In this document: one piece after another, positions 1-64,000 of the stretch | Layout: each line of letters begins with the position of its first letter | Position numbering within the stretch: the first letter of the stretch is position 1 | Origin: a virus | Taxonomy: Duplodnaviria; Caudoviricetes | Length of the DNA: 64,000 nucleotides | IMG/VR virus record: IMGVR_UViG_3300031851_000017 | Coordinates: 2,054-66,053 of that record | Direction: 5' to 3' (one strand) | The notes under the pieces: model-generated | What the model was told of the DNA's origin: nothing | The model's database searches: none | Seen by the model: the letters and a program-made list of their open reading frames with translations, nothing else | Translations under genes and position numbers: made by a program

Positions 1-99
1 ATTAATGTTAGTGGTATCTATGTTATTAGTGCTAGAGGCGGAAGTCCTGAATTAATCGAACACGTTGAATCAGAAGAAGACGATTGGTTCTTTGACTGA
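1..99 (+). CDS. 3' end of a truncated gene, possibly an SSB/RPA-like OB-fold protein
   Basis: Frame 1 is open from the window edge: INVSGIYVISARGGSPELIEHVESEEDDWFFD*. The acidic/aromatic C-terminal tail is typical of SSBs, and it lies upstream of replication genes. Confidence 0.4.
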   Translation: MNVSGIYVISARGGSPELIEHVESEEDDWFFD

Positions 100-176
100 T
101 TATGTAAAAGTGTAGTCATGCACATATTGTTGGCTATAAGGGTGCAATACCCTTTAAATTAAAAGGAGAATATAAA

Positions 177-389
177 ATGAAAGAATATGAAATAATAAAT
201 GCAACAGTAATTAAGGGAAGTAGTTATTGGTTTAATGTAAGTAAGGTTGACTTTACTACTAGAAAACTAAATGACATTACAGGACAATATTGGGTTAAGT
301 TCCATTTCTCTTCCGGTAAAGAAATAAGAATAGTAGTAGAAGAAGAAGATTTAGATGAACTAGTAAATATCTTTGATTATCTATTATAA
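177..389 (+). CDS. Hypothetical protein (70 aa)
   Basis: ORF with AAGGAG RBS upstream, in line with the operon. Confidence 0.7.
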   Translation: MKEYEIINATVIKGSSYWFNVSKVDFTTRKLNDITGQYWVKFHFSSGKEIRIVVEEEDLDELVNIFDYLL

Positions 390-394
390 TATAA

Positions 395-1246
395 ATGGTG
401 ATAAGAATGACAATGAGTTATGAAGAAAGAAAGAAAATAATAATGCAACAAATACAAGACAGAATGAAGAGAGAAAAAGAGTTCCTTCTATTAGGAATAA
501 CAGGTAATCCCAAAGTCGGTAAATCCGGTTTAGCAATGGATTGTAGAACAGAAGAAGAAATTAAGAAAGGTATGACAGTAGAAATACTAGACCTAGATGA
601 CGGTTCTACTGCTACTTGGGATTCTGCATGGAATAGAGATGAGAACATAAGAGTGTTCGTACCTAATATTTGGAATGAAGATGGTTCAATGAATTGGGAT
701 GAAACATTCCACAACTGTTCTACTTGGATTAAAATGTTAGAAGAACAAATTAAAGAAGGAAACGTAAAGGCTGTAATTTTAGATGGTGTAGATAAAATCT
801 ACGAAGGTTCTAGTGATGTACTTCGTAAATCGTTAGTAAAAAATGCAGCAAGAAGCGGTTCTGTAATACAGGATTCAGATACAGTAAGAGTAAGTCCGTT
901 AGATTGGAAAGTTAGAAATAAGATTTATGATAGAATCATTAATCCTTTTGTAGCATTAAGAACTAATAGGTTTCTTATTACACATATGAAACCTGTTTAC
1001 GAAGGTATAGGCGCACCAATTGCAGTAGGAGAAACTCCCGATTGGTACAAAACTACACCACATAAACTATTACAAATAGTAAACATAAAAGAACAAAAGT
1101 TAGGAAAGAAAACTACCTACATGGCGACACTAACTGCTAGTAAAACTAATTCCAAAATGGTAGGTAAAAAATGGCCTGTATTCGTATTAGAAGAAACAGG
1201 AAATCAATGGAATGGAATACCTGAATTAAAGACAGGTGAATTATAA
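395..1246 (+). CDS. RecA-fold/Sak4-like (AAA_24) P-loop ATPase
   Basis: Walker A GITGNPKVGKS, ILDLD strand, Walker B VILDG, LITH motif; located next to the clamp and polymerase genes. Confidence 0.75.
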   Translation: MVIRMTMSYEERKKIIMQQIQDRMKREKEFLLLGITGNPKVGKSGLAMDCRTEEEIKKGMTVEILDLDDGSTATWDSAWNRDENIRVFVPNIWNEDGSMNWDETFHNCSTWIKMLEEQIKEGNVKAVILDGVDKIYEGSSDVLRKSLVKNAARSGSVIQDSDTVRVSPLDWKVRNKIYDRIINPFVALRTNRFLITHMKPVYEGIGAPIAVGETPDWYKTTPHKLLQIVNIKEQKLGKKTTYMATLTASKTNSKMVGKKWPVFVLEETGNQWNGIPELKTGEL

Positions 1247-1261
1247 TGGAGATAAATAACA

Positions 1262-2035
1262 ATGAAAATAATAATAGAAGCAAAGGAATTGAGTGAATTA
1301 ATAGAGAGCGTAGCATTAAAAGGAAGATACTTCGATGGTGGAGAATCTAAAAATGGTATGCTATCAGCACACGCATATTTGGTAGTCAATGGAAACATTC
1401 TTCAAATATGGAATGCCGACAATACTACCATTTGTGGGTTGAAGCAAGACTTAGAAGAGTCTACTCATGCCGATACTGAAAGTGGTTCAGCCGTAGTTGA
1501 TATCAAGAAGACTGTTAAATACTTAAAGGGATTTACAGGGTTGGTTACAATTGAAGCAAATGATTTCTTGTACATTAGTAATGAGTCATCAAACGCTACT
1601 TTACCATTAGTAGTTGAACATAGCCATCAGCCTATGATTGATATGTTAATTGAGTTTGAAAAGACAGTAAGAGATGTTAATGTAACATTCCCTACGTTTA
1701 GAAGAACTACCTTTGAAACTAAACTACACGTTCTAAGTGATGTCTTAACAGCCGCTACAAAGGGCTGTGATGTAATCAATACCGCTAGATATAAGTTTGA
1801 TTATAATAACAATATATTAAAAATGTCATCTATTAAAACAGATTTAGATAAATATGAGACTACGGTAATAACATTAACTAGAGATGGCGAACCATCAACC
1901 GTAGAGTTTACAGGTTTCTTTCACGGATTTTTTGACTTAACGGCAGTTAATATTTATTTGAAAGACGACTCTCCTGTTTTATTTGTGTCGCCTAATAGAA
2001 TATTATTGAAAGCACCTTACATGGATAGGAGTTAA
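1262..2035 (+). CDS. DNA polymerase sliding clamp (PCNA/beta-clamp fold)
   Basis: 257 aa, starts MKIIIEAKELSELI and ends with VNIYLKDDSPVLF (clamp-like terminal strands); directly upstream of polB. Confidence 0.7.
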   Translation: MKIIIEAKELSELIESVALKGRYFDGGESKNGMLSAHAYLVVNGNILQIWNADNTTICGLKQDLEESTHADTESGSAVVDIKKTVKYLKGFTGLVTIEANDFLYISNESSNATLPLVVEHSHQPMIDMLIEFEKTVRDVNVTFPTFRRTTFETKLHVLSDVLTAATKGCDVINTARYKFDYNNNILKMSSIKTDLDKYETTVITLTRDGEPSTVEFTGFFHGFFDLTAVNIYLKDDSPVLFVSPNRILLKAPYMDRS

Positions 2036-2039
2036 GAGT

Positions 2040-3740
2040 ATGATAATTAATGAAATTAAAAATGGCATTGGTTTAGTTTGGAGAGATGAAAACAATAACA
2101 GACTACAAGAAACTGTTTCTTTGAAAGACTACAAACATTACTTTTTCATTAAGGCTACGTCAACTAGACATAATAATTTGTTAGTTAAAGACAACAATAC
2201 AAGAGGCAAGTTTCAAGTTGACCTGTCTTATGAATTAGGAGATTGGGTTTCACTAGAAGGTGAATCTTTAGTAAAAGTTTCGTGGGGAACTAAATCTCCT
2301 AGTCTTAGGTATCAGATTAGAGAGAAGTTAGAAGAGTTAGGAGTTGACTCATACGAAGCAGATATACCACATCATTATCGGTATGCTGTTGATGAGTTAA
2401 GTTCTATTCCCGATTATAAAATGCGTAAGTGTTTTTGGGATATGGAGTGGATGCAAGGCGGAGAACATGATGGTAAGATTACCTGTATAGTAATATACGA
2501 TAGTTACGATGATGAGTATAGTGTATTCGCTTGGTTTCCTAACTTAGAGCAGAAACTTAGTATGGAGTTCCTTTACAAATTAAGAAGGAATTATAACTTA
2601 AAAATATTCAAGTCAGAAGAATCTATGCTTGACAACTTCTTAACATATTTTATTCAGAAGAGACCGGATATGTTAATCTCATGGTTCGGATGGAAATTCG
2701 ACTTACCTAAACTAATAGAGAGAAATAGTGCCTACAATATTGATTCAAGAATGTTATCTCCTTTTAATGAAGTAAGAGGGGTTTCTTGGAAGGATAACAA
2801 AGTTAAGATATATCCTAAACAAGTAAACGGGTCTTCTCCTATAACACAACCAATTAAGGGAGTGATTACAGTAGCATTAGATTTAGTTTTTGAAAGACAG
2901 TGGAATGATTCACAAAGAGGAACATTACCTTCTATGGCTTTAGATTATATTTCTGAATCTGTTTTAGGCGATAAGAAATTAGTTAGTGAAAAGTTTCCTG
3001 ATAAAAATGAGTTCTTTGCTAGAGGTTGGTTAGAAGATACTGAAACATATCTAGAGTATGCGATAAAGGATGTTGAGTTAATCAAAAGAATTGATGATGA
3101 GAACCACTGTATTGATTCAGTTTTAGCATTACAGAAATTACTTATTGCTCCTTTTGATGCTTGCTTCTATGCAAGTAATATGGGTGGAATATATTTTATG
3201 CGTAACGCTAATTGGAAAGCACCAACAGGAAAGAAAGGTGAGAAGGTTAACTACGATGGAGCAATGATATACAATCCATTAACAGAAGGCACAAATGGAA
3301 GATATGACAACGTAGCCGCGTTTGATTTCGCTTCTCTATATCCTTCAATGATTATTTCACGGAACATTTCATGGGAATCTAAATCAAAACTTCCAACAGA
3401 GTTTGCAGTTAACTTAGCAATACCTAGAGATTTTAGTGAAGTGAAGGAAGAGAAGATGTTGTATTACAATACTGATAAATTAGGACTATTACCTAAGTCT
3501 CTTATTGAACTTAAAGCATTAAGAAACGAATACAAAAAGAATATGAAAGAAGCAACAACCAAAGATGATAAGATTAAATGGAATAATAATCAAATGGCGG
3601 TCAAGAGATTGATGGCTTCATTTTACGGCATCACCGCGTATCAAGGATTTGGTTGGGCTGATATAGACCTAGCCGCTAGTATTACTGCTAGTGCTAGAGA
3701 GGCTATTAGATTAGCCGCATTTAAAGCGAGGGAATTATAA
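2040..3740 (+). CDS. polB: Family B DNA polymerase, N-terminal part (3'-5' exonuclease, motifs A and B)
   Basis: ExoI FWDMEW, ExoII SWFGWKFDLP, ExoIII YAIKD, motif A AAFDFASLYPS, motif B KRLMASFYG; stops just before motif C. Confidence 0.95.
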   Translation: MIINEIKNGIGLVWRDENNNRLQETVSLKDYKHYFFIKATSTRHNNLLVKDNNTRGKFQVDLSYELGDWVSLEGESLVKVSWGTKSPSLRYQIREKLEELGVDSYEADIPHHYRYAVDELSSIPDYKMRKCFWDMEWMQGGEHDGKITCIVIYDSYDDEYSVFAWFPNLEQKLSMEFLYKLRRNYNLKIFKSEESMLDNFLTYFIQKRPDMLISWFGWKFDLPKLIERNSAYNIDSRMLSPFNEVRGVSWKDNKVKIYPKQVNGSSPITQPIKGVITVALDLVFERQWNDSQRGTLPSMALDYISESVLGDKKLVSEKFPDKNEFFARGWLEDTETYLEYAIKDVELIKRIDDENHCIDSVLALQKLLIAPFDACFYASNMGGIYFMRNANWKAPTGKKGEKVNYDGAMIYNPLTEGTNGRYDNVAAFDFASLYPSMIISRNISWESKSKLPTEFAVNLAIPRDFSEVKEEKMLYYNTDKLGLLPKSLIELKALRNEYKKNMKEATTKDDKIKWNNNQMAVKRLMASFYGITAYQGFGWADIDLAASITASAREAIRLAAFKAREL

Positions 3741-4084
3741 TGAGTAAAAGATGGAAGAAAAGAGTTAATCAAAACAATAAAGATACAATGAAATTATCAG
3801 AATTAATAGCATTTATGATGAGTAAATATCCTATGACCGAAGAAGAACACAACGCAATATTAAATTGGGAAGAGTTCAACATTAATATAGAAAGGCAGAC
3901 TACAACAGAAGAACAAGCAAAGCAGACATTTTCAATAGAAGCGATTGCAGGTGTTACTGCTACCTTTCATCTTTGGCTCTTAGGAAGAGTAAAAGATAGG
4001 TGGGAATCAGAAGATTGGGATTTAGATAAAGCACCCCATGCTATTACTGTTAATGCTAAAGTGGATTGGAGTAATGACATATGA
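3740..4084 (+). CDS. Hypothetical protein inserted between the two polB halves
   Basis: 114-aa ORF with overlapping stop/start junctions to both neighbours (TAATG, ATGA). Confidence 0.75.
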   Translation: MSKRWKKRVNQNNKDTMKLSELIAFMMSKYPMTEEEHNAILNWEEFNINIERQTTTEEQAKQTFSIEAIAGVTATFHLWLLGRVKDRWESEDWDLDKAPHAITVNAKVDWSNDI

Positions 4085-5007
4085 AAGTAGTTTACGGACA
4101 TACTGATTCAATTTATGTTCAGTGTGATGATATAGAAAAAGCAAAGAACGTTTGTAGTGAAATTAACGACCATGTTAGGAAATCATTTCCTAATCTATTA
4201 GGTTTAGATGAACACCCTGTTACTTTAGAGTTTGAAAAGTATTACAAATCACTAGGAGTAGGTGCAACAAAGAATAGAAATGCAGGTTTAATAACTTGGA
4301 AGGATGGAGAATATCTTGAAGAAGACGAGTTTGTTCTTACAGGTTTCTCTGCTAAAAGAGTTGCACAAACAAAACTAGCGAAGGAAACACAAATGAAAGT
4401 ATTGCGAATGTGGGTTGATGGAGTTGAAGAAGAAGTAGTCTCTAGTTACTTACATGGTTTATTTAATACTGTTATTTCCGGCGATATAGAATTATCAATG
4501 CTTACTAACAGAACTAGATTTCGTGAAGAAAGATTCAAGGTGAAATGTATGGGTGAATGTAAAAAAATGAAATGGGGAAAAGTTTTCTCACTATCAGAAA
4601 TCATTGAGAATATTGCAGAACACCGCAGTAATTTTTCTAGCGATAAGTGGAAGTGTTGCAATAAACCTAATCTTAGAACATTACAAGATAAGAAACCCAC
4701 AATCGGTTCGGGTATAGAAGGGGTATTGTATTACAACTCTTTTAATGAAGTGCAAATAGATGACTCTTATCTTTATATTAAAATTAAAGATAACACCACT
4801 ACATACATACACCCACTTACACAAGAAGATACAATTCCTTCTTGGGTTTCAGTTAGACATGAATCAGAACTATCTCACTTTACTCCCGATTATTTACATT
4901 ATGCTTATCAAGTAGTTAGTAAGGCAGAACCTATCTACAACGCAATGGGGTGGAATATAGATAATATTACTAAAAGTAGGAATCAAGATTTGGGGGATTG
5001 GTTTTGA
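4081..5007 (+). CDS. polB: Family B DNA polymerase, C-terminal part (motif C, thumb, PIP-like tail)
   Basis: Starts MKVVYGHTDSIYV (motif C variant); LEFEK, KNRNAG; ends NQDLGDWF (PIP-box-like). Confidence 0.93.
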   Translation: MKVVYGHTDSIYVQCDDIEKAKNVCSEINDHVRKSFPNLLGLDEHPVTLEFEKYYKSLGVGATKNRNAGLITWKDGEYLEEDEFVLTGFSAKRVAQTKLAKETQMKVLRMWVDGVEEEVVSSYLHGLFNTVISGDIELSMLTNRTRFREERFKVKCMGECKKMKWGKVFSLSEIIENIAEHRSNFSSDKWKCCNKPNLRTLQDKKPTIGSGIEGVLYYNSFNEVQIDDSYLYIKIKDNTTTYIHPLTQEDTIPSWVSVRHESELSHFTPDYLHYAYQVVSKAEPIYNAMGWNIDNITKSRNQDLGDWF

Positions 5008-5408
5008 GATTATCTTGGTCTATGAAAAGAAGAATAGAAAGATGGAAAATTAGACACGCTAAAATAAACGAATGGATTGTATTTTACAAAGAAGAAATAA
5101 CAAAAGATTATAACAGAATGAAAGGTTTTTTACAGAAACTAAATAAAAAAAAGGTTAAAAAAATGAAAATGGATAAAAATAAAAAAGAAACTATGTTCTT
5201 TGACTCAAAAGAATATATAGGATTAACAGTAAATAAAGGTGAAATTAAACTTATAGAAAAACCACCTTTAAGTTTTTATTCTTTTAAAGATGAAGAAACA
5301 ATAGCACCAACATGGTCTCCACATGACAAAAATTGTGATTGTGAAGATTGTTTAGAAACGTTATTAAACACGTTAAAGTTTAAATTTGATACGGAGAATG
5401 ATGAATAA
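4998..5408 (+). CDS. Hypothetical basic protein with HxxxCxCxxC cluster
   Basis: In-operon ORF with PHDKNCDCEDC near the C-terminus; start codon uncertain. Confidence 0.55.
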   Translation: MVLRLSWSMKRRIERWKIRHAKINEWIVFYKEEITKDYNRMKGFLQKLNKKKVKKMKMDKNKKETMFFDSKEYIGLTVNKGEIKLIEKPPLSFYSFKDEETIAPTWSPHDKNCDCEDCLETLLNTLKFKFDTENDE

Positions 5409-6304
5409 TGAAAATACAAAAGAAAGAAGGATTTGATAGGGATTTTACTTATCAATGGAATGCAGATTGGAAAGAAGAAGATACTGATAAACCTATATTG
5501 AAGATAACTAAATCTTCTGTGGGACAGTTTGATTGGTGTCCTAAGAAATATGAGTTTGGATATATAGATAGAAAACCGCAAGATACTTCAGAAGCAATGC
5601 ACAATGGAACATTAGTTCACAACGCATTGGAGGAATTTTACAATGTTTTTGATATTAAGAAAGCAGAAACTATGGATAATAAAGAAGTAACAGAATATAT
5701 GTTTAGTCTATTTCCTATTGATAATATGTCTGAAATGTATGAAACCTTATCTATTAACGAAGCACAACGTTTTATGGTTGCTAAAGAAGATAAAACTTTA
5801 GAAGAGTTTCTTCCTGTAATCAATGAAGTTACATTAGATGCACAAATTACAATTAACAGAGCAAACTATCCAAAGTTCCCATTGAAGAGAGATTATGTTA
5901 TTCATTTACAGGGGATAATAGATAGAATGTTTGTTGATAAGAATGGCTACATTCCTATGGAGTTAAAGACAGGCGCATGGAAAGAGTATAAGAAAACTAT
6001 GATGAGAAAAGAAATGGCTTATTATAAGTTAATATTTGATAATTGTCCTATCGAACAATTAGAAGCAATCGGTCTTAATCGTGAAAAACAAATAACACAT
6101 TGGGGTTGGAGATACCCTGCCTCTAATCTTATATATGTGGAAGAACAGAAAAAGTCTAGCCATAAAGCACTTATGAGAAGTATAGTAAAATTACTAAAGG
6201 CGTATGAAGATAAATCATTCCCAACAAAATACAATGCTAGAACTTGTTCATATTGTAGTTACTTAGATATTTGTGATGGTGGAGCAGATGAGGGGTGGTT
6301 ATAA
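5408..6304 (+). CDS. Cas4-like PD-(D/E)xK exonuclease with Fe-S cysteines
   Basis: WCPKKY, GTLVH, GIIDR, ELKTG, C-terminal CSYCSYLDIC. Confidence 0.88.
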   Translation: MKIQKKEGFDRDFTYQWNADWKEEDTDKPILKITKSSVGQFDWCPKKYEFGYIDRKPQDTSEAMHNGTLVHNALEEFYNVFDIKKAETMDNKEVTEYMFSLFPIDNMSEMYETLSINEAQRFMVAKEDKTLEEFLPVINEVTLDAQITINRANYPKFPLKRDYVIHLQGIIDRMFVDKNGYIPMELKTGAWKEYKKTMMRKEMAYYKLIFDNCPIEQLEAIGLNREKQITHWGWRYPASNLIYVEEQKKSSHKALMRSIVKLLKAYEDKSFPTKYNARTCSYCSYLDICDGGADEGWL

Positions 6305-6534
6305 TGGTAGAAGTTATTATTTGGACGGCTACTTGGTGTGCGCCCTGCAAAGGACTTAAGACTTGGACGGATGTACATTTTCCCTTTGTGATATACAAAG
6401 ATATAGAAAAAGACGTAGCCCCATTTGAGATTAAATCAGTACCGACAATGCAAGTAGGTCAAGTGTTTATAGCAAATGTTTCAACAATAAAACAATATTT
6501 ATCTAAAAGGGGGAATCAAATTAATGGAAGTTAA
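6295..6534 (+). CDS. Thioredoxin/glutaredoxin-like protein
   Basis: WCAPC active site and SVPT cis-Pro loop; likely start is the ATG at 6304. Confidence 0.85.
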   Translation: MVIMVEVIIWTATWCAPCKGLKTWTDVHFPFVIYKDIEKDVAPFEIKSVPTMQVGQVFIANVSTIKQYLSKRGNQINGS

Positions 6535-6796
6535 ATGGATTTATCATAATGGTATTAGAGTTCTAGCATTAGTAGTCAATGATAACGACCCATATGAATT
6601 TTGTGAAAATTGTGGTAAGAAACATTATTCTCATCCTAAATTAGCAATCAAAGAAGACAAAGATTGGTGCGGGGATTGTAATGATGAATATTTTAAAAAA
6701 CATATGTCTGATGCAGAATTAGGAATGTGGACTATATATGAAATGGAAAGAAATAGAGCAGTAGTAGTAGTAAGAGAGTTGGATGTAAATGAGTAA
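6524..6796 (+). CDS. Zn-finger protein
   Basis: CENCG...WCGDC pair of CxxC motifs. Confidence 0.65.
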   Translation: MEVKWIYHNGIRVLALVVNDNDPYEFCENCGKKHYSHPKLAIKEDKDWCGDCNDEYFKKHMSDAELGMWTIYEMERNRAVVVVRELDVNE

Positions 6797-6974
6797 GATA
6801 GAAGATATAGTAATTAAAAAAATAGAAGCAAGAGCAGAAATTGGAGAACGTAAATATAATACAACAATGGAAAGAGTTGACTTGACAAGAAAAGCATGGT
6901 TAATCCATGCACAGGAAGAGGCTTTAGACCTAGCAATTTATTTACAGAAGTTGATAATGTTGGAGGAAGAGTAA
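6789..6974 (+). CDS. Small MazG-like / all-alpha NTP pyrophosphohydrolase-like phage protein
   Basis: RAEIGERKYNTT...WLIHAQEEALDLAIYL resembles a widespread phage family with an EExxD motif. Confidence 0.55.
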   Translation: MSKIEDIVIKKIEARAEIGERKYNTTMERVDLTRKAWLIHAQEEALDLAIYLQKLIMLEEE

Positions 6975-7066
6975 TGAAAAACAGTTGGTCTTTAAAAATA
7001 ATATATTTTATAGGTAAAGTATCTACTATGATTAGTAGATTTAATAGCAACAGGTGGAGAAAATGA
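6974..7066 (+). CDS. Micro-ORF (30 aa), not in ORF track
   Basis: MKNSWSLKIIYFIGKVSTMISRFNSNRWRK*; GGAGG upstream, coupled to the previous gene by TAATG and to the next by ATGA. Confidence 0.5.
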   Translation: MKNSWSLKIIYFIGKVSTMISRFNSNRWRK

Positions 7067-7122
7067 AGTGGAAAGAATACTTTAGAAGAAAGAAAGAATA
7101 CAAAGAGAGGTATAAAAAATGA
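7063..7122 (+). CDS. Basic micro-ORF (19 aa), not in ORF track
   Basis: MKWKEYFRRKKEYKERYKK*; GGTGGAG RBS, ATGA overlaps at both ends. Confidence 0.45.
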   Translation: MKWKEYFRRKKEYKERYKK

Positions 7123-7511
7123 AAGATAAAGTTGAAAAAATATTAAGTTCTAGAGAATGGACTTTTGCTGATTTAACTAATATGAATCAGTTAGTAAAAA
7201 ACTTTTCAGAAGAAATATATACACAGTTAGATGCTAAGGAAAAACTAACTATTGTATGGGAAGAAGATATATATAGAAATGTAAAAAGTTCTAACATACA
7301 GTCATTCGGAAGTTTCTTCCAAATGTTAGTAATAGAACAAATACAAATACAAGTAGCAAGTACATTACAAGAACAATTACTTACAGCGAATGTAAACTTT
7401 AGTAATAATAAAAATAAGGAGGAAGAAAACAATGTTGTTTCCGAGGGAAGTTTGGGCGGGAAGCCACTTAAAGAACGCACCGCAGATGAAAAGAAAGATA
7501 GTGAAGAATAA
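7119..7511 (+). CDS. Hypothetical protein (130 aa)
   Basis: ORF with GAGAGG RBS; 3' end overlaps the primase start by ~80 nt. Confidence 0.65.
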   Translation: MKDKVEKILSSREWTFADLTNMNQLVKNFSEEIYTQLDAKEKLTIVWEEDIYRNVKSSNIQSFGSFFQMLVIEQIQIQVASTLQEQLLTANVNFSNNKNKEEENNVVSEGSLGGKPLKERTADEKKDSEE

Positions 7512-8433
7512 GAAAGAGTTTATTGATTGGGTTAATATTTACAATGGAAGAATGAATTGTTATACAACAGTTTATGATTTTGAAGTTGTGAATGATAATA
7601 CTAAAATAGATTCTTCGGTTGTTCTTGACAGAATGTTTCTAGATTTTGATGCACATGATGAACCTTTAGAAAACGCACATAGAGATTTTATGAGCGTTGG
7701 AAAGAAACTATCGTCATTGAATATAATGTTCAATGCTTATTTTAGCGGGAAAGGTTTTCATATCATTGCACACGGAGAGCGAGTTAATGATATTAGATGC
7801 ATTCAACAGTATTATACCGAATTGGCTAAAGACCATCCTACACTTGATAGAACAGGTATTCAAACTAATAGGTTAAGGAGAGTTCCCAATACTTTGAATC
7901 TAAGTAGTGGTAAAGAAAACAATCACTACTTTTGTACTCCACTAGACTTTGCTTCTTTAGAAGAAGTTTCTATGTATGATATATTAGTTATGGCTAAACA
8001 TAGAAACCCCATGATAACAACGGGAACAGAAAGAATTGTATTTCCTACCGTGAAACCAATTCACTTGGCAGATATTGAAATAGAGATACCAAAACCTATC
8101 GGAACATTACCAATCATACCCTGTTTGCATAATGCGATTATGGTCGAGAACCCTAGTCATTATGCTAGAGTTTACTTGGTTCAATGGTATAGAGACTTAC
8201 TTACATTAGGAGAAAGAAAAGTTTCTTTGGAACAACAAAAGGAAGTATCTGAATTGATTATGACAGAGTTAGCAACAATAGCAGGTCATCCTGAAGTATG
8301 GTTAGATTGGGATTACAATAAGACTAAGAAATATGTTAGTGGAATTGTATCCAAAGGTTATCATGCAGTTGGTTGTGGGTCGTTAATTACACAAGGATAT
8401 TGTGTAGGAAAATGTTGGAGGTATCACGAATGA
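7432..8433 (+). CDS. priS: Archaeo-eukaryotic primase, PriS catalytic domain fused to PriL-like Fe-S domain
   Basis: FLDFD, FSGKGFH, RLRRVPNTLN; C-terminal PCL...SHYARVYLVQW...GCxxLxxxGYCxxxC (PriL CTD-like). Confidence 0.9.
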   Translation: MLFPREVWAGSHLKNAPQMKRKIVKNKKEFIDWVNIYNGRMNCYTTVYDFEVVNDNTKIDSSVVLDRMFLDFDAHDEPLENAHRDFMSVGKKLSSLNIMFNAYFSGKGFHIIAHGERVNDIRCIQQYYTELAKDHPTLDRTGIQTNRLRRVPNTLNLSSGKENNHYFCTPLDFASLEEVSMYDILVMAKHRNPMITTGTERIVFPTVKPIHLADIEIEIPKPIGTLPIIPCLHNAIMVENPSHYARVYLVQWYRDLLTLGERKVSLEQQKEVSELIMTELATIAGHPEVWLDWDYNKTKKYVSGIVSKGYHAVGCGSLITQGYCVGKCWRYHE

Positions 8434-9128
8434 AATTATTAATAGATAGTAGAGAAAACTCGGAACTAACAGAGAGAGTAATAGAAAAAGCCCAAAGTCT
8501 AAACGTGCCGTTTGAAAAACAGTGGCTAGAAATTGGCGACTATGTTTTCAATGACGTTTGTTTTGAGGCCAAATCTTCTTTTGATTTTATTCAATCTATT
8601 GTAAATAAAAGATTGTGGAATCAATTAGATAATATGGATAGAGCATATGTAAATAATTTAGTTATTGTTTACGGTTCATTTGAAGATGGTTTTCGTAAGC
8701 ATTTAGAACACATAAAAACTAGCATGAATAAAACAGCACAAAGAGTTATTCTTAGAAAGAAGTTCTTTGGTTCGATGAGTAAGATAATATTAGATACTGA
8801 TTGTAGTATTATTTGGGTTAGAGATGCATTAACAGCCGCAGAATTAATTGCAGTTGTTTGTAAAATGCAACCACATGATAGGGAAGTATATGTTCCTAGA
8901 ATTGTGAAACAGAAAAAAATTAGCACTACTGATTTAAGAGTGGATGTATTATCTACAATTAAAGGAGTAAGTGATAAAAAGGCTAAACTTTTGATAAAGA
9001 AGTTTGGTTCTATAATGGAAATAGGAGAGTCATCTTCTTTAGAATTATGTAAGATAGACGGTATTGGCGGAGTATTAGCAAACCGTATTATTGATACTTT
9101 AAATTCAGAAGACAAAATACAAATATAG
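8430..9128 (+). CDS. ERCC4/XPF-family nuclease with HhH domain
   Basis: IDSRE, GDY, FEAK and C-terminal IKGVS/IDGIG HhH motifs; start re-assigned to the ATG at 8430 (ATGA overlap). Confidence 0.9.
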   Translation: MKLLIDSRENSELTERVIEKAQSLNVPFEKQWLEIGDYVFNDVCFEAKSSFDFIQSIVNKRLWNQLDNMDRAYVNNLVIVYGSFEDGFRKHLEHIKTSMNKTAQRVILRKKFFGSMSKIILDTDCSIIWVRDALTAAELIAVVCKMQPHDREVYVPRIVKQKKISTTDLRVDVLSTIKGVSDKKAKLLIKKFGSIMEIGESSSLELCKIDGIGGVLANRIIDTLNSEDKIQI

Positions 9129-9140
9129 GAGAAAAGAAAA

Positions 9141-10715
9141 ATGAAAAATATTGATAATAATTTTAATGAAGATGAATTACTAGAAGAGGCAATGAGGAAT
9201 CAGTTTAATGAAACGAAAAATACAACATTAAGGCTACCAAAAATAGTTGAAGAATATGCAGATAGTGCAATAGAGGTATCTAGAAATAATAGAGTACCTG
9301 CAATATTATCAGCCTATTCCTTACTAGGACAGATTTGTAAAGAAATGGTTTATGTTCCAAAAGGAAGAGGTACAGAAGATGTTAGAGTTCACATTATTTG
9401 GCTACAAACAAGTGGTTCGGGTAAAAGTGAAATGTATAATTTTACAGGTAGAATAGCGCAGTATGTTTTTGATATCATTAATGGTAGACATAGAGACAAC
9501 GTTGAAGCAGAAACAGCAGGTGAAAGACATAATAGATTTTCTATTCATGCTGTTAAGTCAACAACAGACGCGGCACTTATCGGTAAAATGAAAATGGAAG
9601 ATGTTACTATTACTGATGATGACGGCAACACTACATACGAACAAATACCTAAACAACTATTTGGTGGTTTGGAAGGTGATGGTCTTTGTGTGTATGATGA
9701 GTTCGAGTATTCGGGTGTTTTCAAACCTACGCAACATAAACAAGAAGTTGTAATGTATTTGAATACACTAATGAATACTCTAGCAGGTCAAAATTATAGA
9801 ATAACAAAACAATTAGCAGAAGGTGGAGAAATGTATTGTGATAGCAGACGTTCTATTTACGCTACATCCTATATTCCTAAAACACTAACTAGTGTTATAG
9901 CAGAAACAGGACTACTGCAACGTTGTTTAATCTATATCAGAGAAGTTCCTATAAGTGAACAGAATGCTGTAAGAGAAACATTGAGTAATGATTATGGTAG
10001 AATTATAGATACTCAAACACCAATCAATAAGTTTGGTGATGCCTTTGTGGAAATCTATGAATGTCTTAAAGAGAAGTATGATTCTGTTCCATTGGAAGTT
10101 AATGATAATATGTCAGAAGAACAGATTAGAGAAGCAGAAGTAATCAGAAGAAAGAAAGTAATCACGTTTTCTAAAGGTGTAAACGATACAATAACAAACG
10201 AGACAATTAAGTTTCAGAACTTTGTACATGATAGCCGACCTGCTGTAATTGAGATAGCAAATAATTTTATTACTAGAATGCAAGTAAGTATGGTTAGACT
10301 AGCAGTTCTTTCTTGTATTGCAGAAGCACCTAAATTACCAAAGAAAGATAGATTCAAACTAACTAGTAAACACGTTTTACAAGCATCTCATGTAACCCAA
10401 CAATGTTATAAATCTCTTGTATTGTGGTTAGATTCAGCCCTAAGAGCCGAAAGACTATCTTCTGCCAAGAAACAAAAGTTAGATGTATTTACAAAAGAGT
10501 ATAAAAAATTAGTAGAAAATGGAAAATCAGTAAGCATAGAAGGACAGACAGGAGAGTGGATAAATAAATCTGTACTATTAGAAACAGTAAGATTAGTAAC
10601 CAATGCATCACCTGCAACAGTATATAGGAACTACAAATCTAATAAGGAGTATTTTGACGAAATAAGACACAACAAAACTAGATTTGTAAATATAAAAAGG
10701 AGAGGAATAAAATGA
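9141..10715 (+). CDS. MCM-like AAA+ replicative helicase with C-terminal wHTH
   Basis: Walker A QTSGSGKS, STTDAALIG, Walker B VYDEFE, arginine finger GLLQR. Confidence 0.72.
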   Translation: MKNIDNNFNEDELLEEAMRNQFNETKNTTLRLPKIVEEYADSAIEVSRNNRVPAILSAYSLLGQICKEMVYVPKGRGTEDVRVHIIWLQTSGSGKSEMYNFTGRIAQYVFDIINGRHRDNVEAETAGERHNRFSIHAVKSTTDAALIGKMKMEDVTITDDDGNTTYEQIPKQLFGGLEGDGLCVYDEFEYSGVFKPTQHKQEVVMYLNTLMNTLAGQNYRITKQLAEGGEMYCDSRRSIYATSYIPKTLTSVIAETGLLQRCLIYIREVPISEQNAVRETLSNDYGRIIDTQTPINKFGDAFVEIYECLKEKYDSVPLEVNDNMSEEQIREAEVIRRKKVITFSKGVNDTITNETIKFQNFVHDSRPAVIEIANNFITRMQVSMVRLAVLSCIAEAPKLPKKDRFKLTSKHVLQASHVTQQCYKSLVLWLDSALRAERLSSAKKQKLDVFTKEYKKLVENGKSVSIEGQTGEWINKSVLLETVRLVTNASPATVYRNYKSNKEYFDEIRHNKTRFVNIKRRGIK

Positions 10716-10957
10716 GTAATAAAACATATGAACATACATTTCAAATGTATAATGTAAAAGATGGCCCGAAAGTAATGATTGAAGCACTAAACACGTTAGG
10801 ACAACAAGGTTGGGCTTTAAGCACAGTAATGAATATAGGAACTGATAGATTAATCGCTTTCTTAGTAAGAGATACAACTAAAGAAGCACCTAATCCACAA
10901 AAAGCAGACCAAGATAAAATTACTGCTTTGTGGTCTGCAACAGGTGATGAAGAGTGA
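10712..10957 (+). CDS. DUF4177-like small protein
   Basis: YEH...LNTLGQQGWALSTV pattern. Confidence 0.6.
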   Translation: MSNKTYEHTFQMYNVKDGPKVMIEALNTLGQQGWALSTVMNIGTDRLIAFLVRDTTKEAPNPQKADQDKITALWSATGDEE

Positions 10958-11076
10958 AAAGAAAACAATATAAAAAAATAATGAAAATGTTTTCACATAT
11001 TAAAGTTGTAAGAAATTTGACTGATGAAGAAAAAGAAGACGAGTTGGAGTTGGAGTTTTATGACAGTGATTGCTAA
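10954..11076 (+). CDS. Micro-ORF (40 aa), basic N-terminus and acidic C-terminus, not in ORF track
   Basis: GTG start overlapping the upstream TGA, GGTGA RBS; (M)KRKQYKKIMKMFSHIKVVRNLTDEEKEDELELEFYDSDC*. Confidence 0.45.
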   Translation: MKRKQYKKIMKMFSHIKVVRNLTDEEKEDELELEFYDSDC

Positions 11077-11671
11077 GAACGTTTTAGCAATTGATTTAGA
11101 AACAAAAAATATGTCTCACGAAATTGGTGGTTGGGAAAACACCCATATGTTTCAAGTATCAACTGTTTGTACTTGGGATGGAGATGTAGGAACTATCTAT
11201 ATTGACAAATCAGTGGACGATTTGAAAAAATCTAACGTAATTATCAAACCATTATCAGAATTAAAATTCGATTTAGAAAAACATTTTGATAATGGTGGAA
11301 AATTACTAGGTCATAATATACGAAACTTCGATTTACCTGTTTTGAAAAACGCAATGGATATTTATTGTATCAGAAAATACCTAGATAATCCTGAATCATA
11401 TATTGATACTAGCGCAATACTTTCTAAAGAATACGGTGAAAGATATTCTCTTTCTAATTTAGTTCAACATACACTTGGTTCTGATAAATTAATGGATAGT
11501 GCAGATGCACCAAAGATTTGGAAAACAGGAGGCTACTCTCAAGTCGCTGAATATTGTTTGAAAGATTGTGAATTAGTTTATGATTTGTGGAAACACGGTG
11601 TTGAGAACCAAATAGTTAAAGGCTTCTCCCTTGAAGAAGCAATTGAGAAAGATTTGGAGGTGATGTGGTAA
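11060..11671 (+). CDS. DEDD (DnaQ/RNase H-fold) 3'-5' exonuclease
   Basis: AIDLET, GHNIRNFD, YCLKD motifs; probable start at ATG 11060 after GGAG. Confidence 0.85.
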   Translation: MTVIAKNVLAIDLETKNMSHEIGGWENTHMFQVSTVCTWDGDVGTIYIDKSVDDLKKSNVIIKPLSELKFDLEKHFDNGGKLLGHNIRNFDLPVLKNAMDIYCIRKYLDNPESYIDTSAILSKEYGERYSLSNLVQHTLGSDKLMDSADAPKIWKTGGYSQVAEYCLKDCELVYDLWKHGVENQIVKGFSLEEAIEKDLEVMW

Positions 11672-11832
11672 TGGCTTTAAGTGCAACATCTATTGCTATT
11701 TGGATTGTTTTTATAATTATGATTTCATTATTATTTTTTGCAGCCTTTGGTAATAGTAAATATTCAGAAGATACTATTGAAGAGTATATGACGAACCTAA
11801 TAAATGAGGAACAAAAACGTGGCTCTAGTTGA
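11671..11832 (+). CDS. Small single-pass membrane protein (53 aa), not in ORF track
   Basis: MALSATSIAIWIVFIIMISLLFFAAFGNSK...; GGAGGTGA RBS, TAATG coupling. Confidence 0.7.
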   Translation: MALSATSIAIWIVFIIMISLLFFAAFGNSKYSEDTIEEYMTNLINEEQKRGSS

Positions 11833-11956
11833 GGTATGTAACTTCTGTAAAGAAGAGACTATACCAAGACGGATTCGTGGGGTCTATGTTGGTAGTCTTG
11901 ATGAAATCAAGATTTGGCAATGTAGAAAATGTAAGGCTTTGTGGTCGAATAATTAA
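11819..11956 (+). CDS. Zn-ribbon protein (45 aa), not in ORF track
   Basis: GTG start after GAGGA; (M)ALVEVCNFCKEETIPRRIRGVYVGSLDEIKIWQCRKCKALWSNN*. Confidence 0.65.
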   Translation: MALVEVCNFCKEETIPRRIRGVYVGSLDEIKIWQCRKCKALWSNN

Positions 11957-11963
11957 TTTTATT

Positions 11964-12012
11964 CGGCCATGAGGCCGCTTTTTTTTTTTATTTTTTTAAG
12001 TATTTTTTTTTT
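11964..12012 (+). terminator. Hairpin plus long T-tracts ending the replication operon
   Basis: CGGCC-ATGA-GGCCG followed by C, T11 and further T runs, just after the Zn-ribbon gene stop. Confidence 0.75.
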
Positions 12013-12313
12013 AATTAGTATTCTTATATTTTTAAGAATAGTATTTTTTTTGTAAAGAGCAATTCTGAGAGTATATAAACTGTGCAGAATTTGTATTTTA
12101 ACATAAAAAATACCGCAATGTAAATTAACTACTTGGTGTTAGAACTACACTAGAGTGAAGCGGGTTTGTCAACAGTGGAAATCAATCAATCAATTATAGA
12201 AGGTTTAACCCACTTAGATTTAGACTTCGCTATGTTTTTTGTAAATACTTTTTTTGTAATCGTATCATTACAAATAACTCACTTATTTTATGTATTATGG
12301 GAGGAAAAAAGAT

Positions 12314-12397
12314 ATGAAAGAAAGAACACATCACAATGGTAAATGTAAGTGGATGACCGATTTTATGGAGTCATTGAAAGATATAGAAGTTGAGTAA
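12314..12397 (+). CDS. Micro-ORF (27 aa)
   Basis: GGGAGG RBS; MKERTHHNGKCKWMTDFMESLKDIEVE*. Confidence 0.4.
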   Translation: MKERTHHNGKCKWMTDFMESLKDIEVE

Positions 12398-12398
12398 A

Positions 12399-12527
12399 AT
12401 GAATGAAGATTATTGGGAAGCACAAATAGAAGGTTTTGAAAATCAATTCAAGAAACCAATTTGGAGAGACTACTTAGAAACTCAACGTAAGTTATTAGAT
12501 GAAGTATTTTCTTTAGGTTTAGATTAA
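12399..12527 (+). CDS. Micro-ORF (42 aa) converging on the tail module
   Basis: MNEDYWEAQIEGFENQFKKPIWRDYLETQRKLLDEVFSLGLD*; starts 1 nt after the previous stop. Confidence 0.45.
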   Translation: MNEDYWEAQIEGFENQFKKPIWRDYLETQRKLLDEVFSLGLD

Positions 12528-12815
12528 CCACTCAGGTAAAACCGGAAAATTATCTGCCGCTTCATTAGCCCCCGTAGATTCATCATCTACATCAAAGTAG
12601 TCTGTAATATCTCTCCACGCTTGTCTATATTCTAACAACTCTTGTTGTTGTTCAGTAGTATATAATGCAAATCTATCTGTTAACATAAATTGGTCTGTAA
12701 AAACTAAAAATGCTTCTCTCTCATGTCCAACGGCTTGCCAAGTCCAATCTTCTTCTTCTACATGAGTAACATTACCGTCACCGTCTTGAAATACTTGTTC
12801 TCTCATTTTAATCAC
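12519..12815 (-). CDS. Tail fibre assembly chaperone
   Basis: YRQAWRDIT...FPVLPEW motif typical of phage tail-assembly chaperones; lies downstream of the fibre genes. Confidence 0.75.
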   Translation of the reverse strand: MIKMREQVFQDGDGNVTHVEEEDWTWQAVGHEREAFLVFTDQFMLTDRFALYTTEQQQELLEYRQAWRDITDYFDVDDESTGANEAADNFPVLPEWLI

Positions 12816-13540
12816 CCGAATGTATTTATCACCCTTACATTAACCCACGGAATAGCACCTATTTGGTCTGTAATATCATTTAATACTGATGATTGGTTAC
12901 TAGTGCTTGTAGATGTCTGCGTAATCAATGTGTTAGCACTTTCACCGAAACTACCTATTTCTCTTAACACACTACAATAGACATCATTTTGATTATCCTC
13001 AAAATAGTGTGGTAAAGTAGACGCAGGTTTACAGTATAAATTAGTAGTATTACTATCAGCCCAAACTAAACCTATGAAGTACCAAGTTTTTTCATCCATT
13101 TCATAAGTCTGATTAGCATTACCTGCGGCATTCTTTAATTGTGCTAGTATTGGGCTTGTTGATGTAAAAGTTATTGATGTCTGAGCCACCAAATTGTCGG
13201 GGTAAGGCGCACCACCAACAGCCGCTTTAGAATCATAAACTCCTATTTTCATAGTTGCATTACTGTTTGCGGTTGATGCTCTCATTGAAATATAATCTAT
13301 TGTTCCTCCTTGATAAGACCACATTGGAATCATAGAAACATAATTCATAGCAGTACACGCATTGAATGTTTGAGTCCTTATACCCATCATTCTTGAAGGA
13401 ACTCTATACTTTACCGTACCAAAAGCAGATATTCCATTTACTGATGCTCCATAATGGTCATTCTTAGTTGCTCCTCCACCACCTGTTCCATCATCTACTG
13501 TACCATCACTCTTTCTTCTTCTGAATGCTTGTCTACCCAT
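12812..13540 (-). CDS. Putative tail fibre-associated / receptor-binding protein
   Basis: Beta-rich, 242 aa, between fibre and chaperone; GGTGA RBS. Confidence 0.5.
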   Translation of the reverse strand: MGRQAFRRRKSDGTVDDGTGGGGATKNDHYGASVNGISAFGTVKYRVPSRMMGIRTQTFNACTAMNYVSMIPMWSYQGGTIDYISMRASTANSNATMKIGVYDSKAAVGGAPYPDNLVAQTSITFTSTSPILAQLKNAAGNANQTYEMDEKTWYFIGLVWADSNTTNLYCKPASTLPHYFEDNQNDVYCSVLREIGSFGESANTLITQTSTSTSNQSSVLNDITDQIGAIPWVNVRVINTFG

Positions 13541-13551
13541 TTTTAATCACC

Positions 13552-16500
13552 TCATGGATGGCATACTGCGTGTATGCTCCCTGCAATATTCGCTGTTGAA
13601 CCTTGCGTATTTTTAAATCTTATGCGGATATTACTACTATTAATATCAACTTCTATTTCACCTATTGGTGCAGCACCATCATAAATAATACCGTATTCTG
13701 TAAAGTTAGCGGCTGAACCATCATAATGGCACATAACATCCATTGTTTGTACTTCATTGTTTGAAGAGTCTGTAATATGAACTGATGCTTTAACTGCCTT
13801 AAAGTTAGCATGAGGTACTGCTAGTAATGTAATATAGTTATTATTAGCAGTACTTGTTGCACCCACTACATTACCTAATGTTTTAATTCCGCTAGGATTA
13901 TGAGTTAAACCACCGTAACCGCCTGTACCATCTACTGATACTACATCAGTTTGTGTACCATTAATAGCGATATTAAGAAACATAGTACCATCATGCGTAC
14001 CATCGGTAACATCCGGTGATTCCTGTCTTATACTTCCATATGCTCTAGGATTACCTGCGCTATCTTCACCATTAAGTTGTATTTTACCTAATATATCATT
14101 ATCAGAAGGGGAAGCAGTATTTCTATACAAAGTTAAAACAGGGCCATTAGTAGCATCATCTTCATTATCCATAAGTATTAATGTGCTAGGGTAAGTATCA
14201 GCATTGTCGTTAATTATTGTAACTACACCTTTACTGCTTAATGGGTAAGTACCTGTACCAACTTCTAGTGCCGTAGATATATCTACGATACCTGTTCCAT
14301 TTGGAGTAATGTTAATATTAGCGTTTGAAGTTGAAACAATACTATTTCCATTAACATCTAAATCTCCACCTAACTGTGGCGTGTCATCTGCGGCTAAACT
14401 TGCTATACCACCACTAACGGTAGTCCATGAAGGCGCAGAACTGCTACCACCCGATGTGAGAACTTGACCGGAAGAACCTGCCGCACTTCCACCGACTAAG
14501 AACTCTCCATTTGCACCAACAGAGAATCTTGTTGAGCCTTTAGTTTTGAGTTGGATTTCTCCTGTTCCCGAAGTATATCTTGTGTCTAAAATTATGTCTG
14601 TATTAGAAGATGAACTACCTTGTATTTTCATATTTGTTTCATTGTTTGGTAAGAAGATATTTGCCCTCGATTCTTGAGAACCACCACCAATAATATAGAG
14701 ACTTGAATTACCTGCTATCATACTACCTGCAATATTGATTCCATCACAATTTACTGTGCCGTCAAAATATCCATGTCTGAACTCATTGGTTGCTGAACCA
14801 ATATCATATGCATTATCTGTATCAGGAATAATATTTGCATCAACAGCAGTTGACCAAGAAATACCACCACCACTACCTGTTGAAGCAGCAGTTAATCTCC
14901 CTTGTGCGTCAACAGTAATATTAGCGTTAGTGTAAGAACCCGCAGTAACAGCAGTATCCGCTATTTGGACTGCTCCTATTCCATCATCAGCAACTTTGAA
15001 AGTTAACTGAAATGGGTCTCCTGTGCTTCCGGTATCTGTATCTGTAAAAGTAATATCTAAACCGTTTCCTTCATTAAACTTAATAAATCTCGCATCAGCA
15101 AGAAGAACATCTGTATCTGAACTGTCTCTTACAGTAAAAGCCATTTTAGCAGGTAATGTTCCGTATGTTCCATCGTGCTTTAAGAAAGTTCCTGATGAAC
15201 CTGCTGATGGCAAAACACCACCATTACCTGTTCCAACTAAAGTTCTAATTTCTGCCGCAGTTAAATCATCAGTAGCATCAGTATCTCCTGTAAAACCTAA
15301 GTTTGCTAATGTTAATGCTCTTGTTGTAGCAGAAGCGTCAGTAACATGACCTAAAGTATTCGTAGTTATTGTTAAAGTATCAATTACATTTGCACCTGAA
15401 GTATCTATACTTATATCATCTCCATCATGTGTAGGATGGGAGTAAACTGTATCAGGAGTTCCCGACAATACACCACTACTAATTGTTAAATTAGAACCAA
15501 CTTTAATTCCACCTAGAGCAGATGAAGTGGCTATTGGAAGAGAGTAATTATTAGCAGAAGTAGCAATATTATCAAGTTTATTTTTAAGAGTGTTAGTAAA
15601 ATTATTTTGTGTAAGACCACCATCACCTACTGAATAAGTAGTGTCTTGTGTTGGTATTGTAAAATCACCCGCACTAACAGGTAATGTTATTGTAACATCA
15701 CTACTAGTAGGATTATCAGCAGTAAGTAATACCTCATATGTATTGCTATCACCTGCTCTAAATGCCAATGTATTATCTTCTACAATTTGTATTGTTTCAT
15801 TACTATATTTTGTATCTCCTGTTACTACTAAATCACCCGCAATTGTAACAGTTGTTGCGTTAGTTCCTATGGCTACTGCATTACTACCAAAGGCATTACC
15901 AAGAGCAGTTTTTAAATTAGCAACAGATACATTGTCAACATCAGGTTTATTTTGAATAAAGGCATCATTAGATGTAGTTGTTTCAGCCCAATTTGCTCTA
16001 ACGTTTGGTTCTGCTCCTGAAGAAACACCCAATAGTGTTAATGCTTGTGCTACCGTCATTCCTTCTGCCGAACCTGCATTACCACTATGCGCCTTTCTTC
16101 CAACAAATCTTTCAGCAGGTAAAGAGTTCAATACATTTAATTCATCAGCAGTTGCAGAAAGAACAGTTGAACCTATTTGTATATCACCTTCATCGAAATT
16201 AACATAACCCGCACCTTTCGGTCTAATGTTTAACGATACATTCGTATCGCTTCCTGTTGCCGCTAATATTGGTGCATTGCCTGATGCCTTATTTGCTATA
16301 TTTATATAATTTACAGGACTAGATTCGGGACTTGTGAAAAGTAATAATTCATTACCATCCTCATCTAAAATACCGTGTGCATCATCAATTTTAATATTAT
16401 GACTATTAGTATCTAAGTTCCCACCTAATTGTGGGGATGTATCATCAGCAATTTCAATAAGAGAAAGAATATTTCCAATAGTACTTGATGCCTTTAAATT

Positions 16501-19500
16501 AGAACCTGCACCCGAACCCGCTACAAATCCAACTAATGAATCAGTAGTAGCCAAAGTTGCACTACTAATTTGACTTAAATCTAAAGTTAAATCCGGTGTA
16601 GTAGTTCCATTAGTAACGGTAAAACCAACACCGCCTGTTACTGCTGTTACTGAACCTCCACCTGTTCCTCCACCAATAGCACTTAGCATTTCTGAAGCAG
16701 TTAAATTAGTTATAGTATTATTAGCATTAAGTCTTGGAAATAAAGGTACTGCCGGAGAATTTGCCGTACTTGGATTCGCTGATTTAAGTAAAGCAATTCC
16801 GGTAGTAGTACCTCCCAATGTAGCCAAAGCAGTATCGGCATCAGCATCGTCTATTAATGTAGCACCGAATGTTGAGATTGTTGTATTAGCAGGTAATGCT
16901 AATGACTTAATATCTGCATCAACTTCTGAATCCATCAATGCACCTGCTGCTGTAACATTTGCTGTATCTGTAACATCAGCACTCGCTTCTATACCACTTA
17001 ATATATTTGATTTTAGAACACTAAAATCCATTCTACTTAATACTCCACCATCGTTAAATATTAATTCATCAGTATCAACAAGAGTACCTGTAAACTCAGT
17101 AGCACCTGTAATATCTCCTACACCGAAGTTAGATGTACCACTAGCAGAAGCACCAATAGCACTTCTAAAGTCAGAAGCGTTTAGCGTTTCTGCTTGATTA
17201 CTATGATTATTTATACGAATAAACATATCTTCTGTACCTGCACCCGTAGGTATATTCGACATTGTTAGTAAATTGCTACCAACAGTAGTTGCCCCTAATG
17301 CAATTCTAGCCGCAGAAGCATTAGCCGCAGTAAGTAATGAAATCATAGGAACGTTAATTGCTGAAATTACACCGGAATCTGCGGCATTTCTTCCTAATAA
17401 TAAATTGTTATCCCCAGTACTACCTATGTTCTGTAATTTAGCAAAGGTAACTGCATCGGCAGTAATCTTAGCCGTAGTAATACTAGGTATTCTTTCAATA
17501 TCTAAAGTTCCGGCATTAATTTTACTAGCGTCTAGATTAGGAATGTCCGTTGCCGCTAAGTCGGGAGTGAACACATTACTACCGCTTAATGCTAAACCGC
17601 TACCTGCTGTATAAGTAGTATCTTGGGTAGGTATAGTAAATGTAGCATTAGGAATAGTTACTGTTTTAGCCACACCTGCTACTGCTGATTTTAAAATCAT
17701 ATCATTGTCGTCAACAGTTGTACCTTCAAACACTACTCCATTAGAAGTTGAAACAGTTTCCACGTTATTTGTAATAGTAGTTCCTGTTACTACTAAATTA
17801 CCTGCTATTGTAATCTTATCATCTGCTGAAGTACCAAATATAATATCTCCTCCAAAATCAGAATTAAGAGCCGCCTTCAAGTTAGCGACTGAGACATCAT
17901 CGTTAGTATCAGTAAATACTGCATTAGCGGGAACTACCGACCGTACATTATCATAAGCCCAATCAGAACTTATTGCAGTTGCGGTAGCACCATCAGTAGG
18001 TGTACTACTAATCGCTCTTTGACTTGTTATGTATGTATTAGAATCAATAGTATAATTTCCTGAACCATCAGTTTTCATAAATCCACTAGAAGCAAAATCA
18101 CTATCAAGCAATACAGCAGTATTACCTGCTAAAGCAGTAGTTGATGTAGTTCCTATTTCTAATAAAGTAGGTTTACTACTTAAGTCATCGTAACTTCCAC
18201 TAAATAATGATGTGTTCCCTGCTAACGCTGTTGTAGCAGTAGTTCCTATTGCCAATAATGATGTGTTCCCTGCCAATGCAGTAGACGATGTAGTTCCTAA
18301 TGCTAATAAAGTAGGCTTGTTAGATAAATCATCATAACTTCCACTAAATAAAGTTGGTTTACTTGTTAGACTACTATAAACACCATCAAAAGAAGAAGTT
18401 CCCGCACTGATAAGACCCCTTACTGCCGCGCCATCTGCCGCAGTAATAAGACTAATCATAGGAACAGAAAGGACAGTAGGAACAGCATTACTTCCGCTAG
18501 TATTTGCTAATATATTACCAGTAGCAATTTGAGATAATCCTAATACACTTCCTGTTTTAGTTAAACCATTATTAGCAGTTAATTGTGTTGCTGAACCGGA
18601 GAATTGTGTAAATGTTAAGGCAGTAGTTCCTACTGTTATTGAACCTGTATTGTTTAATATCCAACCTGTATCTGCATGGGTAGTTCCTTCTTCAACCCAT
18701 ACATATAATCCGGCAGTTACATCAGCATTAGCATCAGCATCAGTTGTTCTAGTCCAAGCACCTGCTTTACAAAGATAAATACCATTTTGGCTTGCAGTGC
18801 TTTGATTCTTTACTAATACTCTATCATCAGCAATTACACTTACACTATCAATATCTTGAGTTCCACTTAAAGTAATATTTGTAGTAGTAGTAACCCTTAC
18901 AGAATCTTTAGTATCTAATCCCTGTTTAACCACCGCCGCACTAGCATCAGCAAGAGCAGTAATTTCAGCATCAGTTCTCATTGTATTAGTGTCTGTATTA
19001 ACACTAGAAATATCTAATGTCTTATTATCCCCACCTGTAACAGTAGCGGTTATTGTTGAGCCGCTAAGAGACAATCCTGATAAGAATTTATTTGTATCTG
19101 TATTAACAGCCGAAATATCAACTGTTAAATCTGCTAAACTACCCCTTGCTAATGTTATTGTTCCACTAGCAAAAGTAGCCGCACTAACAAAATCATTACT
19201 ATCAACAGAAGAACCTGCACCAATAGAGGTTCTAAATGCAGTTGCTTGATTAGTAGTTAAATCATCTGCTCTTGCTAAAAGATTCGCTACGGAAACATTG
19301 TCTACTGCGGTAGTCCCTGCTAGAGCGTCTGTTATTCCATAACCTGCAAGGGTTGTCGGTTTACTCGTTAAATTAGAAAACGCTCCACCAAATATATTAC
19401 CTGCATTAGTCGCTATGTTAGTTGCGTTTGTCGCTATGTTAGTTACATTCGTGGCTACATTAGTAGCATTAGTAGTTATACCGCTTTCCATAGTGTCTAA

Positions 19501-21942
19501 ATTAACTGCTTGTGTTACTGTAATAAAATTCATTTTTGTGCTATCAGCAGATGGGTATGTATTTTTGGCAGTATTAAGACCGACAGCAGTAACGTTAGTT
19601 GCTATATCGGTTGCATTCGTAGCCACATTAGTTACGTTAGTTGCTATGTTTGTCGCATTAGTAGTTATACTACTCGACATTGTGTTTAGATTAAGTGCAG
19701 AATTAACGGTAAGGTGTCCTACTTTCGTAGCGTCTGCTGTTGGATATGTATTCTTAGCAGTATTAAGAGCAACTGCGGTTACATTAGTTGCTATGTTAGT
19801 TGTATTAGTTGCTAGATTAGTTACATTAGTGGCTATATTAGTCGCATTAGTTGTTATATCACTTGCCGCACTTCCTAATCCTACATCACTAGCAGTAGCA
19901 GCAGTAAGAGTCGCTGCTTGAATAGTTGCTTGACTAACATTAGTTACATTATCTAAATTTAAAGTTGCAGTAGTTATTTTAGAATTATCAAATATAACAT
20001 CAGCATTACTAGCATTTTGTATTACAACCGCAGTTCCACCATCATTAATTTCTAATTTACCTGCCGCATTTATTCCTAATGTTAAGTTATTAGAAAGTGC
20101 CTTACCTGCAATAGTTCTAGATGTAGGAACTTTTGCTGATAAATCAGTAGCCAAATCAGTAATCTTAGATTGCGCTAAAGTCGGTATTCTAGCAACATCA
20201 AATGAACCGCTTGTAATTTTAGCAGCAGATAAGTCGGGTAATATTGCTTCTGTTACAGCACCCATTAATTCTGTTAAACTTAATTTTTTAACTGCGCCCG
20301 AATCACTATTATCACGGAAAATTAAACTATCATTTGCTATATCTATACTAGACAATGCAGTTAAACCACTAATAATATCAGTAGTTCCAATGTTAGTATT
20401 TGTATCTGTATTTATTGCTGAAATATCTAGAGTCTGATTTGTTCCCCCCGATACAGTAGCAGTTATTGTTCCTCCACTCAAAGATAAACCGGAAAGAAAT
20501 TTATTTGTATCTGTTGTCATGTCATCAACAACAACATTGATTTTACCACTAGTATCATCGTAAGTAGCACCGACTCTTGTTTCTGTATTACTAGTAAACA
20601 TAGCACCTACAATATCTTGCACTGCTTCTGTTGATATTTGTGAATCAGTAGTAAATCCTAATCCTGTTACGAAAGTATGTATTTGGTCTGCCGTAGCCAA
20701 ACCCGTACCTCCATCAGCAATAGCACCCGTTGCTAAAGTAGCAGAAGCACCTAATCCTAGATTAGTTCTAGCGGTAGCGGCATCTTCTAAATCTGATAAA
20801 TTACTATTTTTTGTTAATTTAGTGCTTATGCTATTTGTTATTGTCGTAGAAAAATTAGCATCATCACCTAATGCCGCCGCTAATTCATTAAGCGTATCTA
20901 ATGCCGCCGGACTGCCATTCAATAAATTATTCAAACTACCGTCAACATACGCTTTTATTGATTGCTGACTAGCCGCTTTGATTGCACTATTGGAAGCCAT
21001 GTTATCTTCGTCTAGTAAATCTAGTTGTGTATTAGTATCAGTAGAAGTAATTGTAATATTGTTTGCATCAGTATGTGTAAGAGTAACATTAGAACCCGCT
21101 ACAAACTTAATATCTTGAGTTCCTGAACCTGCACCACTTTCTGTTAATCTTAATAATATGTCATCAGAAGAATCCACAAAAGATGTAGCATATTCATTTT
21201 GAGTATTATTATCAGCAATATAAGCAGGTGTTCCGAAAGTCCCGTCATGTTTTAGAAACTCTCCCGCATTACCTGCTGATGGTATTAGACCTCCGTTTCC
21301 TGTGGAAATAGCGGCAATTGAAGAAGTTACATCGGCAGTTCTTGCCAAAGTTCCTGTCGAAGAAGGAAGAGTAATAGTAGCAGAACCCTTTGTTAATGTT
21401 CCATCGGGATTAATTCTAGTAGTTTCAACACCACCATTTATTGCAGAAAAACTTCTTGATGTTTGTGTATAAGTTAAATATTGTATGTCATGTGTAGCAC
21501 TATTTGCTTCATCCTTATCGTATTTAACCATAGCAATAGGAATATCCCCTGCTGTTAATTCTGCTACCGTAGGAGTACTATTATTTCCTTTTCCTGATGT
21601 AGAACCATGTCTCCAAACTACTGTTTCATCACTGTCTTGTATAACTAACAGACCATACCAATCGGCACTATTTACAGAACCATTAGTATTATTCGTTTGT
21701 ATGTCAGTAGTAGTAGTTATTGTTCCATTAAATTTACCGTTTCTTAAATAGTTACCACTTGTTATAGTAAATTTAGTGAACCCTCCAACTGCTGTTTGTG
21801 TAATATTAAAACCGCTTAATATTCTATTTTCACCCATAGCAGTATTAAGAGTTTTAATTATACCTGTATGTATTGCATCTGTCCCATCTACTAATTGTGT
21901 ATCAGCCCCTAATCTACTAATAAATCCTGTATTGTTAACCAT
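13552..21942 (-). CDS. Giant tail fibre / adhesin (2796 aa)
   Basis: T/S/A/G/N-rich; fibre motifs ALDTLNELAAALGDD, DRVLVKNQSTASQNGIY, GSYDDLSNKP, PQLGGNLD, LPIATSSALGGIKVG; TNATNIA heptads. Confidence 0.88.
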   Translation of the reverse strand: MVNNTGFISRLGADTQLVDGTDAIHTGIIKTLNTAMGENRILSGFNITQTAVGGFTKFTITSGNYLRNGKFNGTITTTTDIQTNNTNGSVNSADWYGLLVIQDSDETVVWRHGSTSGKGNNSTPTVAELTAGDIPIAMVKYDKDEANSATHDIQYLTYTQTSRSFSAINGGVETTRINPDGTLTKGSATITLPSSTGTLARTADVTSSIAAISTGNGGLIPSAGNAGEFLKHDGTFGTPAYIADNNTQNEYATSFVDSSDDILLRLTESGAGSGTQDIKFVAGSNVTLTHTDANNITITSTDTNTQLDLLDEDNMASNSAIKAASQQSIKAYVDGSLNNLLNGSPAALDTLNELAAALGDDANFSTTITNSISTKLTKNSNLSDLEDAATARTNLGLGASATLATGAIADGGTGLATADQIHTFVTGLGFTTDSQISTEAVQDIVGAMFTSNTETRVGATYDDTSGKINVVVDDMTTDTNKFLSGLSLSGGTITATVSGGTNQTLDISAINTDTNTNIGTTDIISGLTALSSIDIANDSLIFRDNSDSGAVKKLSLTELMGAVTEAILPDLSAAKITSGSFDVARIPTLAQSKITDLATDLSAKVPTSRTIAGKALSNNLTLGINAAGKLEINDGGTAVVIQNASNADVIFDNSKITTATLNLDNVTNVSQATIQAATLTAATASDVGLGSAASDITTNATNIATNVTNLATNTTNIATNVTAVALNTAKNTYPTADATKVGHLTVNSALNLNTMSSSITTNATNIATNVTNVATNATDIATNVTAVGLNTAKNTYPSADSTKMNFITVTQAVNLDTMESGITTNATNVATNVTNIATNATNIATNAGNIFGGAFSNLTSKPTTLAGYGITDALAGTTAVDNVSVANLLARADDLTTNQATAFRTSIGAGSSVDSNDFVSAATFASGTITLARGSLADLTVDISAVNTDTNKFLSGLSLSGSTITATVTGGDNKTLDISSVNTDTNTMRTDAEITALADASAAVVKQGLDTKDSVRVTTTTNITLSGTQDIDSVSVIADDRVLVKNQSTASQNGIYLCKAGAWTRTTDADANADVTAGLYVWVEEGTTHADTGWILNNTGSITVGTTALTFTQFSGSATQLTANNGLTKTGSVLGLSQIATGNILANTSGSNAVPTVLSVPMISLITAADGAAVRGLISAGTSSFDGVYSSLTSKPTLFSGSYDDLSNKPTLLALGTTSSTALAGNTSLLAIGTTATTALAGNTSLFSGSYDDLSSKPTLLEIGTTSTTALAGNTAVLLDSDFASSGFMKTDGSGNYTIDSNTYITSQRAISSTPTDGATATAISSDWAYDNVRSVVPANAVFTDTNDDVSVANLKAALNSDFGGDIIFGTSADDKITIAGNLVVTGTTITNNVETVSTSNGVVFEGTTVDDNDMILKSAVAGVAKTVTIPNATFTIPTQDTTYTAGSGLALSGSNVFTPDLAATDIPNLDASKINAGTLDIERIPSITTAKITADAVTFAKLQNIGSTGDNNLLLGRNAADSGVISAINVPMISLLTAANASAARIALGATTVGSNLLTMSNIPTGAGTEDMFIRINNHSNQAETLNASDFRSAIGASASGTSNFGVGDITGATEFTGTLVDTDELIFNDGGVLSRMDFSVLKSNILSGIEASADVTDTANVTAAGALMDSEVDADIKSLALPANTTISTFGATLIDDADADTALATLGGTTTGIALLKSANPSTANSPAVPLFPRLNANNTITNLTASEMLSAIGGGTGGGSVTAVTGGVGFTVTNGTTTPDLTLDLSQISSATLATTDSLVGFVAGSGAGSNLKASSTIGNILSLIEIADDTSPQLGGNLDTNSHNIKIDDAHGILDEDGNELLLFTSPESSPVNYINIANKASGNAPILAATGSDTNVSLNIRPKGAGYVNFDEGDIQIGSTVLSATADELNVLNSLPAERFVGRKAHSGNAGSAEGMTVAQALTLLGVSSGAEPNVRANWAETTTSNDAFIQNKPDVDNVSVANLKTALGNAFGSNAVAIGTNATTVTIAGDLVVTGDTKYSNETIQIVEDNTLAFRAGDSNTYEVLLTADNPTSSDVTITLPVSAGDFTIPTQDTTYSVGDGGLTQNNFTNTLKNKLDNIATSANNYSLPIATSSALGGIKVGSNLTISSGVLSGTPDTVYSHPTHDGDDISIDTSGANVIDTLTITTNTLGHVTDASATTRALTLANLGFTGDTDATDDLTAAEIRTLVGTGNGGVLPSAGSSGTFLKHDGTYGTLPAKMAFTVRDSSDTDVLLADARFIKFNEGNGLDITFTDTDTGSTGDPFQLTFKVADDGIGAVQIADTAVTAGSYTNANITVDAQGRLTAASTGSGGGISWSTAVDANIIPDTDNAYDIGSATNEFRHGYFDGTVNCDGINIAGSMIAGNSSLYIIGGGSQESRANIFLPNNETNMKIQGSSSSNTDIILDTRYTSGTGEIQLKTKGSTRFSVGANGEFLVGGSAAGSSGQVLTSGGSSSAPSWTTVSGGIASLAADDTPQLGGDLDVNGNSIVSTSNANINITPNGTGIVDISTALEVGTGTYPLSSKGVVTIINDNADTYPSTLILMDNEDDATNGPVLTLYRNTASPSDNDILGKIQLNGEDSAGNPRAYGSIRQESPDVTDGTHDGTMFLNIAINGTQTDVVSVDGTGGYGGLTHNPSGIKTLGNVVGATSTANNNYITLLAVPHANFKAVKASVHITDSSNNEVQTMDVMCHYDGSAANFTEYGIIYDGAAPIGEIEVDINSSNIRIRFKNTQGSTANIAGSIHAVCHP
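18120..18380 (-). repeat. Repeated SGSYDDLSxKPTL / GTTxTTALAGNT units in the fibre
   Basis: YxxLxxKPTL and ALAGNT each occur three times in tandem. Confidence 0.8.
19400..19870 (-). repeat. Three tandem coiled-coil/neck modules with TNATNIA/TNVTNVA heptads inside the fibre
   Basis: ITTNATNIATNVTN heptad runs occur three times; the first two end in AV(A/G)LNTAKNTYP. Imperfect 21-nt periodicity in the DNA; boundaries approximate. Confidence 0.85.
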
Positions 21943-22307
21943 TATTTCAACTCCACTCTAATTGTAAAAGATACCGTATCAGATGCCGCGACTACGCCTG
22001 TGCTAGTGAATGTTACTCTTGTTAACATTACTCCCGAAGTATTAACATCAGTATCGCTGTTATTATGAAATATTCCCAATTCAGTTATTCCTGATGTTGG
22101 TATTTGAGAACCTAAGAAATCCACATTCCAAATTAAAGTCGAGCCGACTCTTGTAGGAGTAACATCAGTCGCATGAGTAAACACCACATGGTCTAAATTA
22201 GTTTGTGAAGGGGCAGTGCTATCTGAACCATCACCTATTTTTATCACTCTATATTTTTCTTGAATATAATTAGCAATTATATCCTCCTTACCTGCATTCA
22301 CTATCAT
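21942..22307 (-). CDS. Tail fibre attachment / tail-collar-like protein (DUF3751-like)
   Basis: KIGDG...PSQTNL...ITELGIF...MLTRVTF pattern; precedes the fibre gene. Confidence 0.6.
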   Translation of the reverse strand: MIVNAGKEDIIANYIQEKYRVIKIGDGSDSTAPSQTNLDHVVFTHATDVTPTRVGSTLIWNVDFLGSQIPTSGITELGIFHNNSDTDVNTSGVMLTRVTFTSTGVVAASDTVSFTIRVELK

Positions 22308-22309
22308 AC

Positions 22310-25300
22310 TTATACATCCTTTTCGCTCTTGTAGGTCTTTAATGTTGTTGACCCTGCTCCAAATCCTAATATAGTTGTAAAACCTAACGGATTAGAGAAT
22401 CCTAAATTACCTGTTGATGAAACTATTTTGTATTCTATTGTGCCGTTTTTGACTAAAAATGAATCAAAAACAGTTTTACCTACCACACTTTGTATAGAAT
22501 TTTTACCAAATAAAACCGAAGAATTAGAAGTTTGTTTATTAGTCAATTCACTCAACCTTTCTGCTATTGTTTTATTGAAAGTTCCAACTGTTATTGAAGA
22601 AATACCATCTAATATATTTTCTATTTCAAACACTTGATATTCATTTTTTGGTATGTTATGATTTGGAAAATCAAGAATTAGAATATCTCCGGCTTCCATC
22701 AATTCTAATCCTTCTTTTTGTATTTTTAATTTTATTTTTCTTATATCTGCGTTATGTATTTGTAATAATTGTTGAGATTTTATTTTCGCATCTAATATAG
22801 TTTTAATTGACGAATCAACATGGCGTATAGTCCTATTTCTACTATTTCTATCGTCTATTGGTATTTCTGATTCTGCTTTGACTCCATCACCAATGACAAT
22901 TATTTTATTTGCTTTATCAAAGAGAGATTTATTGCTTTCAACAGATATTAGATTATGACCTGTTTTATAACTAATTGAATATCTTCTAAGGCCATGTGTA
23001 TCTTCTATATCCTTTGCTACAAGTTCGTTATTAGTTATTTTAAAATCTAATCCTTTTTTACTCGCTAATAAATTAATAGCGTCAAAGGCGTTAGTATCAT
23101 TAAAATTTATATTAGAAACATGAGTTTTTCTTTCTCTTTTTATTATTTCATCAAAAGGTAGTGGGTCAAAAATCATATTATTAAAAGTGATAGTAGTAGA
23201 ACTAACAGAAGTAACTTCGCCAATTAAATAACCCTTCTGAGTGTATAAAACATCTCCCGCAACAACATTAATTGGACTATCTACTGTTGTCAATACACTA
23301 GAAGTAACGACATTTTGATTATTAGCATTGTGAGTAATTTTAGATACTAATACATTATTTACTATTTCAGCATCTACTACATTCGAGGTATAATTTCTAA
23401 AACTCTTTTCATAGTCAAAATCTAACCCTACTTCATTAGCAATGTTTTCTATTTCGTTTTCAATAATTCCACCGATACTAAATGTAGTGCCAATATAACA
23501 TTTAGAAGGTTTAAATGATAATTTTCTTGGAACATTTATATCTAAAATTTCTCCAAAAGAAACACAACCATCTCCATTTAACGTTCCATTATAATCAAAT
23601 CTTAATTTTTGTCCTGTTCCTGTGCCAACATATGAAACTGATAAAGACTTACTTTGAGAATTAAGTCCATCTGTAATATAACATTTCATCTCATCACCAT
23701 TAGTAAATAAACTAGAACTTATTGTTGATAAGTCTCTCCTATCCAAGTAATTATTTCCTGTAATATCTTCATCTATATTTAATAACATATACATAGAATA
23801 AATTCCTTCCGAATATTGATTTTTTATACTTGTATCTCCTGTTAAGAAATTAGAAATAATCTTATTATATTGCAGACCTTTATCTTGCATAACATTGATT
23901 TCAAAATAATTTGGCGTATCTTCAAATACTGTATCCGATATTCTCATCAACCTAAAATAATTTCCATGTTCAGAAATATCAATAGATTTATCAAATGTTA
24001 ATTTATGAGTATCGTATGTTCCTGTTTCATCAACTTCATGTGTTAATATTTTACCAATATAAACAGGTGTTCCTTTTTCTGTAACGTCTCCTAACATTAA
24101 AACTTCAGTTCCTATTGGTAGCACCAATGGAATATTAATTGTTAATGTATTAGTGCTAGTGTTATTAGCCGACCATGTAAAAGATGTTCCTAGTATAGAA
24201 CCTGTTCCAGTTGCAGGGAGACTTGAACTATCTTCTAAAATTATGTAATGTGTGTTACCAACCGTAGAACCCGCCCCACCTATCTTATGTCTTGTTGTAT
24301 TATTAGGTAAAGATTGATTATCTATAAGTTTACTACTTACAATATAAAACCCTTCTAAATTAGGCACAAAATTTAACCAATGGTGTGTGGAAGAAGTGTT
24401 CATAATGAATGTTTTTTCAGTTCCCATAGCAACATCAGAAGTAATATTAAATTGTGGTTTGATAAACATCTGTGCTGAATATAATTCTCCGTCATTTTTA
24501 GAATTATATGGTAGGGGGCTACCGTCCACATAAACAGCATTATCTGCTAGATGATGATTAGTTTTTCTGTCGGTAGTCGGGGTATGGCCTTCCCTGTAAG
24601 AAAAAGGATAGGACGCTGTTTTTGTTCCAATAAACGATAAATTATTACTAGTTCCCGCATAATTACTTCCTTTTATATTCATAATATTACTTGTATGTTG
24701 GTCTAAACTTAACCTTCCCGCAACTGTGCTTGCTAAGTTAGTAAACGAGTCAGATTTTAATGGACTACTAGTAAATTCCATTGTAGTATCGCTACCTTCT
24801 CTTGAACTTGTCATATCTTTAAAAATAGCAGTGCAGTTTTCATAAATATCACTACTAGGCCAAGCAATATTGTAAGGTCTTTGGTTTATAGTTTGGCCTG
24901 TATGATTATCTAAATGGGGCTTACATAAGGCAGAAAGAACCTTAGAAATATGATATTTTTGAAAAGTTAAATTATTATTATTATCATTAGTAGCCCCCGC
25001 AATACGCTCCAAGTGAAACGCTGAATTAATAAAATAATCAGTACCCGAAACATTAGATTCAGATACATTACTTATTAGAGGTAATAAAATATTAGGAGGA
25101 TTGTATTCATTTGAATTTCCACTTAATAGTGAAAAATTAAAATATGGACTCTCAAAACTAGGAGATGTCATATATATTCTAGACAAAACTAACTGAGGAA
25201 TAACCGTATTATTAGCCGCTATATTATCCTTTGTCAATAAATCCATTTTATTTCCTATTTGAGAATACAAATCATAATCGTCATAATCAGTCTGTCCGAC

Positions 25301-28300
25301 ACTAGGATTCCACCACTTTCTATATATTGGAATATTTATTCTAGGGGAAGCATTCAAACTATAAGCAGATTCAGCATCTACCGAATTAAAATGCCAATCA
25401 AATGTTGCTTCTACTAGTCTAATTACTCCCCATCTTTTAATTTGTGTAGGATTATCTAAAGAAGATTTAGATATTTCACTTATCTCATAGTTTTCATCTT
25501 CTCTTTTAGTAGAAAAAGTTTGACCGTTATAATCGTGATTAGTTTTAGTTTTACTTAAACCATTAATACCTTCAAACATAACACCAAAATTTTCTATTTT
25601 ATTTGAATCCGAAAAACCCAAATTGTTAAATCGTAATTTTGAAAACGGGAATAAATCACCCGTAGCATAGAAAGAATACGGTCTTGCCCTCCAATCATTG
25701 TTAACCAATTTTTTAATATTAGCAGTTGAAACTGTTTCATCAATATTAATTGTGTTATCGGCTCTTTTATACCAAGCAACTCCAATTTGAGAGTCCACGT
25801 TTTCGTTAAGACTTGTTGTTTTATTTGTATTTAAATCTCTTACTCCGTCTGCGAAAAGCATTACACCCGATGTATAACCTTTAATCTTAAATTCTCTATT
25901 ACTATCGTTATAAACAGGGTCTCCGTTAACATAATCATTAGGCGTTATTGTGCTATTATCAAATTGTTGTAAATCTGTATATCTTATTGTATGTTCGGGG
26001 GCATAATAATGCTGAAATTGTTTTTTTAATTTATGTATAAAACCACCCAACGGCATATTACTATTTAAGAAATATAAATTGTTATGGTCGTCAGGAGTAT
26101 CGTTGGCGACTGAAAGAAAACGTGAATCATAAGTATTTCTATCTTGCACACCCAATACAACAGGAAAGTTAGGAGCAATTTGAACTACATTTTTAGTATC
26201 GCTTACCTCATTTATGTTAACTACGTGAAACATTTCACTAGATAAAATATCTTTATTTGTAAGAGTTCTACTAGTTTCTTTTTCTTTTCCTATTCTTAAT
26301 AAATATCTACTAGAAGTAGTTGCAATATTAGTATTTGTAGAGCCGCCATTAAGACGATATTTATTTATTTTACTAGGATTAATAATATCAAATCCAAAAC
26401 TATCGTTATTTTGAAAATCCCCTTCATTAGAAGAAAGACTCAAGTTATGATATGAAAATTTATTAGTCGCGGCATTATATGTATAATTAATTCCTTTATT
26501 AAAAATTAAGCCTTTTTCTGATACACTAGAAAAATCTGTTGTTCTTTCTTCTTCTAGTATGTTGGTAGAAATTGCCTTTACTCCTGAAATAAATCTAGAA
26601 GCCTCGTTTAGAGGATTATAATAATACACATTAGAACCACTAGTAATATTAGTATATGTGTTATCTTTTAATGTAATAGTAGTAATTGAATTAGATACTG
26701 AATGACTGTTATATTCTCCAATTAATTCAAAAAAAGAATTAAAGAATAATGTATATTTTGTAAATGTTTGAGAACCATTAACCAATATTTGATTAGACTC
26801 TCCCTTATTTACAGTAGTTGATGAAGTGTAATAATTGTTCAAATCATCTAAATGTGGGTTTAATGTAGAATATACTATATCATCACTAAAATTTAAATTT
26901 TTATTTACCGTATTAGACAACAGTCTAGCCATTTCATCTCTTCCTGAAATAGTATAAGTCATCATTCCATTTTCATTTTTAGATTCTATATCTTCTACAT
27001 TGCCGTTAAATATTTCTTGATTAATAGTAAAACTTCCATTGTAGTAATACATTCTAGATATAGGAGTTTTTTGATAATATTGCTTTGAGACATCTAAAAC
27101 AGTAAGATATTTATGCACTCTATCTCCATAATTAATCCTAATATCATGTCCTCTTCTATTAGTTATAGATATTCTAGCATTATACAATTTTGTATTTTCT
27201 ATTTCTATTGTTTTATCCTCTAAAGTTAATCTATTATTCTGGTCGTTTCTTATCTTTGTATCTGCTAAAAACTCAACATTTAATTTATTATTAGAATAAG
27301 GAACTATGTAACACTCAGCATTTGTTACTATTTTAACACTATTACTTCCACTTAGCCCCCCAACTACTTTAACAAAAGTATTACTATCAACAGTTTTTAT
27401 TGCATCTAAATAAATTTTTTGAGTATTAGTTGAATAATTTCTAGTGCTGACACTAGAAACTACATAATTATAACCTTCAACTTCTATAATAGTTCCATCT
27501 GTTAAAACTGAATTGTAGTCATATTCACCTGTTAAATTATTTATATTTAAAACATTAGTCTCGAATGCAGTAGAAGTAACAGTATGTTCTATTTTTTTAA
27601 GTTTCATATTATCTGAGAATAACCCATTTCTAACTACCATTTTAGAACTCTCTTTGACTTTCAAATGCTGAGTTCCACTATTATCTAAACTCACAACAGT
27701 AGCCATTTTACTCATTTTATTTTTAGGATTATTTACTATTGTATCTAATGTCGTGGGAACTTTGTCATTTTTCAAGGAAGCAGATTTAAAATTAATATAA
27801 GTTGTAACTCCCTTTAAATTGCTACTTTTGTCCCAAACATTTCCGGTGGAAGAATACTCATCGGTTGTGCTTCTTCTCATTAAAGGAAATGCGGTGTGCC
27901 AAAAAATAGGGTTGAAATTATTGTCATCTTCATCATCAACTAATATATTATCTACAAGTATTGCATCTAATATACCCCTTCCCATGTTTTGTATTGTGCT
28001 GTCATATTTTTTCTCTGTTTTGAAAACTATGTTTTGTATCGTTTGGCCTATTTTTAGATTAGCATCTGTTGATTCTTGTATTGCTATTCTAGCAAAATCT
28101 AATCTAGCGTGATATACTCTACTTTCAATTGCTGCTAAGTTATCTCCCAAAGATTCTACGTTACCAATATATGTTCCACTAGAATTAAACAATGACATTC
28201 CTTCTGTCAACTTATCCCAATTTGCTTTCTTGGCCGTAGAAAACTCAATTTGTGGATTACTATTTCCCAATTGATAAATAGAGTGTTCATCTATAACACT

Positions 28301-29122
28301 AGTAGAAATTGTAGATAAAGTACTTTCCCAAACTCTATGCGAAGTAACAGTATATTTTGTATTATAATCTAATTGGTTTTTTTCTTGTAATCTATCATTG
28401 TAAAAATAAAATGTAGGAGTGTTTACATTGCAAACCTTATCATACTTATCAGTAGTCGCTAAGGCATCACCTCTCAATCCATAAGACACCGCGACTAAAT
28501 CAGTATCAACTTCGCCCGTTTTAGCCGCCCCTTTGTATATTTCAAATGTAGTTCCTTCGGGAATTTCACCATTGTATTTAGGGCTAAATTCTATACCATC
28601 ACCGAACTCATCAAATGAAACAATTCTTTTTATTTTAGCAAAATGCGCTCTAACATTGTCTTGACTAGACCCCGAACCATCTTCTTTATCAACAACATTA
28701 TAGTTTAACATAACAAAATAATCATAATTATCTATATCAATTCCTTTTCTATCAGCAGGGGTATTACTAAAATCATATGTAACCTTTATGTTAGTATTTC
28801 CATCAGGAAATAATTTATCATATATTTTAATTTTAAACGAAGGAGTATTTTCTTTATTCGTTCCTGACATTATTGCAGTTTGTATCGTGCCTTCTTTTCT
28901 AGGTGCAGTTCTTATTTCAGTATGTATTATTGAACTTGAAGGTGCGGATGAAGATAAATAATTAGTTTCGTCTTCTAAACCTACTGTATATAATGTAGGA
29001 TTTACTGAAACATTTTTGAATGCTTTTTCTTTAGCGTTAGAGCCATTTTTATCTGTATAAGTAGCAGTAACATCAGATTCACTCACACCCGTATTCAAAG
29101 GAAATAACATTCTTCCTGTCAT
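22310..29122 (-). CDS. Large tail-tip / baseplate hub protein (2270 aa)
   Basis: Hub-like motifs IFNGNVEDI...YTISGRD, NAFDAINLLA, ANKIIVIGDG, EAGDILIL; follows the TMP and Dit-like genes. Confidence 0.7.
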   Translation of the reverse strand: MTGRMLFPLNTGVSESDVTATYTDKNGSNAKEKAFKNVSVNPTLYTVGLEDETNYLSSSAPSSSIIHTEIRTAPRKEGTIQTAIMSGTNKENTPSFKIKIYDKLFPDGNTNIKVTYDFSNTPADRKGIDIDNYDYFVMLNYNVVDKEDGSGSSQDNVRAHFAKIKRIVSFDEFGDGIEFSPKYNGEIPEGTTFEIYKGAAKTGEVDTDLVAVSYGLRGDALATTDKYDKVCNVNTPTFYFYNDRLQEKNQLDYNTKYTVTSHRVWESTLSTISTSVIDEHSIYQLGNSNPQIEFSTAKKANWDKLTEGMSLFNSSGTYIGNVESLGDNLAAIESRVYHARLDFARIAIQESTDANLKIGQTIQNIVFKTEKKYDSTIQNMGRGILDAILVDNILVDDEDDNNFNPIFWHTAFPLMRRSTTDEYSSTGNVWDKSSNLKGVTTYINFKSASLKNDKVPTTLDTIVNNPKNKMSKMATVVSLDNSGTQHLKVKESSKMVVRNGLFSDNMKLKKIEHTVTSTAFETNVLNINNLTGEYDYNSVLTDGTIIEVEGYNYVVSSVSTRNYSTNTQKIYLDAIKTVDSNTFVKVVGGLSGSNSVKIVTNAECYIVPYSNNKLNVEFLADTKIRNDQNNRLTLEDKTIEIENTKLYNARISITNRRGHDIRINYGDRVHKYLTVLDVSKQYYQKTPISRMYYYNGSFTINQEIFNGNVEDIESKNENGMMTYTISGRDEMARLLSNTVNKNLNFSDDIVYSTLNPHLDDLNNYYTSSTTVNKGESNQILVNGSQTFTKYTLFFNSFFELIGEYNSHSVSNSITTITLKDNTYTNITSGSNVYYYNPLNEASRFISGVKAISTNILEEERTTDFSSVSEKGLIFNKGINYTYNAATNKFSYHNLSLSSNEGDFQNNDSFGFDIINPSKINKYRLNGGSTNTNIATTSSRYLLRIGKEKETSRTLTNKDILSSEMFHVVNINEVSDTKNVVQIAPNFPVVLGVQDRNTYDSRFLSVANDTPDDHNNLYFLNSNMPLGGFIHKLKKQFQHYYAPEHTIRYTDLQQFDNSTITPNDYVNGDPVYNDSNREFKIKGYTSGVMLFADGVRDLNTNKTTSLNENVDSQIGVAWYKRADNTINIDETVSTANIKKLVNNDWRARPYSFYATGDLFPFSKLRFNNLGFSDSNKIENFGVMFEGINGLSKTKTNHDYNGQTFSTKREDENYEISEISKSSLDNPTQIKRWGVIRLVEATFDWHFNSVDAESAYSLNASPRINIPIYRKWWNPSVGQTDYDDYDLYSQIGNKMDLLTKDNIAANNTVIPQLVLSRIYMTSPSFESPYFNFSLLSGNSNEYNPPNILLPLISNVSESNVSGTDYFINSAFHLERIAGATNDNNNNLTFQKYHISKVLSALCKPHLDNHTGQTINQRPYNIAWPSSDIYENCTAIFKDMTSSREGSDTTMEFTSSPLKSDSFTNLASTVAGRLSLDQHTSNIMNIKGSNYAGTSNNLSFIGTKTASYPFSYREGHTPTTDRKTNHHLADNAVYVDGSPLPYNSKNDGELYSAQMFIKPQFNITSDVAMGTEKTFIMNTSSTHHWLNFVPNLEGFYIVSSKLIDNQSLPNNTTRHKIGGAGSTVGNTHYIILEDSSSLPATGTGSILGTSFTWSANNTSTNTLTINIPLVLPIGTEVLMLGDVTEKGTPVYIGKILTHEVDETGTYDTHKLTFDKSIDISEHGNYFRLMRISDTVFEDTPNYFEINVMQDKGLQYNKIISNFLTGDTSIKNQYSEGIYSMYMLLNIDEDITGNNYLDRRDLSTISSSLFTNGDEMKCYITDGLNSQSKSLSVSYVGTGTGQKLRFDYNGTLNGDGCVSFGEILDINVPRKLSFKPSKCYIGTTFSIGGIIENEIENIANEVGLDFDYEKSFRNYTSNVVDAEIVNNVLVSKITHNANNQNVVTSSVLTTVDSPINVVAGDVLYTQKGYLIGEVTSVSSTTITFNNMIFDPLPFDEIIKRERKTHVSNINFNDTNAFDAINLLASKKGLDFKITNNELVAKDIEDTHGLRRYSISYKTGHNLISVESNKSLFDKANKIIVIGDGVKAESEIPIDDRNSRNRTIRHVDSSIKTILDAKIKSQQLLQIHNADIRKIKLKIQKEGLELMEAGDILILDFPNHNIPKNEYQVFEIENILDGISSITVGTFNKTIAERLSELTNKQTSNSSVLFGKNSIQSVVGKTVFDSFLVKNGTIEYKIVSSTGNLGFSNPLGFTTILGFGAGSTTLKTYKSEKDV

Positions 29123-30220
29123 TTACTCACCAAACGTATAATAAAATAAAATGTTACTGTAACTAGGTGTTAAAGTATTGATTGTTAAACTCGGTTCTTT
29201 CCCTTTGTGCATTGAGATTTCAAAAAGTTCTCCCATAAATTGTTCACTAGTAAGAGTTCCTTTACCTATTCTAGATTCGCCATTATTTGTAGTTGAATCA
29301 AACTCAAAGGTAGGAACTGTAAGAGTTTGAGTTTTGATAGATTGATTATTAACATACAATTCTATTTGCCCGTTCTTTCTATACGAACAAGAAACTTTGT
29401 AAACTTCTTCCAAATACAATGCTTCTCTAGGCTGAGAAATATAAATTAAACCTCCCGATAAGTAGGAAGAAATGCTAAGTGTAGTATTTGTGCCGCTTTT
29501 ACTAATCACTTTTCCTAAACTAACTCCACTACTACTAAATATTTCAGTTCCTCCACTATTATGTGCGCCTAATTTAGCCATTTTATCAGAAGCACTACTA
29601 CCAAAAGTTAGCGTAGCACCCGCGCCTCCACTTCCATTTGAAATAGTAGCATCGGAAGCCAGTTCTGTAAGACTAGTATTGTTTTTTTGATAATAACCGT
29701 TTTCATCATAATAACCATGTAAGGTATTTACAGAAGTTATAATAGGATTATCGCTAGAAATAGTAGTAGTTAAACCGGAAGTATTTGTAAAATCAACACA
29801 CAGTTTATATTCAGCAGGTTGATTATAATTAGTAGTTGTAGTATTCTGTAAATAAAACTTAAAATTGTTATTATAAAATAACATCATTTTGTGAGATAAC
29901 CTACTTGTTACATGATTTGTGTAATCCCCTGTTCCAAAATATCTAGAACTTTGGTAATCATCAAAAGTAGAAGAATAAGAATCTCTAGGACTAGGAGGTG
30001 TTCTCGTAGAAGTTTTTGTATCTACATCAGCAGAACCATGTCCGTTTCCATTAACGTCATATGGCGTTATAATTGCTTCAATGGTAAAGTTATCAGTATG
30101 ATTCCAAAAGTTGCCTTTAGAAGCGGCTGTACCTACTGTATCGGCATCTAATTTTAAATAGCCATCACACATAACAGGAAAGACTAATGCTTTAGAATCT
30201 CCAATATATACGTTAGCCAT
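29123..30220 (-). CDS. LamG/ConA-like tail protein with internal insertion
   Basis: NFTIEAII...ELYVNN...RIGK...FMGELFEI LamG signature split by ~200 aa. Confidence 0.65.
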   Translation of the reverse strand: MANVYIGDSKALVFPVMCDGYLKLDADTVGTAASKGNFWNHTDNFTIEAIITPYDVNGNGHGSADVDTKTSTRTPPSPRDSYSSTFDDYQSSRYFGTGDYTNHVTSRLSHKMMLFYNNNFKFYLQNTTTTNYNQPAEYKLCVDFTNTSGLTTTISSDNPIITSVNTLHGYYDENGYYQKNNTSLTELASDATISNGSGGAGATLTFGSSASDKMAKLGAHNSGGTEIFSSSGVSLGKVISKSGTNTTLSISSYLSGGLIYISQPREALYLEEVYKVSCSYRKNGQIELYVNNQSIKTQTLTVPTFEFDSTTNNGESRIGKGTLTSEQFMGELFEISMHKGKEPSLTINTLTPSYSNILFYYTFGE

Positions 30221-30231
30221 TTTTCTTCACC

Positions 30232-30969
30232 TCAATCAAAGAAATTGTCGCCTATCACTTTTGCTTCTTCAAAGTCTAATTGATATCCAATCGTAGGAAA
30301 CTCACTAGCAATAATATTAGTAGTAAAGGAACGCATAAATCCTTCAACACCAATATGATTATTATTTAATGATATATTATCAAAAATGTTAGATTGACTA
30401 CTCATAGTATTGCCTGTACCAAATGTGAAGGAATTATCAAATGCTCGATTTTTCCAAGAAAAAGGAATTAAGGGTACTTTGTCTATACTTAGAACTCTCA
30501 TTTCTGCGGCTGTAACTGTATTTCCGTCTTTATCCTTTGTTCTTTGGTCGAAAGCATTGTTTACTTTACTAGGATAAAAGAATAATATTTTACTTATATT
30601 TTGGTCGTCCTGTAAAGAACTAGAATCAGCGTAAGAATGTATTAGTTGCATTAGTTCAAATGATGTCATAACAACATCTCTTTCATTATCCGAACCTTGT
30701 TCTGATTGTTTGATAATATTTTGTTCGGTTAATCTGCCCGTTATATTAATTGTCTTACTAGCGAGACCCATATCAAAAGCAAGATTTAGTGATTCTCCCG
30801 TTATCGCCCCTGCTAATGGAACAGGAACGTTAGGTACACTTTTACCTGTTGAAATATTTACAGTTTCAACGTGTAATGGTATTCTATTTTTAATAGCACT
30901 ACCCGAACCTATATCATTTCTTCTAGATAATTCTAACATTACCATATTATTCGGATTTAAAACACTCAA
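30232..30969 (-). CDS. Distal tail / tube-initiator-like protein
   Basis: Immediately after the TMP; DMGLASKTINITG and YQLDFEEA strands. Confidence 0.55.
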   Translation of the reverse strand: MSVLNPNNMVMLELSRRNDIGSGSAIKNRIPLHVETVNISTGKSVPNVPVPLAGAITGESLNLAFDMGLASKTINITGRLTEQNIIKQSEQGSDNERDVVMTSFELMQLIHSYADSSSLQDDQNISKILFFYPSKVNNAFDQRTKDKDGNTVTAAEMRVLSIDKVPLIPFSWKNRAFDNSFTFGTGNTMSSQSNIFDNISLNNNHIGVEGFMRSFTTNIIASEFPTIGYQLDFEEAKVIGDNFFD

Positions 30970-32480
30970 AAGAAACTCACTCCATTATTTGACCTCATCA
31001 TTTTAAGTTTAATTTCCTTACCTATTTTATTTGCTATGTCTCTTATTTCTGCATCCGATGCACCAACTCGACCACTAACATGAATGTGTATTGTATTGCC
31101 TCCCGAACTTCCCATTCTTTGACTATCTGCATTAGAATGAACTCTAGAACCTCTAGGTAAGGATACTAATTCCGGCCCTTTTTCTCCTACTAACTGCATA
31201 TTAGAATTTACTATTCCTCCTGTTGAAAGCCCCACCATCTTCTTCACAACTGCGGCCACTACACCCGCAATAGCGGCGATTATTAAAACAGGTAAACTGA
31301 TAAGTGTGCTACCTAATAATGCCATTATTCCCACAACTACCGCAACTAATTGCACTACATCTAATACCATTGTAGCAAAGCCCTTCAAACTTAAAAACCC
31401 ATCTTTTAATCTTTCCCAAATTAACTTTAATGTCCCTCCTATTACTACGGTTATGGCAGTTCCTATTGCCGTTAAAGCAAGTAATACTACACCACCAAAA
31501 ACCTGTAATAATCCCCATAATAATAAAATTATATCTCCATTTTCTAAAGCATATTTAATATCCGCAATACCATTAGAAATAATTCCCATAGTATATGCTA
31601 TAATAGTCATAGCGACTTCAAATATTTCTCCTAACCACTCCATAGTTGTCGCGAATGGTTCTTTGAAACCTTCAAATACATTTTTTAATAATACTAAACC
31701 TACTAATATTGCCGCTAAACCTAACATGAACTTAGCAAAAAACACCAATCCTGTTTTTATAAACTTACCAAAATTAAGCCATGTTTGTATTTTAAATACT
31801 TTTTTAATTTGACCCACATATTCACTCGCAATTAATTGTTTTTGCAATAATTTAACTCTAATATTATCAAACCTACTACCTGTTGTTCCGATAGAACTAC
31901 CTGCCGCTTGTCTTTCTCTTAATTCATCTTGTAGTCGTCTTTTTCTGTTTGTTCTTTTGTCAATTGCTTTTTGTTCTGTTGTTGTTTGTTGATGTAATTC
32001 CCTAAAAATTTCTTTTACTGCCTGTATCATTTCTATTTCATCTTCAATAGTTTGAATACCATCCTTACCAAAAAGAGAAAATTCTGTTCCCTTAAACTCT
32101 GAAAGGTTTTCTTCTAGTAAAAATATTAAATTCGATATATTATCTACATCTTTTAGTGCATCTTTATCAAATATTCCTTTAATTGGTTCTAATCTTTGCG
32201 AGGCTTCCATTGCTTCTGTTGCACCTTTTACCGCAAGTTGAAGTTGTTTCATTGATGGCACAGTTTTTTTTGTTATCTCGTTAGCCACATGAATAATTCC
32301 TCTTAATGTATTTTGTAACTCCCAAAATGCACCTGTTCCTGAAGTAAATCTACTTAGTATAGTCCAGTATGAACTATATCTTAGTTTCTTTGTTACGTCA
32401 TAAAGTTTAGTTGTATCAGAAGTTATTTTTCTTGTTGCATCTGCAAAACTCAACATATCTTTGGTAGCATTATCAACCAT
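30966..32480 (-). CDS. Tape measure protein (504 aa)
   Basis: Follows the G/GT chaperone; helical with long hydrophobic segments; C-terminal STGGIV...VGEKGPELV motif. Confidence 0.85.
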   Translation of the reverse strand: MVDNATKDMLSFADATRKITSDTTKLYDVTKKLRYSSYWTILSRFTSGTGAFWELQNTLRGIIHVANEITKKTVPSMKQLQLAVKGATEAMEASQRLEPIKGIFDKDALKDVDNISNLIFLLEENLSEFKGTEFSLFGKDGIQTIEDEIEMIQAVKEIFRELHQQTTTEQKAIDKRTNRKRRLQDELRERQAAGSSIGTTGSRFDNIRVKLLQKQLIASEYVGQIKKVFKIQTWLNFGKFIKTGLVFFAKFMLGLAAILVGLVLLKNVFEGFKEPFATTMEWLGEIFEVAMTIIAYTMGIISNGIADIKYALENGDIILLLWGLLQVFGGVVLLALTAIGTAITVVIGGTLKLIWERLKDGFLSLKGFATMVLDVVQLVAVVVGIMALLGSTLISLPVLIIAAIAGVVAAVVKKMVGLSTGGIVNSNMQLVGEKGPELVSLPRGSRVHSNADSQRMGSSGGNTIHIHVSGRVGASDAEIRDIANKIGKEIKLKMMRSNNGVSFF

Positions 32481-32484
32481 ATTA

Positions 32485-32700
32485 TCACTTCTTATTCATT
32501 TTATCCATTTCTTCTGACTCTATCTTTTTAAATTCACCATGAACTTCTAGCATTTGTTTTATGAGAATAGCGGGGGTATTGTAAGCCTCTAAAGGACTAG
32601 TTCCGAAAGTGGTTGAATATGTATATATCATTATCCGTGATGCAATATGCGGCGGCACATTACCGCCTTTTAATGCTCTACGAACTAACTTTCGTTTCCC
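32485..32700 (-). CDS. Tail chaperone T segment, reached by -1 frameshift
   Basis: The -1 frame is open for 71 codons from the GGGAAAC heptamer (GKRKLVRRALKGG...DKMNKK*) and ends 4 nt before the TMP start. Confidence 0.85.
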   Translation of the reverse strand, partial: GKRKLVRRALKGGNVPPHIASRIMIYTYSTTFGTSPLEAYNTPAILIKQMLEVHGEFKKIESEEMDKMNKK

Positions 32701-33056
32701 GTATCATCCCCCATCATATCGGTGAAAGGATTAGGGAGAATTTCTTTAAGTTGTGCGCCAACATAAGGGCTAAGTCGTAGTAAATCAACAGACGTTAAAA
32801 CGGGGTCTGTTTTTTCAACAAAGTTTTCAACCATAAATCTATACATTTTATTCAAATCTAAATCAAAAGATTTAGACTGCGAATCAATGTTCATTACACT
32901 TGACAACGCTTGTTCTACCTGTAACCAAGTTGGTTCTTTAATCCAAACTTGTAGGTATTCATCACTATCAGGGGCTACCCTTATGTGATGGCATTCTGTA
33001 TTTACTGCGGCAAATAGCCGACTCTTATCTGTTATTGCTTTCTTTTCTTCTACCAT
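32685..33056 (-). CDS. Tail assembly chaperone (gpG-like)
   Basis: 123 aa between tail tube and TMP; ends DDTGNES over the slippery site. Confidence 0.85.
   Translation of the reverse strand: MVEEKKAITDKSRLFAAVNTECHHIRVAPDSDEYLQVWIKEPTWLQVEQALSSVMNIDSQSKSFDLDLNKMYRFMVENFVEKTDPVLTSVDLLRLSPYVGAQLKEILPNPFTDMMGDDTGNES
32694..32700 (-). other. -1 programmed ribosomal frameshift slippery site G GGA AAC
   Basis: X XXY YYZ heptamer in correct frame two codons before the stop of 32685..33056; lambda G/GT-like position between tail tube and TMP. Confidence 0.85.
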
Positions 33057-33143
33057 GTTTTTCCACCTAACTATATACTAACAAACAAACGATGTTAGTG
33101 GAATGTGATATTGAACTATTATCTAATTTAATAGTCCTCCGTA

Positions 33144-34673
33144 TTAATGCATTAAAGCCCATTTACCTTTATATTGTGCATTTGATAATGTTCTTGCTGA
33201 CGCTGTAAAGGATGCTTCTATCGCACCTTTATCTTCGGGGAAAGGAATATCAACATTAGTTATTATAAAATCTGTTAATTTTAATTTAATAAACTCACCC
33301 GTTGCAGTATCCTTTGTAAAGTTTATTTCTATATCTCCACTAGATTCTGTGCTTCCTCTTAATTCATCCCACAATTTAGTATCTGTAATTAATACTGACA
33401 TTTGAATTTCATATGTTCTTTGTGCAGGTATATGTTCATTCATAACTTGCCTACTTGTATTTCCGATAAATCTCTGAGGGGTAATATTATTATTAATTGT
33501 AATAGAACCGGATTTTACTCTTGCATAAGTTTCACTAAATACTTTTAACGAACCATCAGAAAACATAAATGGGTAATTATCAGAAGCAGTAGCACTAAAA
33601 TTTTGTAAATCACTAGGATTTAATTTTCCATTATGGGGAATGTAATCGTTGGAATTATCAGTAACAACATCGTATGCTCTCCTAGTAACTAAAGACAAAT
33701 TAGTTTTCAGTTCTTCACCTTCTGTAAAGTTAAGAGACAAGGTATTAACTTGACACCCCGTAAATATTCGAGAATACATATTCTCATGTGGGGTCAAATT
33801 ATCAACGGCTGTGCTTGCAGACACCCCCGCTTTTCTATATGATACATCTAACCCGAAAGAAGGTAGTGAAGCCCCGTTCGATTCATCGAAAGTATAGGTT
33901 AAAATATCAGAACTAGCAATTTCATCATAAGTAGTTAAATTACTAAAAGTACCATCGGTAGTATCATTTGTAGTTAAAGGTGGATATTCAATACCGCCCG
34001 CTATAACTCTTGAAATTCCAACCCCTCCACTTTTGTAAATGAATTTGTTTGTTGTATTTACATCCCAATCATCAGAAGAACCATTACTGTTCGATAATGA
34101 AGATACTTTTCCTAAAGCATAATACAACCAAGAACCATTATTCATTGATAGGTCTAAAGAACCTCCACTAACGGTTTCTGCTCCTTTGTATTGTAAAGCA
34201 AGATTTCTTGTATTGCCTCCCATTAATGGTAATTGTGTAGTTTGAACATCCACACTAGGCGGAGTAAAACTATTAACTAACCCTAACCAATTATCAGAAA
34301 GTAATTTTTCATTAGTAGTTGAAGGAGCAATAACAGGCGCACCGAATGCTAATAATTTAACATCCACATTTTCAGCCCCCGCACTTGTCATTACCGAAAC
34401 ATCAGAATCAAAAGTAAAACTACTTGCAGTATTAGAAGTAACTGTAACATAAAAAACAGTATCAGTAGTTTCATTAATTACTTTTGCTCTGCAACCAACA
34501 TATAGGTCTTTTAAAAATTTATATTTTGCTTGTTCCGAACTGTCTAATACTACAATGTTTAGATTAGTATTCCCACTAGCCCAAGTTACATTCATACTAT
34601 CAAAAAACATATCCATTTCAGGCACTAACGTAGCCATTGTCCCTGCGCCTACAAATACTTCATTACTTACCAT
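33144..34673 (-). CDS. Major tail (tube) protein
   Basis: GSWLYYALG, GCQVNTLSLNF, SGSITINNN, RTYEI tube-protein-like motifs; position after the tail terminator. Confidence 0.78.
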   Translation of the reverse strand: MVSNEVFVGAGTMATLVPEMDMFFDSMNVTWASGNTNLNIVVLDSSEQAKYKFLKDLYVGCRAKVINETTDTVFYVTVTSNTASSFTFDSDVSVMTSAGAENVDVKLLAFGAPVIAPSTTNEKLLSDNWLGLVNSFTPPSVDVQTTQLPLMGGNTRNLALQYKGAETVSGGSLDLSMNNGSWLYYALGKVSSLSNSNGSSDDWDVNTTNKFIYKSGGVGISRVIAGGIEYPPLTTNDTTDGTFSNLTTYDEIASSDILTYTFDESNGASLPSFGLDVSYRKAGVSASTAVDNLTPHENMYSRIFTGCQVNTLSLNFTEGEELKTNLSLVTRRAYDVVTDNSNDYIPHNGKLNPSDLQNFSATASDNYPFMFSDGSLKVFSETYARVKSGSITINNNITPQRFIGNTSRQVMNEHIPAQRTYEIQMSVLITDTKLWDELRGSTESSGDIEINFTKDTATGEFIKLKLTDFIITNVDIPFPEDKGAIEASFTASARTLSNAQYKGKWALMH

Positions 34674-34684
34674 TTTTAATCACC

Positions 34685-35212
34685 CTATGTATTCCGTCCA
34701 ATCCGTTTCATTTCAACTGATAACTTATACCCTAATAGTCTTTTACCTCTATCATTAGCCTCGCTTCTACTTGTTAACTTTAGTAACTCAGCACTTTCCT
34801 CTATTGTTCCCGAAGTTCCCCCACCAACATAAACAGTTGGACGTAGAGAGTTATGTTCTAAAATGTATCGTGTAATTCTATACAATGCTTGCAATCTATC
34901 CCTAGAATAAGTAGCATTTGGAAAATCTCGTCTATGCAAAACTCTTATGTGTAAAGTAAAATTAAATGTTTCATTTCTAACAGCATAGTCTATTGTAGGA
35001 TAACTTGTTGTAGCACTATCTTCAAAAACAATAACTACCTCTTGAGAATCAACATCAACCCGTCTTCCTTCTTTTGGAACAATAGACCTAACATCAATAA
35101 ACTTAGGTGTTACTGCATGACTCGCTACAATACTACCATTATTTGTTAGAGTTGTAGCAGTAGCAGCCCAATTATCATTAAGTAATCTAACAATAAAACT
35201 TACTTCATCCAT
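34685..35212 (-). CDS. Tail terminator / completion protein
   Basis: 175 aa, directly upstream of the tail tube gene; alpha/beta pattern. Confidence 0.55.
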   Translation of the reverse strand: MDEVSFIVRLLNDNWAATATTLTNNGSIVASHAVTPKFIDVRSIVPKEGRRVDVDSQEVVIVFEDSATTSYPTIDYAVRNETFNFTLHIRVLHRRDFPNATYSRDRLQALYRITRYILEHNSLRPTVYVGGGTSGTIEESAELLKLTSRSEANDRGKRLLGYKLSVEMKRIGRNT

Positions 35213-35217
35213 ATTAT

Positions 35218-35433
35218 TTACCCTCTTCTTTCTCTTCCTATCAATGCAGCATATGTTTCTTTTTGAAAATCATTTTTTAATTTTTTTAGTAAAAGTTCTA
35301 TTGCGTGTTTTTGCATTTCTTCATCAGATAAACTAATATCAAAACCTAAAATCCCTTCCATTTCTTTCAATATAATATTACGTTCTACTTGTATTCTTAA
35401 CATTTCCGTCAAAAATGCTTGATAATTTTCCAT
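35218..35433 (-). CDS. Hypothetical protein (71 aa)
   Basis: In-operon ORF. Confidence 0.6.
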   Translation of the reverse strand: MENYQAFLTEMLRIQVERNIILKEMEGILGFDISLSDEEMQKHAIELLLKKLKNDFQKETYAALIGRERRG

Positions 35434-35437
35434 AATA

Positions 35438-36514
35438 TCACGATATAAAATGTATTAGATTCTTTTTACCTGCTATAATTTTATTCGCTTCTTCAAGTAA
35501 AATATCATGTTTAGTTTTCAAATCTATATTAGAACCCGTTTCTGATATTATAATAGAATTATCATCATGTCTTATAATTTCGGCTGCTACTAATTTAGTC
35601 GCTGCTTCATGTATTCCGGCAGGTACTCTTCCATTGCCCGCTACATATGTAACTCTAATGGAATGGTTTTGAACATAAGGAAATTCTCTTCTAAAAAATA
35701 TTTTTCCTTCATCGTTTATAGTCCAATAGTCTCCCATTCTATTTTGGTCTTGATTATCTGTAAATGTCGCCACCGTTCCGAAGTTTGATGTTATAGTGCA
35801 AGCCGAACCATCTTCACCCATTAACAAAGAAGATATAATTACAGTTTTACTATCTTCTGAATCAGTAGTTGCATAAAAGAAATCTGAAATGTTAACATTA
35901 GAATTTCCATTAGCAGTAACAGATTTAGCAGCAGTTTCACCTGTAAAGTTTGCAGTTTTAGCGGGAAACACTTCATTAATTGTATCTACTAATTGACTAG
36001 CAGTAGTTTTAGCACCAAAGTTATCATAAAAATGTGTTCCTTCTATTATATTAAAAGTATAACTTCCTACTGTTAATGAGATAGTCCAAGTACTATTTGT
36101 TACAGATGTCGGTAAAGTAATTTTTGCAGTAGCAGATGCCAAATCTTTGTATTCATTTCCCTGCCATACTTCTAATCTAACTATTTTCCTAATTTTTGGT
36201 TGAGATAGTTGTACAAAACCAACATAGTCTTTCCATATAGATACAGGATAAGCCCCTTGATTCCATCCATCAAAAGAAAAATATTCATCCTTATGTATTA
36301 TAGGTCTAAACGATTGACCTATACCACCATCTATTTTTTCTTCCACTCTCTTTATAATTTTTCCAATTTCTGCTCTTGTAGGTGTTGTCGTATCAGAAAA
36401 TGCTCCAATTTGTAATAGGTTAGAAACATCTGTATGTGTAGTATAATGACCGTTACCTATTGTATAGTTTACGTTGATATTTGTAAAATCACTTGGAGAG
36501 GAAACCTTTGCCAT
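35438..36514 (-). CDS. Head-tail adaptor (gp6/gp15-like) with inserted beta domain
   Basis: YTTHTDVSNLL, EEKID, IRVTYVAG...VPAGIHEAATKLVA. Confidence 0.75.
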   Translation of the reverse strand: MAKVSSPSDFTNINVNYTIGNGHYTTHTDVSNLLQIGAFSDTTTPTRAEIGKIIKRVEEKIDGGIGQSFRPIIHKDEYFSFDGWNQGAYPVSIWKDYVGFVQLSQPKIRKIVRLEVWQGNEYKDLASATAKITLPTSVTNSTWTISLTVGSYTFNIIEGTHFYDNFGAKTTASQLVDTINEVFPAKTANFTGETAAKSVTANGNSNVNISDFFYATTDSEDSKTVIISSLLMGEDGSACTITSNFGTVATFTDNQDQNRMGDYWTINDEGKIFFRREFPYVQNHSIRVTYVAGNGRVPAGIHEAATKLVAAEIIRHDDNSIIISETGSNIDLKTKHDILLEEANKIIAGKKNLIHFIS

Positions 36515-39500
36515 CTAATTCAATCCCATTAATTGCTTATATTTATACTGTGCGGCTAAAATCCTAGCGTTATCATTCATAGAAGTTTCTTTAGAACCCA
36601 CTTTACTCGGTATAGATGACCCCAATCTTGTTGATGCAGAAAATCCCCTTATTGGTTCATCAGTCTTACTTCCCGACATTGCCGATGATGGATTTAGTGA
36701 TTTTAGTGATTCACTAGTTTTAGAATCAAAGGATACAAATGGAATATATTTTAGTTGACCCAAACCCGCCAACATTCCTCTAGGCAAAGTTGTCATTAAT
36801 TTGCTATCTTTATTTTTTATTTCTAATTTAGGAATTTTCCTTTTATTCGGTAGTATTTCTTCTACAAACAATTGCTGTAATGTTTTAGTTATGTTAAACA
36901 TATTATAACTATTTTGACCTGCTCTATTTTCTCTTAATAAACTTCCTAAGTTTAACAAATTCTTGAATGATTTAAAATCTAATTTATCCACTCTTTTTGT
37001 TTTAGTACCTTTTTCATCTGTTTGTTCTTTTAACGTTATTAAAAAGTTACCGAAAAGACTTACTAACTGTTCTCTATCAGTTTTACTTAGCCAAAAGAAT
37101 AAACTGTTAATTTCATCAACCTCTTCTATTTCTTCGATAGTAAGTGAAAACATTTTTGTTATTTTGTTTAGTTGTTTTTTTCTTAATATTTCAGACTTAC
37201 TAACATTACCCTTTTGGTCTTCATATGTTTGTGTTATTTCTTCAATTATATTATTCAATGTTATTATATCAACATTATCGTATGCAAAATTCCCTCTTAA
37301 TATGCTTTTGTAATAACCTTGATAGCCGTCCTCAAACCATGTTGGAAATATATCAGTTTCCACTGTTTCTTCTTGGTCTACCCATTCTCTTTTTTCTCTT
37401 TCTTCTTTCTGTAAAGAGCCATAAGAAAGAAGTATTTTTTTATTGTCTTCACTTGTAAACCACTTATACGCTTCTGATTCTTTGAACTTATCAAAAATTT
37501 CCTTTGCACTTTCTGTAACTTCTTCTGTAACTTCTTCTGTAAGCATTCCATCCATTTCATCTGAATCAAATCCCACGCGTAGATTTGACAAACCTACGAG
37601 ATATTTTCCATATAATCTAAATAAATTATCAACATCTTCTTGTTTTCCGCTATTTGTTAATTTCTTAATATTTTGAGATGTAATGGTTTTACCATCTTTT
37701 GTTTCAATTTTTAGACGATTCATTAAATCATTTATTTTTTTAAAGTCATTATACGTTGCATCTATCGCCCACCTAATTCTAGTTTCAGGATTTCCTGAAT
37801 TTTCGCCCTTTCCCGATGTGTTAAAAATAGAAGTTGTTAGATAAAAGGCAGCATCATCCCAATTACCTTTGTTAGTAACCTTTTCTAATTTTCTAGGAGA
37901 ACCTTTAGTAAAATTATAACTATCTTTTTGTAAAAGCGTGTGCAATTTTTGTTGGAAAGGCATAATATCATCTACAATTAAATTATGTATTCTATCTACA
38001 TCTTTATGAAATGTGTCGGGGGTGTTGTATAATAATCTAGAATCCGAAGATGTACCTTTAGGTCTTGTTCCTGTATCTTCATCAGCGAGTTGTGTTCCAT
38101 ATTTTTTATTATAGTTTAAAAATTCATTAAAATTCTCTTTACTTTGTAACGCTTCTTTAGCCTTGCCGTCTGCAAATTTTAACTTAAACGTATATTTACC
38201 CATCATTACTTCGCCTTTTTGTGGTGTTAATACTGCTTTAATAGCAGCACCAATATCATACATTGCAGTACTACTTATTCTTGTATCACTAGCAATTATT
38301 TTTTCAATTAATTTAGTGGCTCTTGCCTCATCGGTAATTTCGTTATAAAATTGTTTAACAGTATCGTAAGCCTGTTGTTCAGATAGTCCCATGTAATTGC
38401 CTCCTGTTTCGGGCTTCAAAGAAGAAAACACATTATACATTTCAACTACGGGCGTTTCTATTGGATTGCGATTATCCTTTTGGTCTAAAAATGGATTATT
38501 AGGGTCTTTTGATTGACCTTTAAAATGTCTTTCTAACATTGTGCGTGTAGTTTTTTCATCACTAAATATTCTTTCTAACACTAAAATTCCATTAGTAAAA
38601 CTAGGCTCGAAGAAGTCTTTAAACCCACTAAAATCTGTATCCTTTGGTGTAAATTTTTTATTGGAAAAGTTTTTATTTTTGTTTTTCCAATTAGGTTCTC
38701 TCTTTAAAAAAGTTATAGTTTTCAAAACACTTTTTAGAAGTTGTTTTTCTATATCCTCTTCTTCATCTTGGTCGGTATCTTTAGTTTTTTCTTTATATAC
38801 ATTGTCTATAATATCTAATATTTCTTTAAGGACAGAAATGGCAAATTTCTGTTCGTTTCCTTCACTATCTTTTGGTTCGGATATTCGCTCTACAAACGCA
38901 CTACCGCCTTCTGATAAATCGCTAAGCAACATTAAAATCCATTTTGTCTTAGCATCTGATGTTTCAAAAATTTCTTTAGCCTTTGCAAACTTCTTTTTCT
39001 CATTTTCTTCACCATCTAATAGTGTCGTTAGATATTTAGTTTTTTCATTACTCTGACTTGTAGTATTTATCCATTTCTCGTATAGGTCTATTTTCGTTTT
39101 TAAATCTTCATCATCCCTAGTTGATAAATTATATTTAGATTTCTCATCTAATATATTTTTATCTAGTCCGGCTTTATCAAACACTTTTTGAAAATACTTA
39201 TTAGTGTCTATAATAATATTAAGTGAAGATTTGGTTTCTTTACCACTCTCTGATTTTGATGTTTCTAATTTAACAGTAATTATTCCTTTTTCTTTTAATA
39301 TTTCAGGTATATAAATAACCTTAGATTTATCAAATGAATCTATAACACTGTAATTACTTTCATCATCAACTTCTTCTAAAAGTGCAAGTTTATCTTCAAG
39401 ACCCTGTTCTATTGCTTCTTCAAATTCTGCATCAAAATTCATTCGTTTCTCTTTAGAGAGTCCATTCCTATGTTCCTTTAAGTTTTTAATTTTTTTATTC

Positions 39501-40111
39501 TTTAAATAATTAGTTTTTATTTTTTCTCTCATATCTTCTATTTCTTTATTAGTAATTTTAGGTTTATCATAAGTTTCTTCTAATAATTGGTTTCGTCTTT
39601 TTTCATTGAGAAAATGTTTAGTTAGAAAGTTTATTTTTTTAGCCCTATTTAATAAATTAACGCTAAAAATATATTTATCATCAGTTCTAGTTAATTTTTT
39701 CTTTTTTTGTTCTTTAGAGGTATCATATATTGTTACATAACCTTTATCTGCTAATTTTTCTATCAACGAGTGTAATTTTACCTTTCCTATTTTTTCCATT
39801 ATTAATTTTATCAATTTCTTTAATTCTTTTGATTTGAGTCTTCTTACATTAGCATCTTTATCTTTAAAATCATCCTCATCTGCTTCCCTAATATCCCTAA
39901 CAGAAAGGTTTGCCTTTTTCATTTTTTCATTGGGATTTTCTACTGACTTAAAAAAGATAGAAGCAGCAAATTTTTCAAAAAATTGTTCTATTCTTTTATT
40001 AGAGTGAGAAAATTCTTTATCATTAAATAATTCAATATTTTCTTCGGTTAATAAGAACTCGGTTAGTTGGTATCTATCTATACTACTATTAATCCATACA
40101 CCCTTTTTCAT
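36515..40111 (-). CDS. Large K/E/D-rich hypothetical protein (1198 aa), possible internal virion protein
   Basis: Long ORF with GGTGG RBS; no motif recognised. Confidence 0.75.
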   Translation of the reverse strand: MKKGVWINSSIDRYQLTEFLLTEENIELFNDKEFSHSNKRIEQFFEKFAASIFFKSVENPNEKMKKANLSVRDIREADEDDFKDKDANVRRLKSKELKKLIKLIMEKIGKVKLHSLIEKLADKGYVTIYDTSKEQKKKKLTRTDDKYIFSVNLLNRAKKINFLTKHFLNEKRRNQLLEETYDKPKITNKEIEDMREKIKTNYLKNKKIKNLKEHRNGLSKEKRMNFDAEFEEAIEQGLEDKLALLEEVDDESNYSVIDSFDKSKVIYIPEILKEKGIITVKLETSKSESGKETKSSLNIIIDTNKYFQKVFDKAGLDKNILDEKSKYNLSTRDDEDLKTKIDLYEKWINTTSQSNEKTKYLTTLLDGEENEKKKFAKAKEIFETSDAKTKWILMLLSDLSEGGSAFVERISEPKDSEGNEQKFAISVLKEILDIIDNVYKEKTKDTDQDEEEDIEKQLLKSVLKTITFLKREPNWKNKNKNFSNKKFTPKDTDFSGFKDFFEPSFTNGILVLERIFSDEKTTRTMLERHFKGQSKDPNNPFLDQKDNRNPIETPVVEMYNVFSSLKPETGGNYMGLSEQQAYDTVKQFYNEITDEARATKLIEKIIASDTRISSTAMYDIGAAIKAVLTPQKGEVMMGKYTFKLKFADGKAKEALQSKENFNEFLNYNKKYGTQLADEDTGTRPKGTSSDSRLLYNTPDTFHKDVDRIHNLIVDDIMPFQQKLHTLLQKDSYNFTKGSPRKLEKVTNKGNWDDAAFYLTTSIFNTSGKGENSGNPETRIRWAIDATYNDFKKINDLMNRLKIETKDGKTITSQNIKKLTNSGKQEDVDNLFRLYGKYLVGLSNLRVGFDSDEMDGMLTEEVTEEVTESAKEIFDKFKESEAYKWFTSEDNKKILLSYGSLQKEEREKREWVDQEETVETDIFPTWFEDGYQGYYKSILRGNFAYDNVDIITLNNIIEEITQTYEDQKGNVSKSEILRKKQLNKITKMFSLTIEEIEEVDEINSLFFWLSKTDREQLVSLFGNFLITLKEQTDEKGTKTKRVDKLDFKSFKNLLNLGSLLRENRAGQNSYNMFNITKTLQQLFVEEILPNKRKIPKLEIKNKDSKLMTTLPRGMLAGLGQLKYIPFVSFDSKTSESLKSLNPSSAMSGSKTDEPIRGFSASTRLGSSIPSKVGSKETSMNDNARILAAQYKYKQLMGLN

Positions 40112-40124
40112 TCATTATACCACC

Positions 40125-40838
40125 TTAAGCAAGCCATTTAGCCCATGCAACTGCTTTACCCAATCCTTGTGCTAGACCTAGACCACTTTGAGGTGGAGTA
40201 TATGTTGGTTGACCTGTTTGTGGGTCAATCCAATAAGGATTATTCATGTTGTCATAACCACTAGGAGGAATAGGATAACCGCTACCGTTGTTCATAGCCA
40301 TTTGTTGTTGGTTTAGAGTATTGTTAAAATTAGTACTCATGTTTCCTCCTTGTATTTGACTTGGATTTAACCCTTGATGATTCATACCCATTTGAGGATT
40401 CATACCCATGTTGGTAGAAGGAGCAGGTGCAGATGGAGAACTAAACCCTTGTGCTTCGAGATACTGTTGTTTAGCCATTCTTCTTTGCATAACAACTTCA
40501 CTATTAATTGCAGTAGCCAATAAATTCTGTATATCTAAATCAATATTTTCTTGAGTTATAGCAGTAAAATCACTAAGAGCATCGGGTGTTATAGATAAAT
40601 TGCCACTAGAACTTTGACTAAACTCTAACTTTACTAACATTTGACTAACACTTCTTGTAACAGTGTCTTCAATAAGTTTTTCTAAAGCCCCTAAGAATGC
40701 CTCTCCGTGATATTGAAAAAAATCTTCTACATGGTTTTCCTGTAAAGTTAGAAGATTGTTCATTGCTTTGAATTGGGTTTGTTGTTGTGCGCCAATTTGG
40801 GTTGCTAACGCACCATTACTAGTTCCGAATAATCCCAT
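40125..40838 (-). CDS. Helical protein with Q/N/M/P-rich low-complexity tail and amphipathic C-terminus
   Basis: MGMNPQMGMNHQGLNP, GYPIPPSGY, ends GLGLAQGLGKAVAWAKWLA. Confidence 0.75.
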   Translation of the reverse strand: MGLFGTSNGALATQIGAQQQTQFKAMNNLLTLQENHVEDFFQYHGEAFLGALEKLIEDTVTRSVSQMLVKLEFSQSSSGNLSITPDALSDFTAITQENIDLDIQNLLATAINSEVVMQRRMAKQQYLEAQGFSSPSAPAPSTNMGMNPQMGMNHQGLNPSQIQGGNMSTNFNNTLNQQQMAMNNGSGYPIPPSGYDNMNNPYWIDPQTGQPTYTPPQSGLGLAQGLGKAVAWAKWLA

Positions 40839-40841
40839 TAA

Positions 40842-41531
40842 TCACTCCCCCCCTGTTTCAACATTGACAACGTTAACGCCTTCGGTTAATAGAGTTTTGA
40901 CTCTTTCATTAATATTGTTAGTTTCTATAATTAATCTAAATAATTCTTCTTCTTTATTTTCAGCACCGTTGTTTGGAGGTCGGATAGTCCAACCCATAGC
41001 AGAAAGAGATTGCATATCGGCTTGTTTTAATGTTGTCATTGGACTTGATGTTACTAAATTAACAGGGTTCAAACTTTTAGCAGATGGGATGTATGCACTA
41101 AAAGAAAGTCCGTGTTCTTCTGCTAGTATTTGTTGTTCTAACATTTCATATTGTCTATGAATTGCTGCGTGTTTTTCACAATATGTTCCTCTCATTGGAT
41201 AACCTTTTCTTACTTTATGTAAAGGTAAAGGTGGTCTTCTAGCATCACCTGCTTCCCAAACTTTTTGTGAACCGCAAACCACACATCTATCCTTTAAATT
41301 ATATTTGAATCGGTATGGTATTTTCAAAAATTTCTTTTTTTCGGGCTTTAATACTTTGATTATTTCTTTCAATTGTTTTTTAGGTTTTAGGTTTTTATAC
41401 TCATAATGTATAATTGAACCTGCTGCTCTCGCGGCAGAAAATCTATCTAAAAATGGGTTAGTTCCCACATGGGCTGATTGTGCGCCAATAAGATTTGTTG
41501 GGTTGTAGTTCATTGTCATGTGGTAATTCAC
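40842..41531 (-). CDS. Zn-finger protein (CxxC...CxxH)
   Basis: RCVVCGS and YCEKH motifs; downstream of the GTPase. Confidence 0.7.
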   Translation of the reverse strand: MNYHMTMNYNPTNLIGAQSAHVGTNPFLDRFSAARAAGSIIHYEYKNLKPKKQLKEIIKVLKPEKKKFLKIPYRFKYNLKDRCVVCGSQKVWEAGDARRPPLPLHKVRKGYPMRGTYCEKHAAIHRQYEMLEQQILAEEHGLSFSAYIPSAKSLNPVNLVTSSPMTTLKQADMQSLSAMGWTIRPPNNGAENKEEELFRLIIETNNINERVKTLLTEGVNVVNVETGGE

Positions 41532-41533
41532 CC

Positions 41534-42202
41534 TTAGTAGTCCTTTATCATTGTTAGGATTCCTCTATATACCATCTCTGAATCAGATTTGGCACTTACT
41601 ATATATTTGTAGCATGGTATTCCTTTATCATTTAACTTCTGCATTCCATTTCTAAAGGATTCAAATATTGGGTGTTTTTCTATTGTCTCATAATCATATT
41701 TGTCTTTCCACAAATCATGTTTATTAGCCCAAAGACCAACTGCTACTGGGTAATCATGTAACTTTTTCTTTTTCTTCTTTCCTCCAATGTTCCAATAAGG
41801 ATTACAAATAGTATCTACTAAAAAAGTCCAACATAACTGTTGTTCTATATCGTAGTGCTTATCCATATGTCTATCATCTAACATGAATATAATATATTTA
41901 ACTTTTCTAGTTCTCATATCTTCTATCCATTCTTGCCAAAAAACAGTTTCTCCTCCTACATCTGCCGTCTTAACTGTGTGTGCATCACCATCTAATTTTA
42001 CATATTTTCTTGATGCTCTATGTAGTCCTACTGTTCTATCTGTAATAGAAGGGACTTCACCTCTTGTTCTTAGTTGATGATGTAGTGTAGTTTTACCTGC
42101 CTTACTTGCTCCATATACACCGAATGGTATTGAATGCAATCTTTGATAAACTTTATTCAATCCTTCAACTAATAGAATAGCGAAGCCCGCCATTACTGAC
42201 AT
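41534..42202 (-). CDS. Arf/Sar-like small GTPase
   Basis: G1 GASKAGKT, G2 RTVG, G3 DVGGE, G4 NKHD, G5 SAK; N-terminal hydrophobic/amphipathic helix. Confidence 0.9.
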   Translation of the reverse strand: MSVMAGFAILLVEGLNKVYQRLHSIPFGVYGASKAGKTTLHHQLRTRGEVPSITDRTVGLHRASRKYVKLDGDAHTVKTADVGGETVFWQEWIEDMRTRKVKYIIFMLDDRHMDKHYDIEQQLCWTFLVDTICNPYWNIGGKKKKKKLHDYPVAVGLWANKHDLWKDKYDYETIEKHPIFESFRNGMQKLNDKGIPCYKYIVSAKSDSEMVYRGILTMIKDY

Positions 42203-42208
42203 TATATA

Positions 42209-42433
42209 TCACCATAAATGATGCCATAAATTAATTATCCCATTCCATGTAGAAGTAAATAAATTATATCCGAATAAAGATATTGAGTGTCCTATTAAAA
42301 AACTAACCCCACAAGAAATAGCGCCCCAAAGAAAAAATCTTGCTCTTAAAAACCAAATATCAGCAGAATGCGCTCTTTGTAAATCATAGGCTAATGTGGA
42401 TTCATCGAACCCCATTAGGATTTCTCCTACCAT
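42209..42433 (-). CDS. Small membrane protein (1 TM plus amphipathic tail)
   Basis: FFLWGAISCGVSFLIG...TWNGIINLWHHLW; GGTGA RBS. Confidence 0.75.
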   Translation of the reverse strand: MVGEILMGFDESTLAYDLQRAHSADIWFLRARFFLWGAISCGVSFLIGHSISLFGYNLFTSTWNGIINLWHHLW

Positions 42434-42441
42434 GTAATCAC

Positions 42442-42867
42442 CTACTCATTGAAGCCTGTTAAAAATGTTGGGCTAATTGTATTACCATCAAATTGTTGTG
42501 TTTGTTGAGTCATTGTGGGTAAATTAGCATCTCCATAAAAAGGCTGTCCGAATGATTGGTTGAAACTTCTAAGTGATTCTCTAACCCTTTTACGATTTTC
42601 TTCATCTCTCGCTTTTCTATTCCAATAAGCATCTATTTTTCTTTGTAATAAAAAATCTTCAATAATATCATTTAACATTAAATCAAATAATGCCTTTAAT
42701 AACATAATTCCTCCTACTGTACATATTCCAAATAGCACTGCATGGGATAATCCGGTGTAGGGGAAGTCAACACCATATATAGTGTAAAAATAAATGTTAG
42801 TACCACTAATTGCACCAACGAAAAGTATAGTCATTACTAATCTTGTATCTGTATCAATACTAGGCAC
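42442..42867 (-). CDS. Two-TM membrane protein with cytoplasmic coiled tail
   Basis: LVMTILFVGAISG and AVLFGICTVGGIMLL hydrophobic segments followed by a charged helix. Confidence 0.75.
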   Translation of the reverse strand: MPSIDTDTRLVMTILFVGAISGTNIYFYTIYGVDFPYTGLSHAVLFGICTVGGIMLLKALFDLMLNDIIEDFLLQRKIDAYWNRKARDEENRKRVRESLRSFNQSFGQPFYGDANLPTMTQQTQQFDGNTISPTFLTGFNE

Positions 42868-42871
42868 AATA

Positions 42872-43147
42872 TCAACTCCACGAACAGGAGTATGAACCCC
42901 CCGAACCTGTTAGAATTGCAGTTATTCCTGTACCCATTGACCTATTGTGCATATCAAATTCTATTGTGCTATTAGCAGTTAGAATTAGTCTAGCAACTTC
43001 ATCTGCTGAACCAACAGTTGTACTGTTATGGTCGTATATTTTTAATGTGGCAGTTCCGGTAGAACAAAAATGAATGCTTGTTAATTTGCACCTACCATCA
43101 TTCACTACTGCACTTGCAGTTTTTACAGGACTACCTGCGGAAACCAT
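42872..43147 (-). CDS. Small beta-rich protein, possible capsid decoration/fibre
   Basis: 91 aa, S/T/G-rich, second gene after the MCP. Confidence 0.5.
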   Translation of the reverse strand: MVSAGSPVKTASAVVNDGRCKLTSIHFCSTGTATLKIYDHNSTTVGSADEVARLILTANSTIEFDMHNRSMGTGITAILTGSGGSYSCSWS

Positions 43148-43608
43148 TACTTCACTTCCTTTTTAGTAGTAGTTTTCTTTTTAGTAGTAGTTTTCTTTTT
43201 TGGTGCTGTCTTTTTAGGAACTGCTTTTTCTTCCTTAACAACAGTTTCTTTTTTTGGTGATATTGTTTCAGTAACAGTTTCAACTACATTTTCAACTACT
43301 GCTTCAACCTTTTTAGTTACAGGAGTTTTTACCTTCTTAGGATATAGTATATCAAGAATATTTCCTTCAACACCTAAGTGCCTACGGATTGCCTTTACTC
43401 TATTTTCCGGTAAGTTTGCAATATCCTTTTTATCATCTTCTGTAAAGTCTATTTCTATTGCTTCATCACCTAAATATAATGCTGCAATTCTTGCAGGTAC
43501 TTCACAAGGAGCATTTGCATTAATGGAATACAGTGTTTCCCCTGCCCCTCTTATTACTAGTTCGCCATTTCTATGTGTTTTCAATTTTACTAAAGCCATA
43601 ATTATCAA
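43147..43608 (-). CDS. Hypothetical protein with K/T/P-rich histone-H1-like tail
   Basis: Ends KKTAPKKKTTTKKKTTTKKEVK; first gene after the MCP. Confidence 0.7.
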   Translation of the reverse strand: MIIMALVKLKTHRNGELVIRGAGETLYSINANAPCEVPARIAALYLGDEAIEIDFTEDDKKDIANLPENRVKAIRRHLGVEGNILDILYPKKVKTPVTKKVEAVVENVVETVTETISPKKETVVKEEKAVPKKTAPKKKTTTKKKTTTKKEVK

Positions 43609-43622
43609 CCTTTTTTTATAGG

Positions 43623-43664
43623 GTAGTAATCCCTACCCCGATACTTCGGAGTAGAGACTACTAC
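43623..43664 (-). promoter_or_regulatory. 19-bp RNA stem-loop just 3' of the major capsid gene
   Basis: Arms 43623-43641 and 43646-43664; the three DNA mismatches all become G-U pairs on the minus (mRNA) strand. Confidence 0.7.
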
Positions 43665-43692
43665 TTTACGTTTTCACTTACTATCGAATACC

Positions 43693-45096
43693 TTAAGCAC
43701 TCTTTAGGTTTGTAATTTTACCTTGTCCCTTGAAGAAAGAACAGCAAGTTTCTCCCATAGTACGGTACATTCCTTGATTTCCAAGTTTACCAACACCGAA
43801 TGGGTTTCCACTAGTAATACCATCTTCGAAGTATTGTGTAGGTTTCATTACAGATAGCCACAAGTGGTCAGTATCTAGAACTAATATATCACTAATTCTG
43901 TTAGATGTGGACTTACCTGTTGACGGCATATCTTTAGCAGGGATGATTGGTATGTCATAGTATGTTGCAACTCTGAAACCAACTTCTTGACCCTTGACAC
44001 CACGAACACCATTATGGGAAGGAACGATTTCTTTCCTATCCATAAATCTCTCTTGTGATTGTAGTAAATCAGAGATTTTCTGAATGGTATCGTATCCTGT
44101 AATCATAACTTTAGGGTTTCCACCGTTAGTACGGATTCTTCTAATCATATCATTAAGAATACTTAGTGTTAGAACCCTACATTCACCTGATGTATAACCT
44201 GCACCGAAATCAACTTCTGCATCTAGGAAAGAAGGAACACCTGTGTAGGTATAATTTCCACTTCCACCGGATGTGTTAACAGTAACAGTTCTAGTTGAAC
44301 CAAAGATAGTAGTAGCATCAGCAAGTTGTGCTGCTGTACCGTTATTTGTTTGGTTGTGATAGAATACGTCATCGTCAGCCATAGTTGCAAGTTCAACCGC
44401 AGATGAAACTATCTTCATTAAAGAAGTATAGTTCTTCTCAATACCTGTTGTACCGTTCTCTGAGTATTTCTCAAGAGGCATAACTAACATTTTACTCTGA
44501 ACTTCTGCGTGTAGTTTACCCATGTCTTCTCTAACGATAGCACGAATATCACCAACACCATCATCAATTGCAGCCATTTCCATTCCTAGTTCTGAGAACT
44601 CGAATAGATGTGCAATAGTCTTAGGGCTAACATATAGTTTAGTATATTCAGGAGCAATTGCTCTGAAACCATCTGCACCACCTAATGTTGCGTTTTCTCC
44701 AACACCACCAATTTGGTCTGCTCTAGGAGTTGCTGCATCTGCTGATGAAATACTAGCGGTAACTGCATTAGTACCTGTACCGAATGCTGCATCACTACCA
44801 CCAATAGGTCGTGATTTCAGAACTCTCCATCCACTAGATGTGTATGGTCTCTTAGCAAGCATTGCTAGAGGGTTTACTTCTTGGTTTAATACAGACCAAA
44901 CTTTCTGTCCGTATAGTAGGTTGTACAAATCACCTAGACCTGCTGCACCCGTAAATGCATTAGCACTAGTATCGTGAGGAGTACCGAAACCACCTACAAC
45001 TCCACCTGCTTTAAGCAAGGCATTGCCGCTTCCTGTTCCGCCGTATCCGTATGTTGCTGCTTCTAAATCTTTCATTGTTTTAATATATCCACTCAT
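43693..45096 (-). CDS. Major capsid protein (HK97 fold)
   Basis: Follows the protease/scaffold; YGQKVWSVLNQE, SGWRV, SPKTIAH, TYYDIPIIP, GMYRTMGE. Confidence 0.88.
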   Translation of the reverse strand: MSGYIKTMKDLEAATYGYGGTGSGNALLKAGGVVGGFGTPHDTSANAFTGAAGLGDLYNLLYGQKVWSVLNQEVNPLAMLAKRPYTSSGWRVLKSRPIGGSDAAFGTGTNAVTASISSADAATPRADQIGGVGENATLGGADGFRAIAPEYTKLYVSPKTIAHLFEFSELGMEMAAIDDGVGDIRAIVREDMGKLHAEVQSKMLVMPLEKYSENGTTGIEKNYTSLMKIVSSAVELATMADDDVFYHNQTNNGTAAQLADATTIFGSTRTVTVNTSGGSGNYTYTGVPSFLDAEVDFGAGYTSGECRVLTLSILNDMIRRIRTNGGNPKVMITGYDTIQKISDLLQSQERFMDRKEIVPSHNGVRGVKGQEVGFRVATYYDIPIIPAKDMPSTGKSTSNRISDILVLDTDHLWLSVMKPTQYFEDGITSGNPFGVGKLGNQGMYRTMGETCCSFFKGQGKITNLKSA

Positions 45097-45108
45097 AATT
45101 TCACTTCC

Positions 45109-46305
45109 TTAATTTCCCCTCACAAGAGAATGTACGTCATCCCAAGTCATATTGGCTGCTGCCTCTAAACTTGTAGGTATTCCTTCCGGTAATGCCATTG
45201 ACATTTCCACACTTTTGCGAATTGTTGCGTCTTTCTCTGATAGAGATTTTCGTAGTAGAGCAAATTCTTTCTTTAGTGCTGCTACATCTGTTCTAGCATC
45301 GTATGATGCGGATTGTGCTGCTGATTTCTTAACTGCAAGTTCTTCTGAAAGTCTTGCTCCAAATTGCTTAGAAAGATTATCGTATGCAATTTTTTCCATC
45401 TGCTCTGCTTTGAATTGTGCATATGCTTTCTCAACATTATCTGCACTTAGGTTAAGAGTACTAAAGTCAGCAGCATCTAAGCCTTCACTCTTTAGTTCAG
45501 TAGGTGGAGTTGTAGGATTACCGTTATCTACAACCAATGTCCCTGCTTCTGATGTTGTATTATCAATATCAAGAGCCTTCATTTCTTCTTCCTCTTCTTC
45601 TTCTTCTTCAGCCTTCATTTCTTCTTCCTCTTCTTCTTCCTCTTCCATAGTAGCCATACTATATTGGGCGGTCTTCGTTACTTCGTCATATTTTTCTTCC
45701 TCTCCGAGTCCGTTAACTTGTTTCATCAAGTCATTCAACTCTTCGAGTGCTTTTTCCAATTTTTCACTCATTGTTTTATCCTCCATTTTTAAAATGTCGA
45801 ATTTTGCTTCGGGATTAATACCCTTTTCACAGATAGTTACTTCATGTAACTCTAATCTGTCTATCTCATTATATTCACCAAACTCATCTGAGGTTCTTTG
45901 TTTCTTAGAAATCGCCTGACCTCCAATACTAAAAGAACGAAGAGTTCCTTTTCTAATACTTCTTGAAATTTCTTTTGCCTTTTCTATGTCATCTCTTAAT
46001 TTAATAACAACATAAAACCCTACATCATCTACACCAGTTTTATGTAAAGTACCATTCATATCTCTATACTTCTCAATAACTTCTCCAACTTGTACATTAG
46101 AATGATTAGACATAACATTTCTATATTTCTTTTCAGACATATATTTTTCAACTGCTTCATCTAATGCCTTTAATGTAATTAAATCATTTTGCTTATCTAC
46201 AATTTCTATTGAAGCATAGCCACCAATAATTAAATCATCAGACTTAAGAATAGTAAACTCATGCTCTTTATCCGCTTTGAATAAAAGAGATGGCTGCATA
46301 AGCAT
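45109..46305 (-). CDS. Prohead protease fused to acidic scaffold domain
   Basis: IIGGYAS...DKQND, catalytic His (MSNH), SFSIGG, EVTICEKGINPEA; C-terminal coiled E-rich region. Confidence 0.92.
   Translation of the reverse strand: MLMQPSLLFKADKEHEFTILKSDDLIIGGYASIEIVDKQNDLITLKALDEAVEKYMSEKKYRNVMSNHSNVQVGEVIEKYRDMNGTLHKTGVDDVGFYVVIKLRDDIEKAKEISRSIRKGTLRSFSIGGQAISKKQRTSDEFGEYNEIDRLELHEVTICEKGINPEAKFDILKMEDKTMSEKLEKALEELNDLMKQVNGLGEEEKYDEVTKTAQYSMATMEEEEEEEEEMKAEEEEEEEEEMKALDIDNTTSEAGTLVVDNGNPTTPPTELKSEGLDAADFSTLNLSADNVEKAYAQFKAEQMEKIAYDNLSKQFGARLSEELAVKKSAAQSASYDARTDVAALKKEFALLRKSLSEKDATIRKSVEMSMALPEGIPTSLEAAANMTWDDVHSLVRGN
45574..45646 (-). repeat. 36-nt tandem repeat encoding (E9-MKA)x2 in the scaffold
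   Basis: agccttcatttcttcttcctcttcttc occurs at 45574 and 45610. Confidence 0.85.
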
Positions 46306-46351
46306 TATTTTTTTGTCTTTTTACTTTTACTATATTAAGTAATCGCTATTT
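46306..46351 (-). promoter_or_regulatory. Putative archaeal TATA-box promoter for the protease-capsid operon
   Basis: Minus-strand TTAATATA (46331-46338) 26-33 nt upstream of the ATG; no SD, consistent with a leaderless mRNA. Confidence 0.5.
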
Positions 46352-48967
46352 TTAATTTGGTAATGTCAAATTAGCATATTTATCTTCTTGTATATTCCAA
46401 ACATCTACTTCATTTCCATCTTTTAACATATCTTGTTTTTTACCCGTCCAAGCAACCCATCTTTTTTTCTCATTTAGAGGCACTACTCTTAGATGTAATC
46501 TAGTCTCAAACTTATCTCCCTCTAATTTGTATTCGTGATAACCGTCTTTTTGTACTCCTAGAATAATATCACCTTTATCTATGACCTTACCTGCAATTAT
46601 TTTTTCTGCTACAATAGCAGGGTATTTTACAGATTTACCAAACAAATTGTATATATCATCAGTATCTCCTATGTCAATTAACCAAGCAAATCTATTTTTT
46701 TTATAGTCTATAATTAAATTAATATTACCATCGTCTTGTCTATTTATAGTAAACTTACCTTTTCTTGAATCTTCTTTTTGAATAATATTTTCATCAGTTT
46801 CCTTTTCTTCTTTATCTTTTTCTATGTAAGATTCATCAACAACAAAAACTTGGGGGTCTTCTTTATCTAAAAATTCAACAGAATCTTGTTGTTTTAACCA
46901 ACCTGTTAATTTTTTAGGATTACCATCAATCCAACCCGCCCATGCTTTATTGTGCTTAGTTTGCACAAATTGAACTATTTCTTCTGAGGTTAATTTTTCA
47001 TTCGGACTATCCGCTATCTCGTTCTTTATCGCTATTCTTAATTCAGACCTACTGTGTTTTATTAATTTAGATATTTCTTCTTTCCATAAATCAATGTTAT
47101 AAAGAGCATTTTTCTCCATTAAATTATCGCCATCAAAACCATAGATAGTAAACCCATCTAAATCTTCCTTTAATATGATTTCAGCAGTACCGTGTATATC
47201 ATCTGTAATGTAATATCCCTTTTTAATTTTTTTAGGTTTAAGTAAATTAGATTCTAACCCACTCATAACTCTAAATGGAGCAGATACAGCAGAACCAATT
47301 AGATTATTTATTGCACTAGATAATGATTTTTTACTTTTAGATGCTAATTTTTCCAAAGTAGCAATATTATCTGATTGTGTTACTTCGGGTATTTCTATCA
47401 CTTTAGCAGAATACAAACTGAATCCATTTTTTTTCTTTGTTACTTCATCAACTTTAACTCTAACAATAGAGCCTATGTCAACATTTATTTTTGTGTTGAG
47501 AGCCTTACCAACTTCTAAATATGCCTTATCTTCATAATCAACAGTTGCATAATTTCTAGAAACTTCTGCCGTAACAGCACCAATACCCATAGTGTAGGAA
47601 TATAAATTGCTTTTTGTTTTTCTTTTATTTAACACAACTACATCTAAATCAACAAACTTCTTCCACTTAACCCATTTTGGGTTTTTCCTATTCCCTATGT
47701 AATAAGTAGATTCAATATCTTTTATAACAACACCTTCTGACGCAGGTAATTTCATAATATCCTTTGAATACTCTTCCACTTCTTTCTTAGAGTCTGCTAT
47801 TCTAGTGTCTTTTTTAGAAGGAAACGCCATCTGTTCAGAAGAATGCTGTGCGTATTGATATAATAAAATATTAATTCTTTCTCTAAGTGGAGAATCTGTT
47901 ATGTCTTTACCTTCATGTACCATGATATCAAAAACGTGTGCTTTCAGACTACCCTTTGTTTTCTTATGAAATACATGAGTAATAGTATCTGCTCTATGAA
48001 GGGGTTCATCACCTAAAAATAACATTAATTCAGCATCTAATATACAATCGCCAAATTGTTTTTTCTCCATATGTTTTACTTGTTCGGGACATTTAGAAGT
48101 AATGTCTTTTTGATTAAATGAATAAATCTTAACTTTACCATTAAACTTGTGTATCTGTATTCTCATCCCGTCATATTTTTCTTGTACTACAAACTCTCCG
48201 GTTAGTCCCTTAATTTCATCTAAATCGTCTATTTCAAAAATACGATACATTGGTTTATTTGGTCTAATAAAATCTATTTCTGCTTTCTCTTCCATTGATT
48301 TAGAAATATCTAATTCTAATAATGCGTCCCAATCTTCATCATCATATTTTTCCAAATAAATATTTTCTAATTTTTTAAATGCTTCTTTACATTTTGTTTC
48401 TATTCTTTCAGTATTGTCATCAGAACTACCATAGTGTTCTATAATGTAAATAGGCACATCTTTGGGTTCTAAATCTAAACCCATATATCCTTGTGTAATT
48501 TCATCGGGTTTCAAACCATGTGCTTTCCAAGACTTTTCGGGTATTGGGTTTGTGTGGGAACGTACTGCATAATGAATAAACGATAATAACACAGATTCAT
48601 TTTCTAAGAGTACTTTAATTACATCATCACCTAACTGTTTAGAAAAAGGGTCGCTAATTTTATCTGACTTAAATCTAAGTTCTTTAACACTATCATAGAT
48701 TTCTTTTGCTTGTCTAGAATTGGGGTCATAGGCTTCGTTAGAAAAAGCAACTTTTTCTTTTAAATAGGTTTTTAATTCTCTAGAAAAATCATCTAAAGAA
48801 TCAAATTGGTCTCTAACTTCTTTGACAGTTTGCTTCCATTTTTCTCCATATTCAGAAGGACTTTCTTTTGCAGAAAGATAAGAATATCTAACTCTTTCAA
48901 AGAAATCTAAAACTCTTTTAGTTAAAGGTGTTTTTTTCTTTTCAAAGAAAAGTCCTGTTTGTGGCAT
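46352..48967 (-). CDS. lig: ATP-dependent DNA ligase with N- and C-terminal extensions
   Basis: Motif I EKYDG, ILDAEL, HVFDI, EGVVIK, WVKWK, OB domain. Confidence 0.9.
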   Translation of the reverse strand: MPQTGLFFEKKKTPLTKRVLDFFERVRYSYLSAKESPSEYGEKWKQTVKEVRDQFDSLDDFSRELKTYLKEKVAFSNEAYDPNSRQAKEIYDSVKELRFKSDKISDPFSKQLGDDVIKVLLENESVLLSFIHYAVRSHTNPIPEKSWKAHGLKPDEITQGYMGLDLEPKDVPIYIIEHYGSSDDNTERIETKCKEAFKKLENIYLEKYDDEDWDALLELDISKSMEEKAEIDFIRPNKPMYRIFEIDDLDEIKGLTGEFVVQEKYDGMRIQIHKFNGKVKIYSFNQKDITSKCPEQVKHMEKKQFGDCILDAELMLFLGDEPLHRADTITHVFHKKTKGSLKAHVFDIMVHEGKDITDSPLRERINILLYQYAQHSSEQMAFPSKKDTRIADSKKEVEEYSKDIMKLPASEGVVIKDIESTYYIGNRKNPKWVKWKKFVDLDVVVLNKRKTKSNLYSYTMGIGAVTAEVSRNYATVDYEDKAYLEVGKALNTKINVDIGSIVRVKVDEVTKKKNGFSLYSAKVIEIPEVTQSDNIATLEKLASKSKKSLSSAINNLIGSAVSAPFRVMSGLESNLLKPKKIKKGYYITDDIHGTAEIILKEDLDGFTIYGFDGDNLMEKNALYNIDLWKEEISKLIKHSRSELRIAIKNEIADSPNEKLTSEEIVQFVQTKHNKAWAGWIDGNPKKLTGWLKQQDSVEFLDKEDPQVFVVDESYIEKDKEEKETDENIIQKEDSRKGKFTINRQDDGNINLIIDYKKNRFAWLIDIGDTDDIYNLFGKSVKYPAIVAEKIIAGKVIDKGDIILGVQKDGYHEYKLEGDKFETRLHLRVVPLNEKKRWVAWTGKKQDMLKDGNEVDVWNIQEDKYANLTLPN

Positions 48968-48977
48968 ACTACCTCAC

Positions 48978-49199
48978 TCAGTTGGAATCTTTCTTTTCTT
49001 TTCCTTCGATGTTACTAGTTTTAGGTAATTGTACTTCTGATGGATTTTTCTTTGGCCTTTTTACTTTAACTTCTTCGCCTGTTAGTGGTTCATCTATTTC
49101 CATTGTATTTACATTAGCCTCTTGTAAAACTTCCTTTGCTTTAGCAATTACTAGTTCTAATAATTTTTCTTTTTTTGTTACTCTTTCCGGCATATTCAA
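48978..49199 (-). CDS. Hypothetical protein (73 aa)
   Basis: In-operon ORF. Confidence 0.6.
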   Translation of the reverse strand: MNMPERVTKKEKLLELVIAKAKEVLQEANVNTMEIDEPLTGEEVKVKRPKKNPSEVQLPKTSNIEGKEKKDSN

Positions 49200-49540
49200 G
49201 CCCCCGCTACTCTATCAAAAGATTGTCCTTCTCTTCTAAAATTTCCATCTATATCCATTTGAAAGTAGATAATATCTTCTCCGTTTTCATCTTTAACATC
49301 AACATACAAACCACCTGCTTTTTCATCGGGGTCAAGACTCAATGATATGTCTAATATTTTTCCTAATCCCTCTAATTCATTACCATCATTAATACTACGT
49401 TGCAACTCCGCTAAATTTTCTTCGGTATAATCGCCTTCATCAAATATATTGTCGTTTAAAAATCTTTCAACTTCTTTTTCTAACATATTAATAAACCCTG
49501 CATCTATTTCGATTCTTTTTAATATATTTTTCCAACTCAT
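49196..49540 (-). CDS. Leader-family protein (MSWKNILK)
   Basis: Start re-assigned to ATG 49540 after GGAGA RBS. Confidence 0.75.
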   Translation of the reverse strand: MSWKNILKRIEIDAGFINMLEKEVERFLNDNIFDEGDYTEENLAELQRSINDGNELEGLGKILDISLSLDPDEKAGGLYVDVKDENGEDIIYFQMDIDGNFRREGQSFDRVAGA

Positions 49541-49542
49541 AT

Positions 49543-49758
49543 CTATCTCTCCATCGTAGTTACTAATTCGTGTATGTCTTCCCAAGCCATACTCTTTTTA
49601 ATAGTATTATTATTTTCCATCATCGGTGAAGGTGATTCAACTACAACTAATCCTGATTTCATAAGTAAATTATCTTTATGATAAACCGCCTCTTCTAAAT
49701 GTTTCACCTTGTTCACTAATTCTTTCAATAACATTAACATTTCATTATCTTCACTCAT
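49543..49758 (-). CDS. Small coiled-coil protein ending in a scaffold-like MAWEDIHELV motif
   Basis: C-terminus resembles the scaffold C-terminus MTWDDVHSLV. Confidence 0.7.
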   Translation of the reverse strand: MSEDNEMLMLLKELVNKVKHLEEAVYHKDNLLMKSGLVVVESPSPMMENNNTIKKSMAWEDIHELVTTMER

Positions 49759-49827
49759 TTTCTTGTAGCCCCCTAATATATTTGGTGAACTCTTTTCTTA
49801 TTAGTCTTTCTAACTCTCCTTTCATAT

Positions 49828-49980
49828 TCATCTCTTACTCACCATCTCATCAACCGCTTGTTTTAAATCATTTATAATTGTTCTAAGTTTAGTTCTAAAA
49901 GCAAGAGGGATTTCCATTGTGCTTATAGTTTCTATAATGGCTTTCAATGTTTGAATTGTTCGTTGGTCGTATTTTGTCAT
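49828..49980 (-). CDS. Small helical protein (50 aa), not in ORF track
   Basis: GGTGATTTAGAATG junction; MTKYDQRTIQTLKAIIETIS...VSKR*. Confidence 0.6.
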   Translation of the reverse strand: MTKYDQRTIQTLKAIIETISTMEIPLAFRTKLRTIINDLKQAVDEMVSKR

Positions 49981-50315
49981 TCTAAATCACCTTTCATAAG
50001 TAGTTCAAATCCTTGTTTTTTTAATTTTTTATATGCTTCTAATGGCTTATTCATAGAAAGCCACATAATCATAGATGCAACTTCTGCATTAACAGTGTTA
50101 CCTTTCAGTTTCATTGTGTATTTGCCTTCATTTGAGTAAGCATCCTCAACAATTTTTTTAAATTCTTCAAACCTCATATGTATTTTGACTTCTTTGTTAC
50201 CATACTTGTCGAACATAGCCTCAAAATTATTTGGTTCATCTTCTTTAGACAATGAAGGGAAATGGCTTTCATCATATCGTTTCATGTCTATTTTTATTAT
50301 ATCTTCCCAACTCAT
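49977..50315 (-). CDS. Leader-family protein (MSWEDIIK)
   Basis: Start re-assigned to ATG 50315 (ATGA overlap, GGGGAG RBS). Confidence 0.75.
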   Translation of the reverse strand: MSWEDIIKIDMKRYDESHFPSLSKEDEPNNFEAMFDKYGNKEVKIHMRFEEFKKIVEDAYSNEGKYTMKLKGNTVNAEVASMIMWLSMNKPLEAYKKLKKQGFELLMKGDLE

Positions 50316-50470
50316 ATTTCTCCCCCACACACAACACAACGGTGTCCATCTCCTTTACCATTTTTACCTTCTATAAAATCCATTTCTTTTCCACAACAAT
50401 GCGGAACTCCATTTTTAATATGAGGCACTTTCTTCCTACGTTCTTCTTTTAGTATATCTTCCCAACTCAT
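50312..50470 (-). CDS. Leader-family Zn-ribbon protein (MSWEDILK, 52 aa), not in ORF track
   Basis: MSWEDILKEERRKKVPHIKNGVPHCCGKEMDFIEGKNGKGDGHRCVVCGGEI*. Confidence 0.75.
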   Translation of the reverse strand: MSWEDILKEERRKKVPHIKNGVPHCCGKEMDFIEGKNGKGDGHRCVVCGGEI

Positions 50471-50483
50471 TTTAAATCACCTT

Positions 50484-51047
50484 TCATTCATTCACTCTCC
50501 TTAATAATCCAGCACTATCAAAGACGAGATGTGCGAAGGGGTATTTATTTTGTAAGTCCTCTAAAGACTCACCATTACTTATCCCTGCTTTAAAGGCAGA
50601 TAGTTCTCTAGAATCTTTGTAATCAGTAAATGGGTTTTCATAATATTGGTCTGTGAAGTCATCCATTAGAGAAACCACTTGTGCATTTTTATTTCCTCTT
50701 TTTGGAGAAGTATAACCATCATCATCCTCATCATCTTTCAATTCAGTATAGACAGATATGATTGATTGATATAAGTCCTCATATTCTTCATCGTCAACCG
50801 AAGTATTTTGATATCGTTTTATGTCTTTTGACAGTCTACTTATCTTATCATTCTTGTCCTTTACATATTCAAGCATCTTTTCACATATGTCGTATAGTTC
50901 TTGGTCAACTTCTAACAGTTCCTCTTTTTTGTAAACATAGGTTTCTTCTAGGCTGTGTAACTTTTGAAGAAGGTCAAACATTTCTTTAGGTAGAATCTTT
51001 TCCTCACCAATTGTCATATATATTTTTATTACGTCAAACCAACTCAT
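50484..51047 (-). CDS. Leader-family acidic protein (MSWFDVIK)
   Basis: 187-aa ORF with the repeat junction at its start. Confidence 0.8.
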   Translation of the reverse strand: MSWFDVIKIYMTIGEEKILPKEMFDLLQKLHSLEETYVYKKEELLEVDQELYDICEKMLEYVKDKNDKISRLSKDIKRYQNTSVDDEEYEDLYQSIISVYTELKDDEDDDGYTSPKRGNKNAQVVSLMDDFTDQYYENPFTDYKDSRELSAFKAGISNGESLEDLQNKYPFAHLVFDSAGLLRRVNE

Positions 51048-51063
51048 TCTAAATCACTCCACA

Positions 51064-51333
51064 TTACCTAATCTGACTTTTATTGATACCTACACCTCTG
51101 ACGGTGAATTTCTCTGTCTCTCTAGGTCTATCTTTTGTTCCCATTAGACATCTAACAAAAATAGGCAGGTCAAAACCAAGAACAGGTTGTGAGGAAGAGG
51201 AATAAATAACGTCGGATTTAACACCAAACTTCTCATCTATCATTTTCATGATATCTTCTAAATTCCCCTCTTCTCCTATCAGTTCCTCTAACTCTGCCAT
51301 TACATCTTTCTTTAGTATATCTTCCCAACTCAT
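51064..51333 (-). CDS. Leader-family protein (MSWEDILK)
   Basis: Start re-assigned to ATG 51333. Confidence 0.75.
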   Translation of the reverse strand: MSWEDILKKDVMAELEELIGEEGNLEDIMKMIDEKFGVKSDVIYSSSSQPVLGFDLPIFVRCLMGTKDRPRETEKFTVRGVGINKSQIR

Positions 51334-51334
51334 T

Positions 51335-51604
51335 TTAATCTCTCCGCATTTCAAATTGCATATCTTCTAAGCGTTGTTCATATTCATTTCTTTCTTCTTG
51401 GGCAGTTTCTTCTCTATCTTTCTGATTCATTACATTACGTGGTTGTTCTTTTCCTGAAGAATTAACCATGTCCTGTATCTCTCTTCGTTCTTTGGTCTTT
51501 TGCCTTTCATTAGTAAAAGAAACCGGACTACCATTTACCTTTCTATTCAGACTTAATTTTTTTCTTGTCGTATTTTTTCTTTTAACAATGTCAAACCAAC
51601 TCAT
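51335..51604 (-). CDS. Leader-family protein (MSWFDIVK), highly charged
   Basis: ORF with a perfect junction repeat at its start. Confidence 0.78.
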   Translation of the reverse strand: MSWFDIVKRKNTTRKKLSLNRKVNGSPVSFTNERQKTKERREIQDMVNSSGKEQPRNVMNQKDREETAQEERNEYEQRLEDMQFEMRRD

Positions 51605-51610
51605 TCTAAA

Positions 51611-51925
51611 TCACCTTCTACCGTAATTCTCAAACACTTCTTCTTCATCATCTAACGCATTTCTTAATTTTACAATATAAGAATAAAAGTCTATATTATC
51701 TAATATTACATATATTTCCTCGGCAACGCTATGAAATAATTCACTTCTTGGTATTTTTTCATAAGTGGCAGGTTCATTTGCTTTAGGTTTACTATCTATG
51801 AACTCTTTTAATATTTTCCTATGTTTATCCATATCCGAACTAAGCCTATTGATGTAGTCGTGTAATTCGTGAGAATAGACTATTTTCTCACTTCTATCTT
51901 TTTTTACTATATCTTCCCAACTCAT
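51611..51925 (-). CDS. Leader-family protein (MSWEDIVK)
   Basis: ORF with a perfect junction repeat at its start. Confidence 0.78.
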   Translation of the reverse strand: MSWEDIVKKDRSEKIVYSHELHDYINRLSSDMDKHRKILKEFIDSKPKANEPATYEKIPRSELFHSVAEEIYVILDNIDFYSYIVKLRNALDDEEEVFENYGRR

Positions 51926-52191
51926 TCTAAATCACCATAATACCCATTTCGGAAACCTTTTCCTTTGTTGAGTAATTCAATCCACGCCATTCTCAAATCA
52001 TCTTCCCTCGTAATTGCATTTGTTAATTGAGTTAGTTTTTCGTCTTGTTGTTCTTTAGGTAACTTCATAATTTCAGTAACATTTGTCAAGACATACTGGG
52101 CATTTTTTATATTATTGCCTACCATGTATCTTGCGAACTCATCTACATCCCTAAACATATATTCTTTCTTTAGTATATCTTTCCAACTCAT
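51922..52191 (-). CDS. Leader-family protein (MSWKDILK)
   Basis: ORF with a perfect junction repeat at its start; ends GDLE. Confidence 0.78.
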   Translation of the reverse strand: MSWKDILKKEYMFRDVDEFARYMVGNNIKNAQYVLTNVTEIMKLPKEQQDEKLTQLTNAITREDDLRMAWIELLNKGKGFRNGYYGDLE

Positions 52192-52514
52192 TCTAAATCA
52201 CCCTTACTTTTTGGATAAACTAAGTCTCGTATTTGACGATACAACGTTTCGTAATCTTTTCTAAGTTCTGCTGCCGATGAAACTATTTCTAGATTCTTTT
52301 CATCAAAGCCCTCGAACTTTTTTTGAAGTCTTTTATCAGACTTAATTAAGTCTAATTTTTTCATCTCATCTAACAGGTCTGAAAGATGTGTCATCTCTTG
52401 ACCCATGTATTCAGTAGGCTGAGTTTTTTGAAGAAGTTTCTTAAGTTTCTTCTTTTGTTTAGAATCAACTTTTTCTAAAATTGAAGGTGATTTTAGTATT
52501 TCCTTCCAACCCAT
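52188..52514 (-). CDS. Leader-family protein (MGWKEILK)
   Basis: Probable ATG at 52514; ends GDLE. Confidence 0.75.
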   Translation of the reverse strand: MGWKEILKSPSILEKVDSKQKKKLKKLLQKTQPTEYMGQEMTHLSDLLDEMKKLDLIKSDKRLQKKFEGFDEKNLEIVSSAAELRKDYETLYRQIRDLVYPKSKGDLE

Positions 52515-52563
52515 ACTCAACCACTTTGTCTATCCGTTCTTATCACTAGTTTATGAAGTTTAT

Positions 52564-54774
52564 TTATTTTAACTGATTACGGTCATTGAACTCAGTATAT
52601 TCATATTCAGATTCATCTGTATCTGTAATATCATTCCCTTTAGGTTCATCTGTTTTATTACTAAGGAAACCATCTACCCTTTTCGCAAAAGTATTAATTT
52701 TATTGGTAATGTTACTGAGTTCTCTTCTAACAGTATTTGCATTCCTTAAAGCAAGAACCGCCCATTTTTGTTTATCTAAATCTGAGTTCTGTTTTACTAA
52801 TTTATTTAAAAAATTACTTTTTAATAACACATAGTTTAGTATTTCAGAATTATTAATTTCGGAAGTGCTATCTTCATCATATTTAGGCAAAGAAGTTTCT
52901 TTCTCTTTAAATTTTTCACCACTTGATTCTTCAATTATTTCAAACTTTAATGCAAAATCTATCCATAACTTTTCAATTTCTTCTTTGTTTTTTCTTAAAA
53001 GATTAAATCTATTTCTTTCAATTGCTCCCATATCGTCTTCCGACCGTTCTCTAGAAATTGTAGTTTTTTGGTCTAAAAATGGGTTATTGGGGTTTTTTGA
53101 TTGGCCTTCAAAATGTTGACTAACGTTCCTATCTACTAATTTTCTTTTACCATCTTTATCTTTTACACTTCCTTTTGGTGTAATAGTTAATTTTTTTTCT
53201 ATTTCTTTAAATACATTTGTTACACTATTAAAAAGATATTTTCTTTTTTCGTTTATTTTCAAGCCCCGTACTTTACTTTCATAATCATCTAAAAGTTCAC
53301 TACTTCCTTCTTGTTCTTCACTACCAGATTCTAATTCTCTTGCAATATTACTTAACATTTGTTTGAACTCACTTACTGAAAATGTCTCTCCCTTAATAGA
53401 AAACGTATTATTACTTAAAGAATCGAAATTGACTTCATCTCTATTTGTAAGTGAAGTAGCGGCTACAAAAACCACACCTAAACTATTAGCAATATCCCTA
53501 TGTTTCTGTAAATCAGAAATATCTCTTCTAGTGTCATTATAAATATTTACTATTGATGGTTTTAAATTAAAACCTTTAGTTTCTAATATAATTTTTGTAA
53601 AATGCAAGACTTCGTGATTTTGTTTTGCTTTTTTCAGAGAAATATTAATTTGATATATCATATTTTGTTTCATTTGTATAGCCTTTTCATCATCAGTATC
53701 AAGAGGACTTAACATTTCAACAATTTCAGTTATTTCGTCTACTAGGTGATTTGTGTCTTCCATTATCTCATATGCAAGGGTTAGTAAATCTTCTTTAGTA
53801 AGTTCAGTTTTATCTGTAACTGCCCCACCAAGAACAGTTAATATACCCTCTATTTGGTCTTTAAAATCCATATCATTCTTATTATCACTATACAAATTCA
53901 TCATTTCTCTAATGTTATTAAAATATTCTTGGGTATCTAAATTTAAATATTCTATTAATCTTTTACTGCCCTTATACGTTTTAATATCATCTTCGACTTC
54001 TATTCCAAGTTTATCGAATATATTATTTAAAATGTCCCTTGACGGTTTATTACCATATATTTTGAATTGGTTTAACCAACCACCTACCTTTGAATAAAAT
54101 GCCCCTTCTTCTACTAACAATTTTCTTAAATTGGGAGAAATGTCCTTTCTGCCTTTGAAAAAATCGTTAATTGAATTATATAAATCAAATATTAATTTAA
54201 CTTCATCATCATTGTCTCTATCAACATCACCATTTTCTAAAATAACCTTAAGTTTTTCTTCTATTTCTTCCGCTTCAGTAGGTAAAGGAGTATCAAGAAC
54301 TTTTTCTATTTTAGTAAAAAAATTAGGTTTTTCTTTTGTTCCAAAAAATAATTTATGTACTTTAGGATATTTCTCTTCGGAATATTTTTTCTTAAGGTAA
54401 TAAATAGCAGATTCTAAATTAAGTAAAGTCCTTATTTCATCTGTCCGTCCAGTAGATTCTAATACAACTTCTGTTAGGTCATCTTTTGTTTTAATGTTTT
54501 TACTCTTTTTCTTTGTAGCAAGTATTTCTGTTGTACCGCCAGCGCCCTCAAAAAGACCATCAAATATTATTTCTTGTCCTAAACCATTTTTTTCATTGGA
54601 TTCTTTTTTCTTATCTTCCCGAACTAAATCATTATATTTTTTTTCTAAAGTCCTTATTTCGTTAATAGTAATATTATGAATCTCTCTTCTATTCTTAAAT
54701 AATACGCTTAATATTTTACCCCAATCTTTTTGTGCCTTCATAATATCTTTTTTTAAAATATCCATAAACGACAC
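52564..54774 (-). CDS. Large helical leader-family protein (MSFMDILK, 736 aa)
   Basis: GTG start; K/E/D/N-rich; shares a 17-aa motif with 36515..40111. Confidence 0.78.
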   Translation of the reverse strand: MSFMDILKKDIMKAQKDWGKILSVLFKNRREIHNITINEIRTLEKKYNDLVREDKKKESNEKNGLGQEIIFDGLFEGAGGTTEILATKKKSKNIKTKDDLTEVVLESTGRTDEIRTLLNLESAIYYLKKKYSEEKYPKVHKLFFGTKEKPNFFTKIEKVLDTPLPTEAEEIEEKLKVILENGDVDRDNDDEVKLIFDLYNSINDFFKGRKDISPNLRKLLVEEGAFYSKVGGWLNQFKIYGNKPSRDILNNIFDKLGIEVEDDIKTYKGSKRLIEYLNLDTQEYFNNIREMMNLYSDNKNDMDFKDQIEGILTVLGGAVTDKTELTKEDLLTLAYEIMEDTNHLVDEITEIVEMLSPLDTDDEKAIQMKQNMIYQINISLKKAKQNHEVLHFTKIILETKGFNLKPSIVNIYNDTRRDISDLQKHRDIANSLGVVFVAATSLTNRDEVNFDSLSNNTFSIKGETFSVSEFKQMLSNIARELESGSEEQEGSSELLDDYESKVRGLKINEKRKYLFNSVTNVFKEIEKKLTITPKGSVKDKDGKRKLVDRNVSQHFEGQSKNPNNPFLDQKTTISRERSEDDMGAIERNRFNLLRKNKEEIEKLWIDFALKFEIIEESSGEKFKEKETSLPKYDEDSTSEINNSEILNYVLLKSNFLNKLVKQNSDLDKQKWAVLALRNANTVRRELSNITNKINTFAKRVDGFLSNKTDEPKGNDITDTDESEYEYTEFNDRNQLK

Positions 54775-54787
54775 AATCTAACCCCCC

Positions 54788-55018
54788 TTAAAATGGTATA
54801 TTTTCACTACGCATATTCTTTCTTTTAGGTGTTATCATAACATCGGGAATATTACTAGGTGCATCATCTGTTTTATTTTTCAATGTTGTACTTGGGTCAA
54901 TCCCTACAACAGAATAGTCCCTACTAATAGTAACATTTTTCTTTTGTTCCGCACCTTCTTTTATTCTCGCTTGTTTTAACTCTCTTTCTAATTGCCTTAC
55001 ACTTTTTTCTTCACTCAT
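54788..55018 (-). CDS. Hypothetical protein (76 aa)
   Basis: GAGGTGA RBS, ATGA overlap with the upstream gene. Confidence 0.65.
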   Translation of the reverse strand: MSEEKSVRQLERELKQARIKEGAEQKKNVTISRDYSVVGIDPSTTLKNKTDDAPSNIPDVMITPKRKNMRSENIPF

Positions 55019-55422
55019 TTTCTTTCACCTCTTGCCTTTTCATTTTTAGCCTTCCATCGTGCTAATAATTCCGCTTCGTTTTCTTCTGTTCTTTTAGCGG
55101 CTTCTGCATCTTGCCCTGTGGAAGTTTTAGTTGCTATTAATTCATTAGCATGATATAATTTAACACTATTTTCATTATGTGGGTTTTCTGTCATTAAAGT
55201 GCCATCGGGCATCTTATGTGTTTTACCTTCCCATAATTTACCATCTTTAGTATAATGTCGAACACCCTGTTCTTTTGTCATTTCATCTAATTCCGGTTCT
55301 AAAAAACTTTTTTCATTTTCTCTTCTTCTAGAAGTTGAGTCTTTGGGGGACTTGTAACCTCTGCCTCGCAATCCTGTTCCCTTTCTTTTGCCCGTTCTTT
55401 TTATTACATTAAACCAACTCAT
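55015..55422 (-). CDS. Leader-family protein (MSWFNVIK) with His-rich HKMPDG module
   Basis: HYTKDGKLWEGKTHKMPDGTLMT...LYH; GGTGA RBS. Confidence 0.75.
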   Translation of the reverse strand: MSWFNVIKRTGKRKGTGLRGRGYKSPKDSTSRRRENEKSFLEPELDEMTKEQGVRHYTKDGKLWEGKTHKMPDGTLMTENPHNENSVKLYHANELIATKTSTGQDAEAAKRTEENEAELLARWKAKNEKARGERK

Positions 55423-55497
55423 TTCTCATCACCTACTATTGGTAAACTCATTCCTACATTCCACACTATTATATCTGAAAATAATCTTAATTTCATC

Positions 55498-55701
55498 TTA
55501 CTCACTTAATTCCGCTTTGACCCAATCGAACTCATCTTCTACATTATATTTACGAAGTTTGGCTTGTATGTTATTCCAACTCGCCCCGAAGTCTAATAGT
55601 TTTTTTGTATATTCTAAAACACTTCGTTTTCGATTACCATAATCTATCCATTTTGGATAAGCAAACGATGGTTCAAATTTTAACATTTCAAACCAAGCCA
55701 T
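55498..55701 (-). CDS. Leader-family protein (MAWFEMLK)
   Basis: Starts immediately after the portal stop. Confidence 0.65.
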   Translation of the reverse strand: MAWFEMLKFEPSFAYPKWIDYGNRKRSVLEYTKKLLDFGASWNNIQAKLRKYNVEDEFDWVKAELSE

Positions 55702-57360
55702 TTAACCTACTCTCCTTTCTGTTCGCTTGTCATTGTTTTCATTACCTGCTTCTCTTGGTAAACCCTTAAATCTTTTATCGGGAGCATTAAACATACTAGG
55801 TTTGTTTCTTTTTTTAGGTGGTTCTGATTTAACCTTTTCGGGAACACCTGCCTCTGCCATTGTTGGTTTATTTCCTTCTGCCATCATTTGACCTAACTGA
55901 CTAGCATCAATATCCGTACCCGCGTAAGGGTCAAGTTCAAACTCATCTCCTTTACCCTGTTGTTTTTCTTTTTCTTCCATAGGTTTATCATAAGTAAACC
56001 TGCCTTCTGAATCCATCTTTACTTCAAATCCTAAGTTCTTTATTGCACCTGCAATATTAACTTCCATCTCTCTTAATCTTAATTTAGCAATTTCATCTTC
56101 TTCCTCTGATGGTGGAAGTTTTAGAACCCAATCTGTTATTCCAAATTCGGTTGTAATAAAAGGAAATACATAATTATTCCAAGTAGTCTGCGCCATTTCT
56201 ACTGCTCTATTAGTAACAAGTATTTGCATACCTTCGTTATTTAATCCACCGCCCGCAGAAGCGTCATTCATAAACACTTTACTTACACCATAAAAAGCAG
56301 AAATTCTATCTCGTAAATCATCTTTTACTGCTACATATTCCATTTCTTTTAGGCTATCCATGAACCTAACCCATTCAACAGAACCCTTTCCTGTTTCAGA
56401 TTCAATTCCCATTACAGGTATGAAGTGTGGGTCTTGTTCCATCTTTTCTTTAACACCACGCCAAAATGATTTCATAGATTCCATATTTCTAGTTTGAACA
56501 GCCAATAATCCCTTCGGCATTCTTGCCTTAGTATATGATGAGTTTACATAATTATCCATTGCGATTAAAGTAGTAACATTATTCCACAATGTAATTATTG
56601 GTGACATACCATATAATCGAGAAGGAGAGTATTTACTAAAATGAACAACTTCCCCTTTGATAAAATACTGTTCCTCCCCATTGACTCTATTAACATAATG
56701 AATCGGGTATAGTTCAGAGTTACACACTTCACAAGTTTCAGTTTCGTGTTCATGCACTCTGTTTCTATGACGCAAACAAACATATCCACCTTTACCTCTC
56801 TCTCCTAATTCGTTAGAATAAATGTGCATAGTAACAGGGTCGCCTCTAAAAACTTCTTTTATTCGGTGCATTCTAACTTTACAATTATTATCTAAATAAT
56901 ATTCCTTAACTGTAACTAAATACGCATCGTCCATTATATTCAAGTCATCTTCTAATTCCTTCAAAACATCTATGAACATTTGGTCTGCTTTATTTACATA
57001 TCCGCCTAAAAACTTTTTAGCATATTCTAATTGTTTAGAATCCGGCTTAATTAAATTAGTAGATTCACAATCACTACACTGTAAAACAGGATTAGAATGT
57101 TCCTTTTCACAGTCGCTACATTTCAAGGCAAACTTTTCTTCCCACTTATATCCCCTCCTAAACACCTCTTGTTTAAGTTGAGTTATACACGTTCTAACAA
57201 TAGTAGATTGCTGCACTATATGATAAATAATAGGACTTGTTAACAAATAAGAATTGTCTCTTTCTTGTATTCCTAAATTAAACACCGTTCTATCTGCGGG
57301 TTTTGGGGTAGTATTTCTAAATAAATTAGTAAATGAAAATCTTCTTTTTTCTTCTACCAT
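55702..57360 (-). CDS. Portal protein with two Zn-ribbon insertions
   Basis: VRTCITQL, DLNIMDDAY, EVVHF...LYGMSPI, PKGLL, RISAFYGVS; follows the terminase. Confidence 0.9.
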   Translation of the reverse strand: MVEEKRRFSFTNLFRNTTPKPADRTVFNLGIQERDNSYLLTSPIIYHIVQQSTIVRTCITQLKQEVFRRGYKWEEKFALKCSDCEKEHSNPVLQCSDCESTNLIKPDSKQLEYAKKFLGGYVNKADQMFIDVLKELEDDLNIMDDAYLVTVKEYYLDNNCKVRMHRIKEVFRGDPVTMHIYSNELGERGKGGYVCLRHRNRVHEHETETCEVCNSELYPIHYVNRVNGEEQYFIKGEVVHFSKYSPSRLYGMSPIITLWNNVTTLIAMDNYVNSSYTKARMPKGLLAVQTRNMESMKSFWRGVKEKMEQDPHFIPVMGIESETGKGSVEWVRFMDSLKEMEYVAVKDDLRDRISAFYGVSKVFMNDASAGGGLNNEGMQILVTNRAVEMAQTTWNNYVFPFITTEFGITDWVLKLPPSEEEDEIAKLRLREMEVNIAGAIKNLGFEVKMDSEGRFTYDKPMEEKEKQQGKGDEFELDPYAGTDIDASQLGQMMAEGNKPTMAEAGVPEKVKSEPPKKRNKPSMFNAPDKRFKGLPREAGNENNDKRTERRVG

Positions 57361-58706
57361 TAAGCAATCACCCCTTCTAATTTATCCATTTCAAACATCT
57401 TACATTTGTCATGTAACTTTACTACGGTAGTAATATCAATACCGTCTTTAGAAAAATCATAGCCAACATGGTCTTTATGATTCTCGTATTTCATTAATTG
57501 AAACAATTCAGTTTTTCTTTCATTATACCATTCTGCTTTTTTATAGGATTTTTTCATTCTTAACAACTCTAATAATATATCTGCGTTTTTTCCTTTCATT
57601 CTAAAATGTGGCCTACATTTAGTTAATAGTTCAACTACATCATCATGGGAATAAAAATTCAACCTGTTAACAGGTCTAGTATCTTGTGGAGATTTTTGGT
57701 CTAAATGTAATCTTCCGCAACCCAATGATTTGTGCATTTCCAACATAAATGCTTTTCCTCTTTCTCCGGTAGCAACAAGTCCCACTCTTGGGTTGAACTT
57801 TTTATCCATAGTAATGTAGCCATCAGAATCAATAAAGGCAGCAGTATAAGCATAAATATCTTTTTTAATATCATCACTAAACTTATAGAAAGCCCCATTG
57901 ACATTAGTAACATTACAAGATATAGCCATCTTAGAAATTATACTAGGTGTAGTTTTATTGAATAATTTTTTTGGTAATCTTTCATGTATCTGTCTTGCAG
58001 ATATACCCGATTGTTCACTAACTAATGAAACAATATTTTGTTTAATGATATCCTTTTTATCAACTGTTTTCATGTGATTTTTAATTAAACGTTTAAATTC
58101 TCTTTTAGATGAAGTCATTTCTTTTGTTAATTTAGAAAACTCTTTATTATAACCGACTAATTTTTTATCTATTTTTGCTTCCCAATATTTACACAAAACA
58201 TCTACCATATTTCTTCTTGTATCTTCATCATTAACGTATGATAACTTAATCAATTGGTCTTCCGTACAAGTCATATCTTGAACTAATGGTTTATATTTAC
58301 TTAACCAATATATATTTTCTATACTATCTTCTAAATGACTGGCATACCCGTCAATTAATCCATCAATTGATTTAGTCATGTTTGTTCTATCTGTACCTTT
58401 TAGAGTTCTACGGTATTTACGCATTTGCTTAATCATTTTTGGTATATCTGAACCTTCCACTTCGTACTTTTTTAATTTATAATCCAAATGTTTTTTAGCA
58501 TCCGTCAAAGACATATTGAACTCTTCTGCAAACCTTTTTTCTAACGTAGAATGGTCTTCTAAAGTACTGGTCTTTAGCCATTTATTTTTTTCCACTTTTA
58601 TAGTAGATAACATCGTTTCTTGTTCTGTTTTTAAAGCGTCTTTTTTTCGCTGTAAAACAGCAAGTGCTTCATATTCTTCAGGGGATAATTCTTTTTCGTC
58701 TGCCAT
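57360..58706 (-). CDS. Protein with helical N-terminus, wHTH and C-terminal LAGLIDADG endonuclease-like domain
   Basis: YAYTAAFIDSDGYI motif; GISARQIHERL HTH-like segment. Confidence 0.8.
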   Translation of the reverse strand: MADEKELSPEEYEALAVLQRKKDALKTEQETMLSTIKVEKNKWLKTSTLEDHSTLEKRFAEEFNMSLTDAKKHLDYKLKKYEVEGSDIPKMIKQMRKYRRTLKGTDRTNMTKSIDGLIDGYASHLEDSIENIYWLSKYKPLVQDMTCTEDQLIKLSYVNDEDTRRNMVDVLCKYWEAKIDKKLVGYNKEFSKLTKEMTSSKREFKRLIKNHMKTVDKKDIIKQNIVSLVSEQSGISARQIHERLPKKLFNKTTPSIISKMAISCNVTNVNGAFYKFSDDIKKDIYAYTAAFIDSDGYITMDKKFNPRVGLVATGERGKAFMLEMHKSLGCGRLHLDQKSPQDTRPVNRLNFYSHDDVVELLTKCRPHFRMKGKNADILLELLRMKKSYKKAEWYNERKTELFQLMKYENHKDHVGYDFSKDGIDITTVVKLHDKCKMFEMDKLEGVIA

Positions 58707-58719
58707 TCGCCCTATCCTC

Positions 58720-60153
58720 CTAGAAGTTCAGTCCTAGCATACCGCCTAAAGAGTTATTCGTAGGTTTAGGGCTATCGAACAACCCCATATCATCTAACAA
58801 CATAAATACATCTTGTGAATTTTGGGTGGCGGCATTGGCTAAAGCCAAACTCATTACTAAGTCATCGTGTGCGCCCACACCTTCAAACTTTCCTGAATGA
58901 GTAATAGAAAACATTGACAATTCTTCAATCAACATATTGGTTAGTTTCTTACTAGAATTATCACCATAAGGAAAGTTGATTTTTCCATTTTCTATGTTCA
59001 TTTGTAGGTTAAGAATTATTTCCTGTTTTCTTTTTCGTGTTGTGTTGAAATCTGTTACATTCAAATCTGAAATGTTTCTTAATTCTTGTGTAAATGCCTT
59101 AGCAAACGTATTTGTTTCATATAGGATTTCTTCGGGTTCAAATATTTTACCTATCAATCTAATTTTATCTATATTTTCTCTAAACTCAACATTTTTAGCC
59201 CTATCAACATGGACTATTGTTTTGTTCATATTTTCATCCACCTCTAAAACAGTAATTACATTGTAATCTCCATCGGTAGATATAGCAGGGTCAACACCAA
59301 CGTAATATTTGTACCCTTTATCTTTCCTATGCCCTAATTTCAAAACATAATCCTTATTTTTACACTTAGTTACAAACTCAGGATTGAAAAGTGCTGTGCC
59401 AGTAGAAATTGGAACACAAAGATATTCTCTTGTAAATTTTAAAGAACCAATTTCTGACTTCCTACGCATGAGAGCATCGTAGTCCCACCTCTCCGGCCAT
59501 AATGGTTCATTGAGTGCATTAAGACAGGGATATTTAGTAACATTATATGCCTCATTTTCTTCTAATTGCGAAAATATATCGGTATATGTAAATGGTGTAC
59601 CAATCATTCTCAATTTAGAAGTGTGATGTAGTGTCGGTATCATATCTCCAAAAAACCAATCAGTAACTTTCTCAATACCCACTAAACTAAACTCTTTCAA
59701 AGGGTCGTCAATGATAATTTCTTGAGGGTGAAGTCCTCTAATTTGCGAACCAACAGAACGCTCTAAAATTGCGTTACCATTTGTTAATTGAATATTACCG
59801 ATAGCCCAACCCCTACTAGGTTTGTATTGTTTTAATGCAGGTATATTGAAATATCTATCAATTTCTCTCATGTGAACTAAAGTCTGCTTTTGGTTGGAAG
59901 AAATATACAACATTTGGAAAGGCGGTTCTTGAAATATAAGATTCCATACCACCCAACTATGCATAAAAACAGATTTTCCGTGGTCTCTACTACAAATTAT
60001 AACTGTTCTATCAGTAGTATTCATAGATTCTAACCATTCTTGCATATATTCAGGATACATCATACCTAAAACATTCTTGAAAAAATAAGGAAAGGAAGTT
60101 TTAGATAATTCCATATCCATTTGTGTTACAAAGTCTAACTCATTTAATTCCAA
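58720..60153 (-). CDS. terL: Terminase large subunit
   Basis: Walker A SRDHGKS, Walker B IIIDD, IGTP, nuclease GVDPA and HDDLVMSLAL. Confidence 0.95.
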   Translation of the reverse strand: MELNELDFVTQMDMELSKTSFPYFFKNVLGMMYPEYMQEWLESMNTTDRTVIICSRDHGKSVFMHSWVVWNLIFQEPPFQMLYISSNQKQTLVHMREIDRYFNIPALKQYKPSRGWAIGNIQLTNGNAILERSVGSQIRGLHPQEIIIDDPLKEFSLVGIEKVTDWFFGDMIPTLHHTSKLRMIGTPFTYTDIFSQLEENEAYNVTKYPCLNALNEPLWPERWDYDALMRRKSEIGSLKFTREYLCVPISTGTALFNPEFVTKCKNKDYVLKLGHRKDKGYKYYVGVDPAISTDGDYNVITVLEVDENMNKTIVHVDRAKNVEFRENIDKIRLIGKIFEPEEILYETNTFAKAFTQELRNISDLNVTDFNTTRKRKQEIILNLQMNIENGKINFPYGDNSSKKLTNMLIEELSMFSITHSGKFEGVGAHDDLVMSLALANAATQNSQDVFMLLDDMGLFDSPKPTNNSLGGMLGLNF

Positions 60154-60157
60154 AAAA

Positions 60158-62950
60158 TCACCTAAAGTTAGCCTTTATGAAATAAACCCCTTCCTTTGGA
60201 ATACCATGTCTTGTGCTTATATCATCCATAGAATTAACTTCGTTCACTATTAAATTTATTTCATGTGCCGAAACGTCAACATTAAAATCACTTTTCATTA
60301 TTTCAATAGTACTATTAACTTGGTCGAAATTGTGTGTTTTAGAAGTATTATAATATACAGGCTTACCCATCATTTTTCTGATGCTATCATGTGCATCTAA
60401 TATTTTTAATTCATCTTCACTACGCAAAACTTTCATGTCCTTTAGTGCGGTTTTAAATGCAGCAATGCCTTTTTTACTTCCGACTTTTCTTCTACCTGCC
60501 GAAGATGAAGTTATACTAGCATCATGTCTTAAAATTAAATTAATAATTTGTTTAAACGGATAGTTAATATTAGAATTAAATTCTTCGTCCCAATCTTTAG
60601 GTGTCTTTCCACTCTTAGAATTAGGATAATAACCGTTTGGATTAACACCAAGTTCTTTATTTGTTTTAAACCAATCATCTATCAAATTATTATTTTCCAA
60701 AGTTTCATATAAAAAAGCACCAAGTTCTGTATTTATTTCATCAACAATAACAGTTTCACCTTGAACTAGTAAAATTTCCTTTATTGCAGAACTTATCGTT
60801 TTAAATTCCGCTTTTAGTTTTTCAATATCAGCGTTTTTTAATGGGGAATTAATTAAATTAATAAACTCAGTTAATTCCTTTATGTCTTCCGAAGAAATCA
60901 TAGCATATCCTAACTCTCTTTCTATATTTAATAACCGAATAAAGGAATTGTTTTTACTTGAACCGCTTGCTAAAGATTTAAAAGTTTTCATAGAGTTCTC
61001 GTTCATAGTAAAGGCAATTTCATCATCGAAAGGAACATATTGATGATAGACAGGCACAACGAAAAAGTCAATTATTGCAGTTAATAATTCATCTAATTCT
61101 TTTTCTGCTTCAATTAATTCTGAACGATATTCTTTGGCATTTAATGTACCTAAATTATTTAATCGTTTTTTACCCTTGATGCCTTTAATGTCCTTAGCCC
61201 CCATATCTAATGAAGATTCTTTACCATAGTTAGTGGCGGTAGGAGAAACACTTTCATCATATATTTTAGAAAAGGTGTTTAAAAACTTTGATATATTTTT
61301 GCTTTTTCTGTTTATGTCTTCTGAATCCAACCCATTATTAAACACATCATCTTCTTCATTATCAATAATTAAATCAGACTTTGTTGTAGAAGACAATGGT
61401 AAATAAAACTCAGTCATCGAATCAGTAACAGAAGCCAAATCTTCTAGTTCCTTAACATACTCTAATATTTTTTTATCTATGCTAATTCTAGTGTTATAAT
61501 TAGCATCAAACTTAGCGCCTTGAATCAACAATAGTTTTTTCAGTTTTTTCAGTTGATTTTCAAAAATCGGTGTATTTTTGAACGCTTCTGAATTACCTCT
61601 ATCTGTAAAAGCCCGATAATATATTGGGTCAACTGCTACAACCGTCTTAAACTTAGACAATATATCTTCAAGTTCTTTATTTTCTGTTGCTGTTATGGAA
61701 TTTTGCCCTGTCCTTTTTATTTCGTCTATTTCTGCTGTTGTTCCTGTTACTTGACCTGTGTCTTTATCATACGTTGATACTGCTTTAGCACCTTGATTCT
61801 CTGTAAGTTTACCTTCTAATGCCGCATCAGTTTCATAATCAACATCTTCTGTAAAGTTAATTATTTTTTTATCTTTAAGAAGTTCTACAAATAATTTAAT
61901 ATGAATTTTTTTATTCATATAACCTTTAAGTTGCATTTTACCAAACTTAGTTACATAATTTAAATTATTTTTAATGTTAAGTGAACCTATTTCATTTTTA
62001 AATAATTTTAATTCTTCTATAATACTATTTAATTCAGGTGTAAGAACTTCTTCTTCTTCGTCTTCTCCGCCAATCTTATCAACGGCATTGATAAAATCTA
62101 AATATTTAGTTTGAAAAACTTCGTATTCTTTATTTATTCCCGTCCAATAAGAATATATGGCCTTTCTATTTTTTAAACTTCTTAAATCTATCTTGCCCGT
62201 TATAGAAGGTGCTGAAAAGATAATAGTTTTTCCCTGTTGTTTTGAATCATAACGACTAATTAAATCTAATAGTGGTTCTAAAACTTTAACTATTCCTTTC
62301 ATATCATTCCCTCGTAACTTTTCAATATGTTGTAAAAAATTACTGCGGGTTTCGGGGTCTATACTAGCACCGCTTTTCAATTTTAATCCATTTAACGAAT
62401 GTGTTTTATCCTCGAAGACTCTTTTGAAACTTAGTGTTTCTCTAGTATTCCTATCTGAAAAGTTGTTAAGCATATCATCTATTATGTCTACATCCATCGG
62501 ACTTCTAGAAAGTAAAGAAGATACTTCCCTACGAAAGTTGGAATCTAAATCTAAATTGTCAGTATACGCTTCTCCTAAATATTGTCTTAAAGCATAATTT
62601 TCCATATCATTAATTTTTTTTGGAAAAGACGCTACTTCGTTTGGATAACCAACAAACAGATTTTTTGCCTTACCTGTTAACCAAGTTCTAAAAGCCTGTC
62701 TTTGGCTTTCCATTGAGCCTTCTCCTAGAATATCAGAAGGGTTTTCTAAAGCATAAGATTTATCCTTTGTCATAAGTCTATGTAAATACGATTCATCAGA
62801 AAAAATCATATTTAACAATTCATCTATTCTACTACCTATATCTTCCACATCTTCATTTTCGACAATATAATTTTCAAGGTCGTCTTCAAGTTTTACTATT
62901 CCTTCCTTGACATATGTTGAAAACCACTCATATTTTTTCCCCTCGTCCAT
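60158..62950 (-). CDS. Large hypothetical protein (930 aa) upstream of terminase
   Basis: Long ORF; C-terminal HTH-like segment MDDISTRHGIPKEGVYFIK. Confidence 0.75.
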   Translation of the reverse strand: MDEGKKYEWFSTYVKEGIVKLEDDLENYIVENEDVEDIGSRIDELLNMIFSDESYLHRLMTKDKSYALENPSDILGEGSMESQRQAFRTWLTGKAKNLFVGYPNEVASFPKKINDMENYALRQYLGEAYTDNLDLDSNFRREVSSLLSRSPMDVDIIDDMLNNFSDRNTRETLSFKRVFEDKTHSLNGLKLKSGASIDPETRSNFLQHIEKLRGNDMKGIVKVLEPLLDLISRYDSKQQGKTIIFSAPSITGKIDLRSLKNRKAIYSYWTGINKEYEVFQTKYLDFINAVDKIGGEDEEEEVLTPELNSIIEELKLFKNEIGSLNIKNNLNYVTKFGKMQLKGYMNKKIHIKLFVELLKDKKIINFTEDVDYETDAALEGKLTENQGAKAVSTYDKDTGQVTGTTAEIDEIKRTGQNSITATENKELEDILSKFKTVVAVDPIYYRAFTDRGNSEAFKNTPIFENQLKKLKKLLLIQGAKFDANYNTRISIDKKILEYVKELEDLASVTDSMTEFYLPLSSTTKSDLIIDNEEDDVFNNGLDSEDINRKSKNISKFLNTFSKIYDESVSPTATNYGKESSLDMGAKDIKGIKGKKRLNNLGTLNAKEYRSELIEAEKELDELLTAIIDFFVVPVYHQYVPFDDEIAFTMNENSMKTFKSLASGSSKNNSFIRLLNIERELGYAMISSEDIKELTEFINLINSPLKNADIEKLKAEFKTISSAIKEILLVQGETVIVDEINTELGAFLYETLENNNLIDDWFKTNKELGVNPNGYYPNSKSGKTPKDWDEEFNSNINYPFKQIINLILRHDASITSSSAGRRKVGSKKGIAAFKTALKDMKVLRSEDELKILDAHDSIRKMMGKPVYYNTSKTHNFDQVNSTIEIMKSDFNVDVSAHEINLIVNEVNSMDDISTRHGIPKEGVYFIKANFR

Positions 62951-62952
62951 AA

Positions 62953-63999
62953 TTATATCCCCTTACTATTTAACCACTCTAATGGTTTGAATCCTTGTGT
63001 TTTCCCTGTTTTGGTTTTTGGTTTAGAAAGAAGTTTATCATTAGAAACTGTAATCATAGAAATTTTAATTTCATCAAATATTTTCTTTTTAATACTATCG
63101 AAACGTTTCAATAATATTTTTTTAATCATTATAACATCTGCCCTATCTGTTTCATTTTCATCAATTTCTCTATTTTTATTCGTGTCTATTTCATTAAACA
63201 TTTCTCTTAATTCAAAATTGGGTGTTCCTATATTTGAATCTATATTCCTACTGAATTTTATTAATCTTTTATATTCTATTTCTAATTTATATTTCTTTTC
63301 GTTAGGTAAAGTGTCTAATGTCATCATCGGTTCTTCTTCATTGTCTATATTATCTTCGATTGCACCTGTATCTAAGTGAGTTAAATATCTAGTTTTAAAA
63401 TTGTATATTGAACTATTTTTAGTTTGAGTTTTTAAATCTCCCTTAATCCATAATTTATCATTTTTTGGTAGTTTCTTCATCGAGGGTTTTCCTACATCTT
63501 CTTCAAAAGTGGGATACTCACCTATAAATCTTTTAAATTCTCTTGAATTTAAACTTGGAGAAATCTCTTTAGTTTTCGTTTGTAGTGCTTCACGACTTCC
63601 ATCTTTTAACAACTCAAATACTGCTAATATTTTATCTCTTGTATCTTCTTCTAATGTTTCATAAAATACATCTACTTTTAGTGTTGGTAAATCCTCTAAA
63701 TCCTTAAGGATATTGTCAAATGCACTCAATAATATCTTGTCATCATCAACATCGCGGGCTGCTGCCCTAATGTCTGAAATATCATTTAACCAACTTTTCC
63801 ACCCAACTATATTCCATTCTCCGTTTCTCAATCCAACACTACATTTATTCTTAAAATGAAGAAGTAAATTGCTTAATTGTGTTCTATTAGTTTCATTAAA
63901 ACTATTCACTACTTTATCATAATCGTCTTTTCTAGTAGAGTCTTTAAGGGATTCAACAATAAAAAACATTTTTAATTTATATATCAGAGATGCTTTACT
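62953..63999 (-). CDS. Hypothetical protein, probably 5'-truncated by the window edge
   Basis: The frame stays open upstream of ATG 63969 to the end of the window. Confidence 0.7.
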   Translation of the reverse strand, partial: SKASLIYKLKMFFIVESLKDSTRKDDYDKVVNSFNETNRTQLSNLLLHFKNKCSVGLRNGEWNIVGWKSWLNDISDIRAAARDVDDDKILLSAFDNILKDLEDLPTLKVDVFYETLEEDTRDKILAVFELLKDGSREALQTKTKEISPSLNSREFKRFIGEYPTFEEDVGKPSMKKLPKNDKLWIKGDLKTQTKNSSIYNFKTRYLTHLDTGAIEDNIDNEEEPMMTLDTLPNEKKYKLEIEYKRLIKFSRNIDSNIGTPNFELREMFNEIDTNKNREIDENETDRADVIMIKKILLKRFDSIKKKIFDEIKISMITVSNDKLLSKPKTKTGKTQGFKPLEWLNSKGI

Positions 64000-64000
64000 C

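What the first reader, a model, noticed from the sequence alone, without database searches (positions are those of the whole stretch)
40125..42867. Viral Arf-like small GTPase in an operon with two membrane proteins, a Zn finger and a Q/N/P-rich protein
Seen: 41534..42202 has G1 GASKAGKT, G2 RTVG, G3 DVGGE, an Arf-like WxxW and IIFMLD, G4 ANKHD and G5 SAK. It also has an N-terminal hydrophobic helix (MAGFAILLVEGLNKVYQRL) and a polybasic insert (GGKKKKKK). It is tightly linked to a 2-TM protein, a 1-TM protein, a CxxC/CxxH protein and a protein with a low-complexity tail and amphipathic end. All lie in the late region between capsid and head-tail genes. Known: Arf/Sar GTPases (DVGGQ, NKQD) use an N-terminal amphipathic helix to bend membranes and recruit coats, and a small GTPase (ArvA/OapA) has been linked to vesicle formation in Haloferax. 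No holin/endolysin is recognisable in this window. Inference: a GTP-switched membrane-remodelling module for lysis/egress, or for membrane-associated assembly, in a tailed archaeal virus. This would also bear on the origin of the Arf family.
Basis: partly seen in the sequence, partly recalled or inferred. Interest (0 to 1): 0.9.

Follow-up and report, generated by a model that had tools for sequence, protein, structure and literature searches.

The report
Magrovirus Arf-like GTPase membrane cassette
An abundant ocean virus of archaea carries its own membrane-anchored GTP switch, shaped like the Arf proteins that bend membranes in our cells, in a portable gene block with small membrane proteins; this block is an untested candidate for how such viruses act on, or break out through, the host membrane.

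Summary
Five tightly packed minus-strand genes (40125-42867) encode a 2-TM protein, a 1-TM protein, a 222-aa small GTPase with intact G1-G5 motifs, a Cys/His protein and a Gln/Asn/Pro-rich protein. The GTPase folds confidently (pLDDT 90). Its best structural matches are Arf/Arl proteins, and its best solved sequence relative is an Asgard Arf. It misses Pfam's Arf cut-off and has Glu where Arf has the catalytic Gln.

This scan has found the cassette before on many other genomes. New here:
- The GTPase, Cys/His protein and Gln-rich protein form a homologous core in three deeply diverged lineages.
- The cassette sits in a different genomic place in each lineage, so it moves as a unit.
- It was present in 14 of 14 long virus records chosen by terminase.
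- The GTPase is at least as constrained as the capsid protein.
- The nearest functional analogue is the haloarchaeal ArvA vesiculation GTPase with its zinc-ribbon partner, but the ArvB and ArvC families are not detectable.

Function is inferred, not shown. The most likely role is late membrane remodelling for virion release (about 0.4). The claim about Arf origins is not supported. No paper I could search describes the cassette.

The parts
42442..42867 (-). 141-aa membrane protein: two hydrophobic segments followed by a highly charged helix (holin-like architecture)
   Evidence: ORF. Found in 78 of 80 close loci by profile. 2 TM segments in 76 of 80. dN/dS 0.15-0.22 in the 2 of 6 pairs that gave a value. 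Lineages 2 and 3 have a protein of the same architecture at the same position (74 of 80 loci). Lineage 2 and lineage 3 versions are homologous (hhalign 98.5%, E 1.5e-15). Homology to the window's version is not shown (E 0.0032, probability 9.9%).
42209..42433 (-). 74-aa membrane protein with one hydrophobic segment and an aromatic C-terminus
   Evidence: ORF. Found in 80 of 80 close loci. 1 TM segment in 73 of 80. dN/dS 0.19-0.36. A positional analogue of 60-115 aa with a TM segment lies directly upstream of the GTPase in 75 of 80 lineage-2 loci. Homology to it is not shown (E 0.06).
41534..42202 (-). 222-aa Arf-fold small GTPase with an N-terminal hydrophobic/amphipathic helix, a polybasic hairpin insert, and Glu85 at the catalytic-Gln position
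40842..41531 (-). 229-aa Cys/His protein (probable zinc site C83, C86, C118, H121), with a basic stretch and an N-terminal NPFLD motif; constant partner of the GTPase
   Evidence: Directly downstream of the GTPase in 80 of 80 close and 80 of 80 distant loci and in 3 of 3 lineage-3 loci (E 1e-36 to 1e-39). C83, G87, G110, C118 and H121 are invariant in 24 sequences. No Pfam, PDB-sequence or fold match. Model pLDDT 59, core residues 50-140 at about 75-88.
40125..40838 (-). 237-aa protein: hydrophobic N-terminal tip (MGLFG), conserved helical domain (about residues 39-132), Gln/Asn/Pro/Met-rich low-complexity region, amphipathic Trp-rich C-terminus
   Evidence: Found in 74 of 80 close loci. Homologous to the gene after the Cys/His gene in lineage 2 (hhalign 94.5%, E 7.6e-8, 89 columns). 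Lineage 3 matches lineage 2 at 89.5%, E 1.9e-6. No Pfam, PDB or Atlas match.

Best explanation
The block is a self-contained, late-expressed membrane cassette of magrovirus-type tailed archaeal viruses, built around a virus-encoded Arf-fold GTP switch.

Proposed mechanism:
1. In its GTP state the GTPase lies on the cytoplasmic face of the host membrane, held by its N-terminal hydrophobic/amphipathic helix and helped by the polybasic hairpin.
2. There it works with the two small membrane proteins, as receptors, activators or pore/raft formers.
3. The Cys/His protein is its constant regulator or effector.
4. The Gln-rich protein, which has hydrophobic tips at both ends, is a membrane-active or condensing partner.
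5. The output is remodelling or rupture of the host membrane late in infection, which releases the tailed virions. The GTP switch sets the timing or the place.

Shown: the genes, the fold, the membrane-type features, the conserved partnership, the portability of the cassette, and purifying selection.
Inferred: membrane binding, GTP dependence, interaction among the five proteins, late timing, and the egress role.
For: (1) Arf-type fold with membrane features. Model pLDDT 90. The top 33 VIA rows are all Arf/Arl chains, mostly in GTP-type or effector-bound states by their titles. [quoted passage not shown]

(2) Fixed partners. The GTPase and Cys/His gene are adjacent in 160 of 160 IMG/VR loci and in 3 of 3 examined metagenome loci. 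The Gln-rich gene is homologous across lineages. TM genes flank the core in 73-76 of 80, 74-75 of 80 and 3 of 3 loci.

(3) The cassette moves as a unit.
- In the window it lies between the MCP and the tail genes.
- In lineage 2 it lies upstream of the packaging genes. Only the GTPase and TerL give strong phmmer hits (79 and 50 loci) between the window and those loci; two other ORFs hit 1-2 loci at E 1e-4 to 2e-5. TerL is about 7-8 kb downstream there.
- In lineage 3 it lies behind glycosyltransferases and faces a serine recombinase.
Portable cassettes in varying positions are typical of phage lysis genes (recalled knowledge: lambda S-R-Rz before the terminase genes; P2 lysis genes between head and tail genes).

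(4) It is a core gene. It was found in 14 of 14 records picked by TerL, and in 12 of 12 that are at least 90% complete.

(5) In the complete 99-kb relative G001, these are the only clustered TM proteins on the late strand. No Amidase_2 or Phage_lysozyme was found.

(6) The egress machinery of archaeal tailed viruses is described as completely uncharacterised (PMC10791045, passages read).

(7) There is a precedent in Euryarchaeota. ArvA is an Arf-like GTPase with an N-terminal amphipathic helix and an operon-linked Zn-ribbon protein, and it drives vesicle budding in Haloferax (PMC10927574, section 12 and passages).

(8) Contigs from RNA libraries with 0 differences cover 40101-40323 and 42858-43050 (run X2) and 42472-42658 (run X7), and the MCP in 4 of 4 runs. 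DNA can be present in such libraries.
Against: - No experiment or expression timing exists.
- None of the five proteins matches a known holin, lysin, GEF, GAP or coat family.
- The GTPase is one of the most conserved genes (dN 0.05-0.15, against 0.07-0.24 for the MCP), whereas lysis proteins usually evolve fast.
- Homology of the two TM proteins between the window's lineage and the others is not shown (E 0.0032 and 0.06).
- The catalytic Gln is Glu in the window, and in 48 of 80 close relatives. The switch chemistry may therefore differ from Arf.
- In lineage 3 the neighbours are glycosyltransferases, which fits an envelope-modifying role as well as an egress role.
- A lone 80-aa protein with two TM segments and a very basic tail, also holin-like, lies in the early block of the complete relative.
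Confidence: 0.4

Rival explanations
1. Host-envelope manipulation that is not egress. The cassette would reshape or re-stock the host membrane during infection, for example by vesicle shedding (ArvA-like), decoy vesicles, superinfection exclusion or altered surface glycosylation traffic, without itself releasing virions.
For: ArvA, the closest functional analogue, makes vesicles and does not lyse cells. In lineage 3 the cassette follows a double GT-B glycosyltransferase on the same strand. The high conservation of the GTPase suits a regulated cell-biology function.
Against: In lineages 1 and 2 the cassette is embedded in the morphogenetic strand, next to capsid or packaging genes. The ArvB and ArvC families are not detectable.
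Confidence: 0.25
2. Membrane-associated assembly platform. The GTPase and TM proteins would anchor procapsid assembly, DNA packaging or head-tail joining at the membrane.
For: In the window the block lies between the capsid and the neck/tail genes, and in lineage 2 just before the packaging genes.
Against: The cassette changes neighbours between lineages, and in lineage 3 no structural gene lies within the 5-8 kb held on either side. Membrane-bound assembly is not known for tailed viruses (recalled).
Confidence: 0.15
3. Virion-borne ejection or entry proteins. The TM proteins and partners would be packaged and inserted into the next host's membrane to help DNA delivery, as with the ejection proteins of podoviruses.
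For: The position after the head genes. TM segments occur in proteins encoded among virion genes.
Against: A GTP switch has no fuel inside a capsid (inference). Lineage 3 places the cassette away from structural genes.
Confidence: 0.08
4. A soluble regulatory GTPase (translation, ribosome or signalling) that only happens to sit beside membrane-protein genes.
For: Pfam MMR_HSR1 (50S ribosome-binding GTPase) is the family hit by most members, 18 of 26, all weak.
Against: Fold ranking favours Arf/Arl. The N-terminal hydrophobic helix and basic insert are conserved. TM genes flank the gene in three lineages.
Confidence: 0.05

Closest known systems
Arf family small GTPases (eukaryotic Arf1, Arf6, Arl1, Arl3, Arl8; Asgard ArfR such as GerdArfR1, PDB 8OUN/8OUM)
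   Different: The window protein is below the Arf cut-off (18.2 bits), and SRPRB scores higher at 23 bits. Glu85 replaces the catalytic Gln. G5 is SAK, which is Ras/Rab-like as I recall, rather than the Arf type. There is a roughly 20-residue polybasic hairpin insert. The Z margins over G-alpha, LokiRagO and mimivirus Rab are only about 1.5-2. It is encoded by a virus of prokaryotes. No interswitch toggle has been shown.
ArvA-ArvB-ArvC (OapA/B/C) vesiculation system of Haloferax volcanii and other Euryarchaeota/DPANN (PMC10927574)
   Same: ArvA is a small GTPase annotated as MMR_HSR1, with Arf as its best HMM-HMM match and an N-terminal amphipathic helix. It is encoded next to a Zn-ribbon protein and acts on the archaeal cytoplasmic membrane. 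The viral GTPase shows the same Pfam pattern and has an adjacent Cys/His protein.
   Different: OapC (PF09845) and OapB (PF09846) are not detectable in the virus record, in the complete relative or in 24 family members. The viral cassette adds TM proteins and a Gln-rich protein that arvABC lacks. I could not compare ArvA itself because no ArvA sequence was at hand. The single-sequence search of 1.84 billion representatives listed 60 unannotated hits, so whether any is an ArvA-type protein is unknown.
Phage holin-endolysin (and spanin) lysis cassettes
   Same: Small TM proteins with a charged cytoplasmic tail. A compact cassette in the late genes whose position differs between related viruses.
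   Different: There is no muralytic enzyme, and the hosts lack murein (PMC10791045 passages). The centre of the cassette is a GTPase, which no described lysis system has, as far as I recall and as far as searches show.
Small GTPases of giant viruses (mimivirus Rab, PDB 5XC5; Ras/Rab/Ran of Nucleocytoviricota)
   Different: They are recent captures of eukaryotic Rab/Ras/Ran genes in viruses of eukaryotes. The magrovirus protein is Arf-like, very divergent, and sits in a tailed virus of archaea with dedicated partner genes.

Membership tests
Ras-superfamily small GTPase (TRAFAC P-loop G domain) | G1 GxxxxGK[ST], G2 Thr, G3 DxxG, G4 NKxD and G5 SA[KR]-type motifs in order, on a six-stranded sheet with five helices | tested here: met
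Arf family (Pfam PF00025) | Score at or above Pfam's gathering cut-off of 22.3 bits | tested here: not met
   The window protein scores 18.2 bits, E 0.0019. 9 of 26 family members match Arf at E<=0.01. The four outliers P0157, P0167, P0169 and P0179 pass with 27.2, 26.8, 57.2 and 32.1 bits.
Arf family | Fold closer to Arf/Arl than to other small GTPases | tested here: met
Arf family | N-terminal amphipathic helix that docks on the core in the GDP state and binds membrane in the GTP state | tested here: inconclusive
   A helix at residues 2-22 is predicted. The segment is hydrophobic, then aromatic, then basic in all 26 members, with muH 0.24-0.60 and a maximum KD19 of 0.5-2.0. Nucleotide-dependent docking is not testable here.
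Arf family | Catalytic Gln directly after DxGG | tested here: not met
   The window has Glu85. Of 80 close loci, 48 have Glu and 32 Gln. Of 69 distant loci that the regex matched, 51 have Gln, 12 Glu and 6 Asp; 11 of the 80 were unmatched.
Arf family | Interswitch two-residue register shift between the GDP and GTP forms | not testable with these tools
   This needs structures or NMR in both nucleotide states.
ArvA/ArvB/ArvC vesiculation operon | ArvC-type Zn-ribbon protein (OapC, PF09845) near the GTPase | tested here: not met
   No PF09845 at E<=0.01 in the virus record, while the control fired in Haloferax, Methanocaldococcus and Methanosarcina. It is not among the Pfam hits at E<=1 for 24 members of the Cys/His family.
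ArvA/ArvB/ArvC vesiculation operon | ArvB (OapB, PF09846) directly downstream of the GTPase | tested here: not met
   No PF09846 at E<=0.01 in G000 or in the complete relative G001, while the control fired in Haloferax and Methanosarcina.
ArvA/ArvB/ArvC vesiculation operon | GTPase orthologous to ArvA (HVO_3014) | not tested
Holin-endolysin lysis cassette | Small membrane protein with at least one TM segment and a charged C-terminal tail | tested here: met
   The 141-aa protein has two hydrophobic segments and then a Lys/Arg/Glu-rich helix. This is architecture only. There is no holin family hit in Pfam or PHROGs.
Holin-endolysin lysis cassette | Adjacent cell-wall hydrolase | tested here: not met
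   No hydrolase domain in the five genes or their neighbours. Amidase_2 and Phage_lysozyme are absent from G000 and G001.
ArfGAP (considered for the Cys/His protein) | Match to the ArfGAP domain by sequence, and a conserved arginine finger after the zinc site | tested here: not met

The most novel reading that the evidence does not exclude
The cassette is the long-sought egress machine of marine tailed archaeal viruses. It would be a GTP-timed membrane-rupture or scission system, with an Arf-like switch in place of the holin clock, portable between virus lineages, and mechanistically akin to Arf/Sar1/ArvA membrane deformation. That would make it the first GTPase-driven release system known for any virus of prokaryotes.
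Probability: 0.3. Interest if true: 0.9.

Novelty: new variant of a known kind. Interest (0 to 1): 0.7.

Why it matters
Magroviruses are among the most abundant viruses of surface-ocean archaea (PMC5434244, whole-text part 1 read). How any tailed archaeal virus leaves its cell is described as completely uncharacterised (PMC10791045, passages).

This cassette gives that question a concrete, testable set of genes. It is conserved, universal in the sampled genomes, portable, and built around a membrane-anchored GTP switch. It would also show that Arf-style membrane switches operate in viruses of non-Asgard archaea. That widens the known reach of this mechanism beyond eukaryotes, Asgard archaea and the haloarchaeal ArvA system.

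Tried and rejected

Complex prediction of the GTPase with the Cys/His protein: no verdict (score 0.01 against a mark of 0.32). This is neither for nor against binding.

Defence systems: no PADLOC hit for 9 proteins. NCBIfam gave only the generic small_GTP domain, below cut-off.

Phage and plasmid records: no tblastn match for the window GTPase in phages, nor for P0169 in plasmids or phages.

Cellular genomes: the only hit was one 29-kb contig of a MAG labelled Maricaulis, with a 75% identical GTPase, probably a mis-binned virus contig. P0169 found nothing.

Homologue search with P0169 returned only itself, so I could not assemble a reference set for a tree. No phylogeny against Arf, Sar1, Rab, MglA or ArvA was made.

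P0134 and P0143 were not found in viral contigs, nor was P0169.

The Atlas gave no usable hit for the Gln-rich protein. There is no PDB or Pfam match for that family.

RNA-library contigs: none of the four runs laid gave a contig over the GTPase or most of the Cys/His gene.

Homology of the set-2 downstream 2-TM protein to the window's TM proteins, or to the EF-hand 2-TM protein of G001: none (E 0.07-0.37).

The first hhalign run on the TM families used badly picked ORFs. It was repeated with cleaned sets.

Supplementary tables of PMC5434244, PMC10160649 and PMC11706807 were not seen and may carry an automatic 'GTPase' annotation. One JGI source name already reads 'GTPase SAR1 family protein'.


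Full report
What is there. On the minus strand, downstream of the prohead protease (45109-46305; Peptidase_S78), the major capsid protein (43693-45096) and two small soluble ORFs (43147-43608, 42872-43147), lie five genes separated by 8, 6, 2 and 3 nt:
- a 141-aa protein with two hydrophobic segments and a highly charged C-terminal helix;
- a 74-aa protein with one hydrophobic segment;
- a 222-aa GTPase;
- a 229-aa Cys/His protein;
- a 237-aa protein with an MGLFG tip, a helical domain, a Gln/Asn/Pro/Met-rich region and a Trp-rich amphipathic end.
They are followed by a 1198-aa Lys/Glu-rich protein, two further ORFs and the tail tube (33144-34673).

The record is an IMG/VR virus record of 66 kb, estimated 70% complete. 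It has a terminase (58720-60153), a portal, a DNA ligase, and a family-B polymerase match in the ORF at 2040-3740. With that caveat, these features fit the published description of group B1 magroviruses, which have split DNAP, ligase and a halovirus-like structural block (PMC5434244, part 1 of the text read). The assignment rests on described features and not on a direct comparison.

The GTPase. Pfam gives only sub-threshold hits: SRPRB 23 bits, Arf 18.2, Roc 18.5, MMR_HSR1 17. A word-indexed search found 364 protein clusters at E<=1e-3 among 579 candidates. The 120 listed are 62-97% identical, about 220 aa long, and mostly from marine sources. An exhaustive phmmer search of 1.84 billion representatives found 60 hits (32 at <=1e-10), including full-length relatives at 25-38% identity.

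In an alignment of 26 chosen sequences, G31, G36, K37, D81, G84, D109, N160, K161, W165 and G194 are invariant. The AlphaFold model is confident, with pLDDT 90.1 and pTM 0.85.

With the family profile, the best solved sequence is 8oun_A (E 4e-10), ahead of KRas and Arl8 at about 1e-7. 8OUN is GerdArfR1, an Asgard Arf (bioRxiv 10.1101/2024.02.28.582541, passages read). Four outlying relatives pass Pfam's Arf cut-off, and Arf is their best family. The ESM Atlas lists viral clusters first, then bacterial clusters in which 17-67% of members carry Arf, then an Asgard Arf cluster at 0.92.

I therefore call the protein Arf-like in fold and in nearest relatives, but I do not file it as a Pfam Arf member. 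The cut-off is not met, and the catalytic Gln is Glu.
- That position alternates. Of 80 close loci, 48 have Glu and 32 Gln. Of the 69 distant loci that the regex matched, 51 have Gln, 12 Glu and 6 Asp.
- The N-terminal 20-25 residues are hydrophobic, then aromatic, then basic in all 26 sequences.
- A basic insert after helix 3 is kept as a property in most of them, including all the magrovirus sequences; three of the four outliers have it short or lack it.

Synteny and the new points. I took 80 IMG/VR loci around close relatives (76-99% identity; 195 of 201 pattern matches confirmed). I took 80 more around a distant branch found with P0138, which is 30% identical to the window protein in A1, (81 of 82 confirmed). 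Iterated profiles of the window's proteins gave these counts:
- GTPase: 80 of 80 and 80 of 80 loci.
- Cys/His protein: 80 of 80 and 80 of 80.
- 2-TM protein, 1-TM protein, Gln-rich protein and MCP: 78, 80, 74 and 76 of 80 close loci, and 0 of 80 distant ones. The misses among close loci were not examined; some of those loci are short.

Profile-profile comparison then showed that the gene after the Cys/His gene in the distant branch is homologous to the window's Gln-rich protein (94.5%, E 7.6e-8).

Positional analogues of both TM proteins are present in the distant branch. A 60-115-aa TM ORF lies directly upstream of the GTPase in 75 of 80 loci. A 120-230-aa TM ORF with a charged coiled coil lies upstream of that in 74 of 80. 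Homology to the window's versions is not significant (E 0.0032 and 0.06). The distant branch adds a further protein of about 80 aa after the Gln-rich gene, with 2 TM segments in 57 of 80 loci (0, 1 and 3 segments in 8, 8 and 7).

This branch has a thermosome gene (Cpn60_TCP1, 553 bits), a 2282-aa ORF and a weak LuxR-type HTH hit. That fits the description of magrovirus group A (PMC11706807, section 3.5 read).

A third lineage was found with P0134 in metagenome contigs. I examined 3 of the 11 loci, the ones with long flanks. It carries the same order, with one extra gene of about 250 aa. All parts are homologous to the second lineage:
- 2-TM/coiled-coil protein: 98.5%, E 1.5e-15.
- Small TM protein: 94.9%, E 4.3e-8.
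- Gln-rich protein: 89.5%, E 1.9e-6.
- Downstream 2-TM protein: 95.5%, E 1.6e-8.
- Cys/His protein: E 1e-36 to 1e-39.

The cassette changes address between lineages. In the window it lies between the capsid and the tail genes. In lineage 2, only the GTPase and TerL give strong phmmer hits to the window's ORFs (79 and 50 loci). Two other ORFs, the Cys/His gene and an opposite-strand ORF inside the GTPase gene, hit 1 and 2 loci at E 1e-4 and 2e-5. TerL lies about 7-8 kb downstream of the cassette there. In lineage 3 the cassette follows a double GT-B glycosyltransferase and faces a serine recombinase on the other strand. So the block is a portable unit and not an appendage of particular structural genes.

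Core status and selection. From 80 loci found with the window's TerL (263 of 264 confirmed), I chose the 14 on contigs of at least 80 kb. All 14 hold one GTPase copy, and so do 12 of the 12 that are at least 90% complete.

Against six close relatives chosen from the 80 close loci, dN/dS values are as follows:
- GTPase 0.05-0.09
- Cys/His protein 0.12-0.15
- Gln-rich protein 0.07-0.24
- 2-TM protein 0.15-0.22
- 1-TM protein 0.19-0.36
- MCP 0.07-0.22
dS is near saturation, and several pairs gave no value.

Other lysis candidates. The complete relative G001 (99,250 bp, terminal repeats) is collinear with the window. On its late strand the cassette's two proteins are the only clustered small TM proteins. 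The tape-measure-like protein also has hydrophobic segments. Elsewhere in G001 there are an 80-aa protein with a weak EF-hand hit, two TM segments and a very basic tail (76651-76893, in the replication block, outside the window) and a 168-aa protein with a signal/lipobox-like start. Amidase_2 and Phage_lysozyme are absent from G000 and G001.

Partners. The Cys/His protein has invariant C83, G87, G110, C118 and H121. It has no Pfam, PDB or fold match, and its model is mediocre. An ArfGAP reading fails, as set out under Tried and rejected. The Gln-rich protein has no match anywhere.

Closest functional analogue. In Haloferax, ArvA is a small GTPase annotated MMR_HSR1, with Arf as its best HMM match and an N-terminal amphipathic helix. 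It is required for extracellular vesicle formation. Its operon partners are ArvB (DUF2073/OapB, SepF-like) and ArvC (OapC, a Zn-ribbon protein and proposed GAP) (PMC10927574, section 12 and passages read). The viral block resembles this in its logic of GTPase plus zinc-type protein at the archaeal membrane. It does not contain OapB or OapC, and it has extra TM and Gln-rich components. ArvA itself could not be compared.

Expression. Seventeen runs on record as RNA, among 20 listed runs from 12 studies, hold part of 40125-45096. I laid four of them, from four studies. Contigs cover the MCP in 4 of 4. Contigs with no differences cover 40101-40323 and 42858-43050 (X2) and 42472-42658 (X7). Such libraries can contain DNA, so this is weak support for transcription.

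Literature. None of the searches I ran returned a paper on a magrovirus or Poseidoniales-virus GTPase. 'GTPase' occurs 0 times in the main texts of PMC5434244, PMC10160649, PMC11706807 and PMC8651126. Supplements were not visible. One source name reads 'GTPase SAR1 family protein', so automatic annotation has seen the domain. In BFVD the top 50 fold matches are all giant-virus proteins, mostly Ras/Rab/Ran and a few other GTPases.

This scan has already reported the same cassette on many other genomes, with the same reading. My results agree with those reports. They add the three-lineage homology, the cassette's portability, the TerL-based sampling, the Gln/Glu alternation and the ArvABC membership tests.

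Verdict. The genes and the Arf-like nature are solid (about 0.9). The mechanism is inferred: a GTP-switched membrane cassette acting late, most likely for release (about 0.4). Rivals are envelope manipulation without egress (0.25), membrane-bound assembly (0.15), ejection proteins (0.08) and a soluble regulator (0.05). The link to Arf origins is not supported by anything tested here.

Noticed in passing
window 40842-41531 (residue 25), 36515-40111 (residue 539), 52564-54774 (residue 564): The five-residue motif NPFLD occurs in exactly three window ORFs of at least 60 aa: the Cys/His protein next to the GTPase and two giant proteins that share a longer motif around it. In the Cys/His family it is kept as N-[PA]-F-[LM]-D-R in 7 of the 8 close relatives aligned (the eighth has S in place of N). 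It may be a short docking motif that links the cassette to virion-block proteins.
   Followed up: partly
G001 76651-76893 (= L246:16651-16893), about 1.2 kb before the window's first base in the collinear relative: An 80-aa protein with a weak EF-hand hit (E 0.007), two hydrophobic segments and a very basic C-terminus lies in the replication block next to an RFC-like gene (the RFC-like reading is by eye from the N-terminus printed; not scanned). It has holin-like architecture and is a possible alternative membrane effector.
   Followed up: partly
G001 70157-70663 (= L246:10157-10663): A 168-aa protein whose N-terminus looks like a signal peptide ending in a lipobox-like Cys. It has no Pfam match.
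   Followed up: no
L248, L253, L257 (metagenome loci), cassette at about 5.8-10.5 kb of each: A third lineage carries the cassette with an extra gene of about 250 aa before the GTPase. It lies behind an 811-aa double GT-B glycosyltransferase and opposite a serine recombinase (DNA-invertase family, E 6.5e-19). Whether this element is a virus, a provirus or a plasmid could not be determined (searches failed).
   Followed up: partly
L162 (genome contigs, 29-kb contig of a MAG labelled Maricaulis): The only hit in 185,579 species genomes is a contig with a 75% identical GTPase in a bacterial MAG. It is most likely a mis-binned magrovirus contig.
   Followed up: no
window 41534-42202 versus 43693-45096: The GTPase changes more slowly at the protein level than the major capsid protein in 5 of the 6 genome pairs compared (dN 0.05-0.15 against 0.07-0.24; the exception is L033, 0.102 against 0.073).
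   Followed up: partly
L153:258-7106; L083:1-1575: Lineage-2 viruses carry a 2282-aa ORF directly upstream of the cassette and a thermosome gene (Cpn60_TCP1, 553 bits) nearby. This matches features published for magrovirus group A.
   Followed up: partly

Follow-up and report, generated by a model that had tools for sequence, protein, structure and literature searches.

The C-terminal helix of the P22 scaffold binds the inner face of the capsid protein. In lambda, the protease and scaffold products C and Nu3 have one common C-terminus leading into the prohead, and Duda, Oh and Hendrix are said to have described, in 2013, a C-terminal encapsidation signal in the HK97 protease. In T4, the capsid targeting sequence (CTS) is a short conserved N-terminal peptide, described in PMC3012670 as the sole feature common to diverse, fast-changing small proteins loaded into the prohead. 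The 80α scaffold and SaPI1 CpmB have alike C-terminal segments (~16-21 residues) that occupy the same capsid-protein site as a helix-and-hook, and in CpmB (~72 residues) a linker joins the N-terminal helical dimerisation domain to a C-terminal helix (PMC5644958). Encapsulin targeting peptides, which are C-terminal on primary cargo and N-terminal on ferredoxin cargo, bind an inner shell pocket (PMC8346489). A published description of a tag shared by protein tails and leaders, of the kind analysed here, was not found in the literature.

A Trp motif in the head module

The window, i.e. the whole stretch of 64,000 nucleotides that was analysed, comes from a marine archaeal virus, and the contig is magrovirus-like. 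Its portal, terminase and tail genes mark it as a true virus, in contrast to the encapsulins, and the host is an archaeon, unlike in T4. The head module is on the minus strand. Between its portal and HK97-type capsid genes it holds 12 small leader-bearing genes and the genes for a 71-aa protein, a DNA ligase and an S78 protease-scaffold:

55702..57360 (-), portal protein (phrog_18178, E 5.9e-68), bounding the leader-gene array upstream
55498..55701 (-), leader gene 1, 67 aa, MAWFEMLKF, SD upstream
55015..55422 (-), leader gene 2, 135 aa, basic, MSWFNVIKR
52564..54774 (-), leader gene 3, 736 aa, GTG start, MSFMDILKK, F replacing W
52188..52514 (-), leader gene 4, 108 aa, MGWKEILKS
51922..52191 (-), leader gene 5, 89 aa, MSWKDILKK, with a second, internal MAWIELLNK 22 residues before the end
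51611..51925 (-), leader gene 6, 104 aa, MSWEDIVKK
51335..51604 (-), leader gene 7, 89 aa, basic, MSWFDIVKR
51064..51333 (-), leader gene 8, 89 aa from an SD-preceded ATG, MSWEDILKK
50484..51047 (-), leader gene 9, 187 aa, acidic, MSWFDVIKI
50312..50470 (-), leader gene 10, 52 aa, two Cys pairs, MSWEDILKE
49977..50315 (-), leader gene 11, 112 aa from an SD-preceded ATG, MSWEDIIKI
49543..49758 (-), conserved helical 'mini' protein, 71 aa (150 protein clusters at E <= 0.01)
49546..49590 (-), tail of the 71-aa protein, MAWEDIHELVTTMER, residues 57-71, M57 and W59 invariant in 68 sequences
49196..49540 (-), leader gene 12, 114 aa from an SD-preceded ATG, MSWKNILKR, starting 3 nt past the stop of the 71-aa gene
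46352..48967 (-), ATP-dependent DNA ligase (PF01068, E 2.9e-29), within the head module, with neither leader nor tail
45109..46305 (-), prohead protease (Peptidase_S78) fused to a helical scaffold region, 398 aa (PF04586, E 2.6e-10, 41.1 bits for a cut-off of 21; PHROG head maturation protease)
45109..45771 (-), candidate nested scaffold-only frame from Met179 with the same tail, GGAGGA 7 nt upstream of its ATG
45112..45150 (-), scaffold tail, MTWDDVHSLVRGN, residues 386-398, conserved in homologues, predicted helix 388-396
43693..45096 (-), major capsid protein, HK97-type (PF17236 SU10_MCP, E 4.7e-10; PHROG major head protein, E 2.4e-23)

The closest named relatives of the capsid protein are halovirus capsid proteins (22.9% identity). 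In HCTV-1, a related halovirus, the portal-to-protease stretch encodes large proteins, one of them gpF-like, where the window has leader genes. A ligase inside the head module has been reported for magrovirus groups A and B (PMC5434244). As for encapsulin cargo, the short terminal peptides belong to proteins encoded beside an HK97-fold shell gene; unlike in T4, the protease, an enzyme of S78 (HK97) type, forms one polypeptide with the scaffold.

A first-pass annotation had quoted the C-termini of the scaffold and of the 71-aa protein and likened them to the leaders. Both ORFs end as it read them, 45109..46305 in ...EAAANMTWDDVHSLVRGN and 49543..49758 in ...KKSMAWEDIHELVTTMER. The form M-x-W-[DE]-D-[IV] that it gave for the leaders too was drawn too narrowly: it is found strictly in 4 of 12 (MSWEDI), whereas a relaxed core accommodates 11, the twelfth being MSFMDILKK, whose orthologues read M[ST]FMD[IV]L[KR]. 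A six-frame scan of the window for [SAGT]-W-[EDFK]-[DE]-[IVLM] gives 11 matches, which are confined to positions 45133 to 55698 of the minus strand: 9 are ORF starts and 2 are the C-termini of the scaffold and the 71-aa protein. For the core M-x-W-x-[D/E/N]-[I/V/L/M], the 66,053-bp contig translated in six frames has 15 occurrences, 14 of them inside the head module, versus 0.61 expected (mean of 200 Markov-1 randomisations, the highest reaching 3). It lies within the last 20 residues of 2 of 69 crude gene calls, versus a mean of 0.032 in per-protein shuffles (n=2000, a count of 2 being reached in 1 only). This clustering of the motif in the head module, on one strand, is non-random.

Judged by their sequences, the leaders sit on otherwise unrelated proteins and are their sole shared feature, which holds for the 12 proteins of the window and for 348 distinct leader proteins (median length 103 aa) in 146 loci. 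None of the 12 reached the curated Pfam cut-offs (10 in one scan and 2 in another). In this distribution the leaders resemble the T4 CTS on its diverse internal proteins. The motif, of W-x-D-I type, differs from the G-S-L type of the encapsulins.

Conservation and co-occurrence of tails and leaders

Conservation of the scaffold tail, chosen beforehand as one point on which the first-pass reading could fail, held up well: the strict core is kept in 117 of 120 homologues among the matches listed, two others having LSW for MSW and one protein being truncated. The tail is retained in relatives with 38-48% identity and is also carried by divergent loci (L028-L036, L039, L040). W388 and H392 are the same in every member of a 39-sequence scaffold alignment, in which M386 is conserved to at least 90%. 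An SD-like sequence precedes the equivalent of Met179 in 10 loci from 4 clades, weakly so in L032, and a scaffold-only product from this candidate start would probably carry the same tail. Such an in-frame SD and ATG could thus yield a scaffold-only product with the tail of the protease, as in lambda C/Nu3; unlike in lambda and HK97, the nested product is putative here, and the tail motif is reused by a separate small gene and by many cargo genes.

The head module includes the 71-aa protein as a conserved part. The strict core of its tail is present in 112 of 120 family members, the remaining 8 differing at position 5 only (Q or T), and a relaxed pattern fits all 120. Along the protein, a variable linker separates a conserved N-terminal helix region from the conserved tail, and positions 12 to 45 hold 14 invariant residues, versus M57 and W59 in the tail (68 sequences). 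The AlphaFold model of the 71-aa protein (pLDDT 75.4) has helices at 3-35 and 59-70, and that of the scaffold, of low confidence overall (pLDDT 45.7), has a helix at 288-370; in both, the tail is a short terminal helix that opens at the Trp, after a long helix and a linker. This common layout is what remains of the suggestion that the 71-aa protein is a mini-scaffold, since the similarity that profiles detect between it and the scaffold (E 3e-6) is lost once the tails are cut (E 0.31), so that the term describes an analogy of architecture. The protein is like CpmB in its layout and in a scaffold similarity limited to the tail. Unlike CpmB, it is encoded by the virus and conserved throughout the group, and is no hijacking tool of a satellite; the motif also differs from that of 80α and CpmB, lacks the RIIK hook and doubles as an N-terminal leader.

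The three kinds of element occur together. Where a tailed scaffold region was available with at least ~3.6 kb of upstream sequence, the 71-aa gene was present in 18 of 18 loci and leaders in 17 (L010 had none in the stretch fetched), and neither was found in 7 loci of distant S78 scaffolds without the tail, a co-occurrence that is confined to one clade and is thus not phylogenetically independent evidence. Both tails were also present in all 16 leader-probe loci (L050-L146) in which both C-termini could be read. Among the leader-probe loci, 39 of 97 had no recognisable head gene in the stretch fetched, and in several others the leader arrays adjoin a terminase gene, so that some leader genes may lie elsewhere than between portal and scaffold.

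The proposal that the leader mimics the scaffold tail stands for the core motif, but the likeness is not exact. Position 7 is L, I or V in 94% of the 348 distinct leaders, H in 93% of the scaffold tails, and H (56%), N (20%) or R (15%) in the tails of the 71-aa proteins. At position 8, nearly all leaders (93% of the 348) have Lys, a residue that is also frequent there in the tails of the 71-aa proteins and seldom found in those of the scaffolds. In view of these systematic differences (at position 7 and, between leaders and scaffold tails, also at position 8), partners or affinities may differ. The tail Met is present in 31 of 31 distinct scaffold tails and 39 of 39 distinct 71-aa-protein tails, figures obtained with a collecting pattern that itself demanded M; independent checks find it in the same 117 of 120 listed scaffold homologues (two read L) and as the invariant M57 of the 68-sequence alignment. 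It is conserved although there is no start codon at this place. Synonymous codons vary for D, H, I, L and K in both tails and leaders, which, together with conservative replacements (I/V/L, D/E/N), indicates that selection acts on the peptide and not on the DNA.

A candidate address tag and its alternatives

On balance we lean towards the reading that M-x-W-x-[D/E]-[I/V/L], with which a short amphipathic helix opens, serves as a position-independent tag by which proteins are drawn into the procapsid during its assembly. It would be carried by three classes: the protease-scaffold, at its C-terminus (along with the candidate Met179 scaffold-only product); the 71-79-aa helical protein, again C-terminally, as a conserved second scaffold-like or adaptor component; and, N-terminally, the small portal-to-scaffold proteins, a large and fast-changing set with 12 members in the window's genome. 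We infer that the latter would be encapsidated by the tag as internal head proteins, possibly to be ejected. The receptor would most likely be the HK97-type capsid protein, on its inner face, by analogy with the P22 and 80α scaffolds, whose C-terminal helices bind there, and with the encapsulin targeting peptides, and the S78 protease would remove the scaffold once assembly is done. The short Trp peptide most likely acts as an address label that loads proteins into the virus head. The scaffold would itself be tagged, unlike in the encapsulins, and, unlike in T4, the tag would also be C-terminal, on the scaffold and on a second small protein. To our knowledge, neither of these C-terminal positions has been described for T4.

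One might instead suppose that the tag docks on the scaffold/protease core or on the portal, in which case the cargo would still be inside the head, without a common pocket in the capsid protein. The T4 capsid targeting sequence does send proteins into the scaffolding core and not onto the shell (PMC3012670), but the characterised scaffold C-termini bind the capsid protein (PMC5644958), and we consider such docking unlikely. It could follow two routes: amphipathic helices might bundle like with like, as similar helices of this kind could pack together, or the 71-aa protein might be an adaptor that takes up the tag with its N-terminal helix, whose conservation, greater than that of the tail, suggests a specific partner. 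If leaders bound the scaffold tail, however, their resemblance to it would have no obvious explanation.

That the chief role of the motif is to be recognised or cleaved by the S78 prohead protease, as a propeptide marking trimming sites and recruiting nothing, appears quite improbable. The conserved Lys at position 8 of the leaders would fit, as would the sequence D/E-x-I-[A/S/G]-K that is often found immediately before the tail Met, both among 71-aa proteins and in several clades of scaffolds, and there is the precedent of T4, whose prohead protease also removes the targeting sequence. In the window's own scaffold clade, however, the residues just before the Met are ...EAAAN, without Lys, and a cleavage signal alone leaves the constant position at the extreme end unexplained. 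Cleavage and targeting are compatible, so that cleavage rivals the tag only as its exclusive function.

Finally, we find it highly improbable that the leaders represent a cassette at the nucleotide level, made up of ribosome-binding site, start and first codons and spread by duplication or recombination, with the tails as fusion relics or chance look-alikes: the strongly conserved sequence upstream of the leaders (GGTGATTTAGA-ATG-AGT-TGG), the common ATGA-type stop/start overlaps, the AGT codon used for Ser2 in 22 of 24 leaders and the conserved tail Met, which fits a gene-start origin, all speak for it, but the synonymous variation and conservative replacements point to peptide selection, the tail codons are unlike those of the leaders, no SD lies upstream of the tails, and the tails persist where the scaffold region has otherwise diverged. 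The Ser at position 2, found in 24 of 36 distinct leader versions, is in large part a by-product of the ATGA overlaps and probably no part of the peptide signal. A Ser at this position normally favours removal of the initiator Met; if this takes place here, the M common to the tails may be missing from the mature leaders.

Motif and placement in the head module

In the window, the 398-aa scaffold protein (a Peptidase_S78 protease fused to a region predicted to be helical) and a 71-aa helical protein carry similar C-terminal tails, ending ...HSLVRGN and ...HELVTTMER respectively; both C-termini had been read correctly in the first-pass annotation. The tails resemble N-terminal leaders found on small genes between the portal and scaffold genes. 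The pattern [SAGT]-W-[EDFK]-[DE]-[IVLM], derived from these leaders, gave 11 matches in a six-frame translation, all on the minus strand at 45.1-55.7 kb, of which 9 lie at ORF starts and 2 at the C-termini of the scaffold and the 71-aa protein. The core M-x-W-x-[DEN]-[IVLM] (Met being position 1 and Trp position 3) was counted 15 times in the contig, whereas 200 Markov-1 randomisations gave 0.61 on average and 3 at most. It falls within the last 20 residues of 2 of the 69 crude gene calls (shuffle mean 0.032), and only 1 of 2000 shuffles reached two tail-positioned cores. The genes concerned belong to a head module spanning 43.7 to 60.2 kb on the minus strand.

Genes of the head module, in gene order
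58720..60153 (-), large terminase, first gene of the module
between large terminase and portal (-), 448-aa protein, placed by gene order
55702..57360 (-), portal (phrog_18178, E 5.9e-68)
between portal and DNA ligase (-), array of small leader genes, placed by gene order
49543..49758 (-), 71-aa protein, tail at residues 57-71
46352..48967 (-), ATP-dependent DNA ligase, 871 aa, flanked by the 71-aa gene region and the scaffold gene
45109..46305 (-), Peptidase_S78 prohead protease fused to the scaffold region, tail at residues 386-398
43693..45096 (-), HK97-type major capsid protein

The scaffold gene (end 45109) lies directly upstream of the capsid gene (start 45096) on the same strand, and the intervening ligase has neither leader nor tail. 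Twelve leader genes are present in the window, starting at 55701, 55422, 54774, 52514, 52191, 51925, 51604, 51333, 51047, 50470, 50315 and 49540; the one at 54774 has a GTG start and F in place of W. Reading of the DNA placed the true start of 3 leader genes at an internal ATG behind a Shine-Dalgarno sequence, and found no ribosome-binding site ahead of the two tail motifs, unlike the leaders. The leader proteins range from basic to strongly acidic (n = 10), and 10 of them had no Pfam match at any family's curated cut-off, nor did the 187-aa and 736-aa leader proteins. One of 89 aa (51922..52191, -) has a second leader-type copy, MAWIELLNK, at residues 68-76, 22 residues before its C-terminus, and another of 52 aa (50312..50470, -) has two Cys pairs (HCCG...CVVCG) resembling a small zinc ribbon. 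The 736-aa leader protein (52564..54774, -) shares an isolated 20-residue stretch, HF[EK]GQSK[ND]PNNPFLDQK, with an otherwise unrelated 1198-aa protein of the tail-side module (36515..40111, -; residues 551-570 and 526-545 respectively, 15/20 identical, E 4e-7); this stretch may be a second short linear signal.

Conservation of tails and leaders

The protease domain of the scaffold protein (PF04586, E 2.6e-10, 41.1 bits against a cut-off of 21, residues 26-175) is accompanied by matches to PHROG head maturation protease families and by invariant His and Ser residues in the scaffold-protein alignment. Its homologues number in the thousands (4095 with E <= 0.001 among 7998 candidates scored) and are marine metagenomic, several of them on contigs of 90-106 kb. 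The conservation of the tail among them, which the first-pass annotation had proposed as a check, is borne out: 117 of the 120 listed homologues carry it, the other three being two with LSW for MSW and one truncated protein. The tail is kept at 38-48% best-segment identity, reading ...KMDWNEIHLTM... or ...KMDWSDIHSTL...; in an alignment of 39 sequences, neither W388 nor H392 varies and the conservation of M386 is 90% or more, the scaffold region being far more variable than the protease domain. The AlphaFold model of the scaffold protein is poor overall (mean pLDDT 45.7) and predicts helices at 288-370 (pLDDT about 57-75), at 380-384 (a short one) and, in the tail, at 388-396.

Just past the protease domain lies a nearly invariant in-frame methionine, Met179 (45771, -), with GGAGGA 7 nt upstream; the corresponding Met has a Shine-Dalgarno-like sequence ahead of it in 10 loci, which represent 4 clades, and in one locus that sequence is weak. 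An internal start of this kind makes plausible a nested, scaffold-only product of about 220 residues that would have the same tail. Lambda C and Nu3 are a precedent for nested protease and scaffold products; the present gene resembles them in having, past the protease domain, an in-frame internal start preceded by a ribosome-binding site.

The family of the 71-aa protein comprises 150 clusters of 70-90 residues. Its members combine a strongly conserved N-terminal helix region with a Pro-containing linker that varies and with the tail; the strict core matches the tail of 112 out of 120 members, and admitting Q or T at position 5 extends this to all 120. AlphaFold predicts helices at 3-35 and 59-70 separated by a linker (pLDDT 75.4), and in the models of both this protein and the scaffold the terminal helix starts at the Trp. 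Searches with the 71-aa protein found only a sub-threshold coiled-coil-like match in Pfam, nothing below E 0.29 among PDB profiles (the weak matches include GCN4 coiled coils) and only unnamed viral clusters in the protein atlas. By hhalign, its residues 21-68 align to scaffold residues 351-397 (probability 88%, E 3e-6); the signal is gone when the tails are cut from both alignments (E 0.31, probability 0.2%). We thus reject the possibility that the small protein and the C-terminal domain of the scaffold are paralogues, the likeness consisting of the tail and a similar architecture. The term mini-scaffold, used in the first-pass annotation, describes an analogy in layout.

In all 18 informative loci, that is, those with enough upstream sequence, the 71-aa protein gene is found some 3.4 kb upstream of the scaffold gene, and the ligase gene falls between the two. 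The 71-aa protein gene was found in 34 of the 97 loci fetched through a leader probe, and neither it nor any leader was found in the 7 loci with distant, tail-less S78 scaffolds. This co-occurrence is clean yet confined to one clade, and is for that reason not independent evidence.

With an exact probe of 18 bases, derived from a leader, 98 stretches were retrieved from the viral contig collection. At least one leader ORF was present in 70 of the first 79 loci scanned, where the leaders of a locus are all on one strand with none opposite, and some loci have up to 8 leaders in about 13 kb. Over 146 loci (the window included and one fetched locus, L049, excluded), 114 bear leaders, on 348 distinct proteins with a median length of 103 aa (range 30-782 aa). 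The fetched stretch had a recognisable head or packaging gene in 58 of the 97 probe loci and none in the other 39, and arrays of up to 8 leader genes are found beside a terminase gene or with no recognisable head gene nearby (loci L059, L073, L083, L085, L093, L100, L106 and others). The leader repertoire elsewhere is thus much larger and more scattered than in the window.

Leaders and tails are alike but not identical, the classes splitting from position 7 onward, where the search pattern imposes no constraint.

Residues at positions 7 and 8 of the motif
Leaders: position 7, L, I or V 94%; position 8, K 93%
Scaffold tails: position 7, H 93%; position 8, N, A, S or L (22-25% each), K 6%
71-aa-protein tails: position 7, H 56%, N 20%, R 15%; position 8, K 53%

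By this composition, the tails of the 71-aa protein are intermediate between the leaders and the scaffold tails. Among the 16 informative loci, only L055 and L134 have a residue other than His at position 7 of the scaffold tail, and in both the 71-aa-protein tail carries Asn at that position; the 16 loci amount to about 11 tail combinations, too few for significance of within-genome covariation. The tail Met, which is no start codon, is M in 31/31 distinct scaffold tails and 39/39 distinct 71-aa-protein tails, counts made with a collecting pattern that required M. Independent checks come from the 120 listed scaffold homologues, in which 117 have it and two read L, and from a 68-sequence alignment of the 71-aa protein, in which M57 is invariant.

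Selection on the peptide and the proposed role of the tag

In tails and leaders alike, D, H, I, L and K are encoded by varying synonymous codons, and the constraint is therefore on the peptide. This counts against an unlikely rival explanation, that the motif is a nucleotide-level gene-start cassette, the tails being relics of fusions. Position 2 of the leaders is nearly always encoded by an A-initial codon (AGT, AAT, AAA, ACT), and ATGA stop/start overlaps are present at leader-gene junctions; since such codons fit the overlaps, the Ser at this position probably does not belong to the peptide signal. Likewise, three proteins end in ...GDLE (gene ends 49977, 51922 and 52188, minus strand) because of the GGTGATTTAGA ribosome-binding site and ATGA overlap of the next leader gene in the other frame. 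The overlaps suggest translational coupling along the leader array.

The best-supported reading of these data is a shared tag that would take proteins inside the assembling procapsid. The tag would be C-terminal on the scaffold products and the small helical protein, and N-terminal on a variable set of cargo proteins; its receptor would most likely be the capsid protein, by analogy with the scaffold of phage 80α and CpmB and with the targeting peptides of encapsulins. The earlier interpretation had the leaders mimic a capsid-binding helix of the scaffold. It is supported in part: a shared functional tag is well supported, and a common pocket on the capsid protein would be a further step. The data show the motif, its placement, conservation and co-occurrence, selection at the peptide level and predicted helices; encapsidation, the receptor and any cleavage we infer. 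Prediction of a complex between the capsid protein (99-row alignment) and the 71-aa protein scored 0.00 in both runs, which speaks neither for nor against binding. Two further rivals are less likely than the reading given above: the tag may dock on the scaffold core or portal, or else on the 71-aa protein's conserved helix, or it may be a signal for protease cleavage only.

One might speculate further that magroviruses use a single, position-independent tag on scaffold, mini-scaffold and fast-changing cargo (the last probably injected and acting on the host), all competing for one inner pocket of the HK97-fold capsid protein, although we consider this rather unlikely. If it were true, the system would be a virus's equivalent of cargo loading in encapsulins and might be connected with how that loading arose, and the H-type and [LIV]-K-type variants would set affinity or order of release.

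To our knowledge, the entry of minor or internal proteins into HK97-type capsids without a T4-like core is poorly understood, and we know of nothing on the same question for tailed viruses of archaea. In this system, a scaffold, a conserved small helical protein and a large, variable set of small proteins all bear one short tag. It would offer a simple rule for predicting virion-internal proteins of uncultured viruses from sequence alone, picks out hundreds of candidate injected proteins, and suggests a compact label for loading foreign proteins into capsid shells. The system would thereby link scaffold-capsid recognition, T4-style cargo targeting and the cargo loading of encapsulins.

Known systems and the probable origin of the contig

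Each ingredient has a precedent. The leaders, short conserved N-terminal peptides shared by head-module proteins that are otherwise unrelated, match in this respect the capsid targeting sequence of T4, which in the excerpts of PMC3012670 is the only conserved part of highly diverse internal proteins. The scaffold protein of 80α and CpmB have similar C-terminal helix-and-hook segments that bind one capsid-protein site, according to excerpts of PMC5644958. Here too a scaffold and a small helical protein have a similar C-terminal segment (hhalign E 3e-6) with a terminal amphipathic helix, in our case a predicted one (388-396 and 59-70), but the RIIK hook described in those excerpts is absent from both tails. 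Moreover, CpmB belongs to a satellite that redirects capsid size, whereas the gene of the 71-aa protein is part of the virus's own head module at 18/18 informative loci. In encapsulins, as far as excerpts of PMC8346489 go, targeting peptides are C-terminal on the primary cargo and N-terminal on ferredoxin cargo, their binding site being an inner pocket of the HK97-fold shell. The short peptide at either terminus and the genes beside an HK97-fold shell gene are common to both systems; the encapsulin consensus, however, is of the G-S-L type in the same excerpts, against M-x-W-x-[DE]-[IVL] here, and encapsulins have no portal, terminase or tail, all three of which are present here.

For the combination of scaffold tail, small helical protein and many leaders we found no description. 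A full-text literature search for the motif strings returned only papers that were unrelated as judged by titles and abstracts, and term searches of two magrovirus papers (PMC5434244, PMC11706807) turned up no leader, N-terminal feature or such motif, although annotations in their supplements may differ. HCTV-1, the nearest cultured relative, lacks both leaders and a tail of this kind across the 8 genes from past the portal to just beyond the capsid gene, so that the system is not general to this capsid lineage.

The window is part of one contig of 66,053 bp with about 32% G+C, which has tail tube genes besides portal and terminase. The nearest named relatives of its capsid protein are from haloarchaeal tailed viruses (22.9% identity). 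A ligase gene inside the structural module is, in the excerpts of PMC5434244, a hallmark of magrovirus groups A and B. From the ligase placement, the marine homologues and the capsid relatives, we infer that the contig is magrovirus-like, i.e. from a virus of Marine Group II archaea; the same excerpts count magroviruses among the most abundant viruses of surface oceans.

Three other observations concern the contig outside the leader array. GC skew and AT skew flip sign near 12 kb, at the switch from plus to minus coding strand, and a fragment of a family B DNA polymerase lies at 2040..3740 (+). Downstream of the capsid gene, a 222-aa protein (41534..42202, -) has a weak match to the SRPRB small GTPase (E 5.5e-5, 23.0 bits, under the cut-off of 25), and its translation contains a P-loop-like GASKAGKT.

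Follow-up and report, generated by a model that had tools for sequence, protein, structure and literature searches.

The internal proteins of phage T4 (IPI–III and others) carry a capsid-targeting sequence (CTS) that is removed by the prohead protease gp21, which cuts after Glu. According to the accessible text of PMC3012670, the CTS is found on diverse internal proteins. The leader of the magrovirus genes considered here resembles it in being a short N-terminal peptide on otherwise unrelated, diverse proteins, in that the carrier genes adjoin head genes and in that a possible protease site ends the tag; as with T4-type carriers, the magrovirus ones are hypervariable between close relatives and lie in the head gene region. 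The magrovirus case differs from T4 in its archaeal host, in a protease of the S78 (HK97) type instead of the gp21 type, in a proposed cut after Lys and not Glu, in far more carriers and in a tag that also occurs at C-termini, with a core equal to the protease and scaffold-like tails; the magrovirus system is, moreover, known from sequence only. For HK97, Duda, Oh and Hendrix (J Mol Biol, 2013) reportedly described a tail at the C-terminus of the maturation protease that targets this enzyme to the capsid. The magrovirus protease is similar to that of HK97 in its S78 family, its conserved C-terminal peptide, which would bring it into the procapsid, and the position of its gene beside the major capsid protein (MCP) gene, but differs from it by a long helical, scaffold-like C-terminal domain in a model of low confidence. 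To our knowledge, HK97 has no cargo gene family that copies the protease tail. In encapsulins, encapsulation depends on C-terminal targeting peptides, as far as the available text of PMC7925596 goes. These peptides and the leader are alike as short terminal peptides on unrelated cargo and in the HK97-fold shell, the fold being assigned to the magrovirus shell by family assignment only (SU10_MCP, PHROG major head protein). However, encapsulins are cellular compartments with one or few cargo types, whereas the magrovirus has a DNA-packaging capsid and a dozen or more changing, putative cargo genes. The N-terminal capsid signal of DarB from phage P1 is sufficient for a reporter to be loaded into heads; the Dar anti-restriction cargo acts in the next host (available passages of PMC9024508). 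The leader is N-terminal like the DarB signal, loading in magroviruses being predicted; the DarB signal comprises about 30 residues of one protein, whereas the leader is an octapeptide common to many proteins. A literature search found no published account of a magrovirus leader tag.

The leader array beside the portal gene

The window, i.e., the whole stretch of 64,000 nucleotides that was analysed, is a magrovirus. In its portal-to-ligase interval, 12 minus-strand genes begin with M-[SAG]-[WF]-x-x-h-h-K. These genes and the other features of interest are:

55702..57360, minus strand: portal protein, adjoining the leader array (PHROG 18178, E = 5.9e-68)
55498..55701, minus strand: leader gene, 67 aa, MAWFEMLK; homolog in 1 of the 74 other loci
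55015..55422, minus strand: leader gene, 135 aa, MSWFNVIK, very basic (pI 9.7); cluster 11, homolog in 20 of 74 loci
52564..54774, minus strand: leader protein, 736 aa, GTG start, MSFMDILK; no Pfam or PHROG match
52188..52514, minus strand: leader gene, 108 aa, MGWKEILK; cluster 0, in 74 of 74 loci
51922..52191, minus strand: leader gene, 89 aa, MSWKDILK; homolog in 0 of 74 loci
51611..51925, minus strand: leader gene, 104 aa, MSWEDIVK; homolog in 0 of 74 loci
51335..51604, minus strand: leader gene, 89 aa, MSWFDIVK, basic (pI 9.6); homolog in 3 of 74 loci
51064..51333, minus strand: leader gene, 89 aa, MSWEDILK; homolog in 0 of 74 loci
50484..51047, minus strand: leader gene, 187 aa, MSWFDVIK, acidic (pI 4.5); homolog in 1 of 74 loci
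50312..50470, minus strand: leader gene, 52 aa, MSWEDILK, two Cys pairs; homolog in 0 of 74 loci
49977..50315, minus strand: leader gene, 112 aa, MSWEDIIK; homolog in 0 of 74 loci
49543..49758, minus strand: conserved 71-aa protein without leader, a candidate small scaffolding protein; in 75 of 75 complete intervals
49196..49540, minus strand: leader gene, 114 aa, MSWKNILK, acidic (pI 4.1); homolog in 6 of 74 loci
45109..46305, minus strand: prohead serine protease, S78 domain at residues 26-175 (Pfam PF04586, E = 2.6e-10; PHROG head maturation protease)
43693..45096, minus strand: MCP, the putative docking partner (Pfam SU10_MCP; PHROG major head protein)
62953..64000, minus strand: large protein truncated by the window/contig end, C-terminal part; single cluster mate in one related locus (L001)

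All 12 leader starts of the original prediction were recovered on the minus strand exactly where they had been placed, eleven with ATG (55701, 55422, 52514, 52191, 51925, 51604, 51333, 51047, 50470, 50315 and 49540) and one with GTG (54774, MSFMDILK). The motif was absent elsewhere in the 64 kb window in a six-frame scan, the reversed window sequence gave 0 matches, and 300 mononucleotide shuffles gave a mean of 0.09 matches and a maximum of 1, against the 12 real ones. A 13th look-alike, MAWEDIHE at 49590, was rejected as a gene start, being the C-terminal tail of the 71-aa ORF at 49543-49758. The 12 leader proteins (52-736 aa, pI 4.1-9.7) fell into 12 separate clusters by BLAST, in agreement with the earlier statement that they are unrelated beyond residue 8. 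None of the 12 gave a Pfam or PHROG match above the cut-off, in scans of ten leader proteins with the 736-aa one apart and a repeat scan that omitted the 108-aa protein at 52188-52514. For the earlier 'Zn-ribbon' label, Zn_ribbon_TiaS scored E = 0.28, which is not significant; this label and 'His-rich' had been read off the sequence alone. The 736-aa protein, for which the Atlas model was poor, occupies a conserved 'big protein' slot about 2-2.8 kb past the portal start. The 108-aa protein (cluster 0) is the sole leader protein kept in all relatives, and W3 is invariant in the alignment of its family. The leader array probably extends past the window, because the single cluster mate of the large protein at 62953..64000, with 822 aa, starts MSWQSVLK.

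Distribution and carriers of the leader in related loci

Relatives were located with the portal protein as anchor, which gave 178 related stretches in viral contigs. In 81 related loci (1.5 Mb), 253 leader-starting ORFs were found on the portal strand and 2 on the opposite one. Similarly, the DNA pattern gave 74 matches in the direction of the portal and 2 in the opposite direction in 10 magrovirus records (eight rated 100% complete, the others 51% and 70%), in which the reversed-pattern control gave 0 matches. Of 240 leaders, 217 had W as third residue and 225 had K as eighth (the pattern allowed W/F and K/R only), and conservation was absent from residue 9 onward; in the alignment of the leader proteins mean column identity was 3%, with W3 and K8 at 90% or more. 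The search patterns counted up to 12 leaders in a 20-kb locus; in one complete genome, inspection by eye gave about 20. Tagged genes occur only between the beginning of the late gene block and the ligase gene, on both sides of TerL and portal. The portal-ligase location first proposed holds for the window, but in relatives further members of the array precede the terminase gene, as far up as the beginning of the late block. A scan of related viruses, suggested at the time as a check, was carried out, and the motif matches in related magrovirus loci sit in the head-morphogenesis region with variable carriers. A large number of the tagged genes precede TerL, right at the beginning of the gene block, a place that would also suit early genes and thus speaks against head cargo. 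In cellular genomes (596 Gb) the DNA pattern gave 36 single scattered matches, against about 26 expected by arithmetic for uniform base composition, and in viral contigs it gave at least 120 stretches; in this the tag does not resemble a host signal.

The 240 tagged ORFs from the 81 loci were grouped into 109 sequence clusters, and with a looser pattern, over 75 complete portal-ligase intervals, 46 of 74 clusters of tagged ORFs were confined to one locus. No homolog was found in the 74 other loci for five of the 12 window leader proteins. In the related loci, the tag was never seen on portal, TerL, ligase, protease, MCP or three small conserved proteins. The original prediction had combined an address tag with an effector or anti-defence role of the cargo. 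The address tag fits all the features tested, whereas for the second part Pfam gave no function-naming match among the 109 cluster representatives (two match DUF1540, the rest nothing useful). As the tagged proteins are without recognisable domains, nothing indicates effector or anti-defence activity.

A terminal core common to leader, protease and 71-aa protein

The central finding concerns the hexapeptide M-x-W-x-[DE]-[IV], which hardly ever occurs away from a protein terminus. The pattern M[STDEN]W.[DENSQ][IVL] gave 366 matches in 512,434 residues, of which 217 stood at residue 1, 135 within the C-terminal 25 residues, 11 just after an alternative start and 3 internally. The 135 C-terminal matches comprise 73 from the 71-aa family (77 members) and 62 from the protease (76 members). 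A tail motif was present in all 77 members of the 71-aa family, and that of the protease, M-S-W-x-[DE]-[IVL]-H, in 68-70 of 76 members with looser patterns and in 62 of 76 with the strict one. The window protease ends in MTWDDVHSLVRGN (Met386 at 45150), with W388 invariant in the alignment, and the 71-aa protein in MAWEDIHELV (Met57 at 49590); in the virus group of the window, the tail cores are ...M-S-W-G-D-I-H-N-L... and ...M-D-W-D-D-I-H-K-M-V..., respectively. The profile of the 71-aa family also matches the protease tail in a different genome (E = 0.0067). The 71-aa protein is composed of an N-terminal helix, a linker and the C-terminal tail, and its AF2 model has helices at 3-25, 31-35 and 59-70. 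The protease, with its gene directly upstream of the MCP gene, has an acidic linker and a helical C-terminal domain beyond the S78 domain, and its model, of low overall confidence, has helices at 288-333, 337-369 and 388-396. Both tails were modelled as terminal helices starting at Trp (59-70 in the 71-aa protein and 388-396 in the protease).

The preferred reading, with a probability of about 60%, is that the leader is a capsid-targeting tag like the CTS of T4, possibly derived from a protease or scaffold docking helix. The octapeptide M-[ST]-W-x-[DNE]-[IV]-[LIV]-K would be a portable terminal docking peptide. It most likely folds as a short amphipathic helix that has W3, I6 and L7 along one side and would attach to the inner surface of the assembling procapsid, presumably at the MCP. 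Since the core is common to the tails of the procapsid-entering protease and 71-aa protein, the leader probably uses, and may derive from, their docking helix; this match is more specific support for an address tag than the first prediction had. The h-h-K end may also be the S78 protease cut site by which the tag would be removed. Conserved h-h-K sites were found near the N-terminus of the MCP (...NALLK29 followed by A, with LLK in all 48 of the aligned sequences), at either edge of the protease domain (ILK21 followed by S and ILK173 followed by M, 63 of 63 each) and in the 71-aa protein (LMK34 followed by S, 62 of 62). Nevertheless, h-h-K triplets are common in any protein, including unrelated conserved ones, and the proposed cleavage site is therefore weakly specified.

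The tag could instead dock to another hub, such as the portal, the scaffold core, the packaging motor or a host factor, with the protease and the 71-aa protein using the same partner. The terminal-only position indicates a shared binding peptide and not its partner, and the tagged genes flank TerL and portal, not MCP. Furthermore, the leaders of a magrovirus record from another group (G011) have the form M-T-[AP]-F-[DN]-x-A-W-x-L-L-K, unlike those of the window's group, and the tails are still of the MSW type (protease ...NMSWDEVHNLA..., small protein ...EMSWEDIHEMA...). Leader and tails without co-variation between the groups weaken the claim of the same docking site, and a leader unlike the tails could mean two partners; within the 81 loci no co-variation of leader and tail was seen, because the core hardly varies. 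Another hub is nonetheless considered rather unlikely, given that two proteins encoded just ahead of the MCP gene, a prohead protease and a small helical one, have to enter the procapsid, a task performed by terminal peptides in other HK97-type systems. With its 12 subunits, moreover, the portal has few sites to accommodate 10-20 cargo species in addition to the protease. This alternative overlaps the preferred reading, since cargo docked at the portal or the scaffold core would likewise end up in the head.

It was also considered that the leader is a removable propeptide only, an h-h-K substrate site for the S78 protease that would hold the proteins inactive or flag them for processing, with no role in targeting. 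The leader does end in [IV][LIV]K, conserved h-h-K sites occur in the MCP, the protease-domain borders and the 71-aa protein as given above, and an h-L-K end is the part common to both leader types (window group and G011). However, the best-conserved leader residue is Trp3, five positions ahead of the Lys, the tails have M-x-W-x-D-I in common and not the h-h-K end, and such triplets are frequent in unrelated conserved proteins. In known systems the prohead protease works inside proheads, so that a substrate must reach the prohead first, and a propeptide without targeting is clearly unlikely.

Codon usage and the level of selection

Codon usage was evaluated in 239 leaders from the 81 loci. Leu7 was encoded by all six Leu codons, position 7 also had Ile and Val codons, and the codons of Asp5, Val6, Ile7 and Val7 followed background usage. 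Codons 5-8 are thus nearly free at synonymous sites, which indicates that selection acts on the peptide. In contrast, codon 2 was AGT in 160 of 177 Ser cases, with 38-48 expected, and ended in C in 0 of 239, and GAA and AAA were preferred at codon 4; the bias at codon 2 suggests some DNA- or mRNA-level constraint, or a founder effect, at the very start. The earlier claim of protein-level conservation despite DNA differences was confirmed for codons 5-8, the nucleotide bias of codon 2 being the caveat. These biases would favour a repeat that acts as DNA or RNA, either as a ribosome-binding and start cassette (coupling or re-initiation) or as a recombination junction, with the peptide as by-product. 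Five window leader genes also have GGTGATTTAGA-ATG-AGT-TGG or a near copy in common, mostly at ATGA stop/start overlaps. Against this, what relatives share upstream is limited to a G-rich Shine-Dalgarno stretch between -12 and -6, codons 5-8 vary synonymously while the residues are constant, and the leaderless gene at 49980 is preceded by the same junction. In addition, two further families conserve the peptide at their C-termini and encode it with other codons, those for Ser in the protease tail being TCA (21), TCT (17), AGT (16), TCG (6) and AGC (2). A role of the repeat at this level in place of the peptide is very unlikely; a cassette-junction role could hold alongside the peptide role. 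The idea of a frozen remnant of one ancestor gene with no present function, to which the AGT dominance at codon 2 would fit as common descent, is extremely improbable, as an eight-residue island across 109 clusters, with the rest unalignable, needs strong purifying selection and its synonymous sites are nearly saturated.

If the leader is a capsid-targeting tag, its binding to the procapsid would bring a rapidly changing repertoire of soluble proteins into the magrovirus head. Once assembly is complete, these proteins would remain there alongside the DNA, and infection could deliver them to the host.

Leader genes of the window and its relatives

The N-terminal octapeptide M-[SAG]-[WF]-x-x-[ILVM]-[ILVM]-K, referred to as the tag or leader, was found by the ORF scan of the window to open twelve minus-strand ORFs in the portal-to-ligase interval, with ATG as the start codon in eleven and GTG in one (54774). 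A six-frame search of the 64-kb window revealed no other occurrence; its reversed sequence contained none, and 300 shuffles gave a mean of 0.09 and a maximum of 1, confirming the original observation of twelve ORFs sharing a leader between portal and ligase. The twelve proteins (52–736 aa, pI 4.1–9.7) were assigned to twelve separate BLAST clusters, in agreement with the earlier description of them as unrelated past the leader. The genes that surround the array are as follows.

Genes around the leader array of the window, in gene order
58720-60153, TerL, first in the gene order
57360-58706, homing-endonuclease-like gene, between TerL and portal
55702-57360, minus strand, portal gene, one border of the leader array
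46352-48967, ATP-dependent ligase, after the leader array
45109-46305, minus strand, S78 prohead protease with a long C-terminal extension, after the ligase
43693-45096, minus strand, MCP, after the protease

Among named viruses, the haloviruses HCTV-5 and HVTV-1 have the portals closest to that of the window (about 30% identity). Magrovirus groups A and B are characterized by a ligase and a LAGLIDADG endonuclease within the structural module (PMC5434244). Two small tagless proteins are also conserved inside the array, one of 76 aa (54788-55018, 75 of 75 complete intervals) and one of 73 aa (48978-49199, 73 of 75), and the protease carries a long Glu-rich linker (about residues 221–240), disordered in the model, between its S78 domain and a helical C-terminal domain. 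The source record (66,053 bases) ends where the window ends, and the last window ORF is therefore truncated; its sole cluster mate is an 822-aa protein of the related locus L001, which starts MSWQSVLK. The protein Atlas entry of the 736-aa protein (52564-54774) lacks the first three residues and opens at residue 4 (ATG); automatic gene calling passes over the GTG start and thus misses the leader.

A portal search of IMG/VR returned 178 related stretches, of which 80 loci were retained, giving 1.5 Mb together with the window. The tag started 253 ORFs on the portal strand versus 2 on the other, and the 240 portal-strand ORFs of at least 40 aa, used for the consensus and for clustering, gave M / S177 T50 / W217 F23 / x / D114 N33 E26 / I169 V59 / L165 I42 V30 / K225 R15. 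Conservation ended at residue 8 in these proteins, with none from residue 9, and they fell into 109 clusters. In the loci of relatives the tag was absent from the portal, TerL, endonuclease, ligase, protease, MCP, a 930-aa protein and three small conserved proteins. A looser pattern added variants such as MNW, MKW, MSF and MDFLDGFL, and raised the number of tagged genes in a single locus to as many as 12. Two minus-strand ORFs of locus L238 (2909-3262 and 3888-4205) contain the leader-like SWFDMLK or SWENMLK immediately after a Ser or Ile codon, with no start codon and deep in the longest ORF; translation may start there at a non-canonical codon, or an upstream extension may have been fused on.

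Within the loci, tagged genes lie 1.6–7 kb past the portal start and 8–10 kb before it (the locus limit), with none beyond the ligase, and large, very fast-evolving tagged proteins fill two slots, about 2–2.8 kb after and about 8.5 kb before the portal start. Turnover was counted with the looser pattern in the 75 loci whose portal-ligase interval is complete. This interval spans 2.8–6.7 kb and holds 0–12 tagged genes (median 3), the window being both the longest and the richest. Single-locus clusters accounted for 46 of 74, and only the 108-aa family (52188-52514, leader MGWKEILK) was universal among tagged families. For five of the twelve window proteins no homolog was found in the 74 other loci, and for three more there was one each.

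The DNA pattern of the tag was also run on ten magrovirus records, with completeness rated at 100% for eight and at 51% and 70% for the other two; it gave 74 matches in portal orientation versus 2 in the opposite one, and the reversed pattern gave none. G001 (99 kb), the closest relative with a complete genome, has all of its 14 matches inside 20 kb around TerL and portal, its tagged genes extending up to the strand switch that opens the late block. Across viral contigs the pattern occurred in at least 120 stretches; among the 120 loci listed, 68 include a magrovirus hallmark gene and 52 do not, and all five checked of these 52 were on contigs with a portal homolog (58–79% identity). The proposed clustering of the motif near head genes with variable cargo was seen in magroviruses. 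In the halovirus HVTV-1, neither a shared leader nor an MSW tail was found in the 11 genes of the segment that begins upstream of the terminase and ends with the protease. One contig, L103 (184,733 bases), is about double the length usual for magroviruses and may be a concatemer assembly; on it lie TerL, the 930-aa protein, the endonuclease and 8 leader genes.

Terminal tails and a proposed docking partner

A hexapeptide form of the motif, M[STDEN]W.[DENSQ][IVL], occurred 366 times in the portal-strand ORFs, which total 512,434 residues.

Positions of the hexapeptide in portal-strand ORFs
At residue 1: 217
In the last 25 residues: 135
A few residues past an alternative start: 11
Internal: 3

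The 135 C-terminal occurrences belong to 73 of the 77 members of a 71-aa scaffold-like family (49543-49758 in the window) and to 62 of the 76 proteases, with consensus tails (K)M-D-W-[DE]-D-I-H-K-M-V-E-K and (E)M-S-W-G-D-I-H-N-L-[VA]-R, respectively. Met and Trp are invariant in the 71-aa family, as is Trp388 in the protease alignment, and the profile of the 71-aa family matched the protease tail of another genome (E=0.0067). The AF2 model of the 71-aa protein contains a helix at 3–25, a short helix at 31–35 and a terminal helix at 59–70 beginning at the Trp (pLDDT 71), with a poorly modelled linker (pLDDT <50 at residues 45–55). For the protease, long helices at 288–333 and 337–369 and a terminal helix at 388–396 were predicted at low confidence (mean pLDDT 51), and the C-terminal secondary-structure outline alone was used. 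A related ending, W-x-[DE]-[IV]-h-[KR], closes four more families in relatives (clusters 15, 17, 18 and 29, from loci L004-L080), for example ...DVWLDIRKQMEEKMQ (cluster 15, 20 of 27 members) and ...DFSDWREIIKAV; clusters 17 and 18 have members close to TerL, a few kb upstream of the portal gene. A 450-aa ORF of L238 (744-2096, minus strand) ends in ...NWKDILKREMIC.

Because the peptide is conserved only at the ends of the head protease, of the scaffold-like protein and of many unrelated neighbours, the best explanation of the tag, as judged from sequence, is that it docks these proteins to one shared partner while the head assembles. The reading of the tag as a capsid-targeting peptide is given a probability of about 0.6. 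The closest known cases reportedly include the protease tail of HK97. Others are the T4 CTS (PMC3012670), the P1 DarB signal (PMC9024508) and the encapsulin targeting peptides (PMC7925596).

A rival, held to be less likely, is that the tag docks to another hub. A complex prediction for MCP (alignment A1) and the 108-aa leader protein (alignment A2) scored 0.00 without controls and carries no weight for or against binding. Another leader type was found in the group of record G011 (L239, L242 and L244), in which genes start with the 12-residue M-T-[AP]-F-[DN]-x-A-W-x-L-L-K, as in MTPFNQAWALLK and MTAFNEAWLLLK; both leader types share a Trp and an h-L-K end. The tails of this group are of the MSW type, in the protease (...GNMSWDEVHNLANSAFRSV) and in a small protein of 112 aa (...EMSWEDIHEMAENVKPPLELY), and one 150-aa protein has the C-terminus ...SEAFDFAWSILKTQ. 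Tails that stay constant across groups while the leader differs count against simple leader-tail co-evolution, or strict mimicry; the comparison leaves room for leader and tails possibly sharing one site. The 81 loci themselves showed no leader-tail co-variation, since the core hardly changes among them.

Cleavage, constraint and cargo

Processing bears both on capsid targeting and on the rival that the tag is a propeptide only. The h-h-K triplet is conserved at residue 29 of MCP (48/48), at residues 21 and 173 of the protease (63/63 each) and at residue 34 of the 71-aa protein (62/62). Such triplets are present too in conserved parts of the portal and ligase, so that support for cleavage of the leader by the protease after Lys8, a plausible step, is weak.

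The rival of a DNA or RNA element finds its evidence at the second codon, where Ser was encoded by AGT in 160 of 177 leaders (expected 38–48) and never by AGC, no codon 2 ending in C among 239 leaders; at codon 4, GAA and AAA were preferred. This pattern is a start-region bias or constraint, or a founder effect. Synonymous sites at positions 5–8 were nearly free in the codon counts of relatives, with all six Leu7 codons in use (CTA 41, TTA 39, TTG 31, CTC 21, CTG 17, CTT 16) and Asp5, Val6, Ile7 and Val7 codons matching the background usage of the same genomes (p 0.4–0.9). Likewise, the Ser of the protease tail is encoded by TCA, TCT, AGT, TCG and AGC, indicating peptide-level conservation there too. 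Upstream of tagged genes in relatives, the only common element was a Shine-Dalgarno stretch rich in G, from -12 to -6. Five window leader genes share an exact or near copy of GGTGATTTAGA-ATG-AGT-TGG, and a 50-aa ORF without leader (49828-49980, minus strand, MTKYDQRT...) has the same GGTGATTTAGA-ATG junction, so ribosome-site junction and tag are separable. Taken together, a bias or founder effect acts in the start region, but the tag itself is maintained as a peptide; the protein-level conservation despite DNA differences that was originally described stands for positions 5–8 and is qualified at codon 2. A frozen remnant would have to be reconciled with the same maintenance. A host secretion or other cellular signal was rejected, the DNA pattern being at chance level in 596 Gb of cellular genomes (36 single scattered matches versus about 26 expected under uniform base composition), a count that misses host proteins using codons other than the fixed AGT.

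Domain searches gave few leads to cargo function. Nothing above cut-off was found with Pfam and PHROG for the twelve window proteins or with Pfam for 20 larger leader proteins of relatives, and among the 109 cluster representatives Pfam matched DUF1540 in two and returned three isolated weak matches. The protein Atlas search with the 736-aa protein returned no usable feature match, and its model was poor (pLDDT 0.38). Several leader genes are matched, with few differences or none, by contigs from four runs that three studies deposited as RNA; these contigs were not counted as proof of transcription, since DNA carry-over is possible and contigs cannot rank genes. Three runs labelled as viral metagenomes contained 25–62% of the words sampled from the window. 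Over window positions 43693-60153, two runs guessed to be RNA gave depths of about 13–28 over MCP and protease versus 0–3 over leader genes, depths that cannot rank genes.

A possible delivery system and its significance

An extension of the capsid-targeting reading is put forward tentatively, at odds somewhat below even, as a plug-and-play delivery system. The C-terminal docking helix of the head protease and scaffold would have been copied to the N-terminus of new genes, and any gene gaining the eight-residue tag would have its product packed into the capsid. The packed cargo would be trimmed after Lys8 and then injected into Poseidoniales cells, and the 10–20 tagged proteins per virus, drawn from hundreds of fast-turning families, would constitute an arms-race toolkit.

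No description of the tag was found in the published literature, although supplementary annotations may hold more, and the accessible parts of two magrovirus papers (PMC5434244 and PMC11706807) do not mention an N-terminal motif or leader. Titles and the openings of abstracts pointed to no magrovirus virion proteome. Magroviruses belong to the most abundant viruses that infect Marine Group II archaea, hosts which are themselves abundant in ocean surface waters (PMC5434244). The majority of their genes are without annotation, and the tag can escape gene callers, as in the 736-aa protein. If true, a head-loading tag would assign a role, that of virion-internal cargo, to about 10–20 orphan genes in each genome and to over 100 orphan families, its plausible origin being the docking helix of protease and scaffold. 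The eight-residue tag would then also be a handy tool to load proteins into HK97-fold shells. It would extend the capsid-targeting principle of T4, P1, HK97 and encapsulins to archaeal viruses and, if the delivery reading is also true, magroviruses would have the first capsid-targeting and effector-delivery system known for an archaeal virus, with the largest cargo repertoire of such a kind.
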